Source: Podarcis filfolensis
Taxonomy: Eukaryota
DNA: 64,000 nucleotides
Direction: 5' to 3' (one strand)
Assembly: GCA_964270895.1 (NCBI GenBank)
Contig: OZ185438.1
Positions 1 to 64,000 of the stretch are shown here, piece by piece (positions within the stretch are counted from its first letter, which is position 1; the number at the start of each line of letters is the position of its first letter). The position numbers and the translations under genes were made by a program. The notes under the pieces were generated by a model. It made no database searches. It worked only from the letters and a program-made list of their open reading frames with translations, and had not been told where the DNA came from.

Positions 1-337
1 GGAATCCCTCCCCAGGGAGCTGAGGTGGGTGGAGGCGGCTCAGCCACTCGCTGCTCACCCTGAGAGCCATCTTCGGCTCCCCTCTCAGAGAGGGTGAGAG
101 GCTTTGGAAACTTCCAGTTGCTGTGGGTGGAAGCAAAGCTAGAGTCAGCAGATCTCTCGCCCAGCATTGGAAGCTGCACTGTCAAAGCACGGCAGCAACC
201 TACTTGGGTTCCCCAAAGTGTGGGGGGACAAGAGCCAAAGGTGCCTCCACCCCGCAGCCAGCCATCGGCCGAGAGTGGCAGGCAGGTGGGTGACTGGGAC
301 GGCTGGGCCCTGCCTCCCGCCTGGCTCCTCTTTGCAG

Positions 338-3300
338 AGGTGGACCACGAGCTGCTCAAGAGCCTGAACGTGATTGACCTCAGCCTCAGCCAGGAGGCGC
401 TGGAGGAGCTGCTGCTGGTGGAGGTCCTGCGGGCCGAGCGGAAGGAGATCCTGAAGAACCAGCAGGCCTTGCAGTTTGGGATCCTGCAGCTGGAGGGGAA
501 GCTGGAGGCCACGGAGGTGAGGCAGGGGCTCCTGTGGCTTGGCGTGGGGAGGTGGGGCGGCCGTGGAGAGGCCGCTCAGCCCAGCCCCGTGGCCCTTCCC
601 CGCAGGAGGAGCTGGTGGCCCTGATTGCCCAGCCGCAGCGCTCTCTGCTGGAGGAGGAGAACTTCATGCCGATGGTGCGGCTGCTGCAGACGCAGATCCA
701 GGCCCTGCACGCCACCCACCAGCACATGGTCTCCCAGCACCAGGACCAGGCGGCGCTGTGCAACAAGTACCGGATGGTGCCCCGCCTGGGCGTGGCCCTG
801 CACCTGGCCCTGCAGCAGGTCTGCCGCCTCCACCCCTCCTACAGCTTCCCCAGCAGCGCCTGCATGGCCCGCGTGCGCCAGGCGCTGCTCTCCACCAAGC
901 GCCAGGAGACCACCAAGCAGGAGTCGCTGGAGTCGCGCCTCCTGGAGCTCAGCAAGGCCGTGCTCCACCACTGCCTCACCGAGGCGGTGCCCTGCCTGCG
1001 GGAGATGGACCGCCTCCTCTACCTCTTCCTGGGGGCCGTGGCCACGCTGAAGGTCTCTGGGGAGATCACCCCGCTGGAGTGGCTGGCCTTCTGCCAGGGC
1101 CTGCGGGAGTCGGCGGCCAAGGAGCTCCTGCAGCCGCCGGCCGGGGGTCCTTGCCCCAGCTGGGTGAGCGCGGAGGCCTGGGAGGAGTGCGGCTTGCTGG
1201 AGAACGTTCCTGGGTTCCAGGGGCTGCAGGCCTCCCTGGCTGGGCAGGCCACCCAGTGGCAGGAGTACTTCCGCCTGCACTCCACCATGGTGGGGCTGGC
1301 CCTGTGTCCCAGCCACACCCACCTCAGGCCTTTCCAGCGCGCCATCCTGTGGCGCATCTTGTGTCCCTCTGCCATGAGCAGCGTGGTCTCGGCCCTCACC
1401 ACCTGCTCGCTGGGCTGGTCTCTCACTGAGGAAATGGCCATCACCTACCCATACTCCTACAGCCGGGCCAACAAGCCCATCATCTTCCACACGCCCTCAG
1501 CCAGCTCTCCAGGCTGCTTCATGCACCCGCTCCTCTGGATCCAGCAGATGGCCACCCAGCGGGGACGAGGGGTGAGCCGGGGACAAGGAGGGGAAGGGGC
1601 AATGGGTGCAGGTGTCAGTTGGGTCCCTCTGGGAGGACAGAGCAAGTAACCAGGCCGCACCCCCATAGGGAAGTGTGGTAGTTATCTCCTTTGGCACCCC
1701 AGATGCCTGCAAGCGGGTTTGGCGGACGCTGCCCATCTGCAGCAAGAGAGGCAAGTGGCTGGTCTTGACCAACTGCCACCTCCAGGAGCACTGGGACCCC
1801 GACTTGCTGCAGCTGCTGGACCAGTTGGTGAAATCCTCAGGTGAGGCGGATGGAAGCAGTGGGAGGTGTCTCTCTCCCCCCAGGCCAAAGCCCCTCTCAC
1901 CTTGCCCTCTTTTTGCACAGGCAAGGTCCCAGGGGGAGGCCTCGAGATCCACACCAAGTTCCGCCTGTGGCTCATCACTGCAGCTGACGCCCCTCATTCC
2001 ATGCCAGGTACCAGGCCAGGGAGGAGGGAGGGAGGCTGATGCCGCAGGGGGGCACAGCCAGAGGGGCCCACTGCCCCCCTTTGCATCTCTCTCTCTCCCA
2101 GGGACCCGCTCCCTCTTGCTCATTGTCATCTGGGCTCTGCCACAGGGCCTTCCGCCTGCCTCTGCGGGAGAAACAGAAGCTGAGCAACTTCTGATGGCCT
2201 CGGCTGTCCTTACTGTCCCTCCCGGCCTCTGCTGTGGTGGTTGATTCTCTTCTGTGCCAACAGAACTCCTGAAGCGCAGTGCCACCTCCCTCTTCTGCGA
2301 TATGCCACTGGAGCTGAAGGGCATCCTGGCACGCAGCCACTACTGGCTGCAGGGGCGAACCCAGAACCTCGACACAGAGCAGCGGCTGCCCCTCCTCGCC
2401 CTCTACGGGGTCCTGCTCTACAGGCAGACCTATGCCCAGTGGACCCAGGCAGAGACATACCTGTGGTGAGTGAAGGAGGTGCTTGCCCTGTCCAGCAGCG
2501 AGGCAAAGGGCCTGCCAGTACATCTCATGGGAGCTTGGAAACTCCTCCTCTGCTTTATGCTACTTGGAAAGCACCCTGAATCGCCACCTGTGGGCTCCCC
2601 ATTCTTCCCCTGCTCTTGGAGCTGCCTGTGTGGGCTAACAAACCAGTCCTTGCCCACAGGGTTGCCACAGAGGGGGCTGCTGGCTGCAAGGGGGGGGGGG
2701 AGCAGAGTGGGAAGCAGCAGCAGCAGCAGCGGATGAGGGCTTGGATCTCCCAGCTGACAGGCAGCCAGGGAAAGGCTGAGGGCTTTCTCCCTGCAGCCCT
2801 TTCTGGCAGCAGCAGGAGGAAGACCCCTTACCTGTGCCTCACAGAATTCGACAGGGCTCCCCTGAGCAGGTGAACTGGAGGGTACCCGGGACGCACCCAT
2901 GGAAGCTGCCAAGTAGGATGAACCTAAGGAGTCCTGCAGCAGCCGGATCAGGCCAGAGGGGCTCCATCTAGTCAGCCTTCTGTTCTCACAGTGACCAACC
3001 AAGAAGGTCCTGAGCAGGAAGGGACCCCATGAGCTCATTCTTGCATTGGCCACAGCAGTCCAGACCCCACTTGTTGGGGGTTTCTTTTGCCCCAAAGTAC
3101 ATCACTTTTCCTTGAGCTGTATTGCATTTGCAATAAAAAGCAAGATGAGCGCCACAACCCCAGAGTTGTCCGCAACTGGACCTAATGGTAAGGGGTCCCT
3201 TTACCTTTACCTTTCATCACTTTTCCTTGCCTTGAATTGCATTTGCCATTTTGATAGCCCCTTTGGAGTTCCTCATAATCCCGCTGGAGTTTAATCACCC

Positions 3301-6300
3301 TGAACAATTTCGTATCAACAGCAAACCTGGGAACCTTACTGCTCACACAACCCTCACAAAAAAAGTTAAAAAGCACAGGTCCCAGCATCAGTCCTGCACA
3401 GCACAGAGGGTGTAAGAGCTGCCGCCTGGATCAGGCCATCTAGCCCAGCCTCCGGTTCCCACGTGGCCAACCAGAGGCACAACAGGAGCCCCAGAGCCCT
3501 CTCCCTTCCCGCGGTTTCTAGCAGCTCCCCCAATGGTGGAGGAAGAGGATTGCCATTGTGGCTCCTCTTTAGAGATGGTGGCTGCCATTGCCTCCTGCGA
3601 GAGCCATCGTCTGGCTCTGTGCTGCAGGAAGAACTTTCTTCCATCTGCCCTTCTGACATTCAGCTTCATTGGACATCTATGCGTTTGAGGGTTACGAGAG
3701 AGGGAGAAAGTTTTCCCCTTTCCACTTACCATGTGCCATGTTGCCCCTCACTTTTTGAACTAAAAAGTCCCAAATGCTGTCTCCTTTCCTTGTAAGGGAG
3801 TCGCTCCACCCCCTTAGGGAGCCCCTCCTGAATCTTTTCCAACTCTGCAATAACCTTTTTGAGGGGAGAGGAGGTGCCCAGAACTGTATATCGTTCTTCA
3901 AATGTGGGCACACACCAGATTCCTGAAACGGCATGATGATACTGGCAGTTTTATTCTCAATTCCTTTCCTACTGATCCCTCGCATGCAAATTTCCTTTTT
4001 CATGGCTGCCACACTGGAATACTTTGTACACCCCACAATTGGGAGAACCACCATTTATTCTTACTTCCTGTTTCTTAACCTGTTTCCCACTGATCCCAAA
4101 ATGAAGTTTACCCAAGAATCTTTCATAGAACCAGAATTGTAGGGGCACCCCAAGGGTCCTTTAGTCCAAGCTCCTGCAATGCAGGAATCACAGCTAAAGA
4201 CTCCTGCTTAAAATCCTTCAGTGAAGGAGAGGCCCGTCCCCTGCCCAGGTCTTCTGTTCCACTGTCCAAGGGCTCTTCCTCTCAGCTGCTGGGACCCTAA
4301 GAAAGTTGAGAGCAGCCCCCCCCCCCCCGGGCCAAGACGGTCCTCACTCTGGCATGCCAGGAGTGCGGTTTTTGCTCTGACCCTGCCCTGTGCCTGAGAT
4401 TGTGCTGCCCTTGCAGGAGCCACGGGGAAGTGTTGGCCGGGCTCAGAATCCAGGAGAGGCTGAACTGCCTAACAGAGGGAGCCCAGGAAGCCCTGCAGGA
4501 GCTGGCCGGTATGGACACAGGGCTGAGTGAGGGGTTCAAGGGGACAGCCTGCAAGAGCCAAGGCCTTGAAGGCCCCCTCCGAAACACGGCTGGCTCTTGT
4601 GCCTCTGCAGGGACCATGCTCTACGGGGGCCACATCCTGGACAGCGGTGATGCCCAAGTGGTGCAGAGCCTGTGCCAGGCCTGCTTGGCTCCTGCCTCCC
4701 CCCTGCAGCCAGCCTCCAGCCTCCAGCAGCTTGTGGCCAAAGTCGTCGGCTGCCCCAACCCAGGTGAGAGAAGATCAGACGAGCCGGCTGGGTCCGGCCC
4801 AGCATCCTGTTCTCACTGCGGGAAACCCGCAAGCAGGACTCAAGCCCAAGAGCAACACCCTCCCCGCCTGCGGTTTCCGGCAAGGGGTATTTGGAAGCCT
4901 TGCTTCCTCCAGCTGTGACCATTGTGGGTGGCCATTGTGGGGCCCTTCATGAATTGGCTAATGTCTTTGAAGAGGGCAGGGAAGAGCCTGCCGGTGGGGG
5001 CGCTGGGTGCTCTGCTGATCCCCCTCCCTTTCCTTGCACCCTGTAGGGAACACGGATGAGGAGGCGGCCGCCGCCACCCAGGCCGGCTTCGAGCAGCTGC
5101 CCAGCCCTATGGAGCCTGCCAGGATCGGCCTGTGCAGCGCGCTGCAGCAGCGGATGCTGGCGGAGCGGAGCCAGGCCTTGCTGGTGGCCTTGCAGGCCTC
5201 CCAGGGCCTGTGGCAGCCCTGCCGGGCCCCCTGCCGCCCGCACACAGGTGCCCTGGAGCAGCTGCTGCGGGACGGGATCCGGCTGGTGCAGGATCTGCAG
5301 GAGCAGCTGAGCGAGTGCGGCTGGGAGGTGGGCTGGAAGGGGTGCCCCCCGCAAGGGCAAGCCCGCCCCCGGCCGCGCCCCCTGCAGCGCTTCCTGCTTG
5401 AGGAGGCGGGCATCCTCCTGGCCCTGCTGAAGCAGGTGGGCCGCGACCTGAGCTGCGCCCAGGAGTGCCTGCAGAGGGAGCCCTGCTCCTCCCGCCGCTG
5501 CAGCACCATCCTCTACCACCTGAAGCAGGGCCGCCTGCCCAGCCCCTGGCTGCCCTACGCCCTCACCGGCCCCCAGGCCCCCCCGGCCTGGCTGCAGACG
5601 CTCAAGCAGCGGACCCAGCTCCTGTGCAGCTACCTGGGCTCCATCAGCGGGCCGCTCGTGGCCCACTACCAGCTGGCTGCCTTCCACCAGCCCCGCCGCC
5701 TCCTCCTGGCCGTGCTGCAAGAGAGGGCTCGCGTGGAGAGGCAGGAGCTGCACCGCTACCAGCTGCACCAACAGGTAGGGAGGGGAGGCCGGGCATGGGG
5801 GTGGGCACAGGGGCAAGCCCAGCAGCCCCGGTCCCTGAGCGCCCCCTTTCCCCCTCCCTCTTGCCTTCCTTTGCCAGGTCCTTCCCAGTGGGCCACCCCC
5901 CACCAGCGCCCCCGAGAAAGGCATCTATCTGAGCGGGCTGGAGCTGCGCCATGCCTTTTGGAAGGCCCACAGTGGGCTGCTGCAGGAGAGCCGCACGGCC
6001 GAGCCCTGCCCGCTGCCCACCATCTGGATCCAGGCCGCCCGCCTGACCTGGGACATGGCCTCTGCTGGCACCACCCCCAAGCTCCCAGCCAACAAGTTCC
6101 TGTGCCCCGTCTACCTGGGGGTCCCCGAGGTCCCTGTGGCGCTGGGCAGCCAGCACGTCACCCTGCACCTGAGCCTGCCTTCCAAGATGGCCCCTGAGCT
6201 GTGCCTCCAGCAGCGTGTCCACGCCGTCAGCCTCCTGCACTGGGAGGGGGACAGCAGCACAGGGCAAAGGCAGCACCCTGCCCCCTCCCCCAGAGCCCCC

Positions 6301-6336
6301 TCCCCAGGACAGCCCCCGCCCCCCTCCCGGGCTTAA
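338..6336 (+). CDS. DNHD1: Dynein heavy chain domain-containing protein 1, 3' part (5' exons lie before the window). Exons 338-516, 606-1571, 1669-1840, 1921-2007, 2264-2465, 4417-4508, 4611-4763, 5047-5774, 5878-6336 (TAA)
   Basis: GT-AG exons join in frame. Dynein C-terminal motifs GKWLVLTNCHL, IHTKFRLWLIT, MLYGGHILD, FLCPVYLG and QQRVHAVS match DNHD1 as I recall it. Syntenic with RRP8/ILK. Confidence 0.9.
3182..4010 (-). mobile_element. Degenerate CR1 LINE ORF2 (reverse transcriptase) fragments in a DNHD1 intron
   Basis: Translations LGPVLFN...FAVDTKLFRVIK (FADDTKL-like) and LKKVIAELEKIQ...LPYKERRQHLGLFS resemble CR1 RT; frameshifted. Confidence 0.8.
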
Positions 6337-6367
6337 CCCACATGACACAGAGAAAGCTATGTACAGA

Positions 6368-6373
6368 AATAAA
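6368..6373 (+). terminator. DNHD1 polyadenylation signal AATAAA
   Basis: AATAAA 31 bp after the DNHD1 stop, preceded by TGTA (6360-6363). Confidence 0.7.
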
Positions 6374-6544
6374 GTGATATATTATTAGTGTGTACAAAAA
6401 GCAGACTTGGGTGCTCTGCCGCTTTGTCAGCCGCCCAGGGCCCTGCAGCCGGGCTATAAATAAGGTGCGCGGCCAGGCACCACTCACTCGCGCCTTGGGG
6501 GATGCCCGTCCCGCAGGCCCCCCCTGCCAGTCCAGCCCTCCTCC

Positions 6545-9500
6545 TCATTTCAGGTCCACGTCAAAATCCAAAACAAGCAGCTTGGTCTCCTCGGTCCCGT
6601 TGCGGCTCCCCACGGCGCACACCAGCTTTGTGTTGGAGGCCCGGATGCGCCAGACCACCCCCCCGCTGCCGCCACTCTCCAGCGCCACCAGGTTGCGCAC
6701 AAACTCGCCCGTCTTGAGGTCCCACAGCTTGACGGTGCCGTCGTCTGAGCTGGTCACCACAAACTTGGAGCTGAACTGGAGGCAGGTGACGGCACTCTGG
6801 TGCTTGCTGGGACCTGCAGAAGGGGGGGCAAAGAAGGTGAGAAGCAGAGATCAGCTGCCATGCCCAGCCACAAGTGCCCAGCCGCCTCTTCCTGGAGGAC
6901 ACCCCTGGTGGCAGGCCTCTGCCCAGAGGGAGAAAAGCCTTCCCCTCCCCAGGACTTTGTGAGGGCCGATGGGGAGTTTCAGGTCCCTGCAGCCCAGCCA
7001 GCTGCCCGCAGCACCCACCTTGCAAGGTCTGCAGACACTGGCCCGTCTTGATGTCCCAGATCTTGACCGTGGAGTCGGCGTTGCCAGAGACCAGGATGTT
7101 GTCGCGCAGCTCCATGCCGCTGGTCAGGGACTGGTGCCCCATCAACGTGTGCAGGCAGTTGCCGCTCTCGGCGTCCCACACGCGGATCGAGGTGTCCAGG
7201 GAGCCACTCACAATGTGGGTCCCATCAAACTGCGCAAGAGAGGGGTGGGAGGAGTGAGGGGCTGTGCGACTCAGGGGATGGGGAGGGAAGGGGTCGGGGT
7301 CCCTCACCTGCAGGGAGTAGACGCGATTGGTGTGGCCTTGCAAGGTGTGGATGCAGCTCTCCGTCTCGGGGTCCCAGACCTTGACCGTGTAGTCGTAGGC
7401 GCCACTCACCACCTTGTGCCCGTCGTACTGGACGCAGCGGACGGCGGCCACATGGCCCATCAGCACGTGCAGGCACTGTCCTGTCTCGATGTCCCAGAGG
7501 CGGAGGGTGGCGTCCCGGGACCCACTCACCACCCTGCCAAGGGAGGAGAGACAAGCAGCTTGAGTCCCAGGCAGGAGGGGCAGGAGGGGTCCCTGGAGCG
7601 ACTTCCCCCCTCCAACCTACCTGCTGCCGTGGAGGTGCATGCAGCGCACGGTGGAGGTGTGCCCGTAGAGGGTGTGCACGCACTCGCCCGTGTCCGCGTT
7701 CCACACCTTGAGGGTGCGGTCTGTTGAGCCGCTGATGACGATGTTGTCCCTCATCTGGGAAGACCAAACGCCCCCCGTGTGCCCCACCAGGGTCTGAACG
7801 CACTGCGGGAGGAGGAGGAAGATGCTCAGAGCCAGGAAGGCGGAGCCACAGCCACCCCCGCCCACAGCACCATTTCCCAGACTCACCTCCCCGGTGACAG
7901 CCGACCACACCTTGAGCGTGTTGTCATCTGAGCCGCTCACAATGCGGTTGCCGCAAAACTGGAGGCAGGTGATGACATGGTCATCGTGGCCCTTCAGAAC
8001 CTGGTCCAGGGAGAGAATTAGCAAGCCAGCCGGCATCACCCTGCACCCCCTTTCTGCGGTTGAGGGAAGGGGCAGCTTCCTCCCCAAGCCCAGGGGCCTT
8101 GAGTTCTCCAAGGCTTGAGACCAGGCCCAGCGGTCAGGAGCTGGCATCAAGCAGGCGGACTTCAAATTCAGCAAGGGCTGGAGGTTCAGCCCCAGTGACA
8201 GCCCCAATTCAAGGAGCAACCAAGTCTCCCCCCCCCCATCCTGCATTTGTGAATAGCCAGAATTATTCTACCTTCTGGATCTCCTTTGCCAGAAGTCAAA
8301 GGTGCTTGCCTGGTCCACCTAGCTCAGCAGCAGCAGCAGCGGCTCACAAGAGTTTGGGGCACATGTCTGTCCCAGCCCACCACTGAGCCCTGGCCCCTGC
8401 CTGGTATAGGACAGGGACTGGGACCCAGCTGGGCACCCAGGCATTGGGTTGCTCTTCCTCCAGAGCCTGCTCTTTGGTCCCCATCGTGCAGCCACCCCGG
8501 AGATCCCAGAGTAGTGTCTTAGCCCATGACCAGGTTCGTAAACCCCGCAGCACGTCACCCCAATGGCGGGGGTCAAGGGTGGTACCTTGGGGGGGCGGGC
8601 ATCCCCGCCACGCCAGTTCATGTCGATTCGGTGCTGCCGCAGGAAGGCCAGTTTCCAGGGGCTGTACATGAAGCCTGGGCTGAGCAGCCGGCGCTTGCGC
8701 AGACTCAGGGGCTCCTCGATACCTGCAGGAGGCAGAAGCGGCTGTGACAGGGAGGAGGCCCAAGGGCAGCCGGGAAGCAACACCGAGCAGGAGCTGAGCC
8801 TCACCTGCATCGCGGCACTTCTCCCGCCACAACAGGTTGTCCTCGGCCAAAATCCGCCAGTAGCGACAGGTCTGCGCCGCCCGGAGCAGGTCCCGTGGCT
8901 CCAGGAACGAGAGCACATAGAGCGCCAACTGCAAAAGGGACAAGATTTCCTCCCATGAAAGGCCTCCCTGGGTGCAAATGGCAAGCCAGGCACGGAGAGC
9001 ATGGGGCTGGGCTGGGCAGCTTCTCGTGTCCACAACAGCAATGTGAAGACTTTGCCATCTAGATGACCTTTCACCCTCACCAGCCGAACATCTGAAGCAG
9101 CCGTCCAATGCTCCTCCAAGAAAAGAGCTGGATCAGAGCCAGGCCTTGGGCAAAGGCCTTTTGGAAAGCCCGTGGTCCACACCTTCCTCCCCCACAGCAG
9201 CTGTCAGGGCCACTGTGGCCACGCAATCCCAAACTGCTTCACAGCCCACAAGGCCTCTCCTGCCTTTCCAATCCAGCACAGAGTCTGCGGCTGAGCTCCC
9301 TGTCCTGACCATCTGGGCCAATCTCTTGCCCTCCAAGCATCCTCCTGCCATTTCTTATTGTCCTCGTTGCCACTCCTGTCTGAGTTGGCTTTCTTTGGAT
9401 GTGTTACAGAGGGCTCCCTATGACACAACTTTTGCTCTAAAAATGGTAGCCTGCACCTCACAAGGGAAGTTCTGCTTTGGCCTGGAGAGGCAGGGAGAGA

Positions 9501-12500
9501 GCGTGCGTTACATTAGCTCACGTACGCGGACGTTCAAGCGAGCTAAATCCATTGACCGCTGTCTCTTCTCTCCCTTGACATCTTTGACAGCCTCCCCTTA
9601 ATGTTTGTATATTTAAAAATTAAGAAAAAGGAGCTTTTGACTGAAAGTGTTCAGCCCATCTGCCACTTATGACAACACCATTAAAAACCATTTAACAATC
9701 ACTTTCAAAAAACCAAGATTTTGTACTCTGCATCTGTTTACATTTTAAAGCCTAATTTGAGCATAAAGCCCAACTTTTGCCTTAGCACCCAGAAATCTTT
9801 TGGATCCCAGAGGCCCTGCCCAATTACCACACACCCACTTTTTCCTCTTCTCCATCACTTTCTGCTGCACATTGAGCAGCTGCCTTGGAGAGACAAGGCC
9901 TGGCACACCCGCCTCTTGTTCTTGGCCAAGCTCTTCTACCCTCCCTCTCTGGGGCTGCTTCGTTCTTCCTCCCTCTTGCAAGGCCCTCTGCTGCTGCTCC
10001 TTCCCTTGCCTGTCTCATTTCTTTTTCTCCTCTTTGGCAGGAACTGAACTCTGGCTCTTAGCTTCTCACCAGGCCTTCAGGTTCTCCGATAACTTTGATT
10101 CTTGCCGTTAAAAGTTTTCCAAGGCCTTGTAATCAAATCAAATAGCTCCTTCTCTGATGTGTCTCATCTCCTGCTAAAGCAACTGGCTCTACTCAATTTT
10201 CCTGCTGGTGCCACATTTGCACTTCAGATAAAGTTCTCTTTTTCCAGTTTCTTTCTGTTACTTCATTCTAGTGTTTCTGTGAGTTTTCATGCACACTTTA
10301 AAAATGTGTAGCTGGTATGAATAGTTCTGACTCTTATTTGTTTTTGACACAGGTAGGTAGCCGTGTTGGTCTGACGCAGTCAAAATTTTAAAAAAAAATG
10401 TCCAATACCGCCTTATAGACCAACTAAGTTTGTTCTGGTATAAGCTTTTGTGTGCATGCACACTTCTTCACTTCTTTTACAACTACCTATCGTGTCCCCT
10501 TGTCACCCCTCTTGACTTTGGCTCAGATTCTGATCTCCTGCCCTGTTGCTAAAGGCTTTCTAACAACACCCTGCAGGCTCATTCTTCCACCAACACCTTC
10601 AGCCAACAACTCCCCACTGTCCTCTCTCGGCTGCCCTGCATTCTTCCTCCAAGGTCCCCCACCCACAAGACACTCACCTCTTTGGGCAGCAGTGATATGA
10701 AATCGCGCTGGAATTGGGGCTCGATCACTTGCATCATGTGCTTGATCTGAGGAGGCTCACAGCGGTCAATGAGCTCATCCAGAGCCAGCAGCTTCTCTGG
10801 GCCGCTCCAGCGCTGGCGGGAGAAAGGAGTAAGGGGAGATCAAGCGCAAAACCCAGGATTGCAGCCCGTCTCTGCGCCAGAACCAAGGCCACAAAGCAGC
10901 CCATAAAAGCAATCAAAGCAAAAGCTTTGTAGCTTTCTAAATGTTGAAACACCACCAATGCATCAGCTCACTTTTAAGATCAAATCCCTAAAACAAAATA
11001 GGAAATGAGAAACACACCACAGCACATCTGCCAAATGCCCGGCTCGTGGAAAAAGGCCTTTGCTGAATGTCGGAAGGTCAGCTGCAAGCCAGCCAGAAAG
11101 CGCAGCCCTGCTCTGCCTCCAGCCGAGGGCCTCATGCATCACACAGACACAGGCGCCTCTGCCTGCCACTCACCTGGAAAGTGCGCAGCCAGTCCTGCAG
11201 CTCAGGGGGTGGTGTCATTGGGGGGACATGCCGGCAGCGCGCCTGGCCTGCCTTGGCGTTTCGCAAATCCCCAAAGGTGGCCGTGGGGCTAGCGACACAG
11301 GGGCCCAGCACTCTGGAGAGGAAGCAAGTATGTCAGGAGAATGCCATGGCCAGGGGCCCAAGTCAAGAGTCCTGCTGGAGACAGACCCCCTGTCTCCCCC
11401 GGCACCTTGCAGGAGCTCCCAAGCGCCACCCGCAACCTTCTCACCTGCCCCTCTCGGAGCCCTTGCACAGCTTCTTGCCAGGCGACTGGGCTCTGCCATC
11501 CGGGCCGCTCTCTGACTTGCGCTTCATCTGCAATGCAAAGAGATGGGGCGGAATGGAGTCACACGGATCCAGGAAAACCTTCAGCTCCACAAGAAGAAAG
11601 GCTATGCAATGCACGCAGTGCCCCCTCCTGATGAACAGCGCCGCATCAGGTCAAGTGGGGCACCCTTCTTGCTGCCTCCACCGCACAGCAGCCATGCCAG
11701 GGCCCCCATGCCTCCCCAAAAGACTGGAAGGCTGAACACTTTCTCTCAGAACACAGATCTACAAACTGTGCTTTGGGACAACAACCTCGTACGGACAGGA
11801 GGTGGGGAATAAAGATGCAGCACGCAGTAGCCCTCTCCCCACCTGACGGCTTTTGCCTTTCATCCTTGGAGCCTTGATGGCCAGAACACACCCAAGAATC
11901 ACAAGAGCCTGCTGGATGAGGCCAATGGCCCATCAAGTAAAGGTAAAGGACCCCAGTTTAAGTCCAGTCAAAGGTGACGATGGGGTGCCGTGCTCATCTC
12001 GCTTCACCCTGAGGGAGCCGGTGTTTGTCCGCAGACAGTTTTTCCAGGTCATGTGGCCAGCAGGACTAAACCGCTTCTGGCACAACTGAACACAGTGACG
12101 GAAATCAGAGCGCACGGAAATGCCATTTACCTTCCTGTCACAGAAGTACCAATTTATGTACTTGCACTGGCATGCTCTCAAACTGCTAAGTTGGCAGAAT
12201 CTGGGACAAAGCAACAGAAGCTCACCCCATTGTGCAGATTCAAAAAGGGATGTGAATGGGAGTGTGGTCTAAACCACACTGACCCTCTTGGGCTTGCTGA
12301 TCAGAAGGCCCGTCCAGTCCAGCCCTCTGTCCCCACAGTGGCCAACCAGATGCCCATTATGGAAACCCCCAGGCACAATCTGTGCCCAAGAACAACACTC
12401 CCCCCACCCCTGGTCATCTGTGGCTTCCAGCATCTGGTTTTCAGAGGCATCGCTGCCTCCTACTGTGCAGGGCAGAGCATGCTTAGCCATGGTGGCTAGT

Positions 12501-13806
12501 TGCCTCCAACAGCCCCTCCTCTATGAATTGCAGACTTAAAATCTGCACAGGAAAAATGTGCTCCGACTTCAAAAATTCCTCCAGTGAGGGGGAAAAAAAG
12601 ATATCATGAACAAGGCATTAAATTTATGCGCTCCAACCCCCTTGTTATGGTCAGCACAGTCCCTTGGCTGCACCCCTGAGAAACGCTTAGCACAAGCATT
12701 TGATGCCACAGACATTTCCAGGAAGAACCTGAAGGTCCTGGCCAGCATCACCCTCTTCTCCTGCCAGCCGCCCTGAGCCAAAGAGAAGACCAAACCGAAA
12801 ACTTGCACAGCCCCCCCCCCCCTCTGATGCCTGGCATGGACACTCTCGGCTGCTGCGCCCCAGAGCCCCGTCCCTTTCTCTGGGCTCCTTTCCCCAGGCA
12901 GCTTCCCAAGGAGAAGCGTCTGCTGGATCTGGCCCATCCCGGGCAGCCGCCTGCTCTGCCGGGGGTCTCCCTCTTCCCGTTCTCCCCCCCGCAGCCCCTT
13001 CTTCACCTTGGGCCGCGTGTGCCGGATGAGGCCGCCGCCCTCCGTCCGCTCCAGGTAGTCGATCCAGCGCTCGTCCACCGTGTAGTAGAAGTAGACGTCG
13101 CCGCCGCCGCCGCCGCTCTCCTCGCCATCGCTGCTGCCGCCGCTCGTCTCATCCTCGGAGTCGGGAGCCCCCGGCGGGCAGGAGCTGCCCGGCTCCTCCT
13201 CCGGCTCCGCCTCGGCCGCCAAGCAGGCCGGCGCCCAGCTCTCCCGCTGACCCGCCGCCTCGTCCGGAGCCTGCGGGGGGAAGCGGGCCGCGGGGTTCAG
13301 CGAGCCTCGGCCCAGCCGCCCGCCCCCCGCCCGGCTTTCTTCCGCCCGCCCCCCGCCCGCCCCGGGGACGCGGGCCAGGGTCGCCGCCAAGCCCACCTCG
13401 GGCGCGGGAGCCGAGGACGACGACGACGACGCCGGGCAGGCGGCAGCGCGGGCGGGCTCCGGCGAGCAGGTCATCCGCTGGCTGTTCAGCTCCAGGATCC
13501 GCGCCGTGATCCCCTTGACGTGCAGCAGGTCGTCCAGGGAGGCGAAGCCCTTCAGCTCCTGGGGGGAGAGGGGCGCCCCGTCACGCACCGAGGGAGGAGA
13601 GGAGCCCCGCGGAAAAGCCCCCCCGCCAGGAGCGGAGCCCCCCCCCCTCGGACGCCTGGGTCCCTCACCTCCCGCTTGCGCACGATGCCCCGGGCCCGGC
13701 GGCGCCCGATGCCGACCAGCGCCCGCTCCAGCTCCGCCACGCAGGCCCGGTTGATGTCCAGCTTGCCCCCGCCGCCGGGGCCCGGCCCGCCCGCCGATCC
13801 CGACAT
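6545..13806 (-). CDS. FBXW7-like: FBXW7-like F-box/WD40 protein with N-terminal HhH domain, predicted 727 aa. Exons (transcript order) 13806-13669, 13558-13397, 13270-13007, 11527-11445, 11312-11174, 10812-10678, 8928-8805, 8722-8586, 8000-7887, 7802-7621, 7533-7308, 7229-7019, 6813-6545 (TGA)
   Basis: Exons 4-13 encode MKRK..., the D domain ([25 protein letters not shown]), the F-box ([20 protein letters not shown]) and WD40 repeats ending [13 protein letters not shown]. Exon sizes 83/139/135/124/137/114/182/226/211/269 match human FBXW7 as recalled (139 vs 142). All sites are GT-AG and the total of 2184 nt is open. Confidence refers to exons 4-13; linkage of exons 1-3 is less certain. Confidence 0.95.
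11934..12245 (-). mobile_element. Sauria-type SINE in FBXW7-like intron 3 (a short + strand 5' fragment follows at about 12262-12310)
   Basis: Characteristic segments aaaggtaaagg...ccagt, gtcatgtggccagca.gactaa.ccgcttctgg, cagagcgcacggaaa.gcc.tttaccttcc and aactgcta.gttggcag. Confidence 0.8.
13007..13806 (-). CDS. Three exons encoding a ComEA/HHH_3-like tandem helix-hairpin-helix domain plus acidic linker; predicted 5' exons of the FBXW7-like gene
   Basis: Spliced translation [32 protein letters not shown]|[31 protein letters not shown] follows the ComEA pattern (ININ.A..EEL..LPGIG...A..IV..R...G.F.S.DDL..VKGIG). All junctions are phase 0, and the last donor (CCCAAG|gtgaag, 13007) is compatible with the phase-0 MKRK exon. 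Confidence 0.8.
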
Positions 13807-13938
13807 CGCTGCTGCCGCCGCCCGGACTCGGCCGGACTGCGCTTGCGCCGGCCACGCACCGCCGCCCCTCCCTCAACTACAGCCCCCAGCAGGCATTGCG
13901 AGACGAGACGAGACACTTCCGCTTCGCGAGAAAAGCGC

Positions 13939-13944
13939 TTTATT
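13939..13944 (-). terminator. RRP8 polyadenylation signal AATAAA
   Basis: tttatt on + strand, 43 bp past the RRP8 stop. Confidence 0.7.
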
Positions 13945-13987
13945 CAGAGCGAGGCGGCGGCCCAGACAAAGCCCCGCCCCCGTGGCG

Positions 13988-16900
13988 TCACCGCCGCTTG
14001 TAGAGGCAGGGGCGGAGCGCCAAGCCCGGAAGAGCCCCTTCGCCCCGCCCCTTCCGCTTCGCCGCTTCCGCCTTGCGCAGCTCGAAGGTGAAGAAGTGGC
14101 TGCCCGTCACGTCCTGCAAGGAGAGGAGAGGGAAGGCGATGCGGAGGCGCGCGCGGGCCGGAAGGGGGCCTGGCGCGGCCCCCGGGAGGGAGGGAACCCC
14201 CCAGCCGAGCGGGAGGAGACCTACCTTGCGGAGGAGCCGGAAGCCGAGCCGGGCCAGCGCCGCCACGAAGGCCCGCACGTCCGGGAAGCGGCTGGCCACC
14301 TCGGCCACCAGGAGGGTCCCCCTGCGAGGAGAGGCGGAGGGAGGGAGATCAGCCACCAAGGGCGGCGGGGGCAGAAAAGACTAACGGGGATGCTGAGTGA
14401 ATCCTCCAGCCGGCAGAAGCATCCCCTGAGCAGGACACCCCCCCCGTGTGTGTCAGGAGGGCAGCTGCAGGACCCGGGAGGGGCTGGGAGACGGCCTGGC
14501 CCCCCAAAGAGAGGGGCCCCAACTGCTATAGGTCATTGTTTTTGCTGGTGCTCTGAGTGGTTACCAATCATGCAATCCTTTCCCCCTAAGCAGTCCAGGG
14601 AATGCTTGCTTATTTTATTATTGCATTTCACATCAGGAAACCTCAGAGGATGCCTCAGAAGCAGCCCCTTCCCACCTTCGGAAATTTAAAATGTCTGTTT
14701 TACAGTATTTCATGTCCTGTAACCCACCCAGAGTGGCTGGGGAAACCCAGCCAGATGGGCGGGATACAAGCAATAAAATTATTATTATTATTACTATTAT
14801 TATTCACAATGATCCAGAGCTGCTGCCTCTGATCCTGTGGCCGACATGTAGCCACTGACAGCCTTCCTTCTCTCTCCAGCAATTCAGACCCAGGGGTCCT
14901 TCTCTGAGCTCTGCCTGGAGCTGCCATGGGTGGGTGTGAGAGGGTGAACCCAAGACCTGCCTGGGAAGTCTGCACTTCCACCAAAGCTCTTCCTCCTCCT
15001 CGCTACTTGTTTTCAAAGGCAATTGATGCAGAGGGCTGATTTTAAAGAATGCAAGTAAACTTTAGATCAGGGGGGCTTCATGCATATTTTCGAGACTGTT
15101 TTGATACTGAAATAGAAAATACACGAATAGTGGTTTTTTCAATATTCAAGTTAGTGCTACTAAGCAGATTTAGCTGATTCACTGCCTCAAGGCTCTTTGC
15201 AACCATCATTAATTCATTGTCTGAATATTAATAAATGTATATTAACATAATCCTTTATTTTAGTAATATCTTTTGTTTAAGTTGTTGTTATTTCAGTTTT
15301 CTGTACAACGCTTAAAAATATTCTAACTATATCTCTATTAATATATTAGTAATATTTTAATATTTCTGACTGGAAAACCCAGTCAGATGGGCAGAGTATT
15401 ATTATCATTATTATTATTAAGCAGTATAGGTATTAAATATCATCATCCCCATATGACAGCCATAGGTTTTGACTGAGCTGGCAGTGCCCTGATCAGCCAC
15501 TTCACGTGTCCCCCTCACTGCCACAGCCCCTCCCATGCCAGTGAGCCCAGGACCCCACAATTACCCAACTCGTAGCACACGGTTGGCCTCTTCCAAGATC
15601 TCCTGCAGGTTAGTACCCATCAGTGCCAGGCAGAACACAGCCACGTCAACAGATTCATCATCCAGGGGGACCTGCACAGAAGGAGCAAAAAGGGAGGCGC
15701 AGTTGGAAAACCATGTGTGTCAGGTAGTCATAGAAGCATAGAACTGTGGAGCTGGGAGGGACACCCAAGGGCCATCTAGTCTAATCCCCTGGAATGTAGG
15801 AATCACACTCAATGTATCCCTGACACGTGGCTGTCCAAGCTCTGCTTAAAAGCCTCCAGTGAAGCAAAGCCCACCTGCATGGGCTGATCACACAGCAGTG
15901 CCCAAGCCTGGAGAAGGCAGGTGCTGTGAGAAGGCCCTCCCCCCAACGTACCTGGGCCATGTCGCAGACAATGACTCGGGGGTCCAGAGCCACCAGGTCA
16001 AAACAGTGCACTTTGTTCCGCACGCTGCGTGCCAGCATGCAGTCCCCGCAACCGAAATCTGCCACCACAAGTGATGCTGGTCTGTGGGGGGAGGGGCAAA
16101 GTTAGACCGTGCACCCATCCTGTCAAACACTTCTATACGTTAACTATGACATTGCAACATGCGCAAATGTTTGCTTAACCAGCACATGTTGAAGGGGGGG
16201 AGCTGGCCAACCCCCCCCCCCATCCTTACCTCTGGCGCAGGTAGCACACAAAGCGCTGCACGGGGTTTTCAGGCCACTGGGCCACCTGCCGGGCAAAGCC
16301 CCGGTGATACACTGCCAAGGCCTCAGGGTCATCCTGGAAGAGCTGGACTGCCTGCTGGCTGGAGGATGTGTAGAGCTGCTGGTTGATGAAGCGGAAGCGC
16401 GCTGACTCCAGCCGCTCCTCCATGCGCAGCCGCAGGGATGCTGCCCTCTCGCTGAGAAGTTCCTGGCCTGCTGGATCTTCCTGGCTGCTGGGGGGCTCCT
16501 CTGCTGCTGCAGGGACTGCAGAGGCCACAGGGGGCTTCTCGCGGCCCAGCCCTGCCTTGAACCTGTTCTGGCGACGCTTGTTCTTCTGGCGGTTCTTCCA
16601 CTGTCTCCTGGTCAGCCGCTGCCTTGGCTCCTCCTCTGGGTCCTTTGCCCCAGCGCTCCTCTGCTTGCTGCTGGGCTCAGGGTCTCCGCCTCCAGCTGCC
16701 TTGTCTGGACAGGGCAAGGACAGAGGTGCTTAGCTCTGGGCTCCATCGCCCCCCCCCCTGCCGGCCCAGATGATCGCTCTAGTCCGGGGCTCTGTGCACT
16801 GACTGCTGGTGGCAACAGCCCACCGGGGTTCCAGGCAGAGGGACCAGCCCCACCCCACCTGGAGAGGCCCCCAGGGACTGAGATGCAGGGAAGGCTTCAC

Positions 16901-17518
16901 AAGATTATAAGAACCTAGTCCAACATCATAGCCTTACAGTGGACAACCCTGATGGGAAATCCACAAGCAGCACCTCAGCAAAGGAGCACAGCCGTGGAGA
17001 GTCCCGCGAGAAGGCAGCTTGCCGCTTGCCGCCACCCGAACTACAACCCAGGCTAACCCCCTGACCCGCCTTTGCGCACCGGGCTATTCTCTCGGCCTTC
17101 GTCCCGGGGAGACCCTCGGCCCCGGCCTAGCGGCATCACCTGCTCGGGGCGCCGGCTCCTCCTTCCGGGCCGGGAGGCGCTGCTGCTGCTGCTGCTGCGA
17201 TTGCGGAGCTCCGGGGGGCGACCCCGCCTGCGGCCCCTTCCTGGGGCGCTTCCTCTCCGGCGGCTGCTCGGCCTCCGAGTCCGACGCGCTGCTGCCTCGG
17301 CCGGAGGAGGAGGACGGGGAAGGCGGGCGCGGCGCCGAGCTCTGCAGGCGGCGCAGGGTGGCCAGGAGACGCCGGCGCGCGGCGGGGCTGGGCGGGGCGG
17401 GGCGGCCCCCCGAGGGACCCCGCGCGGCCCCCCGCCGCCCCGCCAGGGGACTCGCCGCGGCCCGCGGGCCCGGCAGCTCCAGCTCCGCCGCCTCGCCCCA
17501 CGGGGCCTCCTCGAACAT
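13988..17518 (-). CDS. RRP8: Ribosomal RNA-processing protein 8 (nucleomethylin, SAM methyltransferase), 437 aa. Exons 17518-17140, 16704-16230, 16081-15952, 15671-15565, 14321-14225, 14113-13988
   Basis: MFEE start, [28 protein letters not shown] motif [24 protein letters not shown], and C-terminal LRPCLYKRR; 1314 nt open after splicing. Confidence 0.96.
14700..14800 (+). repeat. Recurrent squamate retroposon 3' tail (cccagagtggctggggaaacccagccagatgggcggg...aataa(tat)n); further copies at about 15370-15420, 25540-25595 and 46375-46455
   Basis: Four near-identical copies in the window, three followed by a TAT-type tail. Family not assigned. Confidence 0.7.
15729..15865 (-). repeat. CR1 3' end fragment; similar 3' tails at about 4130-4270, 25640-25705, 38500-38600, 58930-59030 and 62355-62450
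   Basis: catagaa...gggccatctagtc.aa.ccc and ttggactagatg.ccctt...tcccttccaactct..(attctatg)n signatures. Confidence 0.7.
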
Positions 17519-18547
17519 CGTCTCGGGGAAAGAAGCAGCAGCGGCGGCGGCAGCCCAGGCGCTCACGCTGGCGGAAGTTCCGGGTCTCCGGGTCGCCCTC
17601 TAGAGCGCCATCTCGCCGCCAGAGCGGCCCGCGGGCTCCCCCTGCCGCCCGGAGGCCGCCGCAGCAAGGGGCGCCGGAGGACGGGGCGCCCTCGGAGGGC
17701 GGCGGCGGAGAGAGACCCCCGTGCCTGGGGCGCGCCGGGGCGGGCTGGGGGAGCGGAGTCCGCCCTGGGCCGCCGCCCGGCCAAGGGGCCCGTCTGGGAC
17801 GGAGCGGGGCGCCGCCCGGGACCCCCGCGCCCGGCCCTGCAGCGCCGCCTGGTGGCGCCCGGGGCCGCTGCTGCGGAGCCTCTGCTGCCGGGCGGGGCGG
17901 CGGGGCCGTCGGAGGGGAGCGGAGGCCGGGAGGGGGCGGTCTCCGGCGGGAGCCGCCCGAGGGAGCGGCGGGGAGGAGCCGAGCCGACGGGACGCGCCAC
18001 ACACGGAGCCGCCGCCGCGATCGGGCACGGTAAAGGGGACGGCGAGACGGGGATCCCCGGGGTCGGGGTGGGGCAGCCCGGCCGCTCGCCTCGCAGCAGC
18101 CCGGCCACGCCCGTCCGTCGCTGCCCTTGCCCGACGGGGCCCGGGAGGGCGGCTTCCTCCTCGGGGCGGCCGCTCCCGCTCTCCTGCCCCGGGACCCTGG
18201 GGGGCTCAGCTGTCGGGCGGCGCCGCATCGCGCCCTCCCCCGGTCCGAGGAAGCGGCCCTCCCGGCCGGGCGCCGCGGCTCTGCTGCAGAAGGGCGGTGT
18301 CGGGGGGCTCCTGCCCGGAGCTAGAGCCCAGATTCTCGGCTCCAGAGCAGGACATCGGGGCGGCTGCCTATCGCCCTCTTCCCTCCGGGAATCCGCCCTG
18401 AATCGGGACTGCTCGGGACCGTTACTCGGGTGGGGTGGGGTGCAGCTGCCCGGGACAGCCGGGGTCAGGCGGGTTGCGGGGCGAGGGGGCTCATCGCGGC
18501 TCCGACCGCTGGCTGACCCTCCCCGCCCTCCTTTGGCAGGAGGGACC
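17519..18547. promoter_or_regulatory. CpG-island bidirectional promoter shared by RRP8 (-) and ILK (+)
   Basis: Head-to-head ATGs at 17518 and 18548 with a very CpG-rich interval. Paired ETS cores cggaagttccgg at about 17572-17583. Candidate ILK 5'UTR donor CACG|gtaaag near 18030 and acceptor at 18539. Confidence 0.75.
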
Positions 18548-21500
18548 ATGGACGACATCTTCACCCAGTGCCGGGAGGGCAACGCCGTGGCCGTGCGCCT
18601 CTGGCTGGACAACACGGAGAACGACCTCAACCAGGGGTGAGTGGGGAGCGGGCGGGAGGGAGGGAGGGAGGGAGGGAGCAGCCCCAGACCCCCTGTCCGC
18701 GCCCCCAAGCCGCCTTCGTCCTGCATTTCGTCCCCTTGGCTGGAAAGGACAGGAAATGACCGCAGCTCAGAAACAGGCCGGCAGGAATTCTGATGCCGGA
18801 GCTGGCGGGGGGAGCCTGGATGGCAGAGCAGGTGGCGGGAGTCCAGAAGCACCAGCCCAGCCCTGAGGGGAGGAGGGCAGCTGCCCAGAGTCTCCCCTAA
18901 TTTCAGCCTTGCTGTGGAGGAGCCCTGGGGTGGGGTGAAGTGTGAGGGCTGGCTGCCCATCAAAGGAAGAAGCCCCTTGCCCAAGGAGCCAGCCTCCTTC
19001 CCTGGGGGCAGGGGGCTTGAAGCTGGGGGCTGTGCAGCGACCCCCAAATCCCTCTAGAGAGTCCAGGGTCAGGCAAATGGGGGGCTTCATTTTCCTCTGG
19101 TCCTGAACTTGTTCCTAGTCCTCTGAAGCAGCCACTGCCACCCCACCCACCCCCCACCCAGTCTGGTCCCCAAGGTTTGAAGGGATATGGGGGGGCAGGA
19201 AGGATGGGGGGGGTCTGTGATTCCGGCCAGGATCCCCTTCTGATCTGTTCTACGCTTCTTCCTTGGAGCTTTTTAAGTTGAGGTTGGGCGGCCATCTATC
19301 AAGGATGCTTTAGCTGAGATTCCTGCCTTGCAGGGGCCGGACTAGGCGACCCTTTGATTTCCGGGCCAGTGGTTGCTTTTCTCCCCTGGGATGCTCCCAT
19401 CTGCTTGGCCCCCTCGCTGCTGTCCCGGCTGGGGCCTGGGGCTGCCCCGTCTTCCTGGCTCAGATCTCCTTTTAAGGCCTGGTCTTCCTCTTCTCCTGTG
19501 CTTGGCTCAAGAAGAGTGAGCTCAGGGAGGGAGGAGGGATTCCTGCGCTCCCAGACTCTCCCAGGCTGCTCCTGCCTCTGGCGCTCCCAGCCCTGACCAG
19601 GGGCCCAGGGGCCCCTGGAGCTCTGCCCCCTGGCCAGGCTGGCCCCTCTCCTGCCCTGGGCACTGAGCAGGCCCCTCTCCCTCCCTGCAGCGATGACCAC
19701 GGCTTCAGTCCCCTGCACTGGGCCTGCCGCGAAGGCCGCTCCAGCGTGGTGGACATGCTGGTCATGCGAGGGGCGCGCATCAACGTCATGAACCGGGGGG
19801 ACGACACCCCGCTGCACCTGGCTGCCAGCCACGGCCACCGGGACATTGTCCAGAAGGTAGGGGGACCCCACAGGGAGGGGGCTGCCCAAGGCTCCCGGTC
19901 GATCCCCACCCCCTACTTCCCCACATCCTCCTCTGGGTCTTAGGGCGCCCCCTGCAGGGAGAGGGAAGAGGGTGGCCATCTGGCGCATCTCCCTCCCGGG
20001 GGGGGGGGGTGAATTTCACTTTGTGGGGGTCTTTTGGAGTGGGATTTCCTTCCCCAGCCCACCCTCTGTCTTCTTGCCCTGCTCAGCTGATCCAGTTCAA
20101 GGCCGACATCAACGCGGTGAACGAGCACGGGAACGCCCCCCTCCACTACGCCTGCTTTTGGGCCCAGGAGCTGGTGGCTGAGGTGAGGGCTGCTTTGGCA
20201 GAGGCTCCTGGGGCTGCCGGACTCTTCCTGCCGCGGTGGCAACATTCACGCTCTGTTCACGCAAATTCATTTACCCCAATTCACACAATTTAAAACTAAA
20301 CGAAAGCCCCTTAATAGGAGGGCAGGAGTGACCTGGGGGAGTGGGGCTGGTGGAAGACCTGGTGCCCCGTGGGGAGGGGGGCTGGGCATGAAGGGCTGCT
20401 GTGGAAGACGGTCTCACCCTCCCTGTCCTTCAGGACCTGGTGGCCAGCGGGGCTCTCGTCAGCATCTGCAACAAATATGGGGAGACACCCCTGGACAAGG
20501 CCAAGGCGCCCCTGCGGGACTCCCTGAAAGGTGAGCGCGGCTCCTGCCCACCCTGCCTCCTTAAGCCCCTCCCTGCTCAGCGGCTGCCTTCAGCTACTTC
20601 CCCCCTTTGTTTTGGGTACATTTGTTAATTTGTTTAGAGCATTTGTACACACTTGTTCAGCCAAGATTATCTCCCCGAGTGCATTATGTGCAATCCATGA
20701 CCTGGCTTCTTCTCCAGCCTGCCTGATCTCTGCCTCTTGGCCGCCCTCCTTCTGCCTCTAATTCTGGATCCCAGCTGACTAAACCCTGTTACCTCTTCCC
20801 ACACCTCCTCCTCCTGCCTCTGACCACTCCCCACGGTCTCACCCCCAACCCCCGGAGGGCTCTGAGCCTTCTTCCCTTGGGGTTCCCCTGCTGGTTCCTG
20901 CCCCCCTTCCTCTGCATCCCCTCCTGCTTCCTGGCCCTGCCTGTTCAGTGAGTCTCCAGGCGCTGGGGGGGCCTTTCCACCCCCTTTTCACCTGCGCAAC
21001 ATCCCTGTTTTCTCTCCCCACCCCTTCCAGAGCGAGCAGAGAAGTTGGGCCAGAGCCTCACGCGCATCCCCTTCAAGGACACCTTCTGGAAGGGCACAAC
21101 ACGGACGAGACCTCGTAAGAGCCCTGCAGGAAGGGGGAGACCTGGGAGCCGGGGGGGGCAGAGGGGAGAAGGAGACTCTCCTTGCCCAGTGGGCTGGGCG
21201 GTGGGGGGTTCCTTCTGCAGGCTGTGCCTGGCTGATGGTCTCCTCTTTTAGGCAACGGGACTTTGAACAAGCTGGCTGGCATCGACTTCCGGCAGCTGAC
21301 CCTGGGACACAAGCTCAACGAGAACCAGTCTGGAGAGGTGAGGGCCGCTCCTTTCCCCTTCTCCCCCCCCCCATCTCCTTCGCCCACTCCCCTCTGACCT
21401 TCCGCCTTCTCCACAGCTCTGGGAAGGGCGCTGGCAGGGAAACGGCATCGTCATCAAAGTGCTCAAGCCCCGAGACTGGACGACCCGCAAGAGCCGCGAC

Positions 21501-23388
21501 TTCAATGAGGAGTACCCCAAGCTCAGGTGGGTGGGTGGGGGGTCCTGTGGGGCAGTCCCTGCCTGCCCGCGTGAGCGCAGGCGGTGGGTGGCTGGGCTGC
21601 TTCCTCCACTCACCTCCTTTCCCCTCGCAGGATCTTCTCCCACCCCAACGTGCTGCCGGTCCTGGGCGCCTGCCAGTCTCCTCCTGCTCCGCACCCCATC
21701 ACCCTCACCCACTGGATGCCCTACGGCTCCCTCTACAACGTGCTCCACGAAGGCACCAGTGAGTCTCGCGTCCCATACCTCGCCCTGCTTCCAAGGGGGC
21801 ACCCAGGGGCCTTGCTGGGGATGTGGGAAGGGATCCAGGGATCTAGCCCACCCCCGGGCAACACAGGAATCGTTTGCTCTCTCTGTAACTCTCGGGAGGG
21901 AACAGAGCGCTTTCTGGCTGCCTTTACGTCTTTCCAGGCCTAAAGTGCATTGATGGCCAGAGCCAGAAAGGGTTGGGGGGCCTGAGTGGCCCCTGTCCAA
22001 GAGCCTCGTGCCACTCTTGTGCTGTGGCCCCTGGCTTGGGCAGCCTGAATCACAGGCAGGCCTTGGAAGCCCTTCCCACCCTTCCAGACTGCGCTCAGGA
22101 GCAAGTGCTGACCCCAGCAGAGGCAGCCCCCCCATATTTGCCCCCCCTGCTCTCTCTCCCCCTACAGACTTTGTGGTGGACCAGACGCAGGCCGTGAAGT
22201 TCGCTCTGGACGTGGCTCGGGGAATGGCCTTCCTGCACACCCTGGAGCCCCTCATCCCGCGCCACTATCTCAACAGCCGCAGCATCATGGTGCGTGGGGG
22301 GCCCTTTCTGGGGTTCAATGGGCTGGTGGGGTCTCTAGGAGGCTGAGCTCCCCGTTGTGTCCTCCCTCCCACCACAGATCGATGAGGACATGACAGCCCG
22401 GATCAGCATGGCAGACGTCAAGTTCTCCTTCCAGTGCCCTGGCAGGATGTATGCGCCAGCCTGGGTGGCTCCGGAAGGTGAGTGGCACCCTGCCCTCCGC
22501 TGAGATCCAAAGTCGAGTCTGCTGGATCAGGCCAAGGGGGGTGCGCCACCTGGCCGACCAGATGCCCCCAAGGGGAGCCCACAAGCAGGATCCAAGCGCC
22601 AGAGTCAGTCTCCCCTCCTGCGACTGTGGAGGGCAGAGCAGTCACTGCACTGAGAACTGTTGCACAGATCTCCCCCCCCCCAACTTGTCATCTTTCTTTT
22701 CTGGCTCTTATTCTTAGTTTCATTATATTTCTTTATTGCTTATTGCAGAAGAATACCTCAGACTGAAAAGGACTCCCGGGGGGGGGGGTGTCTGTTCCTG
22801 CGAGTGCCTCTGACCACTTTACCACACTGCCGTCCTCTGGCCAGCAGCAGTCGGGGCTGACCCCCCAAGCCCCCCTGGGCTTGCTTGGGGGGCTGAGTGC
22901 AGGCAGAACAGCTGCCCTGCTGGGGAGGGGTCCCCCTTCCGCTCCCCCTTCCAGCCACTGCGTTTCTGCAGCCCCTCTTTGCTCCCGCAGCTCTGCAGAA
23001 GAAGGCAGAGGAGATCAACCGTCGCTCGGCCGACATGTGGAGCTTTGCCGTGCTGCTGTGGGAGCTGGTGACGCGGGAAGTGCCCTTTGCTGACCTCTCC
23101 AACATGGAGATTGGCATGAAGGTGAGGAAGGGGCAGGAGGGCAGGACCCCCACCCCCCACCTTGGCCGGGTTGGACTAGGCGACCCTGGGGGCCCCATCT
23201 GAGGTTCTTCTTCTTCTTCCTCCTCCTCCTCCTCCCAGGTCGCCCTGGAGGGTCTGCGGCCCACCATCCCCCCAGGCATCTCCCCCCACATCTGCAAGCT
23301 GATGAAGATCTGCATGAACGAGGACCCAGCCAAGCGCCCCAAATTTGACATGATCGTCCCCATCCTTGAGAAGATGCAGGAGAAGTGA
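18548..23388 (+). CDS. ILK: Integrin-linked kinase, 452 aa. Exons 18548-18636, 19691-19856, 20087-20182, 20434-20530, 21031-21114, 21252-21337, 21417-21526, 21631-21758, 22168-22289, 22378-22477, 22991-23121, 23239-23388
   Basis: [21 protein letters not shown] start, ankyrin repeats, pseudokinase domain ending [18 protein letters not shown]. The 1359-nt CDS equals the canonical ILK length. Confidence 0.98.
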
Positions 23389-23743
23389 GGGGAGGGGGAC
23401 GTGCTCTGCAGCCCCCCCCAGCCTGCCCACAAGTGCCTTGGGGAGGCGCTGCTGACAGGAAGCGCCACTTCCTTGCTCTTGAAACAAAACGGTACAGAAG
23501 GAGCCCCCGCCTTGCCCCCTCCCCTTTCGGGGCAGCTCTATTGGGGGGGGGGTCCCTGCTGTAAGCTGCCCTGGCCTTTTAAGCTCCCCCAGCAATGCTG
23601 CGCTGCCTTCCACAGTGCCTAGCACCCCGTCCCCTCAGCGCGCATCAGCAAGGTCGCCTCGCACTCGGAGCCCACCGCCTGCCTCTGCGCTGCACGGTTT
23701 TTATCTTTTCTATGCAGGCCCCGGCCCAAGCCAGAGGGCTCAA

Positions 23744-23760
23744 AATAAAGAGTTATTAAA
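23744..23760 (+). terminator. ILK polyadenylation signals (AATAAA 23744-23749, ATTAAA 23755-23760)
   Basis: Tandem hexamers about 355 bp after the stop. Confidence 0.7.
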
Positions 23761-26012
23761 GGAGACCGTGGTCACTGCAGCCTTTGTGGGTGAGGGGGAC
23801 ACAGCCGGCTGCCCCAGCTTCCCTGGTGAAGAGGACGGTTGCCGCAGCCCCTCCTGCCATTGCCGCCCTCTCACCCGGGAGCCTGGTCCATTTCCAACAT
23901 ACGACAATCCACTGTGGGGAGGTGGCTGTATTTGGGCTCAACTCCAATCAGGTGCCACACTCTGGCTGGTCTTCTGTTGCCCCTGACTGAAACCGGCCTT
24001 TTCCTTTTCAGTCTCCCAATGCCATGGCAAATATGGGCCACAACCCTCTTTCAGGCGCAGCTCAGAAAGGAAAGTGCAGAGCTGGGAAAAGGACAGGCAG
24101 TGGCAGCCAAAAGGCTCAGTGGGCAGCAGCCTTTCTCCCAGTCTCATGCCCAACACATGTGGGTGCTTTGAGCAGGATCAGGCCACTGCTGCTAGCAGCT
24201 CTGCAGCTGCTCCAGCACCAGAGGCAACGTGCCTCTGGGCTCCCCAGCTGTGGTGGGTGAGATAGGCCTCTCGCCGGAGCCAGTAGCACGCTTGTGGTTT
24301 TCCTTGCAGAGTCAGTTTCCCTGCTCCACAAGTAATCGCCTCCACACATCTTCTCGGTGGAGAGAAGGGAGGGAAAAACCAAACGACCCATTGGAATGGG
24401 AGAAAGAAAGCGGAACAGATGCAATGGGTGCGGCCAGGGAGTGTTCTCATTGGCATAAACTGAGGCCACCCTCCACGAGCTTCAACGCCCATCACCATGT
24501 GGCAGCGCTTGGGTTACTGCGTGGTTGGAGGCTGTGGTCACAGGACAGGGGAGGCTCTGAGGCAGCTGCTGAGTCACGCAGAGCCACTTGGCTGCACGCG
24601 GGGCGGGGGCTGTTTCGCACAGCTCCATGCCCTCCTGAAGTGTTTTTGCCTAGAGGAAAAAACTGTCAACTGTGACCGTGCTTGACTGGACAGAGAGGGA
24701 CTTTGTGTGTGAGCCGAAACCTCTGAGTTTTGGAGGGCCTGGACTGTCGCCTACCATAGAAAGGTAGGAGTCACACCTGCTGCCCAACCTACCACTGCCA
24801 TCCCCCTGCCCCAAAGGCCCCCTTCTCCAATAGAATGGTTCAAAACCTGTGGGGCACTGGAAGATCACTACAGCAGATCCAGATGGGGCGGGGGAGGTTG
24901 ACCTTCAAGAGGCTGCTCCCTCTGGTTTCCCCAGCCCAGCATAAGTAACCAAAGATAAAAACTGCTGCAGCTGGAGCAACTGAGCCCCTGACCCTGGAGC
25001 AGTCAAGCTTTCCACCCACCTCCTCCCTGCAACTCCTAGCTGTTTTGCTCCTGGATCAGGGCCAAGCGGGTCCACCAAGTCCAGCAACCTGTTCTCTTGG
25101 TGGCCAGCCAGATTTCCCCCCAGGGAACAAGCAAGCAGCACCCAGGCACCAGAGCCCATCTCCCCTGGTGTGGCTTCCTGCAAGTGGCCTTCAGAAGCCT
25201 CGCCGACCTTGGCTTCCCCACACATCACAGGCAAAGCTGGACGAGCTTCGCTGCCCGGGAACATCGCTGCCCTAGTGCCAACAAGACGGGGGAGGGAGGC
25301 CCTGCCCAGGCCATTCCCATTCCCTGGAGCATGTGCAGAGGGCAACTAAGATGAACTGTTAGGTATGCTGAGCCTGGAAAAGTGAAGACTCTCAGGAATC
25401 ACAGACTCTTACGAGCTGGAAGGGATCCCAAGGGCCATCTCAAAGAGAACAACAACTACCAGACTTTTAGAAGACATCTGAAAGCAGCCCTGTTTAGGGA
25501 AGTTTTTAATGTTTGATGTATTTTAGTATTTTGCTGGAAGCCACCCAGAGTGGCTGGGGAAGCCCAGCCAGATGGGCGGGGTATAAATAATAATGTCAGA
25601 AAGGTTTTTCGAATGTTTATTTGGAATCTCCTTTCTTGAGACTCTTGCACTGCAGCTGGGTTGGACTAGATGACCCTTGGGGTCCCTTCCAACTCTAAGA
25701 TTCTATTAAATATCACTGTCTTTGCCTTTACCTTCCACATGGACCACAGGAAATGCTGGATGAACTTCCTTGGGTGTCCCAGGAATGTCATGCCCAGGCC
25801 AGCCAAAGACATCTTCCTTATGCCCCACCCCAGGTGTTCTGGGACATCTTTGCTTCAAAGACCCCCCATCTTTTATCAGAGCTGCTCCCCTCCTCCTCCG
25901 ATGCAGAAGGAGCGACAGGCAGGGATGGAGCTCCAGAAAGGGAGAACTTTAATGGTACAGCAGCCAAGAGGAAAGAGAAGCAGTCCAAGAGCGAATCCAG
26001 GGGGCTGGGCAG

Positions 26013-26849
26013 CTAAGTGAAGTAGTGGGGCTTCTTGACGTTGATGCCGTACTCGGAGAGCGCGGGCGCAAGGTCCTCCATGGTGAGGGTGTATTTCTTG
26101 TCCTGCAGCGGGGGAGGGGAGAGGGAGGGGCGTCAGCTGGCATCCCGCCTGGGCACCTCAAGGGAGAGTTGCAGAAGGGGCCCCCTGTGAGGGGGGCATT
26201 TGGGGGACCTCACCTTGCTCTTGTTTCGGGAGCTGCCAGAGGCCGTCCCCTTCATCTTGCAGTGCTGCAGAGCGTCGTTGGCAATGTCGGAGATGAACTT
26301 CTGGGCGGCCAAGGAGATCAGGCGGATGCTGGAAGGGGAGATCAGAGGAGGGATGAGGGGAGGTGTGGCTGAGCCCCAGGATGGGTCCCTAAGAGCCACA
26401 CGGGCCCCCTAGAGGAAGGGGCAGTCTATCTGCCCTGGGGACGTGGTCTCTCCCCCCACGGCTCCACTTACATGCGCGGATCGGAAGCTTCGAAGCCTGC
26501 GCGGTTCAGGTAGTAGCCCGTGACGGCATCTGGGATCTGGAAGGAAAGCACAAGGAGGAGGGTTCAAGAGGGAGATGATGCCAGCAGGGGCCGGCGAGGC
26601 TGCCGGGGGCCGGGCGGGGAAGGGGGCTTCACCGTGGGCGTGTAATCCTCCAGCTGCAGCAGGAAGTCGACCAGCGGGGCGCTGGAGGCGGGAGAGGAGG
26701 CCGGGGCGGCGGAGGCCGAGGAGGAGGAGGCGGCGGCGGCGAGGGCGGCAGGCTTCGAGTCCCCGTTGGCGGCCGCTCCGGGCGGAGCGAAGATCCCGTT
26801 GGGCACCGAGGGCGCCACCTCCGCAGGATGCGCCAGCAGTGAGGACGAG

Positions 26850-26884
<35 letters not shown>

Positions 26885-27219
26885 AGAAGAGGAGGAGGAG
26901 GCACCTGCGGGGAGAGAGGGGGATTTAGAGAGGGACCCTGGGCGAAGGGAGGGAGGCGCCCCTCCCCCCACTGTCCCCCTTCCCCCCCCTGCTCCTCCCC
27001 TCCCCCTCCCTTGCCCCTCCCCCGCCTCCCCTCTCCCCCATCTCTCTCACCGGCCCCTCCGGCTCCGGCCACGGCCGCCACGAGCCCCGGGCTGCCCTTG
27101 GCGCTGTCTCCCCCGGCGGCGGGGAGGGGGACGGGGACGGCCGGGCTGAGGTCGGGCTCCAAGCCGCCTCCTCCTCCGCCGCCGCCGCCGCCGACTCCGC
27201 TTCCCCCGATGGCGCTCAT
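26013..27219 (-). CDS. TAF10: TFIID subunit 10, 236 aa. Exons 27219-27051, 26904-26633, 26536-26472, 26328-26214, 26102-26013
   Basis: [15 protein letters not shown]|[49 protein letters not shown]...KKPHYFT histone-fold region. Confidence 0.97.
26841..26900 (-). repeat. Coding trinucleotide tract encoding 20 consecutive serines in TAF10 exon 2
   Basis: 60 nt of GAG/GAA/GAC on + strand, i.e. 20 TCN codons on - strand. Confidence 0.9.
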
Positions 27220-27825
27220 GGAGTCCCGGGCAAGCAGCGTCGCTCCGAGAAGCTTCTGCGCAGGCGCCGCGAGCCCAGCCGAGAGGGAGGGGAGGAAGGT
27301 CCCGGAAGTTGAGGGGCGGGGCCTGAGCAGCGGCCGCCGCTTCCTTTTCCGGGCCGATCTTTCTACGGCCTCCGCGCCGACGCCACTTCCGCTCTCCTCT
27401 GCGGGGCGGGGCCTCCGCGGCAGTCCGGGCGGCCGAGTTGGGCTGCGGAACTCCCGGCCACAAGAGAGGCGGCAGCAGCGGCGGCGGCGCCCGGCAGCCG
27501 TCCCGGGCGGAGTGGGCCAATCCCCGCAGGAAGAGGAGCGGGCTCTCGGTCGGGGCCGCTGGCCGGGATGGGCATCGGGGGGGGGGGGCGGACGGGGCCC
27601 TTTGGGCTGAGCCGGGGGCGCGCCTGCGCTGCTGCTGCTTCTCACGGGGCGGGCCTCGAGCAACATGGGGAAGGGGGGAAGGGGTCCCGACCCGCCTGGC
27701 AGCATCTGCGGGTGGGCCTGGGCGAGACCCCGGAGCCAGTCAGGGAAGGCGCGGCTGAGTTTGAGAGACGCATCCAAGCGAAGCCAGAAATCCATACACC
27801 ACAGGACAGCCCAGGCTCCAAAGTC

Positions 27826-27831
27826 TTTATT
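27826..27831 (-). terminator. Probable TPP1 polyadenylation signal AATAAA
   Basis: tttatt about 1.1 kb past the TPP1 stop; the only such hexamer I saw before the TAF10 CpG island. Confidence 0.6.
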
Positions 27832-28950
27832 TATTGCTCTGCTTTTGCATTCACACCCATGAACCCGAGACACCACCAATCTGTTGTTTTTAAAAGAAAT
27901 CACAAGCATAAGTAATTGTATTTAGAATTATCAAAGCTGAATATATAAATCCATTATTGGAGGAAGAATATCCGTATTTCCACATTAAATGCTCTAGTGC
28001 AAATTAGGGGGTAGGAATGGGGGAAGAAGTGCTGCCTCCATTGACCTTGGAGCAGGAGGGAAAGAATGGGGGGGGGGCTGCCTGGCAAAGATTTCCCAGG
28101 CAATGGAGGCATTGAACTGGGCTCCCTCCACCCAAAAATCCCCCAACCTGCAAATGGTGCCCAAGTAGTGCTGGCAAAGTGGTTCCTGCCGGTGGGACAG
28201 GATCGGGGCCAGGACCCAAGCAAGGCCTTCTGCTTAGGGAGCAGTTGTGGCATAGAGGAGAGGGACTCAGCTGGCATTGCATCTTGTGGGCCCCCCATGA
28301 GTGGGTCCGGGAGACACGGCGCCAACAGAGGGAGGACAAGCCCCATCCTCACTCCAATGAGGTAGTTTCCGGTTGGAGCTTGTGAAGAACTGATCAAGAG
28401 CATTTGGCTATGGAGTTAAGTTTCCTAGAGGCAGGACTTCATCCTGAGAGTATGGGGAGGGGGGTACATCACCCCTTTAAGTGCAGAAAGGCACACCCTG
28501 TGACCCCTCCCCCTACCTGATTTGCCAGTAATGGGACTGCTCTCGTGATGCTGTAGATGCACAGTTCTCACATTTGCTAAGAGAAACACCACAACCCTTT
28601 CTACGTCAAGGTATTTCACACGCAAAACACAATTTAGACTGTTAGCTTTTAGTTGCACCTTCTCCTCCCGACGTACCACTATAGATTTACAGAGATGAAT
28701 GTTTGCATATTTCTGCTTCCACTGTCTTTTCTGTTAGGCTAACGCACACTTTTTGGTCCTGCAATGGAGACGGGGGGAGGCCCTCTGAAATGCCCCCTGC
28801 CTCCATCTTGCAGCCTGAGATTCCCAACCCACACACTCCTTCCCCTGAGCAGATGTGGCTTTGGCTGCTGGACACCAAGCAAGCCCTCTCAACTCCCCCG
28901 GCTGCTGGGTGGCCAAGTGCCATGGATGTCTGCAAGTGTGATGTGGCCGC

Positions 28951-31900
28951 CTAGCCCAGCAGGGCAGACAGGAGCTCTGGGTAGTTTGGCGTCCCCCAGC
29001 CGGTGACGGGATCCCAGGAAGGAGCTGCGCAGAATCCTTGGCCCTGCACAGTTTCATCTAGACACGAGTAGTGGCAGCCCGTGGTCACCTGGGAGGGGGA
29101 GAGCGGAAGAGCGTGTCGTCAGGCAGAGCAGCCCCAGAAAAAGACCCCCCGCCTTTGCCCCATGCGGCAAGCAAAATGCTGTTGTGTTGCGTGCACACAC
29201 CCCACACACCGCTGGCAAAGCCAAGGACCAAGCTGCTTCAGCAGGATGCGGCCCCAGCCCCTTCCCACACTCACGTCATAGAGGGCAGTGCTGTTCCCCT
29301 TCTCCTGGAGCCGGTAGAGGGCAGGGTTGAGGAAGCCCAGGGGGGGCTGCCCTCGCTGGAGGCGCCGGTCGTTGATCAGAGCTATGATGCCCCCCACCAC
29401 AGGAGTCGAGGCCTGTCGGGGGAGAAGAGGCAGAGTGAGGCCCAGCACCTGCAGACGGCCCTGCCCAGGAGCGGGCACCAGGCGGGCAATGCTCAAGGGC
29501 CTGCAGGCAGCAGCCTCACCGAGGTGCCAGAGACCCAGGGCATGGGGATGCGGTTGGACACCACCCAGTAGTTGTCGGAGAGCGCGGCCAGGTCTGGGTA
29601 GGCTCTGCCCGTCTTGTTGTAGTAGCTGGAAGGTGGCAGCTTGGAGGTCGTGCTCAGGAACCGCTTCACAGCTGTTGTCTGTTGAGGGAGAGACGAGAAA
29701 AGGTGATCCTGGTGAGGGATCCCAAGTCCCACCTGCCTGGGAGGATCTTTCATTTCTGGACTCTCGGGGCGGGGGGGGGCTGGCAGCCCTTCAGGGTGAG
29801 CTCCTGCGCTTCAAAATTCACCTCTTCACCACAGTAAAAGCCATTTATGCAAATGTTCACAATTTTAAAGAAGGCTTGTGGCAAGGAGTTCCATAGTGGA
29901 TCATGGAAAACCCCAAAGGGCCCAGGAGCAGCAGGCTGAAATCTGCTATGATGGGTCAACAGATACAAGACAGTGCCGGAGCCAGCAGGGAGCCACGATG
30001 GCACCTTGCGAGTGGCATGGGACTCACCTGGTACTTTGGCATCGGGAAGACATTGCTGAAGCCTCCCCCGCTGATGGAGTCCGTGACCTCAGCACTGACC
30101 AGGAAGGGGTGCTGGAACGACGTCCCCCCCACTGTGGTCACGTATGGGCTGTGGGCACAGCAAGGCAAGGCGTCACAAAGGCACTGGCAGACCAGGGGGT
30201 CCCAGTCCCCCAGGATGACTGGCAAGACACAGGCAGCCCTCCAGCAGCTCCCAGCGTGGCTGAGGGTGGCAGAACGCAGCCCCCCTGCCCAAGAGGATTC
30301 TGCTTCCGTCCAAGGGCAGGTGGCAGAAGGAGGGCTTCCCTGCCAAGCCGCAGGCCTAGCCCAGTAAGGCTGCAGATTTGAGATCTAGTATCTGCTACAG
30401 AATCCCTGCATTTTGGGAAATACGCAAGGGGCTCACTGCCCTGGTTTCAGAGAAGGCAAGAGCAGGTCTGCATAAAGCTCGGGGGGATGCGGAAGGGCCA
30501 GGCCCCTGTGAGTGGATCTGGGTCAAGGACCCCTTCGCCAGCCCCACCTCGACATGGGAAGGGCAGGGGATTCTGCAAGCCCCTCGCGGCGCCTTCCTCT
30601 CCTCTCACCTGGAGGCTGGGAAGCTGGGCCGGAAGGTGTGCTTCCCTCCGTGGGCTGACCGACAACCTGCTCCAGAGTCACCTGCAGGGAAAGGGCAGCC
30701 AAAGACCTGGCCAGTTGGTGTTGGCACTTGCAAGCCCCTTTCACTCCCTCCCCAAACATGCTGACCTCCCCCCGGCCCTGCCCCTTTCAGGCACACCACG
30801 GAAACTGCTTTAGCAGCCTGGGCTTCTAATCGACAGCAACCTGAATTTTATTGCCTTTGTGAAATGTTGCTGCTACACTATTTTATTGCCATTACTGTTT
30901 TATTCTATACCATTGATTCTATGTTTGATGTTTTTAATTATATGTTTGGAAAACTGCCTTGCAATTGTTTTTGAAATTAACCAGTGAGGTACAAATACTT
31001 CAGATTAATACATTTTATAGTAAATGTACCAAAGCAGCCTACAACACAACATTAAGGGATGTTTAAGCAATACTATGTATTAAAATAAGAAACTCTGAAA
31101 GCTCTTTAACACACGATATAAATCACAGCTAGCCAGGGCTAAATTCCTGGGTCCTGCTTTACTGCGCTTGGTTGGCAGGCCTGTTGAGTCACACGCCGCA
31201 CTGCTTTTGCAGGATACAGATCCTTCTGTAACTCTGCAGGTGGCGAGATTTCTGAATGCGGTTATCTCACACTCAAAAACCACCAAAAAACAACAACAAC
31301 ATCAAAACTAATTGGACTGTTATGTTGAGAGTGCACGTCGGAGTTCGTCTTTAGTTTTCCTTTTCTGTGATCCATCCCTTGGAGCTCTCCTGGCCCCAAG
31401 CCGTCACTTGGCTCTGCTCAATGACCCACCCTTGCATCGTGGTGTTCACCTTCTGTTGTCGGATATATCTGTTTTTATGTCCCTGTGTTTTTATGTTTGT
31501 ACATATTTTATGGGCTAATAGCCGTAAATAAATAAATAAAATAAAAATAAATCACAGCCTAACACCACAAGCTTGCCAAGGAGGACAATAAAATGTCCCA
31601 AGTCAACATAAATCTTGCCCCTGCCTTCCTCCCACAATACAAGGCAGGCAGACACACCACTGAGAAGATCTTCTGACAGGAGGAGATGTTCACCCAGCCA
31701 ACAAAGAGATAGCCAGATGCATCTCCCTTCTTGGAGCAAATTTCAAAGGCAGGTGCCACAACCAAGAAGGCCCTGCCCCTCACAGGCTTCCCTTGACTGG
31801 GCACAGTGGCAGAGCAGGAGGAACATGGAGGCCAAAGTGCCATCAGAGACAGTTTTGTGTTTCGAGGGAGGGGAACCAAAGCTGCCTGCCTCCACCTACC

Positions 31901-34900
31901 TGAGGCAAAGAGGATGCTCATGCCTCGCGCGGCTGCCTTCATGAACTCCACATTGACCCGCTCCATGTACGCCCGGGACAGGCTGTCCTCGTCGTCACCG
32001 TAGCTGACCGTGTGCACCCAGGGCAGGGCAGACATGTTGCTGAGCACAAGCAGCCACTGCAGGAAAGGCTCCTGGCTCTCATGCCTCCCTGGGGGAGGCG
32101 AGGGGAGAAGGAATATCAGCAGGGCCCACGGGGAGCCGACCTTGCACAGGAAACAGGGAGAGGTGGGGTGGGGGGCAAGCTCCTGCCTCCAAAATGCCTG
32201 CCTCATCCTGGAATGGGTGAGAGGGAGAGGGTGCAGAGCCCGCCCGCCTCCCAGAATCTTCCAGTATAGCACTCAGCCCCGACTGGTCCCAGGATGAGGG
32301 TGGCGCAGAGAAAGCAGCCAGGCAGCCACATCACAGGGGGTCCCTGCCCCATCCCACTTCCCAGGTCCCCTGGGAGAGGCAAGAGAGAGGTTGGAGCCCT
32401 TCCCTTGGGGGGCTAAGGAAGACGGGGAGCCACGCGTGCTGCTGGTCAGTACCACCGTTGCTGAAGACCCAGGTGGAGATGTTGGCCCCGGAGCTCATGA
32501 TGTACTCCACGTCCAGGCTGGCTTCCAGGCCGGCCTTGCCCCAGCCCTGGCGCCCGACCACCTGGTCCACGCGCAGATGGTGAGGGAAGCTCTTCCCAAA
32601 GAGACCCATGAACTCCGCCAGGTCCGCTTGGTGGAAGTACTGCTCCAGGAACTGGAGGGGAAGGAGAAGAGGCAGGCGTGGGGCACCCAGAGCCAGCACA
32701 CCTCCTTGCCAGGGGCACCCCAGAGGGCGGCTGGGCGGCTGGGCTGAGAGCAGCTGGCCCAGGACACGGAGGGAATGGAGAGGCTGCCAGGGGGCGCCCC
32801 CCAGTTACCTGGGCACAGGCCTGGCTGTTGTTGCGGGAGCTGCCCACGTCCTTGTCAGTCAGGTTGTACCGCTGGCGGATCACGGCTGGCGTCACCCCCA
32901 GGTGAAAGGTGGAGAGCAGCGCTTTCCCGGCAGTCCAGGCCCTGCTCACTGCCTTCCTCTCAGCAGGGAAGCGGTGAAGACCCCCCACTGAGAATTGGGA
33001 GGAGGAGAAGAATCAGCAGAGGATGTAGTTATCCTGGGGCAGAAGGAAGGGGGCACCTAAAGCAGACTTTGCTCAGCCCAAGGCTCAAGGCTAACCAGGG
33101 GCGGGGGGGGGGGGGAGAGAGATCTGCTCAGTCAGGCCCGCCCTCCCTTCACCACCACCCACTTCTTGGCAGGCTGAAGAGAAGATCAGCTCCCCAACGC
33201 CTATGGTGGGAAGATATTTGCCTATTTCCAGGGCTAGACACTCCCCCCCCCGGACGTTCCCTGGCAGTCTGGGCTCATGCACAGGGGACAGAGCGTCCCC
33301 TGCTGCCGCTCCCCGTTTCCCCAAGGCTTCCGTACCAAAATCCAGGTGCTCCGCCAGCTCTTCTGCTAAGGTGTAGGCAAAGGGGGACCTCACGACGCTT
33401 CGCTCCCCGCTGACATAGCGCTGGAACTGTGCCCCCGGGAGGAGCTGCTCTGCCGTGCTGCATGGAGAAGCCTCGGGTCAGGGTCAGCTGTGGGGGGAGC
33501 TCAGGGTGCCTTCTGTGCCCTCCCCTTGCCCCAAGAGCCCCCACGTCCCAACTCACCCGGCTGGCACCTGGCACTGCAAGAAGTCCTTGGTGCCCACCTC
33601 TGTGCAGTCCCAGATCCCATGAGCCTCCAGCCACTTGCGAACGGCATTCAGCGTCTGCGGGGAGGGGGCGACCAGGGCCTGCACCTCCGCTAGAGACAGG
33701 AACCGGCCTGCGAGACAAAGGGGAGCGTGGAGGGAGGGAAGGAGACTTCTGGTGGCCCACCTACCTCAGAGGGTCTCCCTCCACCCCCCCCGACTGTCAG
33801 GGGAGCTGGGCAGCCAAGCAAGAGCACAGTCTTCCATCGCTGGTTGCCAGTGACTACTCGGTCTGCCCGCTTCCTGTTGAAGGTGCCACTTCTGGTCCCC
33901 CTTGACTGACAGGCCTCCCCTGAGAGCCCTGGGAGCAGCAGCAGCCTAGGAATGGGGCTGAGAGCTCTGCTAGGGACTCCTAGGCTAGCAACTCCCCCCT
34001 CTCAGGAAAAAGAGTGCCCTCAGGACACAGGAAAACCACCAAGATGGTCCTGTGGTGTAAAGACGTCCTTGGAGTTGGGAAGAGGAAATCTGCCTGCCTT
34101 CCTCCCGCAAACCCTACGAGCTGCTCCTCCTCCCAGGGAGCCACCAGAGCGCCAAAGATTGTGCAAGAGAAGCTGAGCAGGAAGTCCCCAGGGCCACAAA
34201 CTCCTTGCGGCTGCAATCCTTGCGCACAGGACCATGTCCCGCTGCGCTCAGTAGGACTCACTGCCTGGGAGACATTCCGAGGGCTGCCAGCCTCGGCCTC
34301 CAAAGGGCTGCAAGGGAGCCCAGGAACAGTATGTCCCTACCTTAGAAGACCCTTCTAAGGAGAACCCTGTGCAGTCTGCCAAGGACACATGAAACGTGCC
34401 CCTGAGCCACAAGGAGGCCGGCTCTCCTGGCTGCACTGAGAGATCAGGGAAGCCCCAGCAGGAGGGGCAGAAGCAGGGGGCAGAGAGAGGAGGGGGGGCA
34501 TTACCATACTCTGGAGAGTCTGGAGAGGAGACCCGCTGCACCAGCTCCTCCAGTCGCCCCACATTCTGCTGCCGGAGGGCGAAGGTTAGGCTCAGCGCCT
34601 CCGAAGCAGCCACTCGACCCAGACAGCTCCATCCCTCCGGGATCCTGCGAAAGAGACACGGCTGTCACAGGTGGCACCAAGCTGGCAGAGAGCGGTGTGT
34701 GGGCAGCGGAGGCACGAGCAGTGCCCAAGTCTGGCAGCGCCAGCCAAATCTAGCTTTTTCCCCAGAAGAACCGGGAATTAACACCCTGCACCCATTTCAC
34801 AGAAAAGGAGACCGATGGGATGCGGCAAGCTCAGCTGGCCAGGCCAAAGGGGGCTTCCGTCCCCCAACCAGACCCACCCCCTAATAATAGTAACATTAGT

Positions 34901-35477
34901 ATTGATAGCCCACCCATCTGGGGGCGGGTCCTTCCTGCCAGCCGGACCCCAACCTCCGACGGGCCGACGGGCGCCTGGGGTCGGCGGCTGCCCATCTCCG
35001 CGGTCGGCCTCCCTCGGTCGAGCCCCGGCTGGGAGACGCCTCCTTCGCGGGAGACGCGCGGCGAGCAAGCCCCGAGGGGCCCAAGCGCCCGTCGCTCGCC
35101 GCGCTCCTCCTGCTGCCCCGACGGCGCCCTCCGCCCCAGGCCCGGCCGGGGCCGCGCTAGCAAAGCAGCCCACCGCGGCGAGAGGCGGCCCGGCCCCGCC
35201 ACAGCCTCTTCCCCGCCGCCCGGCCCCGCTGCGGCCGCTTACTGGAAAAGCTGGTCCGGCTCCGGAGCCCACCCGAAGGCGGCGGCGTCCAAGCGGAGCA
35301 AGGCGGGCAGCTGGAGCAGCGCCAGCAGGAGGCACCTGCGCGGGAGAAACGGGAGAAACGGGAGGGGTGTCAGGCAGCGGAGCGGGAAGCGTCTGCCGGG
35401 GGGGCTTCCTCCTTCCCCCCACCCCCCGCGCCCCCCGCGCCCCCCGCGCCCCGGTACCGGCAGTCCAGCAGCCCCAT
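28951..35477 (-). CDS. TPP1: Tripeptidyl-peptidase 1 (CLN2, sedolisin S53), 573 aa. Exons 35477-35458, 35335-35243, 34644-34505, 33707-33557, 33457-33336, 32987-32809, 32651-32453, 32088-31900, 30681-30609, 30148-30028, 29678-29520, 29412-29275, 29088-28951
   Basis: Signal peptide, prodomain, EASLDVEY (catalytic Glu/Asp), SGDSGAG (oxyanion Asp), VSGTSAS (catalytic Ser) and [11 protein letters not shown]; 13 exons, 1722 nt open. Confidence 0.97.
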
Positions 35478-35518
35478 CGCAGCGCAGCCCGTCGCTCGAG
35501 GCAGGAGCCCAGAACTGA

Positions 35519-35576
35519 GTCACGTGAGAAGCTGCCCGTCACATGATTGCGGGGGAAGACATCCAGATCACGTGGC
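35519..35576. promoter_or_regulatory. Three CLEAR-like E-boxes (GTCACGTGAG 35519-35528, GTCACATGAT 35538-35547, ATCACGTGGC 35567-35576) in the TPP1 promoter
   Basis: Close matches to the TFEB/MITF CLEAR consensus GTCACGTGAC, 42-99 bp upstream of the ATG of a lysosomal gene. Confidence 0.75.
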
Positions 35577-36643
35577 TCGCCCGCTGGGCTGCTTTGAGCG
35601 GGCTGCACTCTGTGCGTGCTCAGAGGCCACACTCTGGCCGCCGGAACCGACGCCGGGGCGGGCGAGAGGGGGCGCCTGTGAACCCCCCAAGCCTCGCCCG
35701 CTGGGACGCGAGGACGGGGCTCATTAAAAAGAAAGGAAAGCGCGAAATGTTAGGAGGGGCTTTCCAGGAAATCTGCCAGTCGGGAAAGGAATAAATCCAG
35801 CAGCCCTTTTGATGGCCCTCTCTAAAGCATTCGCCGGGTCCGAGCTCGGGCGCCTTTTCTGTCCGGGGCTGCCTGCGCTGGAAGCGGCAACGCTCGCCCT
35901 CGGGATCCTGACGGGGAGAAAGGCGACGAGACACCACCTTCCCCGCCACAGTTGCGCCGCACGTGGGCAGGGGCTCATTTGGGCACCCGCCAGGGCCACA
36001 CCGAAGGCCCGCGAGATGCCCAGCTGCGGTTTGAGGGCTATTGCGTGACTAACTTTGCTTTTTAGCACGCATTAGAAGTGTGTGGGGATCAGAAGGGGGT
36101 GAGATGAAATGGTCCCCTGCAGGAGCTGTCGCAGTGCTGCCAGGGGCACCTGCCCATCGTTCGCATCCCCACCACATCTCTTGGGAAAGACAGAGGAGCC
36201 CTCGCCTCGTCTGCAGGCCCGGCAGAGAGTGGTCTGCTGCTCTTCCTTCCAAAGCATCGCCTCCTGCGGAGGAAACACAGGTCCGTGGGGGAAATCAAGT
36301 GCTTTGTGGAAGGGGGACTGGCATTGGTTGGCACTGGCATCCGTTTCAAGGCTGGAGCCCAGATGCAGGTTAGAACCACAGCCTCAAAGGATGAACACTC
36401 CCCCCCAGGAGCCCTCCTGCTTCACACCAGTCTCTCAAGTTGCGTTGGTGGGAGGGACCTGCACAGGAAGAGCCCGGCAGCTGAGCAAGACCAAAGGCCC
36501 GTCTGGTGCAGCTCCCTGTTCTCTGCATGGCCAGCCAGACGTCTCTGGGGAACCTGCAAGGGGGACCTGTGCTGTTCCCAGCAACTGGTGTTCAGGGGCA
36601 TCCCAACACCGGACTTAGAAGTCGTGTTAGAACGTAGCGTTGT

Positions 36644-36906
36644 GGGACACAGGTGGCCCTGTGGTCTAAACTACTGAGCCTCTTGGGTTTGCTGATCAGA
36701 AGGTCAGCGGTTCAAATCCGCGCAGCAGAGTGTGTTCCTGTTGCTCTGTCCCAGCTTCTGCCAACCTAGCAGTTTGAAAGCATACCAGTGAGAGGAGATA
36801 AATAGGAGCTGCTGCGCCGGGAAGGTCAATGGTGCTCTGGCACTCGTCATGGTCCTCCATGCTCCAGTAGTGGTTTAGTCATGCTGCCCACACGACCCAG
36901 AAAGCG
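36644..36906 (+). mobile_element. Sauria-type SINE, 3'-truncated
   Basis: gggacac.ggtggc.ctgtggtctaaac.actgagcctcttggg.ttgctgatcagaaggtcagcggttc.aatcc...ccaacctagcagttt.gaaagca. Confidence 0.8.
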
Positions 36907-38262
36907 CCACACCCCTTAGCTGAATTTGACTGGACTTAACCACCATCCAGGGCTCCTTTACCTTTACCTACAATGCATGGGCTCCTTGCATTCAAGATGG
37001 AGGGCCAGGAAAGGGACTGATCGCTGCTCAGGATGCCAGAGATCTTCTGCCAGTCAGACAGCCCTGGGCTGCAAGGGCCAGCAATCTGATCCGGCCAAAA
37101 GCAGGGCTCACCTGCACCTCACACCTCAGAACACCCTGCTTGGTCACAGGCTACTGCTAGACACATTGCAGCTCTCCGAGCACTGAGAAGCAGGGGCTGC
37201 CCACCCCCACCCCAGGTGCACCTGTGTGGTTTGGAGTTTCCGTCACACGCGAAAGAGGCACACCTTCCTCTGACGCCCGAGGTGCCTCTCACCAGGAGCC
37301 ACCTTCTTCCTGTGACTAATTTGTTTTGAAGTGCTCTTAAGGTTGCTTATTAAATTGTCGCAAGCTGTGACCTGATGGTGAAATAAGAACAACTCCTCCA
37401 GGGACGCATCATGCATCCCGGCTGCTTCCTTCCGAAGGAAGTCCTTGGAGGCTTTTGACGTTGATGAAACACAAAGTGATCCTGGCTGCAGGGTCAGAGG
37501 AACAGCCTGTCCCGTCAAGCATCCTCTTCTCACACCAGGGGAAGCCTGGAGGCAGGACGTGAGCGCAGAAGCAAGGCTCTTCCTTCTCCATTTGGAGAGG
37601 GGAGGCTGTGGCCCCCCAGAGGCCACAGGGCCCAGCACACAGGCTGCGCATGAGTGGAAGGGCCAGGAGATGCTGCTTCCCTGCGGAGCTTCCAGGGCGA
37701 GCCCTGGAGGATTCTTGCAGAGAGAGGTGCAGCCTTCCATGTGTCCCATTCTCAACTCAGTCTAAATGCTGCAGCTTCTTTGAAAGCAGCTTGATGACAT
37801 CATTTCCCAGTGGACACTGAGGAAGGAAAGACAAAAGACGTGGTCCCTTTTCCCTACCCCTAGCTGTTTGCTTCCGAGGCAACACATTGTGCCAACTTAC
37901 ACAACAAAGAAGAACCGTAGCAAACTAGGCCAGTTGACTTGAAATCAGTCCCTCGCCTGACCCAGGAGGCTCTCCTCCTTCTGTTCTTGTTCGACTGGTC
38001 TTTTGCCCACACAAGTGAGAGCAGGGACGACAGGAAGGGCGAGGAGGCCTCCCGACAGCGCAGGGATCAGAAAGGCGTTTGCCCAAATGTCTTCACCCGT
38101 GGGCAGACTTGGGTTTTAGCGAATGTAAGGCAGAAGAGAGATGCAGATAAAGGTGACACACACCTGATAGCTAACTCTTTCTTGGCAAGAGAGATCAACA
38201 GCAGCTTCCGCGGTGTTCTGGATAAACGTGCTCACACACTTCCAGGCTCCAGGCCGTGGCCC

Positions 38263-38442
38263 CAGTGGCGTAGCGTGGGGGGTGCAGGGGGGGCCGGCCG
38301 CACCGGGCGCAACATCTGGGGTTAGGGCAAATCCACGGGTTAGGGGGCGCAAATCCACGGGTTAGGGGGCGCAAATCCATGGGTTAGGGGGCGCAAATTA
38401 CTTGCCTTGCCCCGGGTGCTGACAACCCACGCTACGCCACTG
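38263..38442. mobile_element. hAT-type MITE, 180 bp
   Basis: Perfect 17-bp TIRs (CAGTGGCGTAGCGTGGG / CCCACGCTACGCCACTG) and perfect 8-bp TSD CGTGGCCC (38255-38262 and 38443-38450). Confidence 0.9.
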
Positions 38443-39694
38443 CGTGGCCCACAGGTCTGGGCCCCATGGAGCACTTGCAGCAACAGTGGGGCTGGACCTC
38501 AGACGGCCATCCAGCCTCTCTTTAAGAACTTCAACCTTCCTCTCGCGGGAATCGCTTCCACTGCTGAACAGCTCTGACTGTCGGAAGTTTTTCCGAGTGT
38601 TTAGTGGGAGCAACCCGGTTCCTCCGCTCCCTCGGGTGCCCTCCAGCCGCTCGCCCCCGAACTGCCGACAAAGGCTCGTGCCCGGGGCAAGCGCTGAGGG
38701 GAGCCTCCGCCCCAAGCCCCTTCCCAGCTGGCGCGCCTGCCCCGCGGGCTCCCCCTCACCTCCTGGAGGGCTGCGAGAGGCGGCGCGCTCGGCTGGGTTC
38801 GGGGGCTCCAGAGGGGCGCGGAGCTGCCGAGTGGGAAGGGATTCCCCAGGTCATTTAGTCCACCCCGTCAGGCAAGACTCGCCGCTCAAGCGTCCAGGTT
38901 CACCCGGAGTTCACGTCTTCGGGCCGCTCTGGCTAATCCTGCCAATTGGCCGCCGCGGGGAGCTGAGCCGCCTGATTAGGCGCATCTGCTTCGGGGCTTA
39001 GGCTAAGCGGATGAAGCCCCCAAAGCTGAGCGCGCGACGGGGCGGGAGCCGGGACCAGGCGCGAGCGAGGGTGGCGCGGGTCGGGAAAGCCCCCGTCCGC
39101 CGTCCTGTCAGGGCCTCCGGAAGCAGCCCCGACGCCGACCCCCTTCGCCCGCTGCGCCGGCCGGGGCTTTCCTCGCCGCCGCCGCCGCCGCAGGTCTGGG
39201 CGTAGAATGGGGCAGCCCCAGCAAACTGCACTTGGGGGGAGAGAGGGGTGCTGGAGGGAACAGCCGTCCAGGAGGAAGAGCGGCTGCTCTCGCCCCTTCG
39301 TCGCCTGGGCAGCCACGGAAGCCCCGTCGGGGGCGGTCGGGGGCTACGAGCCGCCACGACTGTGCCTCGACTCTGCAGCTAGAGGCAGCCCCGCTTCTGC
39401 CGGCCCGTGGCTGGAAGCACAGGAGGGGCGAAGGCTCTTGGCTCGGATCCTGCTTGCCGGCTTCTCTTGGGGGCGTCTGGTCGGCCGCTGTGAGGACAGG
39501 CTGTCCGACGAGATGAGCCTTTGGCCTGATCCTGGACCCGAAAGCTCTTCCGAGGGTTTTCTGGCCCATTAAGCTGCCACCCACAAAAGGGTCCTCCCGC
39601 CCCCCTAAGCGGTTGCCTTGCGGGTGCGGGGCCCCGTCTCATCCCCTCAGCCCCGCCCCCGCCAAGAAGACCAGTCCTTACAAACACGGTGTGG

Positions 39695-39700
39695 TTTATT
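39695..39700 (-). terminator. Probable DCHS1 polyadenylation signal AATAAA
   Basis: tttatt about 2 kb past the DCHS1 stop. Confidence 0.6.
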
Positions 39701-40896
39701 AAGGCATTACTTCAAAAAGTTGGCACTTGGATCTGGTCCCTGCTCAAAAGGAGGGCCGGGGGGGGGCGGGCGGGGCACCCGGGACTTATCATGCTGCGGA
39801 TGCTCAGCAATACAAAAAGATACAAAATGCTGGAAATAGGAAACAGATTACAATAAATAAACAGAGTCTGCCAGGCTGGGCTGCAGTCAGGGCAGAGGCG
39901 ATGCCAGAGAGGGAGGCTTCAGGACGGGCCTCATGGGGTTAAATGGGCGTGGGAGGGGGAAGGAGGGCCACCGTCCTCGCCCGCTCAGCTGGGGTCCATC
40001 GTGCTTGTCCCTCAGAAAGGCCTGGCCCCAGGGTCTTGTGCATGCAGGCAGCAATTCTGCTGGTAGAGCTTTTCCCGGCCTGGAGAGGAAGTGCCCTTGG
40101 CCACCCCAGCCCCACCCCCTGCGCAGGAACCTTCTGGGAAGCCTGTGGCAAAGAGCAAACTGCCCCTGCCCTGATGGGGGGGGGTGTCTCTGCCATGCGT
40201 CCCAGGCTTCTTCAGCATCCTGCCGGAAGCACCAGTCCACCCTTCCCATCGGCAGCTTTCAAGCCCCTGTGGCCCCTCAGGCTCCTTGTCATGTTGGAGC
40301 TGAACTCTTCCCCTCCTGACATGCTAGCTTTCTATCTGCAGGGCATCTGGCCAGACGCGATCCCTCTTGCCAGCACTGGCAGGGAAGGGGGGAGCAGCTG
40401 CTTGGCATGCAGAAGATCCTGGGTACAAAACTTGGCTGCCTCTCCAGAGAGGCCTGGGAAGTTCCATGCCTAGGCAGCTGCTACCAGCCAGAGCTGGATG
40501 GGTTCAGGAGACGGCCCCTTCCTCCGCTTGCCCTTATTCTCATGTATGTGCCTGTGGGCGGGATGGGGGTGGACAGACAGAGGTGTTTAATTATTGCTAC
40601 TGCAGTGCCATTCACTCCCCTCACTAAAAAAGGAAGCCAAGGGAGGAGCACTTGGTTATTGCAAGTCTGTGCTGAGGGTGGGGAAGGTATTGCTCTGAAG
40701 TTGTGGGGAGTCTGGGGTCCCCTGCTTCAGTCTCAGACAAAGAGCAACGTGGACAAGAAGGGCATTGGTGCTGTATCACCCCACGACCCATGGCCCCCAC
40801 ACCCAGTGCCAAGCTGTCAGAGTACTGCCCTTCCTGGCAGCACCCAGTGTGAGCGAGCAAAGTGAAGGTGCCCTCTTCCTAGGTTAAGATTTGCTT

Positions 40897-41084
40897 GTGT
40901 GTGTGTGTGTGTGTTGGGCGGGGGAAACCAGCCCCCCAAGGCATGCATATGCCAGTGCAAAGCAAGCAGTGGGAGGAGGGCACAGGGCCCCCAGGCACGG
41001 AAGGGGAGCTGGTGGCATCATGTGGGACTTTGAAGGGCACAAGTTGCACCTACCTTGGCCCAGAGAGAGAGAGAGAGAGAGAGA
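40897..41084. repeat. (GT)n (about 40897-40913) and (GA)n (about 41061-41084) microsatellites in the predicted DCHS1 3'UTR
   Basis: Visible dinucleotide runs. Confidence 0.8.
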
Positions 41085-41696
41085 CAGAAACACACACATG
41101 CTTTGGTCAGGCAAAGAGGCCCCTCCACGCTGGCTGCCCCCTTTGCTGCTGTGGGGTGCCTTTGAGTCCCATTGCAATTGGAGCAGCAGCATCTCATGGG
41201 TCTGGAGGGGGCAGTGACAGCCCTGAGGCCATGGGGGCTTCAGCCAGACACCCCTTCAGCAGACCCAGCCCAGCCAGCTCTGTGTGCAGGGGGGAGCAGT
41301 GCCCCGTGGGGTGGGGGTGGAACAATACTGAGAAGGTGGTGTGTGTCTTCCTGTGAGTAGCGTCTGTACATGGGGTGGGGGCAGTGGAAGGACAGCAGTG
41401 GGATCTGCCACAGGGCAGTGGTCCTTGTGCCACGCATGGAATGCCCCCTGGGAGCGCAGCCCATCTCCTGCCACCGCTTTGGCCAGCCAGTTGCCTGGAG
41501 AGGGACGCATTCTGCCCTCACAGCATCCCTTTGCACCGAGGAAGAGGTGAGGACGGTGACGCCGGGGCAGCTTCTGCAACCCACGACTCTCCTGCAGGCA
41601 GATGCAGGAGGCAGCCTGGCAAAGTCCCACAGTCTCGGCTCCAGGAGCGGGAGGGGGGGGCTTGTGCTCAGTCAACACCCTTTGCAGAGTCCCAAG

Positions 41697-44600
41697 CTAG
41701 ATGCGGAGCTCGGCCTCCTCCGAGGCCTCCAGGGAATGCTCGGTGCTGATGGCGGACGCCGAGGGCCCCTGGGAGACCCCGAAGGGAGAGACCATGGGGG
41801 AGCGCGCGGCCAGTGGGGAGAGCGAGGGGGAGAAGCTGGGGGACATGGCGGCCGAGGAGAGGGAGCCCTCGTGGCTGATGGGGGAGCGTCGCAGAGAGGA
41901 GGAGGAGGCGGTGGCCAGGTGGGGGAAGGCCCGCCCCACGGCCGGCTTGGGGGGCACGGACTTGGCGCCCGGGTGCGCCACGGAGGTGATGAGTGGAGGT
42001 GGGTCGATGCGGGGCTTGGGCTTGGTGGGGAAGGGCTTGCGCAGGGAACTCTCGTCCTTCAGGCGGGCGATTTCTGTGAAGACGCTGGCCAGGGGCTGGA
42101 ACTGGGGGCACCAGTTGAGGAGGTAGTCCCAGTTGTAGCTGCCGCGAAGCTCCTCATCACTGGCCACAATGGCCGTCAGGGAGCCGTCCACGCACGGCTT
42201 CCCGTCCTCCGGAAAAGAGTAGTCTTTGGGGGCGGAGGAGACGCTGAGCCCACAGCCGGCCCCCAGGTAGGGGCCGCTGCTGCCCCCGTCATCCCGGTAG
42301 AGCTGGGGGGGCTGGCCGGGAAGCAGCAGGCCACCAGGCCCCTTCCGGTTCTTGAACCAGTGAGCCGCATCCAGGGTGGCGGGCTCGCAGGAGACGTCCG
42401 AGAGGCGGTCCGCGTCCGTCTGGATGCCGGAGTCGGGTCCGCGAGCCACCAGGTGCTCCTGCAGGGAGGAGGTGACGCTGGACATGCGGGGACACTCATT
42501 GATCATGCGGATTTCGTCGTCCTCGGCCGCCTCGGCGGAACCTCGCCCGCTGGAGTGGGAAGGGTCCAGAGACCCACCCCGGGTGTAGGGGCCGGCCGGT
42601 TCCGTGCCATAGCCGGGCAGCGCCTCGTGGTAGAGGCAGTCTCCGCCTGGCAGAGTCGGCTCGCCGTGGCCCAGCTTCTGCAAGGAGCCACTCTGCACAT
42701 GGGCCAGATCCACCTCCTTGGGGCCCCGGCTCTGCCGCGAGCGGACCAGGGCCAGCACAATGGCCACGGTGGCCAGCACCACCACCACGCCCAGAGAGGC
42801 AGCTACGGCAACCACCAGCAGCAGGTTGAGGTCAGGCACCAGGCCGAAGGAGGTGTGCGTCACGTCCACGGTGACCTGGGCGGAGGCCGAGCGCGAGGCG
42901 GGCAAGGGGCTGTGGGCCTGCACCTCCAGCACCATTTCCCGGGGCTCTTGCTTGGGAGGCCCCCCCGAGGGCGCCTGGCTGTCCACGCGCAGGTAGATGG
43001 CGCCACTGGTTTGGTTGATTCCGAAGAAGGGAGACGGCTTGAGCAGCGTGTAGAGCACCACACCGTCAGGGCCCTCGTCCTCGTCCGTGGCCACCACGGA
43101 CCCAATGCTCTGCCCCCGCTGGGCACCCTCGGGGACCTCGAAGCTGAAGGCTGGGCTGAGGAACACGGGGTCATACTCGTCCTCCCCGGTCACCAGAACA
43201 CGTACGGTGGCTGTGGCCGATGTGTTGCCAACATCCGTGGCCTGCACCCGCAGCTGGACGGCCTTTGTGCGCTCAAAGTCAAAGGGCTGCAGCGCATGCA
43301 GCTCCCCGGAGCTGCTGTTGATGGCGAAGGCCTCCCCGCCCTCAGATGGCAGGAGGGCATAGCGCAACTGCCCAAAGGCTCCCACGTCCAGGTCCACGGC
43401 CCGCACCGTGGTGACCAGGCTCCCTGGCGGCAGGTTCTCCCGCAGGCTGCAGCTCAGCACCTCCAGGGGGAAGTAGGGGAGGTTGTCATTGACGTCCTTC
43501 ACCTCCACGGTGATGGACGCTAGGGCAAAGTGGCCGCCTGCTCCGTCCGAGGCCCGCACCACCAGGGTGTGCAGGGCCTGGGCCTCGCAGTCCAGCGCCT
43601 TTGCCAGGCGCAGTGCCCCTGTGGACGGGTGCAGCTGGAAGAGCCCGCCGGGGTCCCCGGAGCTGATGCTGTAGCGGACCTGGCCGTGGGCCCCCGAGTC
43701 AGGGTCCTGGGCTGCCACGCGCAGCAGCTCTGCCCCGGGCACGGTGCCCTCACTCACGGCCACGTGGTAGGCAGAGCGTCCAAACACCGGGGGGTTGTCG
43801 TTGACGTCCAGCACAGTGAGCAGCACAGGCACCACGGCGCTGTGCTGAGGCACTCCCCGGTCTGACACGGCCACCGTCAGGTTGTAGATGGCCACGGCCT
43901 CAAAGTCGAGGGGCTCCACCAGCACCAGGGCACTGGCGCCCCCGGAACGGCCCTCCAGCTGGAAGGCGTGGCCGCTGTTCCCGCTGACAATGGTGTAGTC
44001 GAGCGCCGCGTTCTCCCGTGTCACGTCGGCATCTGTGGCTTCCAGGGTGAGCAGGGTGGTCCCCGGGTGCAGGTCCTCCGACACGCAGGCGTTGTAGTGC
44101 GGCTTCAGGAACTGAGGCCCGTGGTCGTTCACGTCCAGCACTTGGATCTGCACCGTGGTCCAGGCCGAAAGGCTGGGCGTGCCCCGGTCGCGGGCCTCCA
44201 CTAGGATGTCCAGTGTGGAGCGCCCCGGATCCAGCACCAGGAGCTGCGTGGTGAACAAGGTCCCTGGGAGGGCAGAGAAAGGGCAGTGAGGAGGAATAGG
44301 AGGAGAAAGAGAAGAGGAGGAGGAGGAGGATGGAGAGAAAGAGGAGGGAGAACATCACAGAGGACAAAGAAGAGGAGAAGGAAGAGCTCAGCCAAAGTCC
44401 CGTCCCCCCCAGAATTGCCCCTGCCCCTCCAACGCATCTCACAGGGGCCTCCTCCCACGGCTGCCTTCATACCGTTGGTCCGGTGGATGGAGACCAAGTG
44501 GCTTGGCCTGGCCAGCTGGTAGGTGACCTCCCCGTTGGCGCCCGAGTCCAGGTCTGTGGCGCTGAGGGTCAGGATGGGGCTGCCGGCTCGGGTGTGTTCT

Positions 44601-46407
44601 GGCAGTACAACCTGGGAGGACACAGAGGGTTACCTGCCATTCCTGGGCATCTATTTGCCCTCCAAGGTTGTGGGGGAAACCTGTTGGCATGAGCTGCCCC
44701 CTACCCATGGGTGCCCCTGTGAGGAGCCAAAGGGGGAGAAGAGCAGAATGAGGGCAATGAGGAGGGGGTCCGGGGGGGAGGCGTGGTCTCTCCGGCACGT
44801 GACTGAGCCATGTTGAGCTGAAGGGGGCAACTCACACCGGGACACTTTTTCGTATTTGGCACAAGTGATGCTTAAACTAAAGCAGCAACATAGCAATTTG
44901 CATCGAGGTTTGTGATCGAAGGTGCCGTCGCTGCCCTGCCCTCTGAATCCTAGCTCTGGGCCACTTTTCTGCACTTTCCCACGGCTGCAGAGCTCCCCTA
45001 CGCAGATCATTTTGTGGGTTCTGCCCTGCCTGGCGAAGGACGTGCGGCCCCTGAGGGGAGAAGCCTGAGGGAAAGGCTGCGCACCTGATACAGGGCCTGG
45101 GAGAAGACGGGAGGGTTGTCGTTGACGTCTTCCACCAGCACCGTGACATTGGCCTCCGTCTCGTGCTGAGAGTCCGAGGCGCGCACCGTCAGTGCATAGC
45201 GGCTGCGCTGCTCATAGTCCAGCGGCCCCAGCAGAGTGATGCGGCCCCCGTAGCGCAGGATGCTGAAGGTGCCAGCACTGCCACTGTCCAACACCAGCAT
45301 GTAGGAGAGCTGCGGCCCGCAGTCCACGTCGTTGCCCGTCACCATGGTGATCTCGGTGCCCAGCAGGGCGTCTGTGGAGTGGGGGGGAGGGGGTCAGAGC
45401 TGGGCCTGCCAGGGGCAAAGGCCACGCAGAGCTGTTTGGGGTTGCCCAGGGGAGCATGGCTTCTCCTCCCCATCTCGATGGAGGGCTCTGTGCCAGCACT
45501 AAGAGAAAGAAGCTCTGCATTTGCTCAGAGGTGCTCATGTCTTCAGGTTTTGCAAGTGTTTCCCAGGTGACACCCTCCGTGCCTGCTTTTGAGGGGAGCC
45601 GTGCTGAGAGAGCCCCGCTTTCCCACAGCGCCCCTCCCCCCAGCCAACCAAGGGGGGCTTCATGAGCCCTGTTCCATCTACTCACTCTCAGGCACCCGCA
45701 CCTCCCAGGGGGCAGGGATGGTGGGGCTGTTGTCGTTCACATCCATCACCAGCACTGTGAGGGTGGCAGAGCCCACCAGAGGAGGGTTCCCTCGGTCTGT
45801 TGCGGTCAGCACCAGGCTGTGGGTGGAGGGAAGCAGGAGCGTCTCAGGGACAAGGGGGCGCAGCTGGCGTCTGCCTGGGGAATGGGGGTCAGGGCCAAGG
45901 AGAAGCCCGCCTGGTGCCACAGGGTGCCCCTTCCCCTTTGGCAGCCTCCAGGAGGCCCCCACAGGCACCCCTGCTATTCCAGGGAGCGCATGGCGGGGGC
46001 AGAAGAGGGAACTGGCCTGGCCCAGTCACAGACCTACCTTTTTGGGGCCTGGAGCTTGAAATGTCACGGGGCCCCTTGGCCACCAGCAACGAGGTCTGGG
46101 CGAGCCCCGTTCTCTTCTTCAGTGACGGAACTGACACCTTTACAACATCTGTGCTACTGACTCTCGGACTTTGGTATTGTTGAAATATATACAACTTAGA
46201 CTCAAATCAATGCAGCTCAGATTGGGTCTACTAGACCCACAATTTTTAAACAACGTGGACTAAAGTTGCTTCTGGGTCCCTCTGGGATTCAGGGCCTGAA
46301 GCCGAAGCTTCATTAGTCTCACAGTAGATCTGTCCCTGCCCATCCCCCCATCCCCCCATCCCTGCCCTTTCTGTGGGAAACCCAGCCAGGTGGGCGGGGT
46401 ACAAATA

Positions 46408-46457
<50 letters not shown>

Positions 46458-49400
46458 TGGACTGGCTGCCTCTCCATGATTCAGTTCAGTTCAGTTCTGA
46501 GTTGCTTCCTGCGAGGAATCCCAAAGAGATTCACTGCACAGTAGAAACACATCTCTCAAAACAATTAAAAGCAATTACACAATTTAAACACCACCTCTCT
46601 CCCTCTTCCCAACGTCAGCACAGAGCCTCAGAGAGGATAAATGTCTCCCCACGGGCTCCTCGCGAGGCGCTCCATGGCTGGAAGCGGGGAGGCCGAAGGG
46701 CCGACTCACCGGGTCTGGGCCCAAATCTCCCTGTCCAGAATGGCCGCTGTCGTGATGGCGCCCGTCTGGCTGTTGATGCGATATAGGCCGTTCATGGGCA
46801 GCGTCTGGTTAATGGTGTACGTCACCTGCCCGTTGGGACCCTGGTCCAAGTCGTCTGCCACAACCTGCCGTGACAAGATGTGGAGAGTCCTGCCCCCGCT
46901 TGGACCTGGCCCACATGCCCCCAGCCCCCCCAGGACTCCCCCCCCCCCCCGGTGCTGCTCCTGAGGTTCGCCTGGAGCCCCGCCGAGGAGCCCGCCATCC
47001 CAGAGGACCCCTCCCCACCTGGATGACGGGGGAGTCATAGCCCTGGGCCTCCCAGATGAAGGCCACGTAGTTGGGCAGCCGGAAGCGCGGCCGGTTGTCG
47101 TTGACGTCCTGCAGGTTGACGTTCACAGCCATGAAGCCGAAGGAGGAGGCGGACTCTGCCTGCAGCACCAGGCGCAAGCGGGGGCTCAGCTCAAAGTCCA
47201 GGCTGCGGGGATTCTGCACCGACACCAGGCCTGCAGGGGCAGAAGGGGGAGATCAGCCGCCTGCGCCACACCCTCTCCATGCACGGAGGGTCCTGGGGAA
47301 GCCGTGTGGTGGGGGCCACCGTCTCCCTTGAAGGCAACTGGGGGGCTGCTTTGGTTGGCATGTGGGGCCCTCCTTTGCCATGGAGGCCGGTACTCTGAGT
47401 CCGGCAAGGGCAGCGAGAAAAGCTGGACCCAGATGGCCAGATCCAGGGGGAGAGAGGCCATCACGCCATGGAAGTGGCACCTGGAGCAGGACCACATCCA
47501 AGCCCATGGTGGAGGAGAAGGGGAGCCGGGAGGGAGGGAGGCGGCCCCCACAAAGCCTTCGGCTCTCGCCTCCTCCAGGACAAAGCAGGCTTCCAAGGGG
47601 GCCTTTTGACCCAGAGATGAAGCCGCCTGAGAACGCCGTGGCCCAAGGCCTCTCCTCGCGCCCCAGGGGGCCTGTCTGGCCCTGCCCTCGAGGGCCCCTC
47701 CGTACCTGAGCTGGGCTGGATGCGGAAAGCGCCCTTCTCATTGCCACTGACGATGCTGTAGGTGATGCGGCCTGAGGAGCCGGCTGTGTGGGTGGCTGGG
47801 GTGCTCAGCACCGTGGTGCCTGGATTGGGAGGCAGCCGGGGGGGGGGGCAGGCCTTTAGAAAAAGAACATCCACTTCCAGAAGGAAACCTGCTTTGCTGT
47901 TAGTGGAAGATTCAGGACAGATACCAGCAAGCACTTCTTCATGCAGCACAGAGCTAAACCACGGAACTCCCTCCCACAAGAGGCAGGGGTGGCCACCAAC
48001 TCGGATGGCCGTGAAAGAGGTTTAGGCCAATCCATGGAGGGGGAGGGGGCTCCCGAGGCCCACTAGCCAGGATGCCTGTGCTCTGGTCCTGCTTGTGGGT
48101 TTCCTAAATAGTTATTAATATTAATATTCAACCCTTTATCAAAAGATCCCCGGGTGGTGTGCAACATTAAGGACACATTTTATGGGCAACAGGATGCCAG
48201 ACTCTGAGGCTTCTTATGCTCCCTTCTTAAAATCCTCTGGGACACACACGCAGTGGCCTTGGTGCTCCCACTTGTGGGCTGGGGACAGACCAGGCAGCCC
48301 CCTCCCCTTCTGCTCCAGACTAGCCAGCCAGAGCCAGCCCTTGCCCATACCTGTCGCGGCGTTCTCTGGCAGCGTCACGTCGCTGGTGCTGCGGGGGAAG
48401 CGGACCCCCCGGAAGCCCTCGTCTTGCAGGTGGATGACCACCACTCCGATGGAGGAGAGCGGGGGCTCCCCCAGGTCGCTGGCCAGGACGAAGACGGTGC
48501 GCTGGCGCTGGGTGAGGGTGCCCAGGGGCTGCAGCAGCTGGATGGCGCCTGTGTAGGTGTTGATGGCAAAGGCGGGGCTGGGGGCGGCCAGGCGGTAGAG
48601 GAGGGAGGCGTTGGCGCCCGCGTCGTGGTCCTCAGCCCGCAGCGTGGCCACCACCCGCTTGGCGGGCGTGTTGCGGGGCAGCGTGACAGAAAGTGGGCTG
48701 AGCGGAAAGGCCGGGATGTGGTCGTTGACGTCCTGGACGCTGACCGTGACCTGCACGGAAGCACTGCGGGGGCTCAGCGGGGACGAGTCCACGGCCACGG
48801 CCACGAAGCGGAAGGAGTCTCGCTGCTCCCGGTCCAGGGGCTGCGTGGTGGTGAGGCGGCCTGTCTGAGGCTCCACCTGGAAGGTGCCCAGCGACTCGTT
48901 GGCCAGGAAGTAGGAGACGCGTCCATTGGGCCCCTCGTCCGGGTCCTGGGCCTCCAGCTGCAGCACCAGCGCCCCCACGGGCAAGTCCTCTGGCACCTCG
49001 GCCATGTAGCTTTCCTGGGCAAAGCGAGGGGCGTTGTCGTTCAGATCCAGCACCTGCACGTGGAGGGCCAGGCTGGCGCAGCGTGGGGGGGAGCCGTGGT
49101 CACAGGCCTGGACGGTCAGGGCGTAGCTGGCCACACGCTCCCGGTCCAGGCCTCGTGCTGTGGACAGCTGGCCGGAGACGGGGTTCAAGGCGAAGTCTTC
49201 TTCAGAGTCTCCAGCTGAAGGGAGGAGCAGGAGGAGGGTGAAGCTTTCCTGGACTGGCACATGACTGCCCAAACTACCCCTCATGCTGGTTTCTCAGCTG
49301 CCCATGTGTCAATCCTCCCCTGCCTGAAGACTGCCTTACCCACTTCATGGAATTGACAGTACAGGCATCCCATAATCCCCTTTCTTAGTCTGGAACTCCT

Positions 49401-52400
49401 TGCCTACTGGTATCCAACAGGCAGCTTCCCTATATTCCTTCTGACATTTTATCTGCCTTAGTGTTTTAACTTTTTGTAGGCTTTAAAGCATCGCTGCAAA
49501 TTTTTCTTTATTTTCTTCTTTCATCTTTTTGTAAACTACTTTGAGGTTGTTTTCTCACAATTGAACAATGTATAAATTTTAATGTAATGAATAAATAAAT
49601 AAAATCTCCAAGGCTTAATATGGCTCCAAAGTGGGAAATGGAGGCTGCATGGACCCATTCTGAAATGAAGGGGGACCAGGAGAAGGAGCCCCTGGTGGGG
49701 TGGGAAACCCTCCCTTCTGCCCTCCCCTGCCTTTGGCACTGCATCACCCCAAGCAGGGAGTCTCCCTCCCTCCCTCCCTCCCTCCCTCACCTGCCAGGCG
49801 GTAGGTGAGGCGCCCGTTCTCCCCTGCATCGTGATCCGTGGCCCGCACGGTGGTCAGCTCCACCTGGCTCTGGTTCTCTGGGACCTCCAGGGAAGAGGCC
49901 TCCGCCTGGAAGGTGGGCGCGTGGTCGTTGTCATCTGCCACCAGGATGCGAACCGTGGCCTTGGCCTGGCGAGGGGGCAGCCCCTTATCCCGTGCGTACA
50001 CTGTGGGGAGGGGGAGCAGGCTGTGAGCCATAGAGACAGCAGGGGGAAGACTCCTGGGGGGGCATGGGGAGCAAGGGGGCTGCCAGGACTGGGAGGGGCA
50101 CAGCAGCTAAACCTGGCCCTCTGTGTGCATTGAAAGGGCTTCTGGGAGCCCCTTCAGCTCCTTCTATTTGCCAGGTGCGGATTAACTCACTGTGACAGAG
50201 AAACCTCAGGACAGCAAAGCAGAAACACACAGAGGCAGCGAAAACAAGCAGAGCAGACGAAAGGACAAATTCAATACAGTGCCAATTGATGTCAGTTTGT
50301 AGTGGGATACAAATTTAATACAGTGGTACCTCGCAAGACGAATGCCTCGTAAGATGAAAAACTCGCAAGACGAAAGAGTTTTTCATTTTTTGAGTTGCTT
50401 CGCAAGACGAATTTCCCTATGGGCTTGCTTCGCAAGATGAAAACGTCTTGCAAGTTTGTTTCCTTTCCCTTAAAACCGTTAATACCCAGGGTGCATTGCT
50501 TGAAGAGGTGCAGTTGCGACTTGACTTCGAGGAGCAACTCATAGCACGCGGTGTGAGGTTTTTGAAGACTTTGGTGATTTTTGAAGCTTTTCCAAAACTT
50601 CTTTTGCAGCCATTTGGTAAGTTAAACTTTTAAAACTTTTTGGGGGGTTTTTGGATTTTGGGTTGGGGTGTTTTCTAGGAGGTTTGGTGCTTTTGAATTT
50701 TTTGGATGTGAAGCACTGATTTTTTTTGGGGGGGGGGGTTGCGAAGGTAGGAGCTGTGCTGCCATGGGGCCCAAGAAGACTGCTGCTGCAGAGGCCGGCG
50801 AGAGGAAGAAGGAGAAGGTTACGCTGGAAATGAAGAAGGAGATCATCCGGAAGCACGATGGTGGAATGCGTGTGACAGACCTTGCCAGGGAGTACAGGAG
50901 GAATCCATCGACCATCGGGACCATCCTGAAGATGAGGGAGAAGATCCTTGCGACTGATGTAGCCAAGGGAGTCACCAGGATCGTGAAGAACCGCCCAGCT
51001 GTTCTGGAGGAGGTGGAGAAGTTGCTGCTCATCTGGTTAGAAGAGAAGCGGTGTGCAGGGGACACAGTGACTGAGGCCGTCATTTGTGAGAAGGCCAAGG
51101 CCTTGCACGCAGACCTCGTCCGGCAACAGCCAGGAACCTCAGGCGAGCCAGAAGTCTTCAAGGCAAGCAGAGGTTGGTTTGACCGGTTCAAGACGAGATC
51201 TGGAATCCACAGCGTGGTCAGGCATGGAGAGGCTGCCAGTTCTGACGTTCCTGCGGCTGAAGACTTTGCAGCGGAGTTCCTGGAGGTTGTGACGACGGAG
51301 GTCTACGTTCCACAGCGGCTGTCCTCCAAAGAACTGAGGGACATTTGCCAGAAGTGGAAAGATGCGCAGGCTTTTGCACAGCGGCACCACCCTGACAAGG
51401 ACCTGACACGTGACCTTGCGAACACTTTTGATACGAGGGTCATGTCGTCTTTCAGGGAGGTGCTGAAAAGGTGGATGAAGCAGCAGACCATGGACAGGTT
51501 CTTCAGCAAGAAGCAAAGAGTGGAAGAGGAACCTTCTTTGAGTTGTCCCCCAGAGTCTTAGAAAATGTATGTACAGTACTGTACACTTTGGTGATTTTTA
51601 AACTTTTTTTGACCATAGGAACGCATTAATTGATTTTCAATGCATTCCTATAGGAATCGTGCTTCGCAAGACGAAAAATTCGCAAGACGAAAAAACTCGC
51701 AGAACAAATTAATTTCGTCTTGCGAGGTACCACTGTAAGCACTTTAAAAAACTGACTCAGATTTTAAAACACTTGAAAGGAACCTGAGCAGGTCCCACTA
51801 CAGGAGTACCAAGAAATGCCCCTTTGCCCAAATGCTGCATCCGGGGCTGGCCTGTCCTTGTGTGCTCTCTGAGGCCGAAGGTGCCTGAGTCTGTCTTGGA
51901 AATAGAAGGAGCCGCTGGCCTGTGGGCCTCAGAAGAGACCCCCCCCCCGAGGACCCCCTCCCCCACCTTACCTGTCAGCAAGTGCTCTGCATGCTCCTCG
52001 TGGTCTAGGGAGCGCCGGGTGCTGATCAGACCCGTGTGGGGGTCGATGGAGAATTCGTCCCCAGAGATGCCGCCGTAGGACACCTGCCCATTGGATCCTG
52101 GCGAGATACGCAAGGGAGGCTGAGCATGGGCCCTACTCTTCCCCCACATTGTCCTCCGCACAAGCGCAGCCCCACAGGCGCAAAGGCCCCTCTTCCACAC
52201 CCTCCCAACCACACTCGGCTGACCCCCCTCACAGCCCCACTGCTCCCCCCCCCAGGCAAAGCCAGAGTGTTAGCAGGGCAGGGGCTGGGGGGCCAGCTGT
52301 GGCAGCTGCCAGAAGTTGGCATGTTTAACCTGGGCTTCAGAAGCCTTTCAAGACCAGCCTGACATAGAACCACAGACGCCACTTTCATACCAAGGAGCAC

Positions 52401-55400
52401 ACAATGTCTCTGCCGCATGGGAGCTGCTGCTGCTCTGAAGCTGGGGAGTGGGCAGGGCTGAAGCAAGAGGCAGCCAAAGGCAGGCGCCAGCTAGGCCGGG
52501 GCACCTGCGCTTGCACAGAGTGGTGGCCAACCCAACACCAAATGCTGCTCTTGCCACCCGCTGGCCATTCTGGCCATTTGGTCGGGTTGATCTGCTGGGC
52601 TGAAGCCATCTTGGCTAGGGCCTGCCTCCTCTGTGGTCTCTCTTGCACTTGCACCCTCCTTTTGCTCCAAGGATTATCACCCTTTAATTCTAGCCACCCT
52701 CTTGTGAGGGAGGTTAGGCTGAGATGTCCTGACCAGCTGGCCAACCGTCTCCATGAGCCAAGTCCAACCTTTCCTCCCCTGGCCCACCCCGGTGCCCTCA
52801 GCCCAGGCTGGCAGAGGTTCTCCACCCACTGATGCCCATGAGTTCAGAGGTCTCCAGTTTCAAAGACAGCGGGTGGCCTTTGGCACAATATGCACAGTGC
52901 CGGGCCCAAGGAGGACACAATGAGCCCCCATGGAAAGGGGGCTTGTGCTCTCTGGGTGACCCCATTGTCTGGCCAGACACTCCTCCCCACCCCTTCCGCT
53001 TCTGGGTGGATGACCCTGCAAATGACCACAGGCCGAGGGTCAGGCTCTTACCCAGGTCGGGGTCGGTGGCGTGCAGCTGCAGCACGGGGACACCAGGGGG
53101 CAGGTTTTCTGCCACACTGGCTTCGTAGCTGTTTCTCTCAAAGGCAGGCGCCTGGTCGTTCACATCCAGCACATGCACAAGCAGGAGTTGCGTGGCAGAG
53201 CGCCGTGGCAACCCGTGGTCCGTGGCTACCACTGTCAAGTTATGCTGGGACACTTCCTCCCGGTCCAGCGTCCTCACGATGGATAGCGCGCCTGGGAGGA
53301 GAGCAGGAGGCCAACATTTGAGATGGAGATGGGGCATGAAGGCATTTTGCATCAAGACCTGCAAAAGGGGGTTGCAGGGATCTCATGGTTCTGGGAATCA
53401 ACTCAGAACTCATTGTCATGGGCTGGAGCAAGACTCTGCTCTCAGATTTCTGGCCAGAGTTACTCCAGCTGGAAATGTATTTCTCCACCTGCAAGCAGCG
53501 CAAGGAGGAGTTTCATCTTTTTATGTAAAAAAGTGTTCTTCTGCAAAAGTCCAATTCAGAGAAGGAAAAGAATAAAGCAGCTGTTATCCAGAAACCCTTG
53601 TCAACAATCACTGAAAAGGTAAACCTCAGGAGGATGTCAGTAGCATTTTAGAACAACCAAAAGATGGAATTTCCCCCTCTCTTTTCTGCCAGAACCCTCA
53701 TAAGGAGCTGTTGCCCCAAAGGGTTAGCCACCCCCCCAGCCAAGCACAAGGTGCAGAGTCTCAGACTTCTGCTCCTGGGGAGGTATTACAACACAGGACT
53801 TCAGAAGGGCTCTCACCAACCACCCATTTCACACTAGAGCAGGGGACAGCAACCCTTTTCAGCCGTGGGCTGCTCCACCGTCCCTCAGACCATGTGGGGG
53901 GGGCGGACTATATTTGGTGGGGGGGATGAACAAATTCCTATGCTCCAGATAACCCAGAGATGCATTTTAAATACAAAGCACACATTCTACTCATGTAAAA
54001 ACACGCGGATTCCCAGAAGGTCCGCAGACTGGATTGAGAAGGTGACTGGGATGCATCTGGCCCCCAGGCCTTAGGTTGCCTACCCCTGCACTAGAGGGTC
54101 TTAGACCTAAAGTTTGGGGTGATTTGTTTTATCTTTCTTTCCCAGACTTGTGCTTTTGCTCCTGGTGACATACCAGGTCCTTTGTACATGCCTAGGGGCG
54201 GGGGCACTGCGCACAGGCCACATCTCGGAAAGACAGACAGACCATTTATTGGTGGCATATTGCAAGACGGCCCCACAGGACAGGGAGGAGGGACTGCTGC
54301 CGCCACCAGCCAATCAGCAGAGCGCACAGCCAAAATAGCAGGGTGTGCAAAAGGCGGGAGAACACAGGCTCGCCTCACCTGCAGAAAAATCTCGTGGGGG
54401 GAGGACTGCTCATATAACTGAAGGACATCCCTTACATCCTGATGCAGTGCTCTTTCCCAGCTCCTGGGAATGCATGGTGGGATCCTGCATACACAGACTA
54501 CAAATCCCTGCATGGTGGCCTGGTACCTCCCTCTGCCTCACCTGTGTTGGGGTTGAGGTGGAATCGCCCGTCCAGGTTCCCTGCGCGCAGCGCATAGCTG
54601 ACCCTCCCGTTCTCACCCAGGTCCCGATCCCTGGCCACCACCTGGAGCACCAGGAAGCCCGTGGGCTGGTCCTCAGGGATGTCAATTCTCGAGGGGGAGC
54701 AGAACTCAGGCCCGTTGTCGTTCTCGTCCGTGACAAAGATGTGGGCAGTGACGGCCGCCGAGTGGCGCTGGCTGGCGTTGAGCGCCTGGTCCGTGGCCTG
54801 GACCACCAGCAGGTAGGCCGACTGAGTCTCGCGGTCCAGCGCCCCCTGCAGGCTCAGCTCCCCGCTGCGCGCATCCAGCTGGAAGGGGGCCGGGGGGGCC
54901 TCCTGGCGCAAGAGGCTGTAGCGCAGTTGGCTGTTGGGCCCCGGGCCGTCCCCGTCCAGCGCCTGGAAGGTGAAGAGGGACGTGCCGGGGGTGGCCCCCT
55001 CAGACACCACCACAGTGACGGGGTCCTGGGGCCACGTGGGAACGTGGTCATTGCTGTCCTGCACGTGGATCTCCACCAAGACCAGGCGCTGGCTGGGGTA
55101 GCCCTGAAGGACGTCTTCCATGCTGACTTGCAGGCTGTGCTTCATCCCGGCTTCGTAGTCCAGCTCCTGGGCCACGTAGATGTCCCCCGTGCCTGGGTCC
55201 ACCACAAAGAGGCCGTCCCCGCTGCTGCCCCCCACCAGCATGTAGGTCACTTGCCCGGGTGCAGGCGGCTCTGGGGGGGCCACACAGCCAATGAGAGAGC
55301 CCGGCTGCAGGCCCTCCATGGGGTGAAAGGTCAGCACCGTAGTGTCGGGACGGGGCAGCAGGCGGGCTGTGGACACCACCTGCAGAGGGAGGGGAGAGGT

Positions 55401-58400
55401 TAGGAAGGGGCCTGGGGGTATTTGGGGCAGGCCCAGCCCCACACCCGAGGCAAAAGAGGGCTCCTACTTGGATGCGCACGGCTGCTGTTGTGCTCTGGGG
55501 GGCAGCACCTCGGTCGCTTGCTGTCACCGTGAAAGCGTACTCGCCCCGGTCTGCTTGGCGCAGCCGCGTGGCTGTCCGCAGTTCCCCGGTGGCCACGTGC
55601 AGGGAGAAGCGCTCTGCCCAGGCACCTGCAGGGAGACAGAGAGAGAAGCGCTGGGGGGGGGCAGCCAAGGGGAGGCCCAGGAAACCCTCCGGGAGAAGGA
55701 GTGGAGGCCTGAAACCTCTGGGCAGAGTGGGGCCTCCCAGGAGCCCAGCCCAGGGGGACCTGTTTACCTGACAGCGAGTAGAAGACAGTGCCGTTCTCTG
55801 CCTCGTCCGGGTCTTTGGCCCTCAGCGAAGCCACCAGCAGGCCAGCCGGCTTCTCCTCCAGAACCTGAGAGGGTACAGCAGAGGAGTGGGGGGAGATGGA
55901 GTTGGCAGCCATTTCCTGGACACGCAAAGGGTGATGCCACCTCCCTGCTCCATGATCCTACCCCTCGGCCCTGGCCTTCCTGCTGCCCTTTCTGAGGAAC
56001 TGCCAGTGCCCCCAAGAGGTCCTTCCTTGCCCCCTGGATCCCTCGCCCACCTGGAGGAGGAGTTCACGGCCCTCGGCCACGTGCAGGAAGGTGGGCGCAT
56101 TGTCGTTCTCATCCAGGACAGTGACGTAGACGGTGCCAGTGGTGCTGCGGGGTGGCGTCCCCCCGTCCTGAACCACGACCTGGAGCTGGTAGCTGGCCTG
56201 CTGCTCCCGGTCCAAGCTCCTCCGAAGGCTCAGCTCCCCTGGAGGATGAGGAGAAGAGGCGCTCAGTGCAGGTGAGACACCCAGCTGCTCCCTCCCCGGC
56301 TCCCCCACGAGAGCCCCTGCTGAGAAGGGCCTCCCACTCCCGCTCTGCTCCCTCACCAGTCTGGGTGTGGACCAGGAAGTTCCCCTCGGGCGGCACCAGG
56401 CGGTAGGCCAGGCGGCTGTTCTGTCCCGCGTCCCGGTCGCTGGCCGTCACCCGGCCCACGCTGCTGCCGGCCGGCCTGTTCTCGGCCACAGTGAAGAAGT
56501 AGCGCTCCTCGCTCAGGCGGGGGCTGTTGTCATTCTCATCTGTGACAGTGATGCGCACGGTGCTGGTGCCCGTTTGGCGACCCTCGCCCTCCCCGGCCAC
56601 CGCCAGCACCGTCAGCACGTACAGCTCCTGCACCTCCCGGTCGAGGGAGCTGCGCACGTACAGCCAGCCAGTGTCTGGAGCGATGCCAAAGCTGGACGCA
56701 TCCCCCTCGGCCCGCAGGTGGTAGGCCAAGGGGGCGCTGGGCTCCCGGGCCAGGGCTCGCACCTGCAGGAAGCGGGTGCTCACGGGCACGCCCTCGCGCA
56801 CCTCCACGCGGTAGGTGAGTGTGTCAAAGATGGGGCCGTGCTCATCGGCCGCCTGCAGGTGAACCAAGAGGGTGAAGGTGGCACTGAGCCGGGGGACCCC
56901 GCCGTCCTGCGCCAGGATGACCAGTCTGTAGGGGGCGCTGGTCTCCCGCTGCAGGGCCCCCGCGAGGCGCACCTTCCCGGAGAAGTGCTCCACGGTGAAG
57001 GCGCTGGCCCCTCCTGAGGCCAGTTCAAAGCGCACCTGCCCGTTCGCTCCGCTGTCACGGTCCTCCGCCTGCACTGTGTAGACCACCGTGCCCAGGGCAG
57101 CCCCCTCAGGTAGCAGCACTGAGTCAGAGGGGGCCGGGAAGGCGGGTGCATTGTCGTTCACGTCTGTGATGCTGATCTGCACCCGAGCGCTGCTGTAGGC
57201 GGGAGGGGAGCCGCTGCGGGCTTGGACCTCGAGGAGGAGGAGAGGCTGGGCCTCGTGGTCCAGGGGCAGGCTGGTGTGCAGCTCCCCCGATTCTGGGTCC
57301 ACCGAGAAGTACCCGTGGGGGTCCCCCGAGGAGATGGAGTAGAACACATTGTCCAAGTGGCCTGGAGGCAAGAACAGAGGGGGGGAGTGGAGACCTGCTC
57401 GAGTGGGAAACAGCCCCCCTGGCCCCCCAAATAGAGATGTACTTAGGACACAGGAACTCTTCTATTGAGCTCCTGCCACTCTCTGCATTTATTGTAGGGG
57501 TGTGGGACCTGTTTGGATCGATGGTGCAGATCCTGATCAGCAATAGCCTTGCAAGCCAAATCTGACAGGTAGACAGCATGTGGTGTCACTTGACTGACAG
57601 TTGGGCAGCCCCTCCCACCTCTGAAAGCCTATTGCACAGGGTTGCTAAGCGCCTGACAGCCAGCTGCCTGACTATTAAGAACTTGGGGACCTGTAACAGC
57701 TTTGGCCCAAATGGCTTAGGATAGCCCTGCTCTCCCCCATGAGTGTCATACTTGAATGGGGGGGGGGGAGATGCATCTGAAAGCCCTTTGCAAAAGCACT
57801 CATTGAAGCAGCAGCACCCTCCTCTTAATATGGTTTAAGAGACATCTAAAGCCCTTTGCAAAATCACTCTTTGAAGCAGCCTCCCCCATAATTTAAACAT
57901 CACTCAAGCACTGGACTCTCCTAAAGCACCTCACAAAAGTGTCCTTTCAGGAAGTGCTTCGTGGGAGGCTGCTTCAAAGAGCGTTTTTGGCCAGGTGCTT
58001 TAAGACAGACCCTGTGCACCCATCTGAGTGGCTAAAACGGAGCGCAGGGACCATCTTCAGGGGTTTTCCAAAAGGCTTCTTTGAAACAGCTCTGCACTTC
58101 TCTTTTAAGAGAGCAGGTGGGAGAGGGCAGGCAGCGAGAAGTCTCACCCATCCGCTGTTGTTGCCTGTGCTGCCAGCTGGGCATGGTTATAGGGCCAAAA
58201 TGGGACCCTGATGGGCAAAGACTGGCTCCCTGCCCCGTTTTACAGGCTCCCTATGCCTACCTGCTGGGTTGTGGGCATAGACGACCCCAACGCTGCTGCC
58301 CGGCCGGGTGTCTTCTGGGACCGTGAAGTAGTACTGGGTGCGCTCAAAGCTGGGCGGGGAGATGGTGCCGGCCACAATGCTGATGTTGACCTGAGCTCTG

Positions 58401-59583
58401 GGCTGGGCTGCCAGACCCCCTCCGTCCCGGGCCGCCACCTCCAGCTGCACCAGCGTGTTGGCTTTGCCCACCAGACTCCTCAGCAAGGAGATGGCACCTG
58501 CGAAGGAAGAGGGAGAGCTGGTTGTGGGGGAGGCCAGGGCTGGGGAGGGAGGAAGCAGCCCCCCTGGGGTGAAGCCCCTGGAGGCTGGCGCCGCCCTGCC
58601 TGCCCCGCCTCGCCTCCTCACCCGTGTCTGGGTTGATGGCAAAGAGGGAGGGCGTGTTGCCTGCGGCAATGTGGTAGGTCACCCGCCCATGGGGCCCCTC
58701 GTCCTTGTCGTGGGCCGTGACACGCAGCACTGCTGAGCCAGGATGGCTTTGGGTGCTGATGCTGGTGGCATACTCCAGAGGGTAGAAGGTGGGGGCGTTG
58801 TCATTGACGTCCTCCAGGAAAACCTTGACGTAGGCCATGGAGCTCAGCCCACCCTGGGAAGGGAGGAAGGAGAGAGAGAGAGATGCTGCTGGGAATCCAC
58901 AGCCTGGAGCCTGGATCACACCTTTGTTTAATTTAGGGATGCTTCAGTTGTGATTCCTGTACGGCAAGAGGTTGGACGAGATGGTCCTTGGGGTCCCTTG
59001 CAACAAGACCGTTCTATAATTCTATGACTTCACTCTGCCGCACCTCAAATGGCCCCTGCCTGTGGGTGGGGCAGAAGCCACAAGCCCCCAATGAGGGTGG
59101 CACAGACTGGGGTAGCAGCCAGGGCTCCAGTTCCACACTGGTGCTTCCACAGCCCAACTGGCTCCTGGTGTTTCAGAAGGGGAGATGTGGCTGGCCCCAG
59201 TGACCACAGCCTTCTTTAGGGTGAGGCCAAAGTGGCTGCTGCAAACCTTCCTGCCCGCCCCAGCACCCACAGAGGCTGACACGATCCAGCCAGAAGAGTC
59301 TCCAACCGCCCCCTACCCCACTTGTGGCCACCCTTTGCCACCATGGGCTGAAGCTGTTCTGCCACAACAGGGAGAGCCCCTGCGGCCTCCTCACCCCATC
59401 CAGCGCCGTGACGGTGAAGTCATAGGCGGACGTGCCCTCGTCGCGGTCCAGGTCTTGCGTGGTGCAGAGCTGGCCGGTCTCTTCCCCGAGGCGAAAGGCA
59501 GAGGGGGCTGAGCTGGTGAGGCCGGTGCCCAGGGAGTAGGAGAGGGAGCCCAGAGAGCCACTGTCGGCATCCGTGGCTGTGAC
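41697..59583 (-). CDS. DCHS1: Protocadherin-16 / dachsous 1, 5'-partial (the large first coding exon is outside the window). Exons 59583-59395, 58853-58622, 58497-58261, 57361-56357, 56238-56051, 55864-55768, 55625-55468, 55379-54542, 53291-53052, 52097-51972, 50000-49791, 49214-48351, 47819-47706, 47230-47019, 46864-46710, 45816-45686, 45371-45085, 44611-44473, 44263-41697 (TAG)
   Basis: Many cadherin repeats (DxNDN, LDRE/LDYE, AxDxD), TM segment [27 protein letters not shown], dachsous tail motif [35 protein letters not shown]-terminus ELRI. Syntenic with TPP1. Confidence 0.96.
46406..46455. repeat. (TAT)n microsatellite (retroposon tail)
   Basis: Uninterrupted tat repeats following the retroposon 3' motif. 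Confidence 0.85.
50321..51735 (+). mobile_element. pogo/Tigger-family DNA transposon, internally deleted, in a DCHS1 intron
   Basis: Perfect 22-bp TIRs CAGTGGTACCTCGCAAGACGAA, TA target duplication at both ends (50319-50320, 51736-51737), and subterminal repeats of tcgcaaga(c/t)gaa. Confidence 0.93.
50764..51561 (+). CDS. Truncated Tigger transposase ORF, 265 aa: CENP-B-type HTH DNA-binding domains fused to the C-terminal tail, no DDE domain
   Basis: gccATGG start. [11 protein letters not shown]...STIGTIL (HTH-psq-like), [10 protein letters not shown]...[34 protein letters not shown], then YVPQ joined directly to RLSSKELR...KQQTMDRFF. Confidence 0.75.
   Translation: MGPKKTAAAEAGERKKEKVTLEMKKEIIRKHDGGMRVTDLAREYRRNPSTIGTILKMREKILATDVAKGVTRIVKNRPAVLEEVEKLLLIWLEEKRCAGDTVTEAVICEKAKALHADLVRQQPGTSGEPEVFKASRGWFDRFKTRSGIHSVVRHGEAASSDVPAAEDFAAEFLEVVTTEVYVPQRLSSKELRDICQKWKDAQAFAQRHHPDKDLTRDLANTFDTRVMSSFREVLKRWMKQQTMDRFFSKKQRVEEEPSLSCPPES
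53840..54088. mobile_element. hAT (Charlie-like) MITE, 249 bp
   Basis: Imperfect 15-bp TIRs (caggggacagcaacc vs caggggtaggcaacc, 12/15) and perfect 8-bp TSD CACTAGAG (53832-53839 and 54089-54096). Confidence 0.85.
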
Positions 59584-59956
59584 CTGCAGGAGGCAAGGAA
59601 GAAGCATGGCATTGGCACGTGTCAGGCGGCAGGAGCAGGACCAAAGTGCAACATCCCTCCCCAATGACACACTTGCATGCACACCTGCACACATCTGGAA
59701 GGTGGGGAAGGCTGCTTTCATGTGTGCTGTGCCACCCCTACTGAGGTGGTGTGATGGATTCCCATATGTCTCCGCAACACAATTCCCTGAGGGCGATTTG
59801 ACGGACTGAACCCACAAAATGCTCTCCAGGGCAGGAAAAGTGAGATGCACAAATCTAGGATGGGTGATCCCTGGCTTAACTGCAGTCTGGGGGGGGGGTC
59901 TTAGTGAACCGCAAGCTGAATATGAGTCAGCAGTGTGATGCAGCAGCAAAAAAAAG

Positions 59957-60509
59957 ATTCCATCAATGGTGTTTCTGAAAAATTTGACACATCACTTTGG
60001 AAGATAGGCGAACTAATGCCAGTGTACTGGAAGAAGCAAAGATCACCAGTGTTGAAGCAATGATTCTTCATCATCAACTTTGTTGGACTGGCCATGTTGT
60101 GCGGATGCCTGATTACTGTCTTTCAAAGCAATTACTCTATTCTGAACTTAAAAATGGAAAGCGTAATGCTGGTGGTCAACAAAAGAGGTTTAAAGACTGT
60201 CTCAAGGCAAATCTTTAAAAATGTAGCATAAACACTGACAACTGGGAAACACTGGCCTGCGAGCGCTCCAGTTGGAGAACAGCCTTGACCAAAGGTGTCA
60301 TGGGCTTTGAACTCAGGACAAAAAGGGAAAATGTGCTAAGAGGAAGGCACGCTTGGCAAACCCTCACTGTGATCAACTCCCGCCCAGAACTATGGAAGGA
60401 CGTGTGGCTCCAGAATTGGCCTCCACAGTCACTTACGGACTCACTGTTAAAACTGTGTTCATGGAAGACAATCTTACTCAGCTGCGAGTGATAGCGAAAG
60501 AAGAAGAAG
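59957..60509 (+). mobile_element. 5'-truncated RTE-clade (BovB-like) LINE
   Basis: Translation EDRRTNASVLEEAKITSVEAMILHHQLCWTGHVVRMPDYCLSKQLLYSELKNGKRNAGGQQKRFKDCLKANL is typical of the RTE ORF C-terminus; (GAA)n tail. Confidence 0.85.
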
Positions 60510-60892
60510 GTGGAAGCAGCAGCAGCAGCAGCAAAAAAAGCTCATGCAATTGTAGGCTTCCTCATCAAACATCAAGTGTCGCCATCAAGGAATGTCAGGG
60601 CCATCCTCTCATGAGGCAAAATGAGGTGACTGCCTCAGGAGGCAGGATCTACAGGAGCAACAAATCCCATTGCAGATCTTTATTCCCTGCTTATTATATG
60701 TAGCTCTTCACCTTTCTTCTCTGGTAGTGGGGGCATGTTGTAGTTTTCCTCAGGTGCCTAAATGTACAGTATTGTGTTGGCCCTGAGGGACGTCATAGTA
60801 ACCCTGGAGTCCTGCGTCCAGTTCTGGGTTCCCCAGTTTAAGAAGGATGTTGACAAGCTGGAAGTATGCTGAGGTTGGTGACCAAAGCTGAT

Positions 60893-61248
60893 CATAGAAT
60901 CATAGAGTTGGAAGAGACCACAAGGGCCATCGAGTCCAACCCCCTGCCAAGCAGGAAACACCATCAGAGCACTCCTGACATATGGTTGTCAAGCCTCTGC
61001 TTAAAGACCTCCAAAGAAGGAGACTCCACCACACTCCTTGGCAGCAAATTCCACTGTCGAACAGCTCTGACTGTCAGGAAGTTCTTCCTAATGTTTAGGT
61101 GGAATCTTCTTTCTTGTAGTTTGGATCCATTGCTCCGTGTCCGCTTCTCTGGAGCAGCAGAAAACAACCTTTCTCCCTCCTCTATGTGACATCCTTTTAT
61201 ATATTTGAACATGGCTATCATATCACCCCTTAACCTCCTCTTCTCCAG
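60893..61248 (-). mobile_element. Young 5'-truncated CR1 LINE inserted into an older + strand CR1 (fragments about 59800-59956, 60525-60892, 61249-61660)
   Basis: Open translation MIAMFKYIKGCHIEEGERLFS...RRFHLNIRKNFLTVRAVRQWNLLPRSVVESPSLEVFKQRLD, (attctatg)n tail, and flanking gctgat duplication. Confidence 0.88.
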
Positions 61249-64000
61249 GCTGATAAAGGGCCTGTAAACTAAGCCTTATGAGGAATGGTTGAGGGAGTTG
61301 GGGATGTTTTGCCTGGAAAAGAGGAGTCTGAGAGGGGGTATGATAGCCAAAAATCTAAAGGGCTGTCACATGGAAGATGGAGTAAGCATGTTTTCTCCTG
61401 CTCCAGAGGGAATAACCTGAACCAGTGGCTTCAAGTTACAGGAAAGGAGATTCTGACTAAACATCAGGAAGAACTTTCTGACAGAAAAAGCTGTTCCACA
61501 GTGGGATGGTCTCCCTTGGGAGGTTGTGGACTCTCCTTCATTAAATGGTTTTAAGCGGAGGTTGGATAGCCATCTGTCATGAATACGTTAGTTGAGATTC
61601 CTGCATTGCAAAGGGTTGGACTAGATGCCCCTCAGGGGTCCTATGATCCTATGACAATGGCTGTCGGCACATGGACTTCTTGGAAAAGACACAATGAGGA
61701 ACCACAAACATTATTTACAATGCCAGATCATAGGATCAGAGCCCAACTCTAACCCGCAGTGAACATAATAATAATGATAATATTGTTGGTTAATGTTGGC
61801 TTGCTCTAATTAGAAGGGAATCCCAGAGGCAGCATGAGGCCTCTCTTCCTCACTTGGTGCTTCTTGGTTGGGGTGCTCCCTCTATTGTTAAAACCAGCCC
61901 CCATTTCCTCCCCTCTCTTAAAAACACACACTGGACCTGCTTACAAGGCGGGGGGGGGGCGCTCCTTTCCCAGAGGACAGACTCTTCCACAAGCCCTGAG
62001 GGGGGTGAGGCTATGGGGAATGACAAAGATGTGCTTGGGGAGGGGGGAGACCCACCCTGACCAGCAAGCCTGAGATGCCGGCATTCTGCGGCTCCCTCCC
62101 CTCCCCTCCCCAGCTAGGACAGCAGCTCTTTCTGCTCCTCCCCAGTGTTCCTGAGGGAAAGAGCTCTGTGGGTGGTGGAGGCGGGAGGGAGGTTTGCCAT
62201 GTGGCCCCTACAGACAAGCAAACAGCCCAGCCCCACAAACAGCCAGTTACACTCTGGGGCTTTGTATGCTGTAGATCATTTTAATGATGCAGCCGCAGTG
62301 GGGAATTTTTATCAAGACAGGCAGGGCGCATTTATTAATAATAATCCCATCTGTCAGAGATGCCTTAGCGGGGATTCCTGCATTGCAGGGGGCTGGACTA
62401 GATGGCCCTTGGCTGGGTCCCTTCCAACTCTACTATTCTATGATTCTATGACTACCCCTTCCCACTCTCCCCCCCAAAAAAACCCCAATAGAGAGGAGGC
62501 CCCAATACTCTCATGACAGCTTGGCCAGGGGGGTGCAAGCAGCGCATGGAGCTGGTCAGGCGTGTGCAGCCCCCCCCCACCCTTCGGGCTCTGTGACCCA
62601 TAAGGTGATGCCCACCACTGAGCACACTTCACGGGGAGACGCTGAGTGTGCGCGAAGCATCCTTGCTCACAGCGGAAGAGGAGGCTTCCCCACACATTGC
62701 TCAGCTGACCTGCGATGGGATCTCCTGACACTTTGCTTTTTAATAAAATGCAGCTGGAAACAAACAGCTTCCTGTGGTATTTTCAGGGGTGGTGGGGGGT
62801 TGGGATTTAGACTGAAAAACAGTGCAAAGAGTTAACCTGCCCCCTCCCAAAATGCACGAAACCCAAGCTGGCCGCCACCTCCACCGCTCAGCTGCATGTC
62901 ATCAGAAAGCAGAGAAAAGCCCTCCTTTGGCTCTGAGATTCTCAGGAGCTCCTCTTCCATCTTGCCTCCTGCGAATCCTCAGCCCCAGGTGCTACAGGAC
63001 GGGGGGGCAGGGGGTGTACAGCAGCCCCACATGGAGCATTTCCTGCCTGCCAGGCCCCCCTCCTCAGCCACAGCCATACAATCACACACCCAGAGCACCA
63101 GACGGGGACATTGAGGATCCTGCTGTTTGCACTGGAAGCCCCACTGCTGGGGGACAGCTGTGAGGGGCTGCGCTGGAGCATGGCGGGCTGGGGAGGGACT
63201 GCACTGCCTGGCACAGCCTGTCACTGCATAATGGAGGGGCCTCCCTGCAGCAGCCGCCCATCCGCAAGGGGCTCATGTTTCAGAGCAAAGTGCTGACGCC
63301 ACATCCCGCCTTCCAAAGGCGGCCACAGCGGCACTCGGCATCCTGGGATTGTGAGGGCCACCCACAACCCTGGCAGAGACCAGAGGCGGCTATGTCACAC
63401 ACACACACTGCTCCCTCCATCCTGAGGATGGTCGCCTCAGCTCCTCCCGCCTTTTGCTCATCCCCACAGTCATTCATTTAGGCCCAGAGAGTGATGGGCA
63501 AGGCACCGTGAGGGAGGCTATGATGGTGACAAGGCAGGGATTTGAACCCAGCACCTCCCTGCCACAAAACGTGGATGGCTCTTCAATGGGCATGGCAGGA
63601 CTGCAGGGAGCAGCACCCTCCTCAGAGCCCTCTGGGTGACCAGGAGGGGGAGATCCCCTCCTCCTCCTCAGCTCATGCCTTCAGGGCACTTACAATGGCG
63701 GAACAAGGGTGGAGGGCAGCCGTCTCTGAAGTTTGGTTCCAGACAGGAAAGAGGGGTGCCAAAGAAGGCGCAGGGGGCACCCCTCTCAGGCAGGGACCCG
63801 GCCTTTTTGCAGGCTGCTCCCCTCACTGCCCGCCTGCCCGTCCAAGCCCGGCCCAGCTCCCAGGCCCCGGATGGCAGGCTGCCCAGGAGGCCTCGCTCTG
63901 CAGATGTTTGCAAAGCCGCAGTTCCACATCTGGCTTTGGTTCAGGCCCAGGAACGAGGGGAGCCGTGGCGCCAGTGTGGTCAGTGATCCCACGCACACTC

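What the first reader, a model, noticed from the sequence alone, without database searches (positions are those of the whole stretch)
6545..11527. Intact second FBXW7 gene, likely the ohnologue from the DCHS1/DCHS2 paralogon
Seen: ten exons with FBXW7 exon sizes and no disabling lesions, so not a retrocopy or pseudogene. The phosphodegron-binding arginines are kept (TSTVRCM, SGSRDAT, AAVRCVQ = human R465/R479/R505; also STDRTLK and WRIRA). The usually conserved MKRKLDHGSEVRSF region is diverged ([14 protein letters not shown]). Known: human FBXW7 lies at 4q31.3 near DCHS2, TRIM2, ARFIP1 and FHIP1A, whose paralogues DCHS1, TRIM3, ARFIP2 and FHIP1B lie at 11p15.4. Inference: this is the whole-genome-duplication sister of the FBXW7 tumour suppressor, probably still able to bind MYC/cyclin E/NOTCH-type degrons.
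Basis: partly seen in the sequence, partly recalled or inferred. Interest (0 to 1): 0.8.

Follow-up and report, generated by a model that had tools for sequence, protein, structure and literature searches.

The report
Second FBXW7 gene in a lizard
This lizard carries an intact, strongly conserved second copy of the tumour-suppressor gene FBXW7, an ancient duplicate found from sharks to birds and monotremes and not found in placental or marsupial mammals, known so far only from automatic database names.

Summary
On the minus strand, ten exons (11527-6545) with canonical splice sites encode a 539-aa protein with a dimerisation region, an F-box and eight WD40 repeats. It is identical to the RefSeq "FBXW7-like" protein of lacertid lizards. 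All residues that contact the phosphodegron are kept (R441, S462, T463, R465, R479, R505, Y519, R689).

The gene is longer than reported. Three upstream exons (13806-13007) add a helix-hairpin-helix and acidic N-terminus, conserved from sharks to birds.

A maximum-likelihood tree places it in a clade (100/99) of cartilaginous fishes, lungfish, coelacanth, salamanders, caecilians, monotremes, turtles, birds and squamates. That clade is separate from the canonical FBXW7 clade (98/96). A squamate-only duplication is rejected (AU p = 3e-67).

Lacertids also have the canonical FBXW7 on another chromosome, with the same intron positions. The neighbours here are DNHD1, RRP8, ILK, TAF10, TPP1 and DCHS1, and in a bird TRIM3. 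dN/dS against Varanus is 0.03.

No therian, frog or ray-finned-fish member was found, and no paper describes the gene. The ohnologue reading is supported, though whole-genome and block duplication cannot be told apart here.

The same scan had already noted the upstream exons and the promoter region on this window.

The parts
13669..13806 (-). Coding exon a. It holds the start codon (13806-13804) and the first half of the helix-hairpin-helix domain.
   Evidence: 138 nt, phase 0, GT donor. HHH_3 partial hit. Aligns to the N-termini of annotated FBXW7-like proteins from sharks to birds.
13397..13558 (-). Coding exon b: the second half of the HhH domain plus a Ser/Ala-rich linker.
   Evidence: 162 nt, phase 0, AG/GT. 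Exons a+b joined, as in Podarcis isoform X2, score 46.6 bits on Pfam HHH_3 against a cut-off of 27.
13007..13270 (-). Coding exon c: an acidic stretch followed by the conserved motif [24 protein letters not shown].
   Evidence: 264 nt, phase 0. The motif is conserved from Callorhinchus and Pristis to Grus and Chrysemys. A homologous exon is also seen in Varanus DNA.
11445..11527 (-). It encodes [27 protein letters not shown].
   Evidence: AG acceptor directly before the ATG, GT donor. In annotated full-length models it is joined in frame to exon c.
11174..11312 (-). Exon 2: the [10 protein letters not shown] region and the start of the dimerisation region.
   Evidence: Aligned to canonical FBXW7.
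10678..10812 (-). Exon 3: the dimerisation (D) domain.
   Evidence: 34 of 38 D-domain residues are identical to lacertid canonical FBXW7.
8805..8928 (-). Exon 4: the F-box.
   Evidence: Pfam F-box-like, 58.8 bits, residues 113-158 of the 539-aa protein.
8586..8722 (-). Exon 5: the linker between the F-box and the propeller.
7887..8000 (-). Exon 6: WD40 repeat 1.
7621..7802 (-). Exon 7: WD40 repeats holding R441, S462, T463 and R465. The R441 codon is at 7718-7716 and the R465 codon at 7646-7644.
7308..7533 (-). Exon 8: WD40 repeats holding R479 (7517-7515), R505 (7439-7437) and Y519 (7397-7395).
7019..7229 (-). Exon 9: WD40 repeats.
6545..6813 (-). Exon 10: the last WD40 repeats, R689 (6604-6602) and the TGA stop (6547-6545).
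13988..16729 (-). Upstream neighbour RRP8, on the same strand. Its stop is at 13990-13988 and its AATAAA at 13944-13939, only about 180 nt before the FBXW7-like ATG.
   Evidence: Sequence read. Methyltransf_8 hit on 16229-16729. tblastx to the RRP8 part of the Manacus gene model.
594..6237 (+). Downstream neighbour DNHD1 (3' part), convergent with the FBXW7-like gene.
   Evidence: Dynein_C hit. tblastx to the Varanus dynein heavy chain gene.
41700..59000 (-).
   Evidence: Multiple Cadherin and FAT4-like cadherin hits. It lies beyond ILK (18548-23417), TAF10 (about 26016-26352) and TPP1 (about 28958-29091). The name DCHS1 rests on this synteny.

Best explanation
This is the lacertid copy of a second, ancient vertebrate FBXW7 gene, which databases call 'FBXW7-like'. 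It arose by duplication of a chromosomal block before cartilaginous and bony vertebrates split, most likely in the early vertebrate whole-genome duplications.

It has been kept under strong purifying selection in cartilaginous fishes, lungfish, coelacanth, salamanders, caecilians, monotremes, turtles, crocodilians, birds and squamates. It was not found in therian mammals, frogs or ray-finned fishes.

Its product is predicted to work like FBXW7. The F-box docks it on SKP1-CUL1-RBX1, the D domain dimerises it, and the eight-bladed WD40 propeller, with an unchanged arginine pocket, binds phosphorylated Cdc4-type degrons so that the substrate is ubiquitinated.

Its main isoform carries an N-terminus that canonical vertebrate FBXW7 lacks: a ComEA-type helix-hairpin-helix domain, an acidic stretch and a conserved [13 protein letters not shown] motif.

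Shown here: the gene structure, the phylogeny, the synteny, the selection signal, the conserved residues, and a spliced transcript in a bird. Inferred: SCF assembly, degron binding, dimerisation and any DNA or chromatin role.
For: - Gene model with canonical splice sites and no lesions, identical to RefSeq P0251.
- The 13-exon model aligns end to end with Podarcis isoform X2 and other annotated proteins.
- Careful ML tree: the paralogue clade has 100/99 support and the canonical clade 98/96, each with both chondrichthyans and osteichthyans.
- The AU test rejects a squamate-only origin, p = 3e-67.
- Both genes occur in the same species.
- The nine intron positions are shared with the canonical gene.
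- Synteny is DNHD1-FBXW7L-RRP8-ILK-TAF10-TPP1-DCHS1 in the window, and collinear in Varanus and Manacus, with TRIM3 adjacent in Manacus.
- dN/dS against Varanus is 0.030 at dS 0.64, and 0.023 in the WD40 part.
- Gapless alignment to solved FBXW7 chains, E about 1e-282.
- All degron-contact residues listed in PMC10486803 and PMC8797792 are kept.
- The F-box differs from the canonical one at 2 positions and the D domain at 4 of 38.
- An intronless 2474-nt RNA-derived contig encodes the 746-aa HhH-F-box-WD40 protein in a galliform cluster.
Against: - No expression data for this species were examined.
- The ATG lies only about 180 nt downstream of the RRP8 stop, and many bird RefSeq models fuse RRP8 and this gene. 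It is therefore unclear whether it has its own promoter.
- Hagfish is unresolved in the tree, so the duplication cannot be tied to a specific round of genome duplication.
- The chromosome-4 half of the paralogon was not tested here.
- Thirty WD40 surface or core substitutions relative to the canonical protein could shift substrate choice.
- Absences in therians, frogs and ray-finned fishes rest on annotated proteins in one database.
Confidence: 0.88

Rival explanations
1. The duplicate arose by a large segmental (block) duplication in a stem gnathostome or stem vertebrate, not by whole-genome duplication. It would then be an old paralogue but not strictly an ohnologue.
For: The tree only dates the split to before the chondrichthyan-osteichthyan divergence and after the protostome outgroups. 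Hagfish is unresolved. Only a few paralogon markers (DCHS1, TRIM3) were seen directly next to this copy.
Against: Several neighbouring gene pairs are known to be split between the same two human regions: DCHS1/2, TRIM3/2, ARFIP2/1 and FHIP1B/1A (established human map, not tested here). That pattern is typical of 2R blocks. The age of the split matches 2R.
Confidence: 0.12
2. It is the only FBXW7 of this genome, moved to a new place (a translocated orthologue), or a recent squamate or sauropsid duplicate or retrocopy.
For: About 82% protein identity to canonical FBXW7. Databases sometimes name it plainly 'FBXW7'.
Against: - Lacertids have a separate canonical gene on another chromosome.
- The tree and the AU test reject a young origin.
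- All nine introns are kept.
- Members occur in sharks, lungfish and monotremes.
Confidence: 0.01
3. The gene is intact but has changed its job. The HhH N-terminus and the propeller substitutions give it substrates or a location different from FBXW7, or it acts mainly as a partner or antagonist through heterodimers with FBXW7.
For: - The HhH, acidic and YFYY motif N-terminus is conserved for more than 400 million years and is absent from the canonical vertebrate proteins listed.
- Its branches are longer than the canonical ones in tetrapods.
- There are 30 WD40 differences from the canonical protein.
- The D domain is nearly identical.
Against: Every known degron-contact residue is unchanged, and the WD40 part has dN/dS of 0.023. 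The HhH N-terminus also occurs on mollusc and annelid FBXW7, so it may be an ancestral isoform rather than a new function.
Confidence: 0.3

Closest known systems
Human/vertebrate FBXW7 (FBW7, hCDC4, SEL-10, AGO), alpha, beta and gamma isoforms
   Same: - Ten common exons with the same intron positions.
- Dimerisation domain, F-box and eight WD40 repeats.
- 82% identity over the common region, with a gapless match to the solved structures 2OVP/2OVQ/2OVR and 7T1Y.
- All phosphodegron-contact residues identical.
   Different: - A separate locus, in the 11p15.4-type neighbourhood rather than the 4q31.3-type one.
- A 7.3-kb GC-rich gene (GC3 0.85) against one of about 95 kb.
- A different conserved signature after MKRK.
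- An HhH-acidic N-terminus instead of the alpha, beta or gamma first exons.
- Faster protein evolution in tetrapods.
- Not found in therians.
Invertebrate FBXW7 orthologues with an HhH first exon (Pinctada imbricata and Dimorphilus gyrociliatus models)
   Same: An N-terminal HHH_3 domain sits directly ahead of the MKRK/D-domain/F-box/WD40 body.
   Different: These are single-copy pre-duplication genes. They lack the acidic stretch and the [13 protein letters not shown] motif seen in the vertebrate paralogue.
Teleost 'FBXW7-like' second copies
   Same: The same automatic database name, and they are also second FBXW7 genes.
   Different: In the tree they fall inside the canonical clade (98/96), not with this gene. 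They are a different duplication, and none carries HHH_3.
Xenopus 'Fbxw7-like' genes Fbxw29-33 (PMC4556705)
   Same: Described as F-box/WD40 genes related to Fbxw7 and lying outside the Fbxw7 locus.
   Different: They are reported as a Xenopus-specific expansion with only moderate similarity to Fbxw7. No frog protein appeared in the paralogue tier of the searches.
BTRC/FBXW11 (beta-TrCP1/2)
   Same: A precedent for two F-box/WD40 phosphodegron receptors kept as old vertebrate paralogues. That status is from established knowledge. Both appear as more distant structural relatives.
   Different: Both beta-TrCP copies are kept in mammals, and they recognise a different degron.

Membership tests
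FBXW7/Cdc4-type SCF substrate receptors | F-box that docks on SKP1 | tested here: met
   Pfam F-box-like, 58.8 bits (cut-off 24.3), at residues 113-158. Only K299R and Q303R differ from the canonical F-box. SKP1 binding itself was not tested.
FBXW7/Cdc4-type SCF substrate receptors | Eight-bladed WD40 propeller | tested here: met
   Gapless alignment of residues 96-539 to the 2ovp_B chain, E = 5e-282. WD40 scores 193 bits.
FBXW7/Cdc4-type SCF substrate receptors | Phosphodegron pocket residues R441, S462, T463, R465, R479, R505 and Y519, plus R689 | tested here: met
   All are present at the aligned positions. The residue list is taken from PMC10486803 and PMC8797792.
FBXW7/Cdc4-type SCF substrate receptors | Dimerisation domain ahead of the F-box | tested here: met
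   34 of 38 positions are identical to lacertid canonical FBXW7.
FBXW7/Cdc4-type SCF substrate receptors | Ubiquitin-ligase activity towards phosphorylated substrates | not testable with these tools
   This needs biochemistry.
Vertebrate 2R ohnologue pair | The duplication node lies after the invertebrate outgroups and before the gnathostome radiation | tested here: met
   Both clades hold chondrichthyans and osteichthyans, with support 100/99 and 98/96.
Vertebrate 2R ohnologue pair | The two copies lie in paired paralogous chromosome blocks | tested here: inconclusive
   This copy's side was tested: DCHS1 in the window and TRIM3 next to it in Manacus. The canonical copy's side (DCHS2, TRIM2, ARFIP1, FHIP1A) rests on the known human map. 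The 10-kb flanks of the Podarcis canonical gene showed no neighbour.
Vertebrate 2R ohnologue pair | Placement relative to cyclostomes | tested here: inconclusive
   The single hagfish sequence is unresolved between the two clades.
Processed retrocopy or pseudogene | Loss of introns, or disabling lesions, or relaxed selection | tested here: not met
   Nine introns sit at ancestral positions. The ORF is intact. dN/dS is 0.03.

The most novel reading that the evidence does not exclude
The HhH-bearing paralogue is the copy that kept an ancestral, DNA- or chromatin-tethered isoform of FBXW7, one also seen in molluscs and annelids. In non-therian vertebrates it would form homo- and heterodimers with canonical FBXW7 and so direct SCF activity to chromatin-bound MYC, NOTCH or JUN-type substrates. 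Therians, frogs and ray-finned fishes would have lost this arm independently. FBXW7 biology learned from mouse, Xenopus and zebrafish would then miss a component that is active in chicken, axolotl and reptiles.
Probability: 0.2. Interest if true: 0.7.

Novelty: new member of a known kind. Interest (0 to 1): 0.5.

Why it matters
FBXW7 is one of the most studied tumour suppressors, and it is generally treated as a single-copy vertebrate gene with three isoforms. A 2023 review read here mentions no paralogue.

A second gene with an unchanged degron pocket and dimerisation domain exists in chicken, alligator, turtles, lizards, snakes, salamanders, lungfish and sharks. Knock-outs or mutations of FBXW7 in those animals may therefore be buffered or modified by it.

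The commonly used mouse, frog and zebrafish models appear to lack it, which may explain why it has gone unnoticed.

It is also a clean case of an ohnologue lost on the way to therian mammals. The monotreme copy evolves fast (stem branch 0.32 against 0.01-0.06 elsewhere).

Automatic names are inconsistent: 'FBXW7', 'FBXW7-like' and 'RRP8 isoform X'. These invite mis-assignment of orthology.

Tried and rejected
- The look-up of encoding contigs found no record for P0002, P0031 or P0264. Monotreme and Podarcis loci for the paralogue could therefore not be read, and Varanus and Manacus were used instead.
- The first exon coordinates were off by 1-4 nt and gave frameshifts. They were corrected.
- The first Varanus CDS started at an upstream ATG of a GenBank model and inflated dN. 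It was corrected.
- An unfiltered tblastx was swamped by GC-rich low-complexity hits and was repeated with filters.
- Literature searches found no description of this paralogue. The terms tried were FBXW7 + ohnolog, 'FBXW7-like', 'lost in mammals', 'repeat-containing protein 7-like', FBXW7 + helix-hairpin-helix, and TRIM2/TRIM3/ARFIP1/ARFIP2.
- The Xenopus 'Fbxw7-like' genes of PMC4556705 and the teleost 'FBXW7-like' copies were considered as the same gene and rejected.
- No structure prediction was run, because the protein aligns without gaps to solved FBXW7 structures.


Full report
**The sequence.** The window is GC-rich vertebrate DNA. On the minus strand between 11527 and 6545, ten open segments are bounded by AG acceptors and GT donors. 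Joined together they give a 1620-nt ORF with no stop or frameshift and a GC3 of 0.85.

The 539-aa product is exactly P0251. RefSeq lists that protein as 'F-box/WD repeat-containing protein 7-like' for Lacerta agilis, under XP_033001567.1, with three further accessions attached to the same sequence. The common region is also 100% identical to a Podarcis muralis protein.

**The gene is longer than reported.** The ATG at 11527 follows a phase-0 acceptor (ttgcag|ATG). Upstream lie three further exons, each a multiple of three in length:
- a, 13806-13669
- b, 13558-13397
- c, 13270-13007

They encode 188 residues: a helix-hairpin-helix domain, a Ser/Ala-rich and acidic stretch, and the motif [30 protein letters not shown].

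The resulting 727-aa model aligns from first to last residue with annotated proteins of Podarcis (isoform X2: 4 mismatches plus short indels), Sceloporus, Ahaetulla and others. The three parts are conserved in turtle, crane, newt, caecilian, lungfish, sawfish and elephant shark. Joined exons a+b score 46.6 bits on Pfam HHH_3 against a cut-off of 27.

This part had been noted earlier in the scan (s1-302342). I checked it independently through homology and the domain search.

**Family membership.** The protein has an F-box (58.8 bits) and WD40 repeats (193 bits). Residues 96-539 align without a gap to the crystallised human FBXW7 chain 2ovp_B, and residues 95-539 to 7t1y_B, at E about 1e-282.

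That alignment gives an offset of +168 to human numbering. The residues that contact the diphosphorylated degron are Y519, R505, R479, R465, T463, S462 and R441, with R689 added for low-affinity degrons (PMC10486803 and PMC8797792). All are present.

Against the lacertid canonical FBXW7 the differences by region are:

| Region | Differences |
|---|---|
| WD40 part | 30 of 334, none at the contact residues |
| F-box plus linker | 24 of 93, two of them in the F-box proper |
| Dimerisation domain | 4 of 38 |
| N-terminal common region | 40 of 74 |

**Phylogeny.** A search with the WD40 part, and then with the Varanus protein, returned two tiers of vertebrate proteins.

A careful IQ-TREE analysis (LG+C20+F+G4, 44 rows, 549 columns) recovers two clades:
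- Paralogue clade, support 100/99: Callorhinchus, Scyliorhinus, Pristis, Narcine, Protopterus, Latimeria, Lissotriton, Geotrypetes, platypus, echidna, Chrysemys, Grus, Varanus, Crotalus, Podarcis and the window.
- Canonical clade, support 98/96: sharks, gar, teleosts, lungfish, frogs, caecilian, turtle, alligator, emu, echidna, armadillo and lacertids.

Hagfish is unresolved and protostomes lie outside both. Forcing all squamate sequences into one clade is rejected (delta lnL 230, AU p = 3e-67).

Podarcis, echidna, Chrysemys, Protopterus and Pristis each contribute one protein to each clade. Cluster listings add chicken, ostrich, penguin, alligator, many turtles, geckos, skinks, snakes, Ambystoma and Pleurodeles to the paralogue.

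A search seeded with the echidna paralogue found no therian, anuran or ray-finned-fish protein above the canonical plateau. The teleost '-like' copies fall inside the canonical clade.

**Two genes in lacertids.** The canonical FBXW7 of Podarcis spans 92-97 kb on an 81-84 Mb chromosome record in two assemblies. The paralogue's records are 107-108 Mb. tblastn of the canonical protein on its locus shows ten common exons whose nine boundaries coincide, codon for codon, with those of the window gene. The copy was therefore made at the DNA level, not by retroposition.

**Synteny.** The gene order in the window is:

| Gene | Coordinates | Strand |
|---|---|---|
| DNHD1 3' part | 594-6237 | + |
| The paralogue | 6545-13806 | - |
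| RRP8 | 13988-16729 or beyond | - |
| ILK | 18548-23417 | + |
| TAF10 | about 26.0-26.4 kb | |
| TPP1 | about 29 kb | |
| DCHS1-type cadherin gene | 41.7-59 kb | - |

Varanus shows TAF10-ILK-paralogue-DNHD1. Manacus shows TPP1-TAF10-ILK-RRP8/paralogue-(small ORF)-NHL-repeat gene, the last read as TRIM3. This is the human 11p15.4-type neighbourhood.

FBXW7 itself lies near DCHS2, TRIM2, ARFIP1 and FHIP1A on human 4q. That comes from the established map and was not tested here.

**Selection and expression.** Against the Varanus orthologue, whose CDS was rebuilt from L002 and checked to translate to P0121, Nei-Gojobori dN/dS is 0.030 at dS 0.64. By region it is 0.065 in the N-terminal common part, 0.022 in the D-domain/F-box part and 0.023 in the WD40 part.

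An intronless 2474-nt contig assembled from run SRR27537577 encodes a 746-aa HhH-F-box-WD40 protein that clusters with the chicken proteins. It is a spliced mRNA. No expression data for the window's own species were available.

**Mechanism.**
- Shown: an intact, selected gene with every sequence feature that defines an FBXW7-type receptor.
- Inferred: it joins SKP1-CUL1-RBX1 through the F-box, dimerises through the D domain (possibly with canonical FBXW7 as well), and binds Cdc4-type phosphodegrons in the unchanged arginine pocket, leading to ubiquitination.

The HhH N-terminus may add DNA or chromatin contact. The same kind of N-terminus occurs on FBXW7 models of a bivalve and an annelid. None of the canonical vertebrate proteins listed carries it. 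The paralogue may therefore have kept an ancestral isoform.

**Novelty.** The gene is present in RefSeq and Ensembl under inconsistent automatic names. I found no paper that describes it. A 2023 FBXW7 review does not use the word paralog.

The held library lacks most subscription journals, so prior description cannot be excluded. I rate it a new, unstudied member of a known family. It is moderately surprising for a gene as heavily studied as FBXW7, and relevant for work in chicken, axolotl and reptiles.

Noticed in passing
window 13806-13990: The RRP8 stop codon (13990-13988) and its AATAAA (13944-13939) lie only about 180 and 130 nt upstream of the FBXW7-like start codon on the same strand. 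Many bird and turtle RefSeq models are named 'RRP8 isoform X' and fuse the methyltransferase with the F-box/WD40 body. This suggests read-through transcripts or annotation chimeras.
   Followed up: partly
window 50626-51558 (+): A 311-aa open frame with Tc5-transposase HTH and CENP-B N-terminal DNA-binding domains (a pogo/Tigger-like element) sits inside the DCHS1-type gene region, on the opposite strand.
   Followed up: no
L002 8385-10000 (Varanus komodoensis contig SJPD01000204.1): Between ILK exon 1 and the MKRK exon there are only about 1.6 kb, holding a match to exon c. RRP8 and exons a and b are not seen. This could be an assembly collapse of a GC-rich stretch or a real difference. The Varanus RefSeq models accordingly lack the HhH N-terminus.
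   Followed up: no
tree (P0030, P0031): The monotreme paralogue has a long stem branch (0.32 substitutions per site, against 0.01-0.06 for other tetrapod paralogues). The echidna isoform with HhH lacks exon c. This may reflect relaxed or changed constraint in the mammalian lineage before the loss in therians.
   Followed up: no
window 14700-15460 (minus-strand reading, RRP8 intron): Two copies of a short interspersed repeat with an (AAT)n tract followed by 'cccgcccatctg(g/a)ctgggttt(c/t)cc', typical of squamate SINE-like elements.
   Followed up: no
P0171 (Acipenser sinensis, flagged UNVERIFIED_CONTAM): A sturgeon record scores in the paralogue tier by bits but has only 60-65% identity and falls in the canonical clade in the tree. 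It is probably a chimeric or contaminated model.
   Followed up: partly

What the first reader, a model, noticed from the sequence alone, without database searches (positions are those of the whole stretch)
13007..13806. ComEA-like HhH DNA-binding domain apparently fused to an FBXW7-type SCF substrate receptor
Seen: three phase-0 exons encode a tandem HhH (LVGIG and VKGIT hairpins), a low-complexity acidic linker, and end at a donor compatible with the MKRK exon, exactly where FBXW7 alpha/beta/gamma first exons splice in. I found no minus-strand AATAAA/ATTAAA between 13007 and 11527 and no other credible coding first exon. Known: (HhH)2 folds bind DNA without sequence specificity (ComEA, EEPD1); human FBXW7 isoforms have no such domain; FBXW7-alpha acts at double-strand breaks. 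Inference: a DNA-tethered ubiquitin-ligase receptor that could degrade phospho-substrates directly on chromatin or damaged DNA. I do not know of a characterised protein with this architecture; novelty needs a database check.
Basis: partly seen in the sequence, partly recalled or inferred. Interest (0 to 1): 0.95.

Follow-up and report, generated by a model that had tools for sequence, protein, structure and literature searches.

The report
DNA-binding-type domain on a second FBXW7
The three exons are the real, expressed 5' coding exons of a second FBXW7 gene, which puts a ComEA/EEPD1-type helix-hairpin-helix domain on an SCF ubiquitin-ligase receptor; the design is conserved from sharks to birds, was not found in placental or marsupial mammals, sits in databases only as automatic predictions, and turned up in no paper I could find.

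Summary

- **Exons.** 13806-13669, 13558-13397 and 13270-13007 (minus strand) are intact, phase 0 and bounded by GT/AG.
- **Splicing.** Assembled RNA contigs from three runs, three studies and two related species join 13007 directly to the MKRK exon at 11527. One contig carries exons 1 to 6.
- **Model.** The 13-exon, 727-aa protein is 100% identical to Podarcis muralis "FBXW7" A0A670HUM6 over 544 aligned columns of the common part.
- **Domain.** Orthologues score 47-49 bits on Pfam HHH_3 (cut-off 27). The domain alone folds at pLDDT 93.7 and superposes on ComEA at 0.8 Å.
- **Distribution.** The same N-terminus occurs in squamates, turtles, birds, a caecilian, a newt, a lungfish, sharks, rays and a chimaera. 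It has four parts: HhH domain, variable linker, acidic run, invariant aromatic motif. Platypus keeps only the HhH part.
- **Paralogy.** In a tree these proteins form a clade (100/99) separate from canonical FBXW7 of the same species.
- **Substrate pocket.** The F-box/WD40 part is close to human FBXW7 (935 bits), and Arg465, Arg479 and Arg505 are kept.

The architecture is therefore already in databases under automatic names. Five literature searches found no study of it. DNA tethering is inferred, not shown. The scan's two other notes on this window cover the same gene; none concerns other DNA.

The parts
13669..13806 (-). Coding exon 1 of the FBXW7-like gene. It runs from the ATG at 13806 through a Gly/Pro-rich start, the first HhH hairpin (LVGIG) and the basic [12 protein letters not shown] helix.
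   Evidence: Translation. Pfam HHH_3 profile positions 5-35, E 7.9e-5. GT donor. Joint 13557/13668 (cut +1) in RNA contigs of X8 and X1.
13397..13558 (-). Coding exon 2: the second HhH hairpin (VKGIT) and the start of the variable linker.
   Evidence: Translation. Pfam HHH_3 profile positions 38-61. AG/GT boundaries. Covered by X8 contig record 21.
13271..13396 (-). Intron 2, 126 nt, in frame and without a stop. It can be read either as an intron or as extra linker.
   Evidence: The ORF 12569-13876 reads through it. A joint near 13272/13405 is seen in the X8 contig. It is kept as coding in the Podarcis muralis models P0182 and P0196.
13007..13270 (-). Coding exon 3: the acidic low-complexity linker, then the conserved aromatic motif [20 protein letters not shown]...LIRHTRPK, then a phase-0 donor.
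   Evidence: Translation. Motif columns are invariant in 14 orthologues. The motif is predicted as a beta-hairpin at pLDDT 72-84.
11528..13006 (-). Intron 3, 1479 nt. It carries a dispersed repeat at about 11849-12439 and has no AATAAA or ATTAAA.
   Evidence: Joint 11527/13007 'skips 1479, CT..AC' in X8, X1 and X14, with very high contig depth over 11849-12439. Poly(A)-signal scan.
11445..11527 (-). Exon 4, the MKRK exon. It is the first exon shared with the canonical FBXW7 layout. Its Met could start an HhH-less isoform of 539 aa.
   Evidence: Joints 11527/13007 and 11312/11445. Contigs that read unspliced from 11445 up to about 12040 in X25, X1 and X8 (table 8).
6545..11312 (-). Exons 5-13 of the FBXW7-like gene: 11312-11174, 10812-10678, 8928-8805, 8722-8586, 8000-7887, 7802-7621, 7533-7308, 7229-7019 and 6813-6545. 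They encode the dimerisation domain, the F-box and the eight-blade WD40 propeller.
   Evidence: All introns are GT-AG and the CDS is an intact 2184 nt. Joints for exons 4 to 8 appear in RNA contigs. The Sceloporus orthologue scores 935 bits against human FBXW7 chain 7t1y_B, and the window's translation carries the same Arg-triad motifs.
13807..13944 (-). The short gap between the upstream gene's poly(A) signal (AATAAA, 13944-13939) and the FBXW7-like ATG. This is the 5'UTR and promoter zone, and it holds an upstream ATG near 13896.
   Evidence: X1 contig record 5 runs unbroken from 14112 to 13799. The upstream ORF matches Pfam Methyltransf_8, the RRP8 family.

Best explanation
Shown. Positions 13806-13007 hold the three 5' coding exons of a second FBXW7 gene, here called FBXW7L. 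It is a paralogue of canonical FBXW7 that arose before the split of cartilaginous and bony vertebrates. The exons are spliced to the MKRK exon and yield a 727-aa protein. Its parts, in order, are: a ComEA/EEPD1-type (HhH)2 domain (residues about 14-72); a variable linker; an acidic run; an invariant aromatic motif ([21 protein letters not shown]); and an FBXW7-type dimerisation domain, F-box and WD40 propeller with the phosphodegron-binding arginines intact.

Inferred. The protein assembles with SKP1-CUL1 like FBXW7 and recognises the same kind of phosphorylated degron. The (HhH)2 domain, present twice per dimer, contacts the DNA backbone without sequence preference. This would concentrate the ligase on chromatin, where typical FBXW7 substrates sit (DNA-bound transcription factors, replication and repair factors). 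The acidic run probably competes with DNA for the basic HhH surface and so tunes the binding. The conserved aromatic hairpin is a docking element whose partner is unknown.
For: Splicing. The joint 11527/13007 has GT..AG ends on the minus strand in contigs of X8 (depth 40.5), X1 (74.5) and X14 (45.4, a second species). X14 record 6 (1802 nt) runs from exon 8 into exon 3. X8 record 21 (890 nt) carries exons 6 to 1. Intronic contigs are 5-10 times shallower.

Gene model. Thirteen exons, all GT-AG, 727 aa.

Architecture elsewhere. HHH_3 + F-box + WD40 proteins are annotated in squamates, turtles, birds, a caecilian, a newt, a lungfish, platypus, sharks, rays and a chimaera. The N-terminal layout is conserved down to cartilaginous fishes.

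Domain. HHH_3 scores 47-49 bits against a cut-off of 27. A profile of the N-terminus hits EEPD1 at 5e-13, ComEA at 2e-7 and KIF22 at 2.5e-3. The AF2 model has pLDDT 93.7, and Foldseek places ComEA 8dss first with TM 0.82 and rmsd 0.8 Å.

Paralogy. FBXW7L and canonical FBXW7 form separate clades, each at 100/99 and each with cartilaginous and lobe-finned members.

Ligase part. 935 bits to human FBXW7, with STVRC, SGSRD and AAVRC kept.
Against: No DNA-binding, localisation or ligase data exist for this protein. The second hairpin reads G-I-T rather than G-h-G. The two (HhH)2 domains of EEPD1, tested alone, did not bind DNA and needed a dimer with four such units (PMC12988330). FBXW7L would offer only two per dimer. 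The RNA evidence consists of assembled contigs, not single reads or full-length molecules. One run (X25) holds the gene's later exons but none of the HhH exons, so HhH-less isoforms probably exist. The basic helix could simply be a nuclear localisation signal.
Confidence: 0.7

Rival explanations
1. The fusion protein is real, but the HhH domain does not tether it to DNA. It would serve as a localisation or protein-interaction module, in the way the alternative first exons of mammalian FBXW7 alpha, beta and gamma set the compartment. The [12 protein letters not shown] helix would act as a nuclear or nucleolar signal.
For: The isolated (HhH)2 units of EEPD1 do not bind DNA (PMC12988330). The second hairpin is G-I-T. 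A long acidic run follows that could mask the basic surface. HhH folds also serve in non-DNA roles, for example PsbU of photosystem II among the Foldseek hits.
Against: The best structural and sequence matches are DNA binders: ComEA, EEPD1, KIF22 and Tex. Eighteen of the 70 domain columns are invariant from hagfish to birds, including both hairpin glycines and the basic residues after hairpin 1. That is stronger conservation than a simple NLS would need.
Confidence: 0.22
2. The exons mainly make a separate small HhH protein of about 190-330 aa, from transcripts that keep intron 3 or end within it. On this view the join to FBXW7L is a minor product.
For: The frame stays open for 145 codons past the donor at 13007. 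Short ORFs that read 'RPKV...' into the intron exist in public assemblies of several species, such as P0025, P0027 and P0056. The hagfish has a 309/343-aa HhH + acidic protein that is not joined to FBXW7 in its annotation.
Against: The spliced joint is the deeper form in three runs, and depth in intron 3 next to exon 3 is near zero in X8 and X1. There is no poly(A) signal in the intron. The phase-0 donor and the residues RPK|MKRK are conserved from sharks to birds. The read-through tails share no conservation.
Confidence: 0.04
3. The HhH exons are mostly used in read-through transcripts from the upstream RRP8 gene. These would splice from an RRP8 exon into exon 2, skip exon 1 and break the HhH domain.
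For: NCBI models named 'RRP8 isoform X...' with exactly this join exist in many birds and in Podarcis muralis: P0007, P0026 and P0196. Only about 130 nt separate the RRP8 poly(A) signal from the ATG. One X1 contig runs unbroken from the RRP8 last exon into exon 1.
Against: The listed joints include exon 1 to exon 2 (13557/13668) in X8 and X1, and the normal RRP8 last intron (14112/14224), but no RRP8-to-exon-2 joint. However, 16 joints were not shown. Exon 1 is as conserved as exon 2 in all clades.
Confidence: 0.04

Closest known systems
Human FBXW7 (SCF-FBXW7 substrate receptor; isoforms alpha, beta, gamma)
   Same: It has the same gene layout, with isoform-specific 5' exons spliced in phase 0 to the exon that starts MKRK. 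It has the same dimerisation domain, F-box and eight-blade WD40 propeller. An orthologue scores 935 bits to chain 7t1y_B, and the three substrate-binding arginines are kept.
   Different: FBXW7L is a separate paralogue clade, not the orthologue. Its N-terminal exons encode a folded (HhH)2 domain. From my own knowledge of the three human first exons, none encodes such a domain. The gene lies between an RRP8-like gene and a gene whose ORF matches Pfam Dynein_C. No therian member appeared in the searches.
EEPD1 N-terminal (HhH)2 domains
   Same: It is the best sequence match among solved structures: 5e-13, with both EEPD1 HhH units aligning. It is a vertebrate nuclear protein whose flexibly tethered (HhH)2 units engage dsDNA in a dimer (PMC12988330).
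   Different: EEPD1 has two (HhH)2 units per chain and an EEP-fold domain. FBXW7L has one unit and no EEP domain. The EEPD1 units alone did not bind DNA.
Bacterial ComEA (competence DNA receptor), Pfam HHH_3
   Same: Same fold: 8dss_B at TM 0.82, rmsd 0.8 Å and 38% identity; 2duy at rmsd 0.7 Å. Same Pfam family, above the gathering score.
   Different: ComEA is a small periplasmic or membrane-anchored protein that takes up DNA. Here the domain is the N-terminus of a eukaryotic ubiquitin-ligase receptor. The second hairpin is GIT rather than GIG.
KIF22 (Kid) C-terminal HhH domain
   Same: It is another vertebrate case of a ComEA-like HhH domain attached to a non-nucleic-acid machine so that it holds DNA or chromosomes (2edu: sequence E 2.5e-3; Foldseek rank 3; paper listed).
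   Different: It is joined to a kinesin motor rather than an F-box protein, and it sits at the C-terminus.

Membership tests
Pfam HHH_3 / ComEA-type (HhH)2 domain | Sequence match to the family model above its curated cut-off | tested here: met
   Orthologue N-termini score 46.7-49.2 bits against a cut-off of 27. The window's exon 1 and exon 2, scanned separately, match adjoining halves of the model at 23.1 and 14 bits. The spliced window protein itself could not be submitted by reference.
Pfam HHH_3 / ComEA-type (HhH)2 domain | Compact helical fold with two helix-hairpin-helix motifs | tested here: met
   The AF2 model of the Podarcis domain, which differs from the window's by one residue, has pLDDT 93.7 and pTM 0.83. 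Foldseek places ComEA 8dss and 2duy on top at rmsd 0.7-0.8 Å and TM 0.76-0.82.
Pfam HHH_3 / ComEA-type (HhH)2 domain | G-hydrophobic-G hairpins followed by basic residues | tested here: inconclusive
   Hairpin 1 is G-I-G followed by RRR and is invariant. Hairpin 2 is G-I-T in nearly all species, G-V-T in a few and G-I-G only in hagfish.
Pfam HHH_3 / ComEA-type (HhH)2 domain | Sequence-independent binding of double-stranded DNA | not testable with these tools
   This needs EMSA or anisotropy. The closest eukaryotic relative, EEPD1, needs several units for stable binding.
FBXW7 family (CDC4/Ago/SEL-10 type F-box WD40 receptors) | F-box | tested here: met
   F-box-like PF12937 scores 57.5-60.3 bits against a cut-off of 24.3 in orthologues. 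The window's exons translate to the same sequence.
FBXW7 family (CDC4/Ago/SEL-10 type F-box WD40 receptors) | WD40 propeller with the phosphodegron-binding arginine triad (human R465, R479, R505) | tested here: met
   Alignment to 7t1y_B and 2ovp_B. The motifs STVRC, SGSRD and AAVRC are present in the window model. Residue numbers are mapped by assuming that chain 2ovp_B spans residues 263-707, which its length of 445 fits.
FBXW7 family (CDC4/Ago/SEL-10 type F-box WD40 receptors) | Orthology to FBXW7 proper | tested here: not met
   The tree puts the window with 17 'FBXW7-like' proteins in a clade (100/99) apart from 15 canonical FBXW7, including those of the same species. It is a paralogue.
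EEPD1 | EEP (endonuclease/exonuclease/phosphatase) domain after the HhH units | tested here: not met
   There is no such domain. The Pfam scan of the N-termini returns only HhH families and one weak chance match. The top-25 lists for the full-length proteins show only WD40-type and F-box families. The window model is F-box plus WD40.

The most novel reading that the evidence does not exclude
Early jawed vertebrates split FBXW7 function between two genes. One is a freely diffusing receptor, canonical FBXW7. The other is a DNA-tethered receptor, FBXW7L, that clears phosphorylated transcription, replication or repair factors directly on chromatin. Therian mammals lost the tethered gene, and possibly frogs and ray-finned fishes did too. 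If so, part of what FBXW7-alpha does on chromatin in mammals would be taken-over work, and sharks, reptiles and birds would have an unstudied second copy of a major tumour-suppressor pathway.
Probability: 0.35. Interest if true: 0.75.

Novelty: new variant of a known kind. Interest (0 to 1): 0.6.

Why it matters
FBXW7 is one of the most studied tumour-suppressor ubiquitin-ligase receptors, and almost all the work is on mammals, which have one gene. This locus and its relatives show that many other jawed vertebrates have a second gene with a nearly identical substrate pocket. They include standard models such as birds, lizards, turtles and newts. The main N-terminus of this second gene is a folded domain of a DNA-binding type.

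Three consequences follow.
- FBXW7 knock-outs or substrate studies in such species may be buffered or confounded by the paralogue.
- The gene offers a natural test of whether tethering an SCF receptor to DNA changes which substrates are degraded, and where.
- Many bird annotations name this gene "RRP8 isoform X", which hides it.

The domain combination itself is easy to test with a recombinant domain and a tagged protein.

Tried and rejected
- **Foldseek on the whole 214-aa N-terminal model.** It gave only weak hits (best E 1.6), because most of the chain is disordered. It was repeated on the domain alone, with a clear result.
- **Exhaustive profile search of the N-terminus.** It was swamped by bacterial proteins with tandem HhH repeats. 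The library holds one protein per 50% cluster, so full-length FBXW7L proteins are probably represented there by canonical FBXW7. It returned only fragments, read-through models and a hagfish protein.
- **Lungfish N-terminus search.** It missed the shark and ray proteins that later found. A blank for ray-finned fishes, frogs, crocodilians or therians in that search is therefore weak evidence. ranks the paralogue above canonical FBXW7 and gives better, though still not conclusive, evidence of absence.
- **Literature.** Five searches found nothing on this paralogue. Hits for 'FBXW7L' appear unrelated, judging by their titles (mouse and cancer studies); I did not open them. PMC2446394 mentions only canonical Fbxw7 as a synteny marker.
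- **Atlas feature search.** It only repeated 'HHH_3 / ComEA-like'.
- **Separate small gene.** Considered and rejected as the main product; see the rival explanations.
- **Origin of the HhH exons.** The scores for EEPD1 and ComEA are too close to decide.

Full report
**1. What is in the sequence**

On the minus strand an upstream gene ends at about 13990. Its last exons match Pfam Methyltransf_8, the RRP8 family, and its AATAAA lies at 13944-13939.

About 130 nt further on, an ATG at 13806 opens three exons: 13806-13669 (46 codons), 13558-13397 (54 codons) and 13270-13007 (88 codons). All are in phase 0, with AG acceptors and GT donors.

- Exon 1 matches Pfam HHH_3 profile positions 5-35 and exon 2 matches positions 38-61, so a single domain is split by intron 1.
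- Exon 3 is an acidic low-complexity stretch that ends in [20 protein letters not shown]...LIRHTRPK.
- The next coding exon starts exactly at 11527 with MKRK, behind an AG.
- No AATAAA or ATTAAA lies on this strand between the two.

**2. Are the exons joined to the FBXW7-like gene?**

Four runs were then laid on 8500-14400. They are kept as assembled contigs, so they show presence rather than quantity.

- The joint 11527/13007 ("skips 1479, CT..AC", which is GT..AG on the minus strand) is present in X8, X1 and X14. These come from three studies and two related species.
- X14 record 6 (1802 nt) runs through exons 8, 7, 6, 5 and 4 into exon 3.
- X8 record 21 (890 nt) runs from exon 6 through exons 5, 4, 3, 2 and 1, to about 35 nt upstream of the ATG.
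- Contigs that carry intron 3 sequence next to the MKRK exon exist in X1, X8 and X25, but at 5-10 times lower depth in X1 and X8.
- All eight listed indels between 13099 and 13813 that separate the related species' contigs from the window are multiples of three: seven in exons 1-3 and one just upstream of the ATG.

X25 is the run with most of the later exons. It shows none of the HhH exons. Instead it has a contig that reads unspliced from the MKRK exon up to about 12040. That suggests an HhH-less form starting at the MKRK methionine, although the tool warns that a hole proves nothing.

**3. The gene model**

The RNA joints and tblastn of orthologues give 13 exons, all GT-AG, and a 2184-nt CDS encoding 727 aa.

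From the MKRK exon onward the protein is 100% identical over 544 aligned columns to Podarcis muralis UniProt A0A670HUM6 (P0182). The window therefore comes from a Podarcis-like lacertid. The indels in the X8 contig match those of the P. muralis protein.

**4. Database check of the architecture**

Searches with the window's exons 2-3, with the lungfish N-terminus and with the lungfish middle region returned more than 40 proteins of about 690-780 aa that carry PF12836 (HHH_3), an F-box and WD40 repeats. [quoted passage not shown] They come from:

- lizards, geckos and snakes;
- turtles;
- many birds;
- a caecilian and a newt;
- the lungfish Protopterus;
- platypus;
- a sawshark, a sawfish, an electric ray and the chimaera Callorhinchus (V9KHD6).

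Alignment shows one conserved plan:

- an HhH domain with 18 of 70 columns invariant from hagfish to birds;
- a linker that varies freely in length and sequence;
- an acidic run;
- an aromatic motif that is invariant in bony vertebrates ([16 protein letters not shown]) and recognisably related in cartilaginous fishes (YYYFV..KKWMDLVQEAQ);
- RPK|MKRK at the splice.

A hagfish protein of 309/343 aa has the HhH domain and an acidic region but is not joined to FBXW7 in its annotation. The platypus model keeps the HhH domain but looks degenerate after it and sits on a long branch.

**5. A paralogue, not FBXW7 itself**

I built a maximum-likelihood tree of 34 proteins, cut to the shared part where the conserved TFGDL motif could be found and then column-filtered. 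It separates 18 FBXW7-like proteins, the window among them, from 15 canonical FBXW7 proteins, with 100/99 support for each side. Both clades contain cartilaginous fishes and lobe-finned vertebrates. Several species appear in both clades: Protopterus, Pristis, Crotalus, Podarcis and Chrysemys.

The duplication therefore predates the jawed-vertebrate radiation, which fits the scan's note s1-302356. In the ranking the paralogue scores 75-88% identity to the lungfish protein, against about 70% for canonical FBXW7. No ray-finned fish, frog, crocodilian or therian sequence fell in the upper group. That is suggestive of loss but not proof.

The window places the gene between the RRP8-like gene and a convergent ORF with a dynein heavy-chain C-terminal domain. 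From memory, RRP8 and DNHD1 are neighbours in human 11p15.4 with no F-box gene between them. I did not test this.

**6. The domain**

- Orthologue N-termini score 46.7-49.2 bits on HHH_3 against a cut-off of 27.
- A profile of the N-terminus finds EEPD1 (9yi2, 5e-13, both of its HhH units), ComEA (8dss at 2e-7, 8dfk, 2duy), the KIF22 C-terminal domain (2.5e-3) and TEFM among solved structures.
- The domain alone folds with pLDDT 93.7 and pTM 0.83.
- Foldseek puts ComEA first: 8dss_B at TM 0.82, rmsd 0.8 Å and 38% identity, and 2duy at rmsd 0.7 Å. KIF22, Tex, PsbU, PolC, TEFM and XPF follow.
- In the 214-aa model, the linker is disordered and the aromatic motif forms a short beta-hairpin at pLDDT 72-84.

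Hairpin 1 is G-I-G followed by RRR. Hairpin 2 is G-I-T, a departure from the usual G-h-G.

**7. The ligase part**

The shared region of the Sceloporus orthologue scores 935 bits against human FBXW7 chain 7t1y_B. The window's own translation carries STVRC, SGSRD and AAVRC, the positions of R465, R479 and R505. PMC5792591 names these three arginines as critical for substrate recognition (abstract seen). It is reasonable to expect SKP1 binding, dimerisation and phosphodegron recognition like those of FBXW7.

**8. How it most likely works**

Shown:
- the transcript;
- the protein architecture and its age;
- the fold class of the N-terminal domain;
- the intact substrate pocket.

Inferred:
- the (HhH)2 domain contacts the DNA backbone, and two copies per dimer give some avidity;
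- the ligase is thereby concentrated on chromatin;
- the acidic run modulates the contact;
- the aromatic hairpin docks to an unknown partner.

The main caution comes from EEPD1, the nearest eukaryotic relative. Its (HhH)2 units alone did not bind DNA, and four units in a dimer were needed (PMC12988330). I therefore give a sizeable share to the rival view that the domain is a localisation or protein-contact module. A separate small HhH protein and RRP8 read-through forms may exist as minor products, but they do not explain the conservation of exon 1 or of the RPK|MKRK junction.

**9. Novelty and score**

The architecture is not new to databases. NCBI, Ensembl and UniProt pipelines predict it in dozens of species, with the HHH_3 hit already computed. 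In many birds the gene is mislabelled as an RRP8 isoform because of read-through models.

Five full-text searches found no paper that describes a second FBXW7 gene or an HhH-bearing F-box protein. The library lacks most subscription journals, so this is not proof.

I rate it a new variant of a known kind: an FBXW7-family receptor with a folded domain of a DNA-binding type, old and conserved but unstudied. Interest is 0.6. The finding is real, would surprise many people who work on FBXW7 and is directly testable. Its function remains inferred, and the gene is already catalogued.

Noticed in passing
window 13271-13396 (minus): Intron 2 is 126 nt, in frame and free of stops. One RNA contig (X8) splices it out, but both public Podarcis muralis models (P0182, P0196) translate it as 42 extra linker residues. 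Both forms would keep the frame.
   Followed up: partly
window 11445-12040 (minus): Contigs in X25, X1 and X8 read unspliced from the MKRK exon into intron 3 and stop at a repeat. X25 shows no HhH exons at all. This may be an alternative start that gives a 539-aa HhH-less isoform beginning at the MKRK methionine, or it may be unprocessed RNA.
   Followed up: partly
window 13799-14225 (minus); proteins P0007, P0026, P0196: Many bird models and one Podarcis model named 'RRP8 isoform X' join an RRP8 exon to HhH exon 2, skipping exon 1. In the window only about 130 nt separate the RRP8 poly(A) signal from the ATG, and an X1 contig runs unbroken from the RRP8 last exon into exon 1. The naming hides the FBXW7-like gene in those annotations.
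   Followed up: partly
window 11849-12439 and 10273-10469: Both stretches have very high summed contig depth in all four RNA runs (thousands to tens of thousands), with many loose ends and variant joints. This is typical of a dispersed repeat or transposable element inside introns 3 and 6.
   Followed up: no
window 5034-6197 (plus): An ORF matches Pfam Dynein_C (E 1.1e-13). It suggests a dynein-heavy-chain-domain gene that ends tail to tail with the FBXW7-like gene. This would be a useful synteny anchor for asking where the gene was lost in mammals.
   Followed up: partly
proteins P0112 / P0174 (Myxine glutinosa): The hagfish has a 309/343-aa protein with the same HhH domain (GIG in both hairpins) and a long acidic region. 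It is annotated as 'TFIID subunit 11-like' and is not joined to FBXW7. It may be the unfused ancestral state, an incomplete model, or a short isoform.
   Followed up: no
protein P0202 (Ornithorhynchus anatinus): The platypus 'FBXW7' model of 925 aa keeps an intact HhH domain. It lacks the aromatic motif and a recognisable MKRK exon, and it sits on a very long branch (0.46). The cause could be a decaying gene or a poor model from GC-rich sequence.
   Followed up: no
window about 13746-13748 (minus), codon 21: The window and Podarcis muralis read NRAC where most other species read NRAG and a few read S or N. This is a lineage-specific Gly-to-Cys change at the start of the first HhH helix.
   Followed up: no
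window about 13896 (minus): An upstream ATG opens a 7-codon ORF (MPAGGCS, then a stop) between the RRP8 poly(A) signal and the main ATG. It would be a uORF if transcription starts upstream of it.
   Followed up: no
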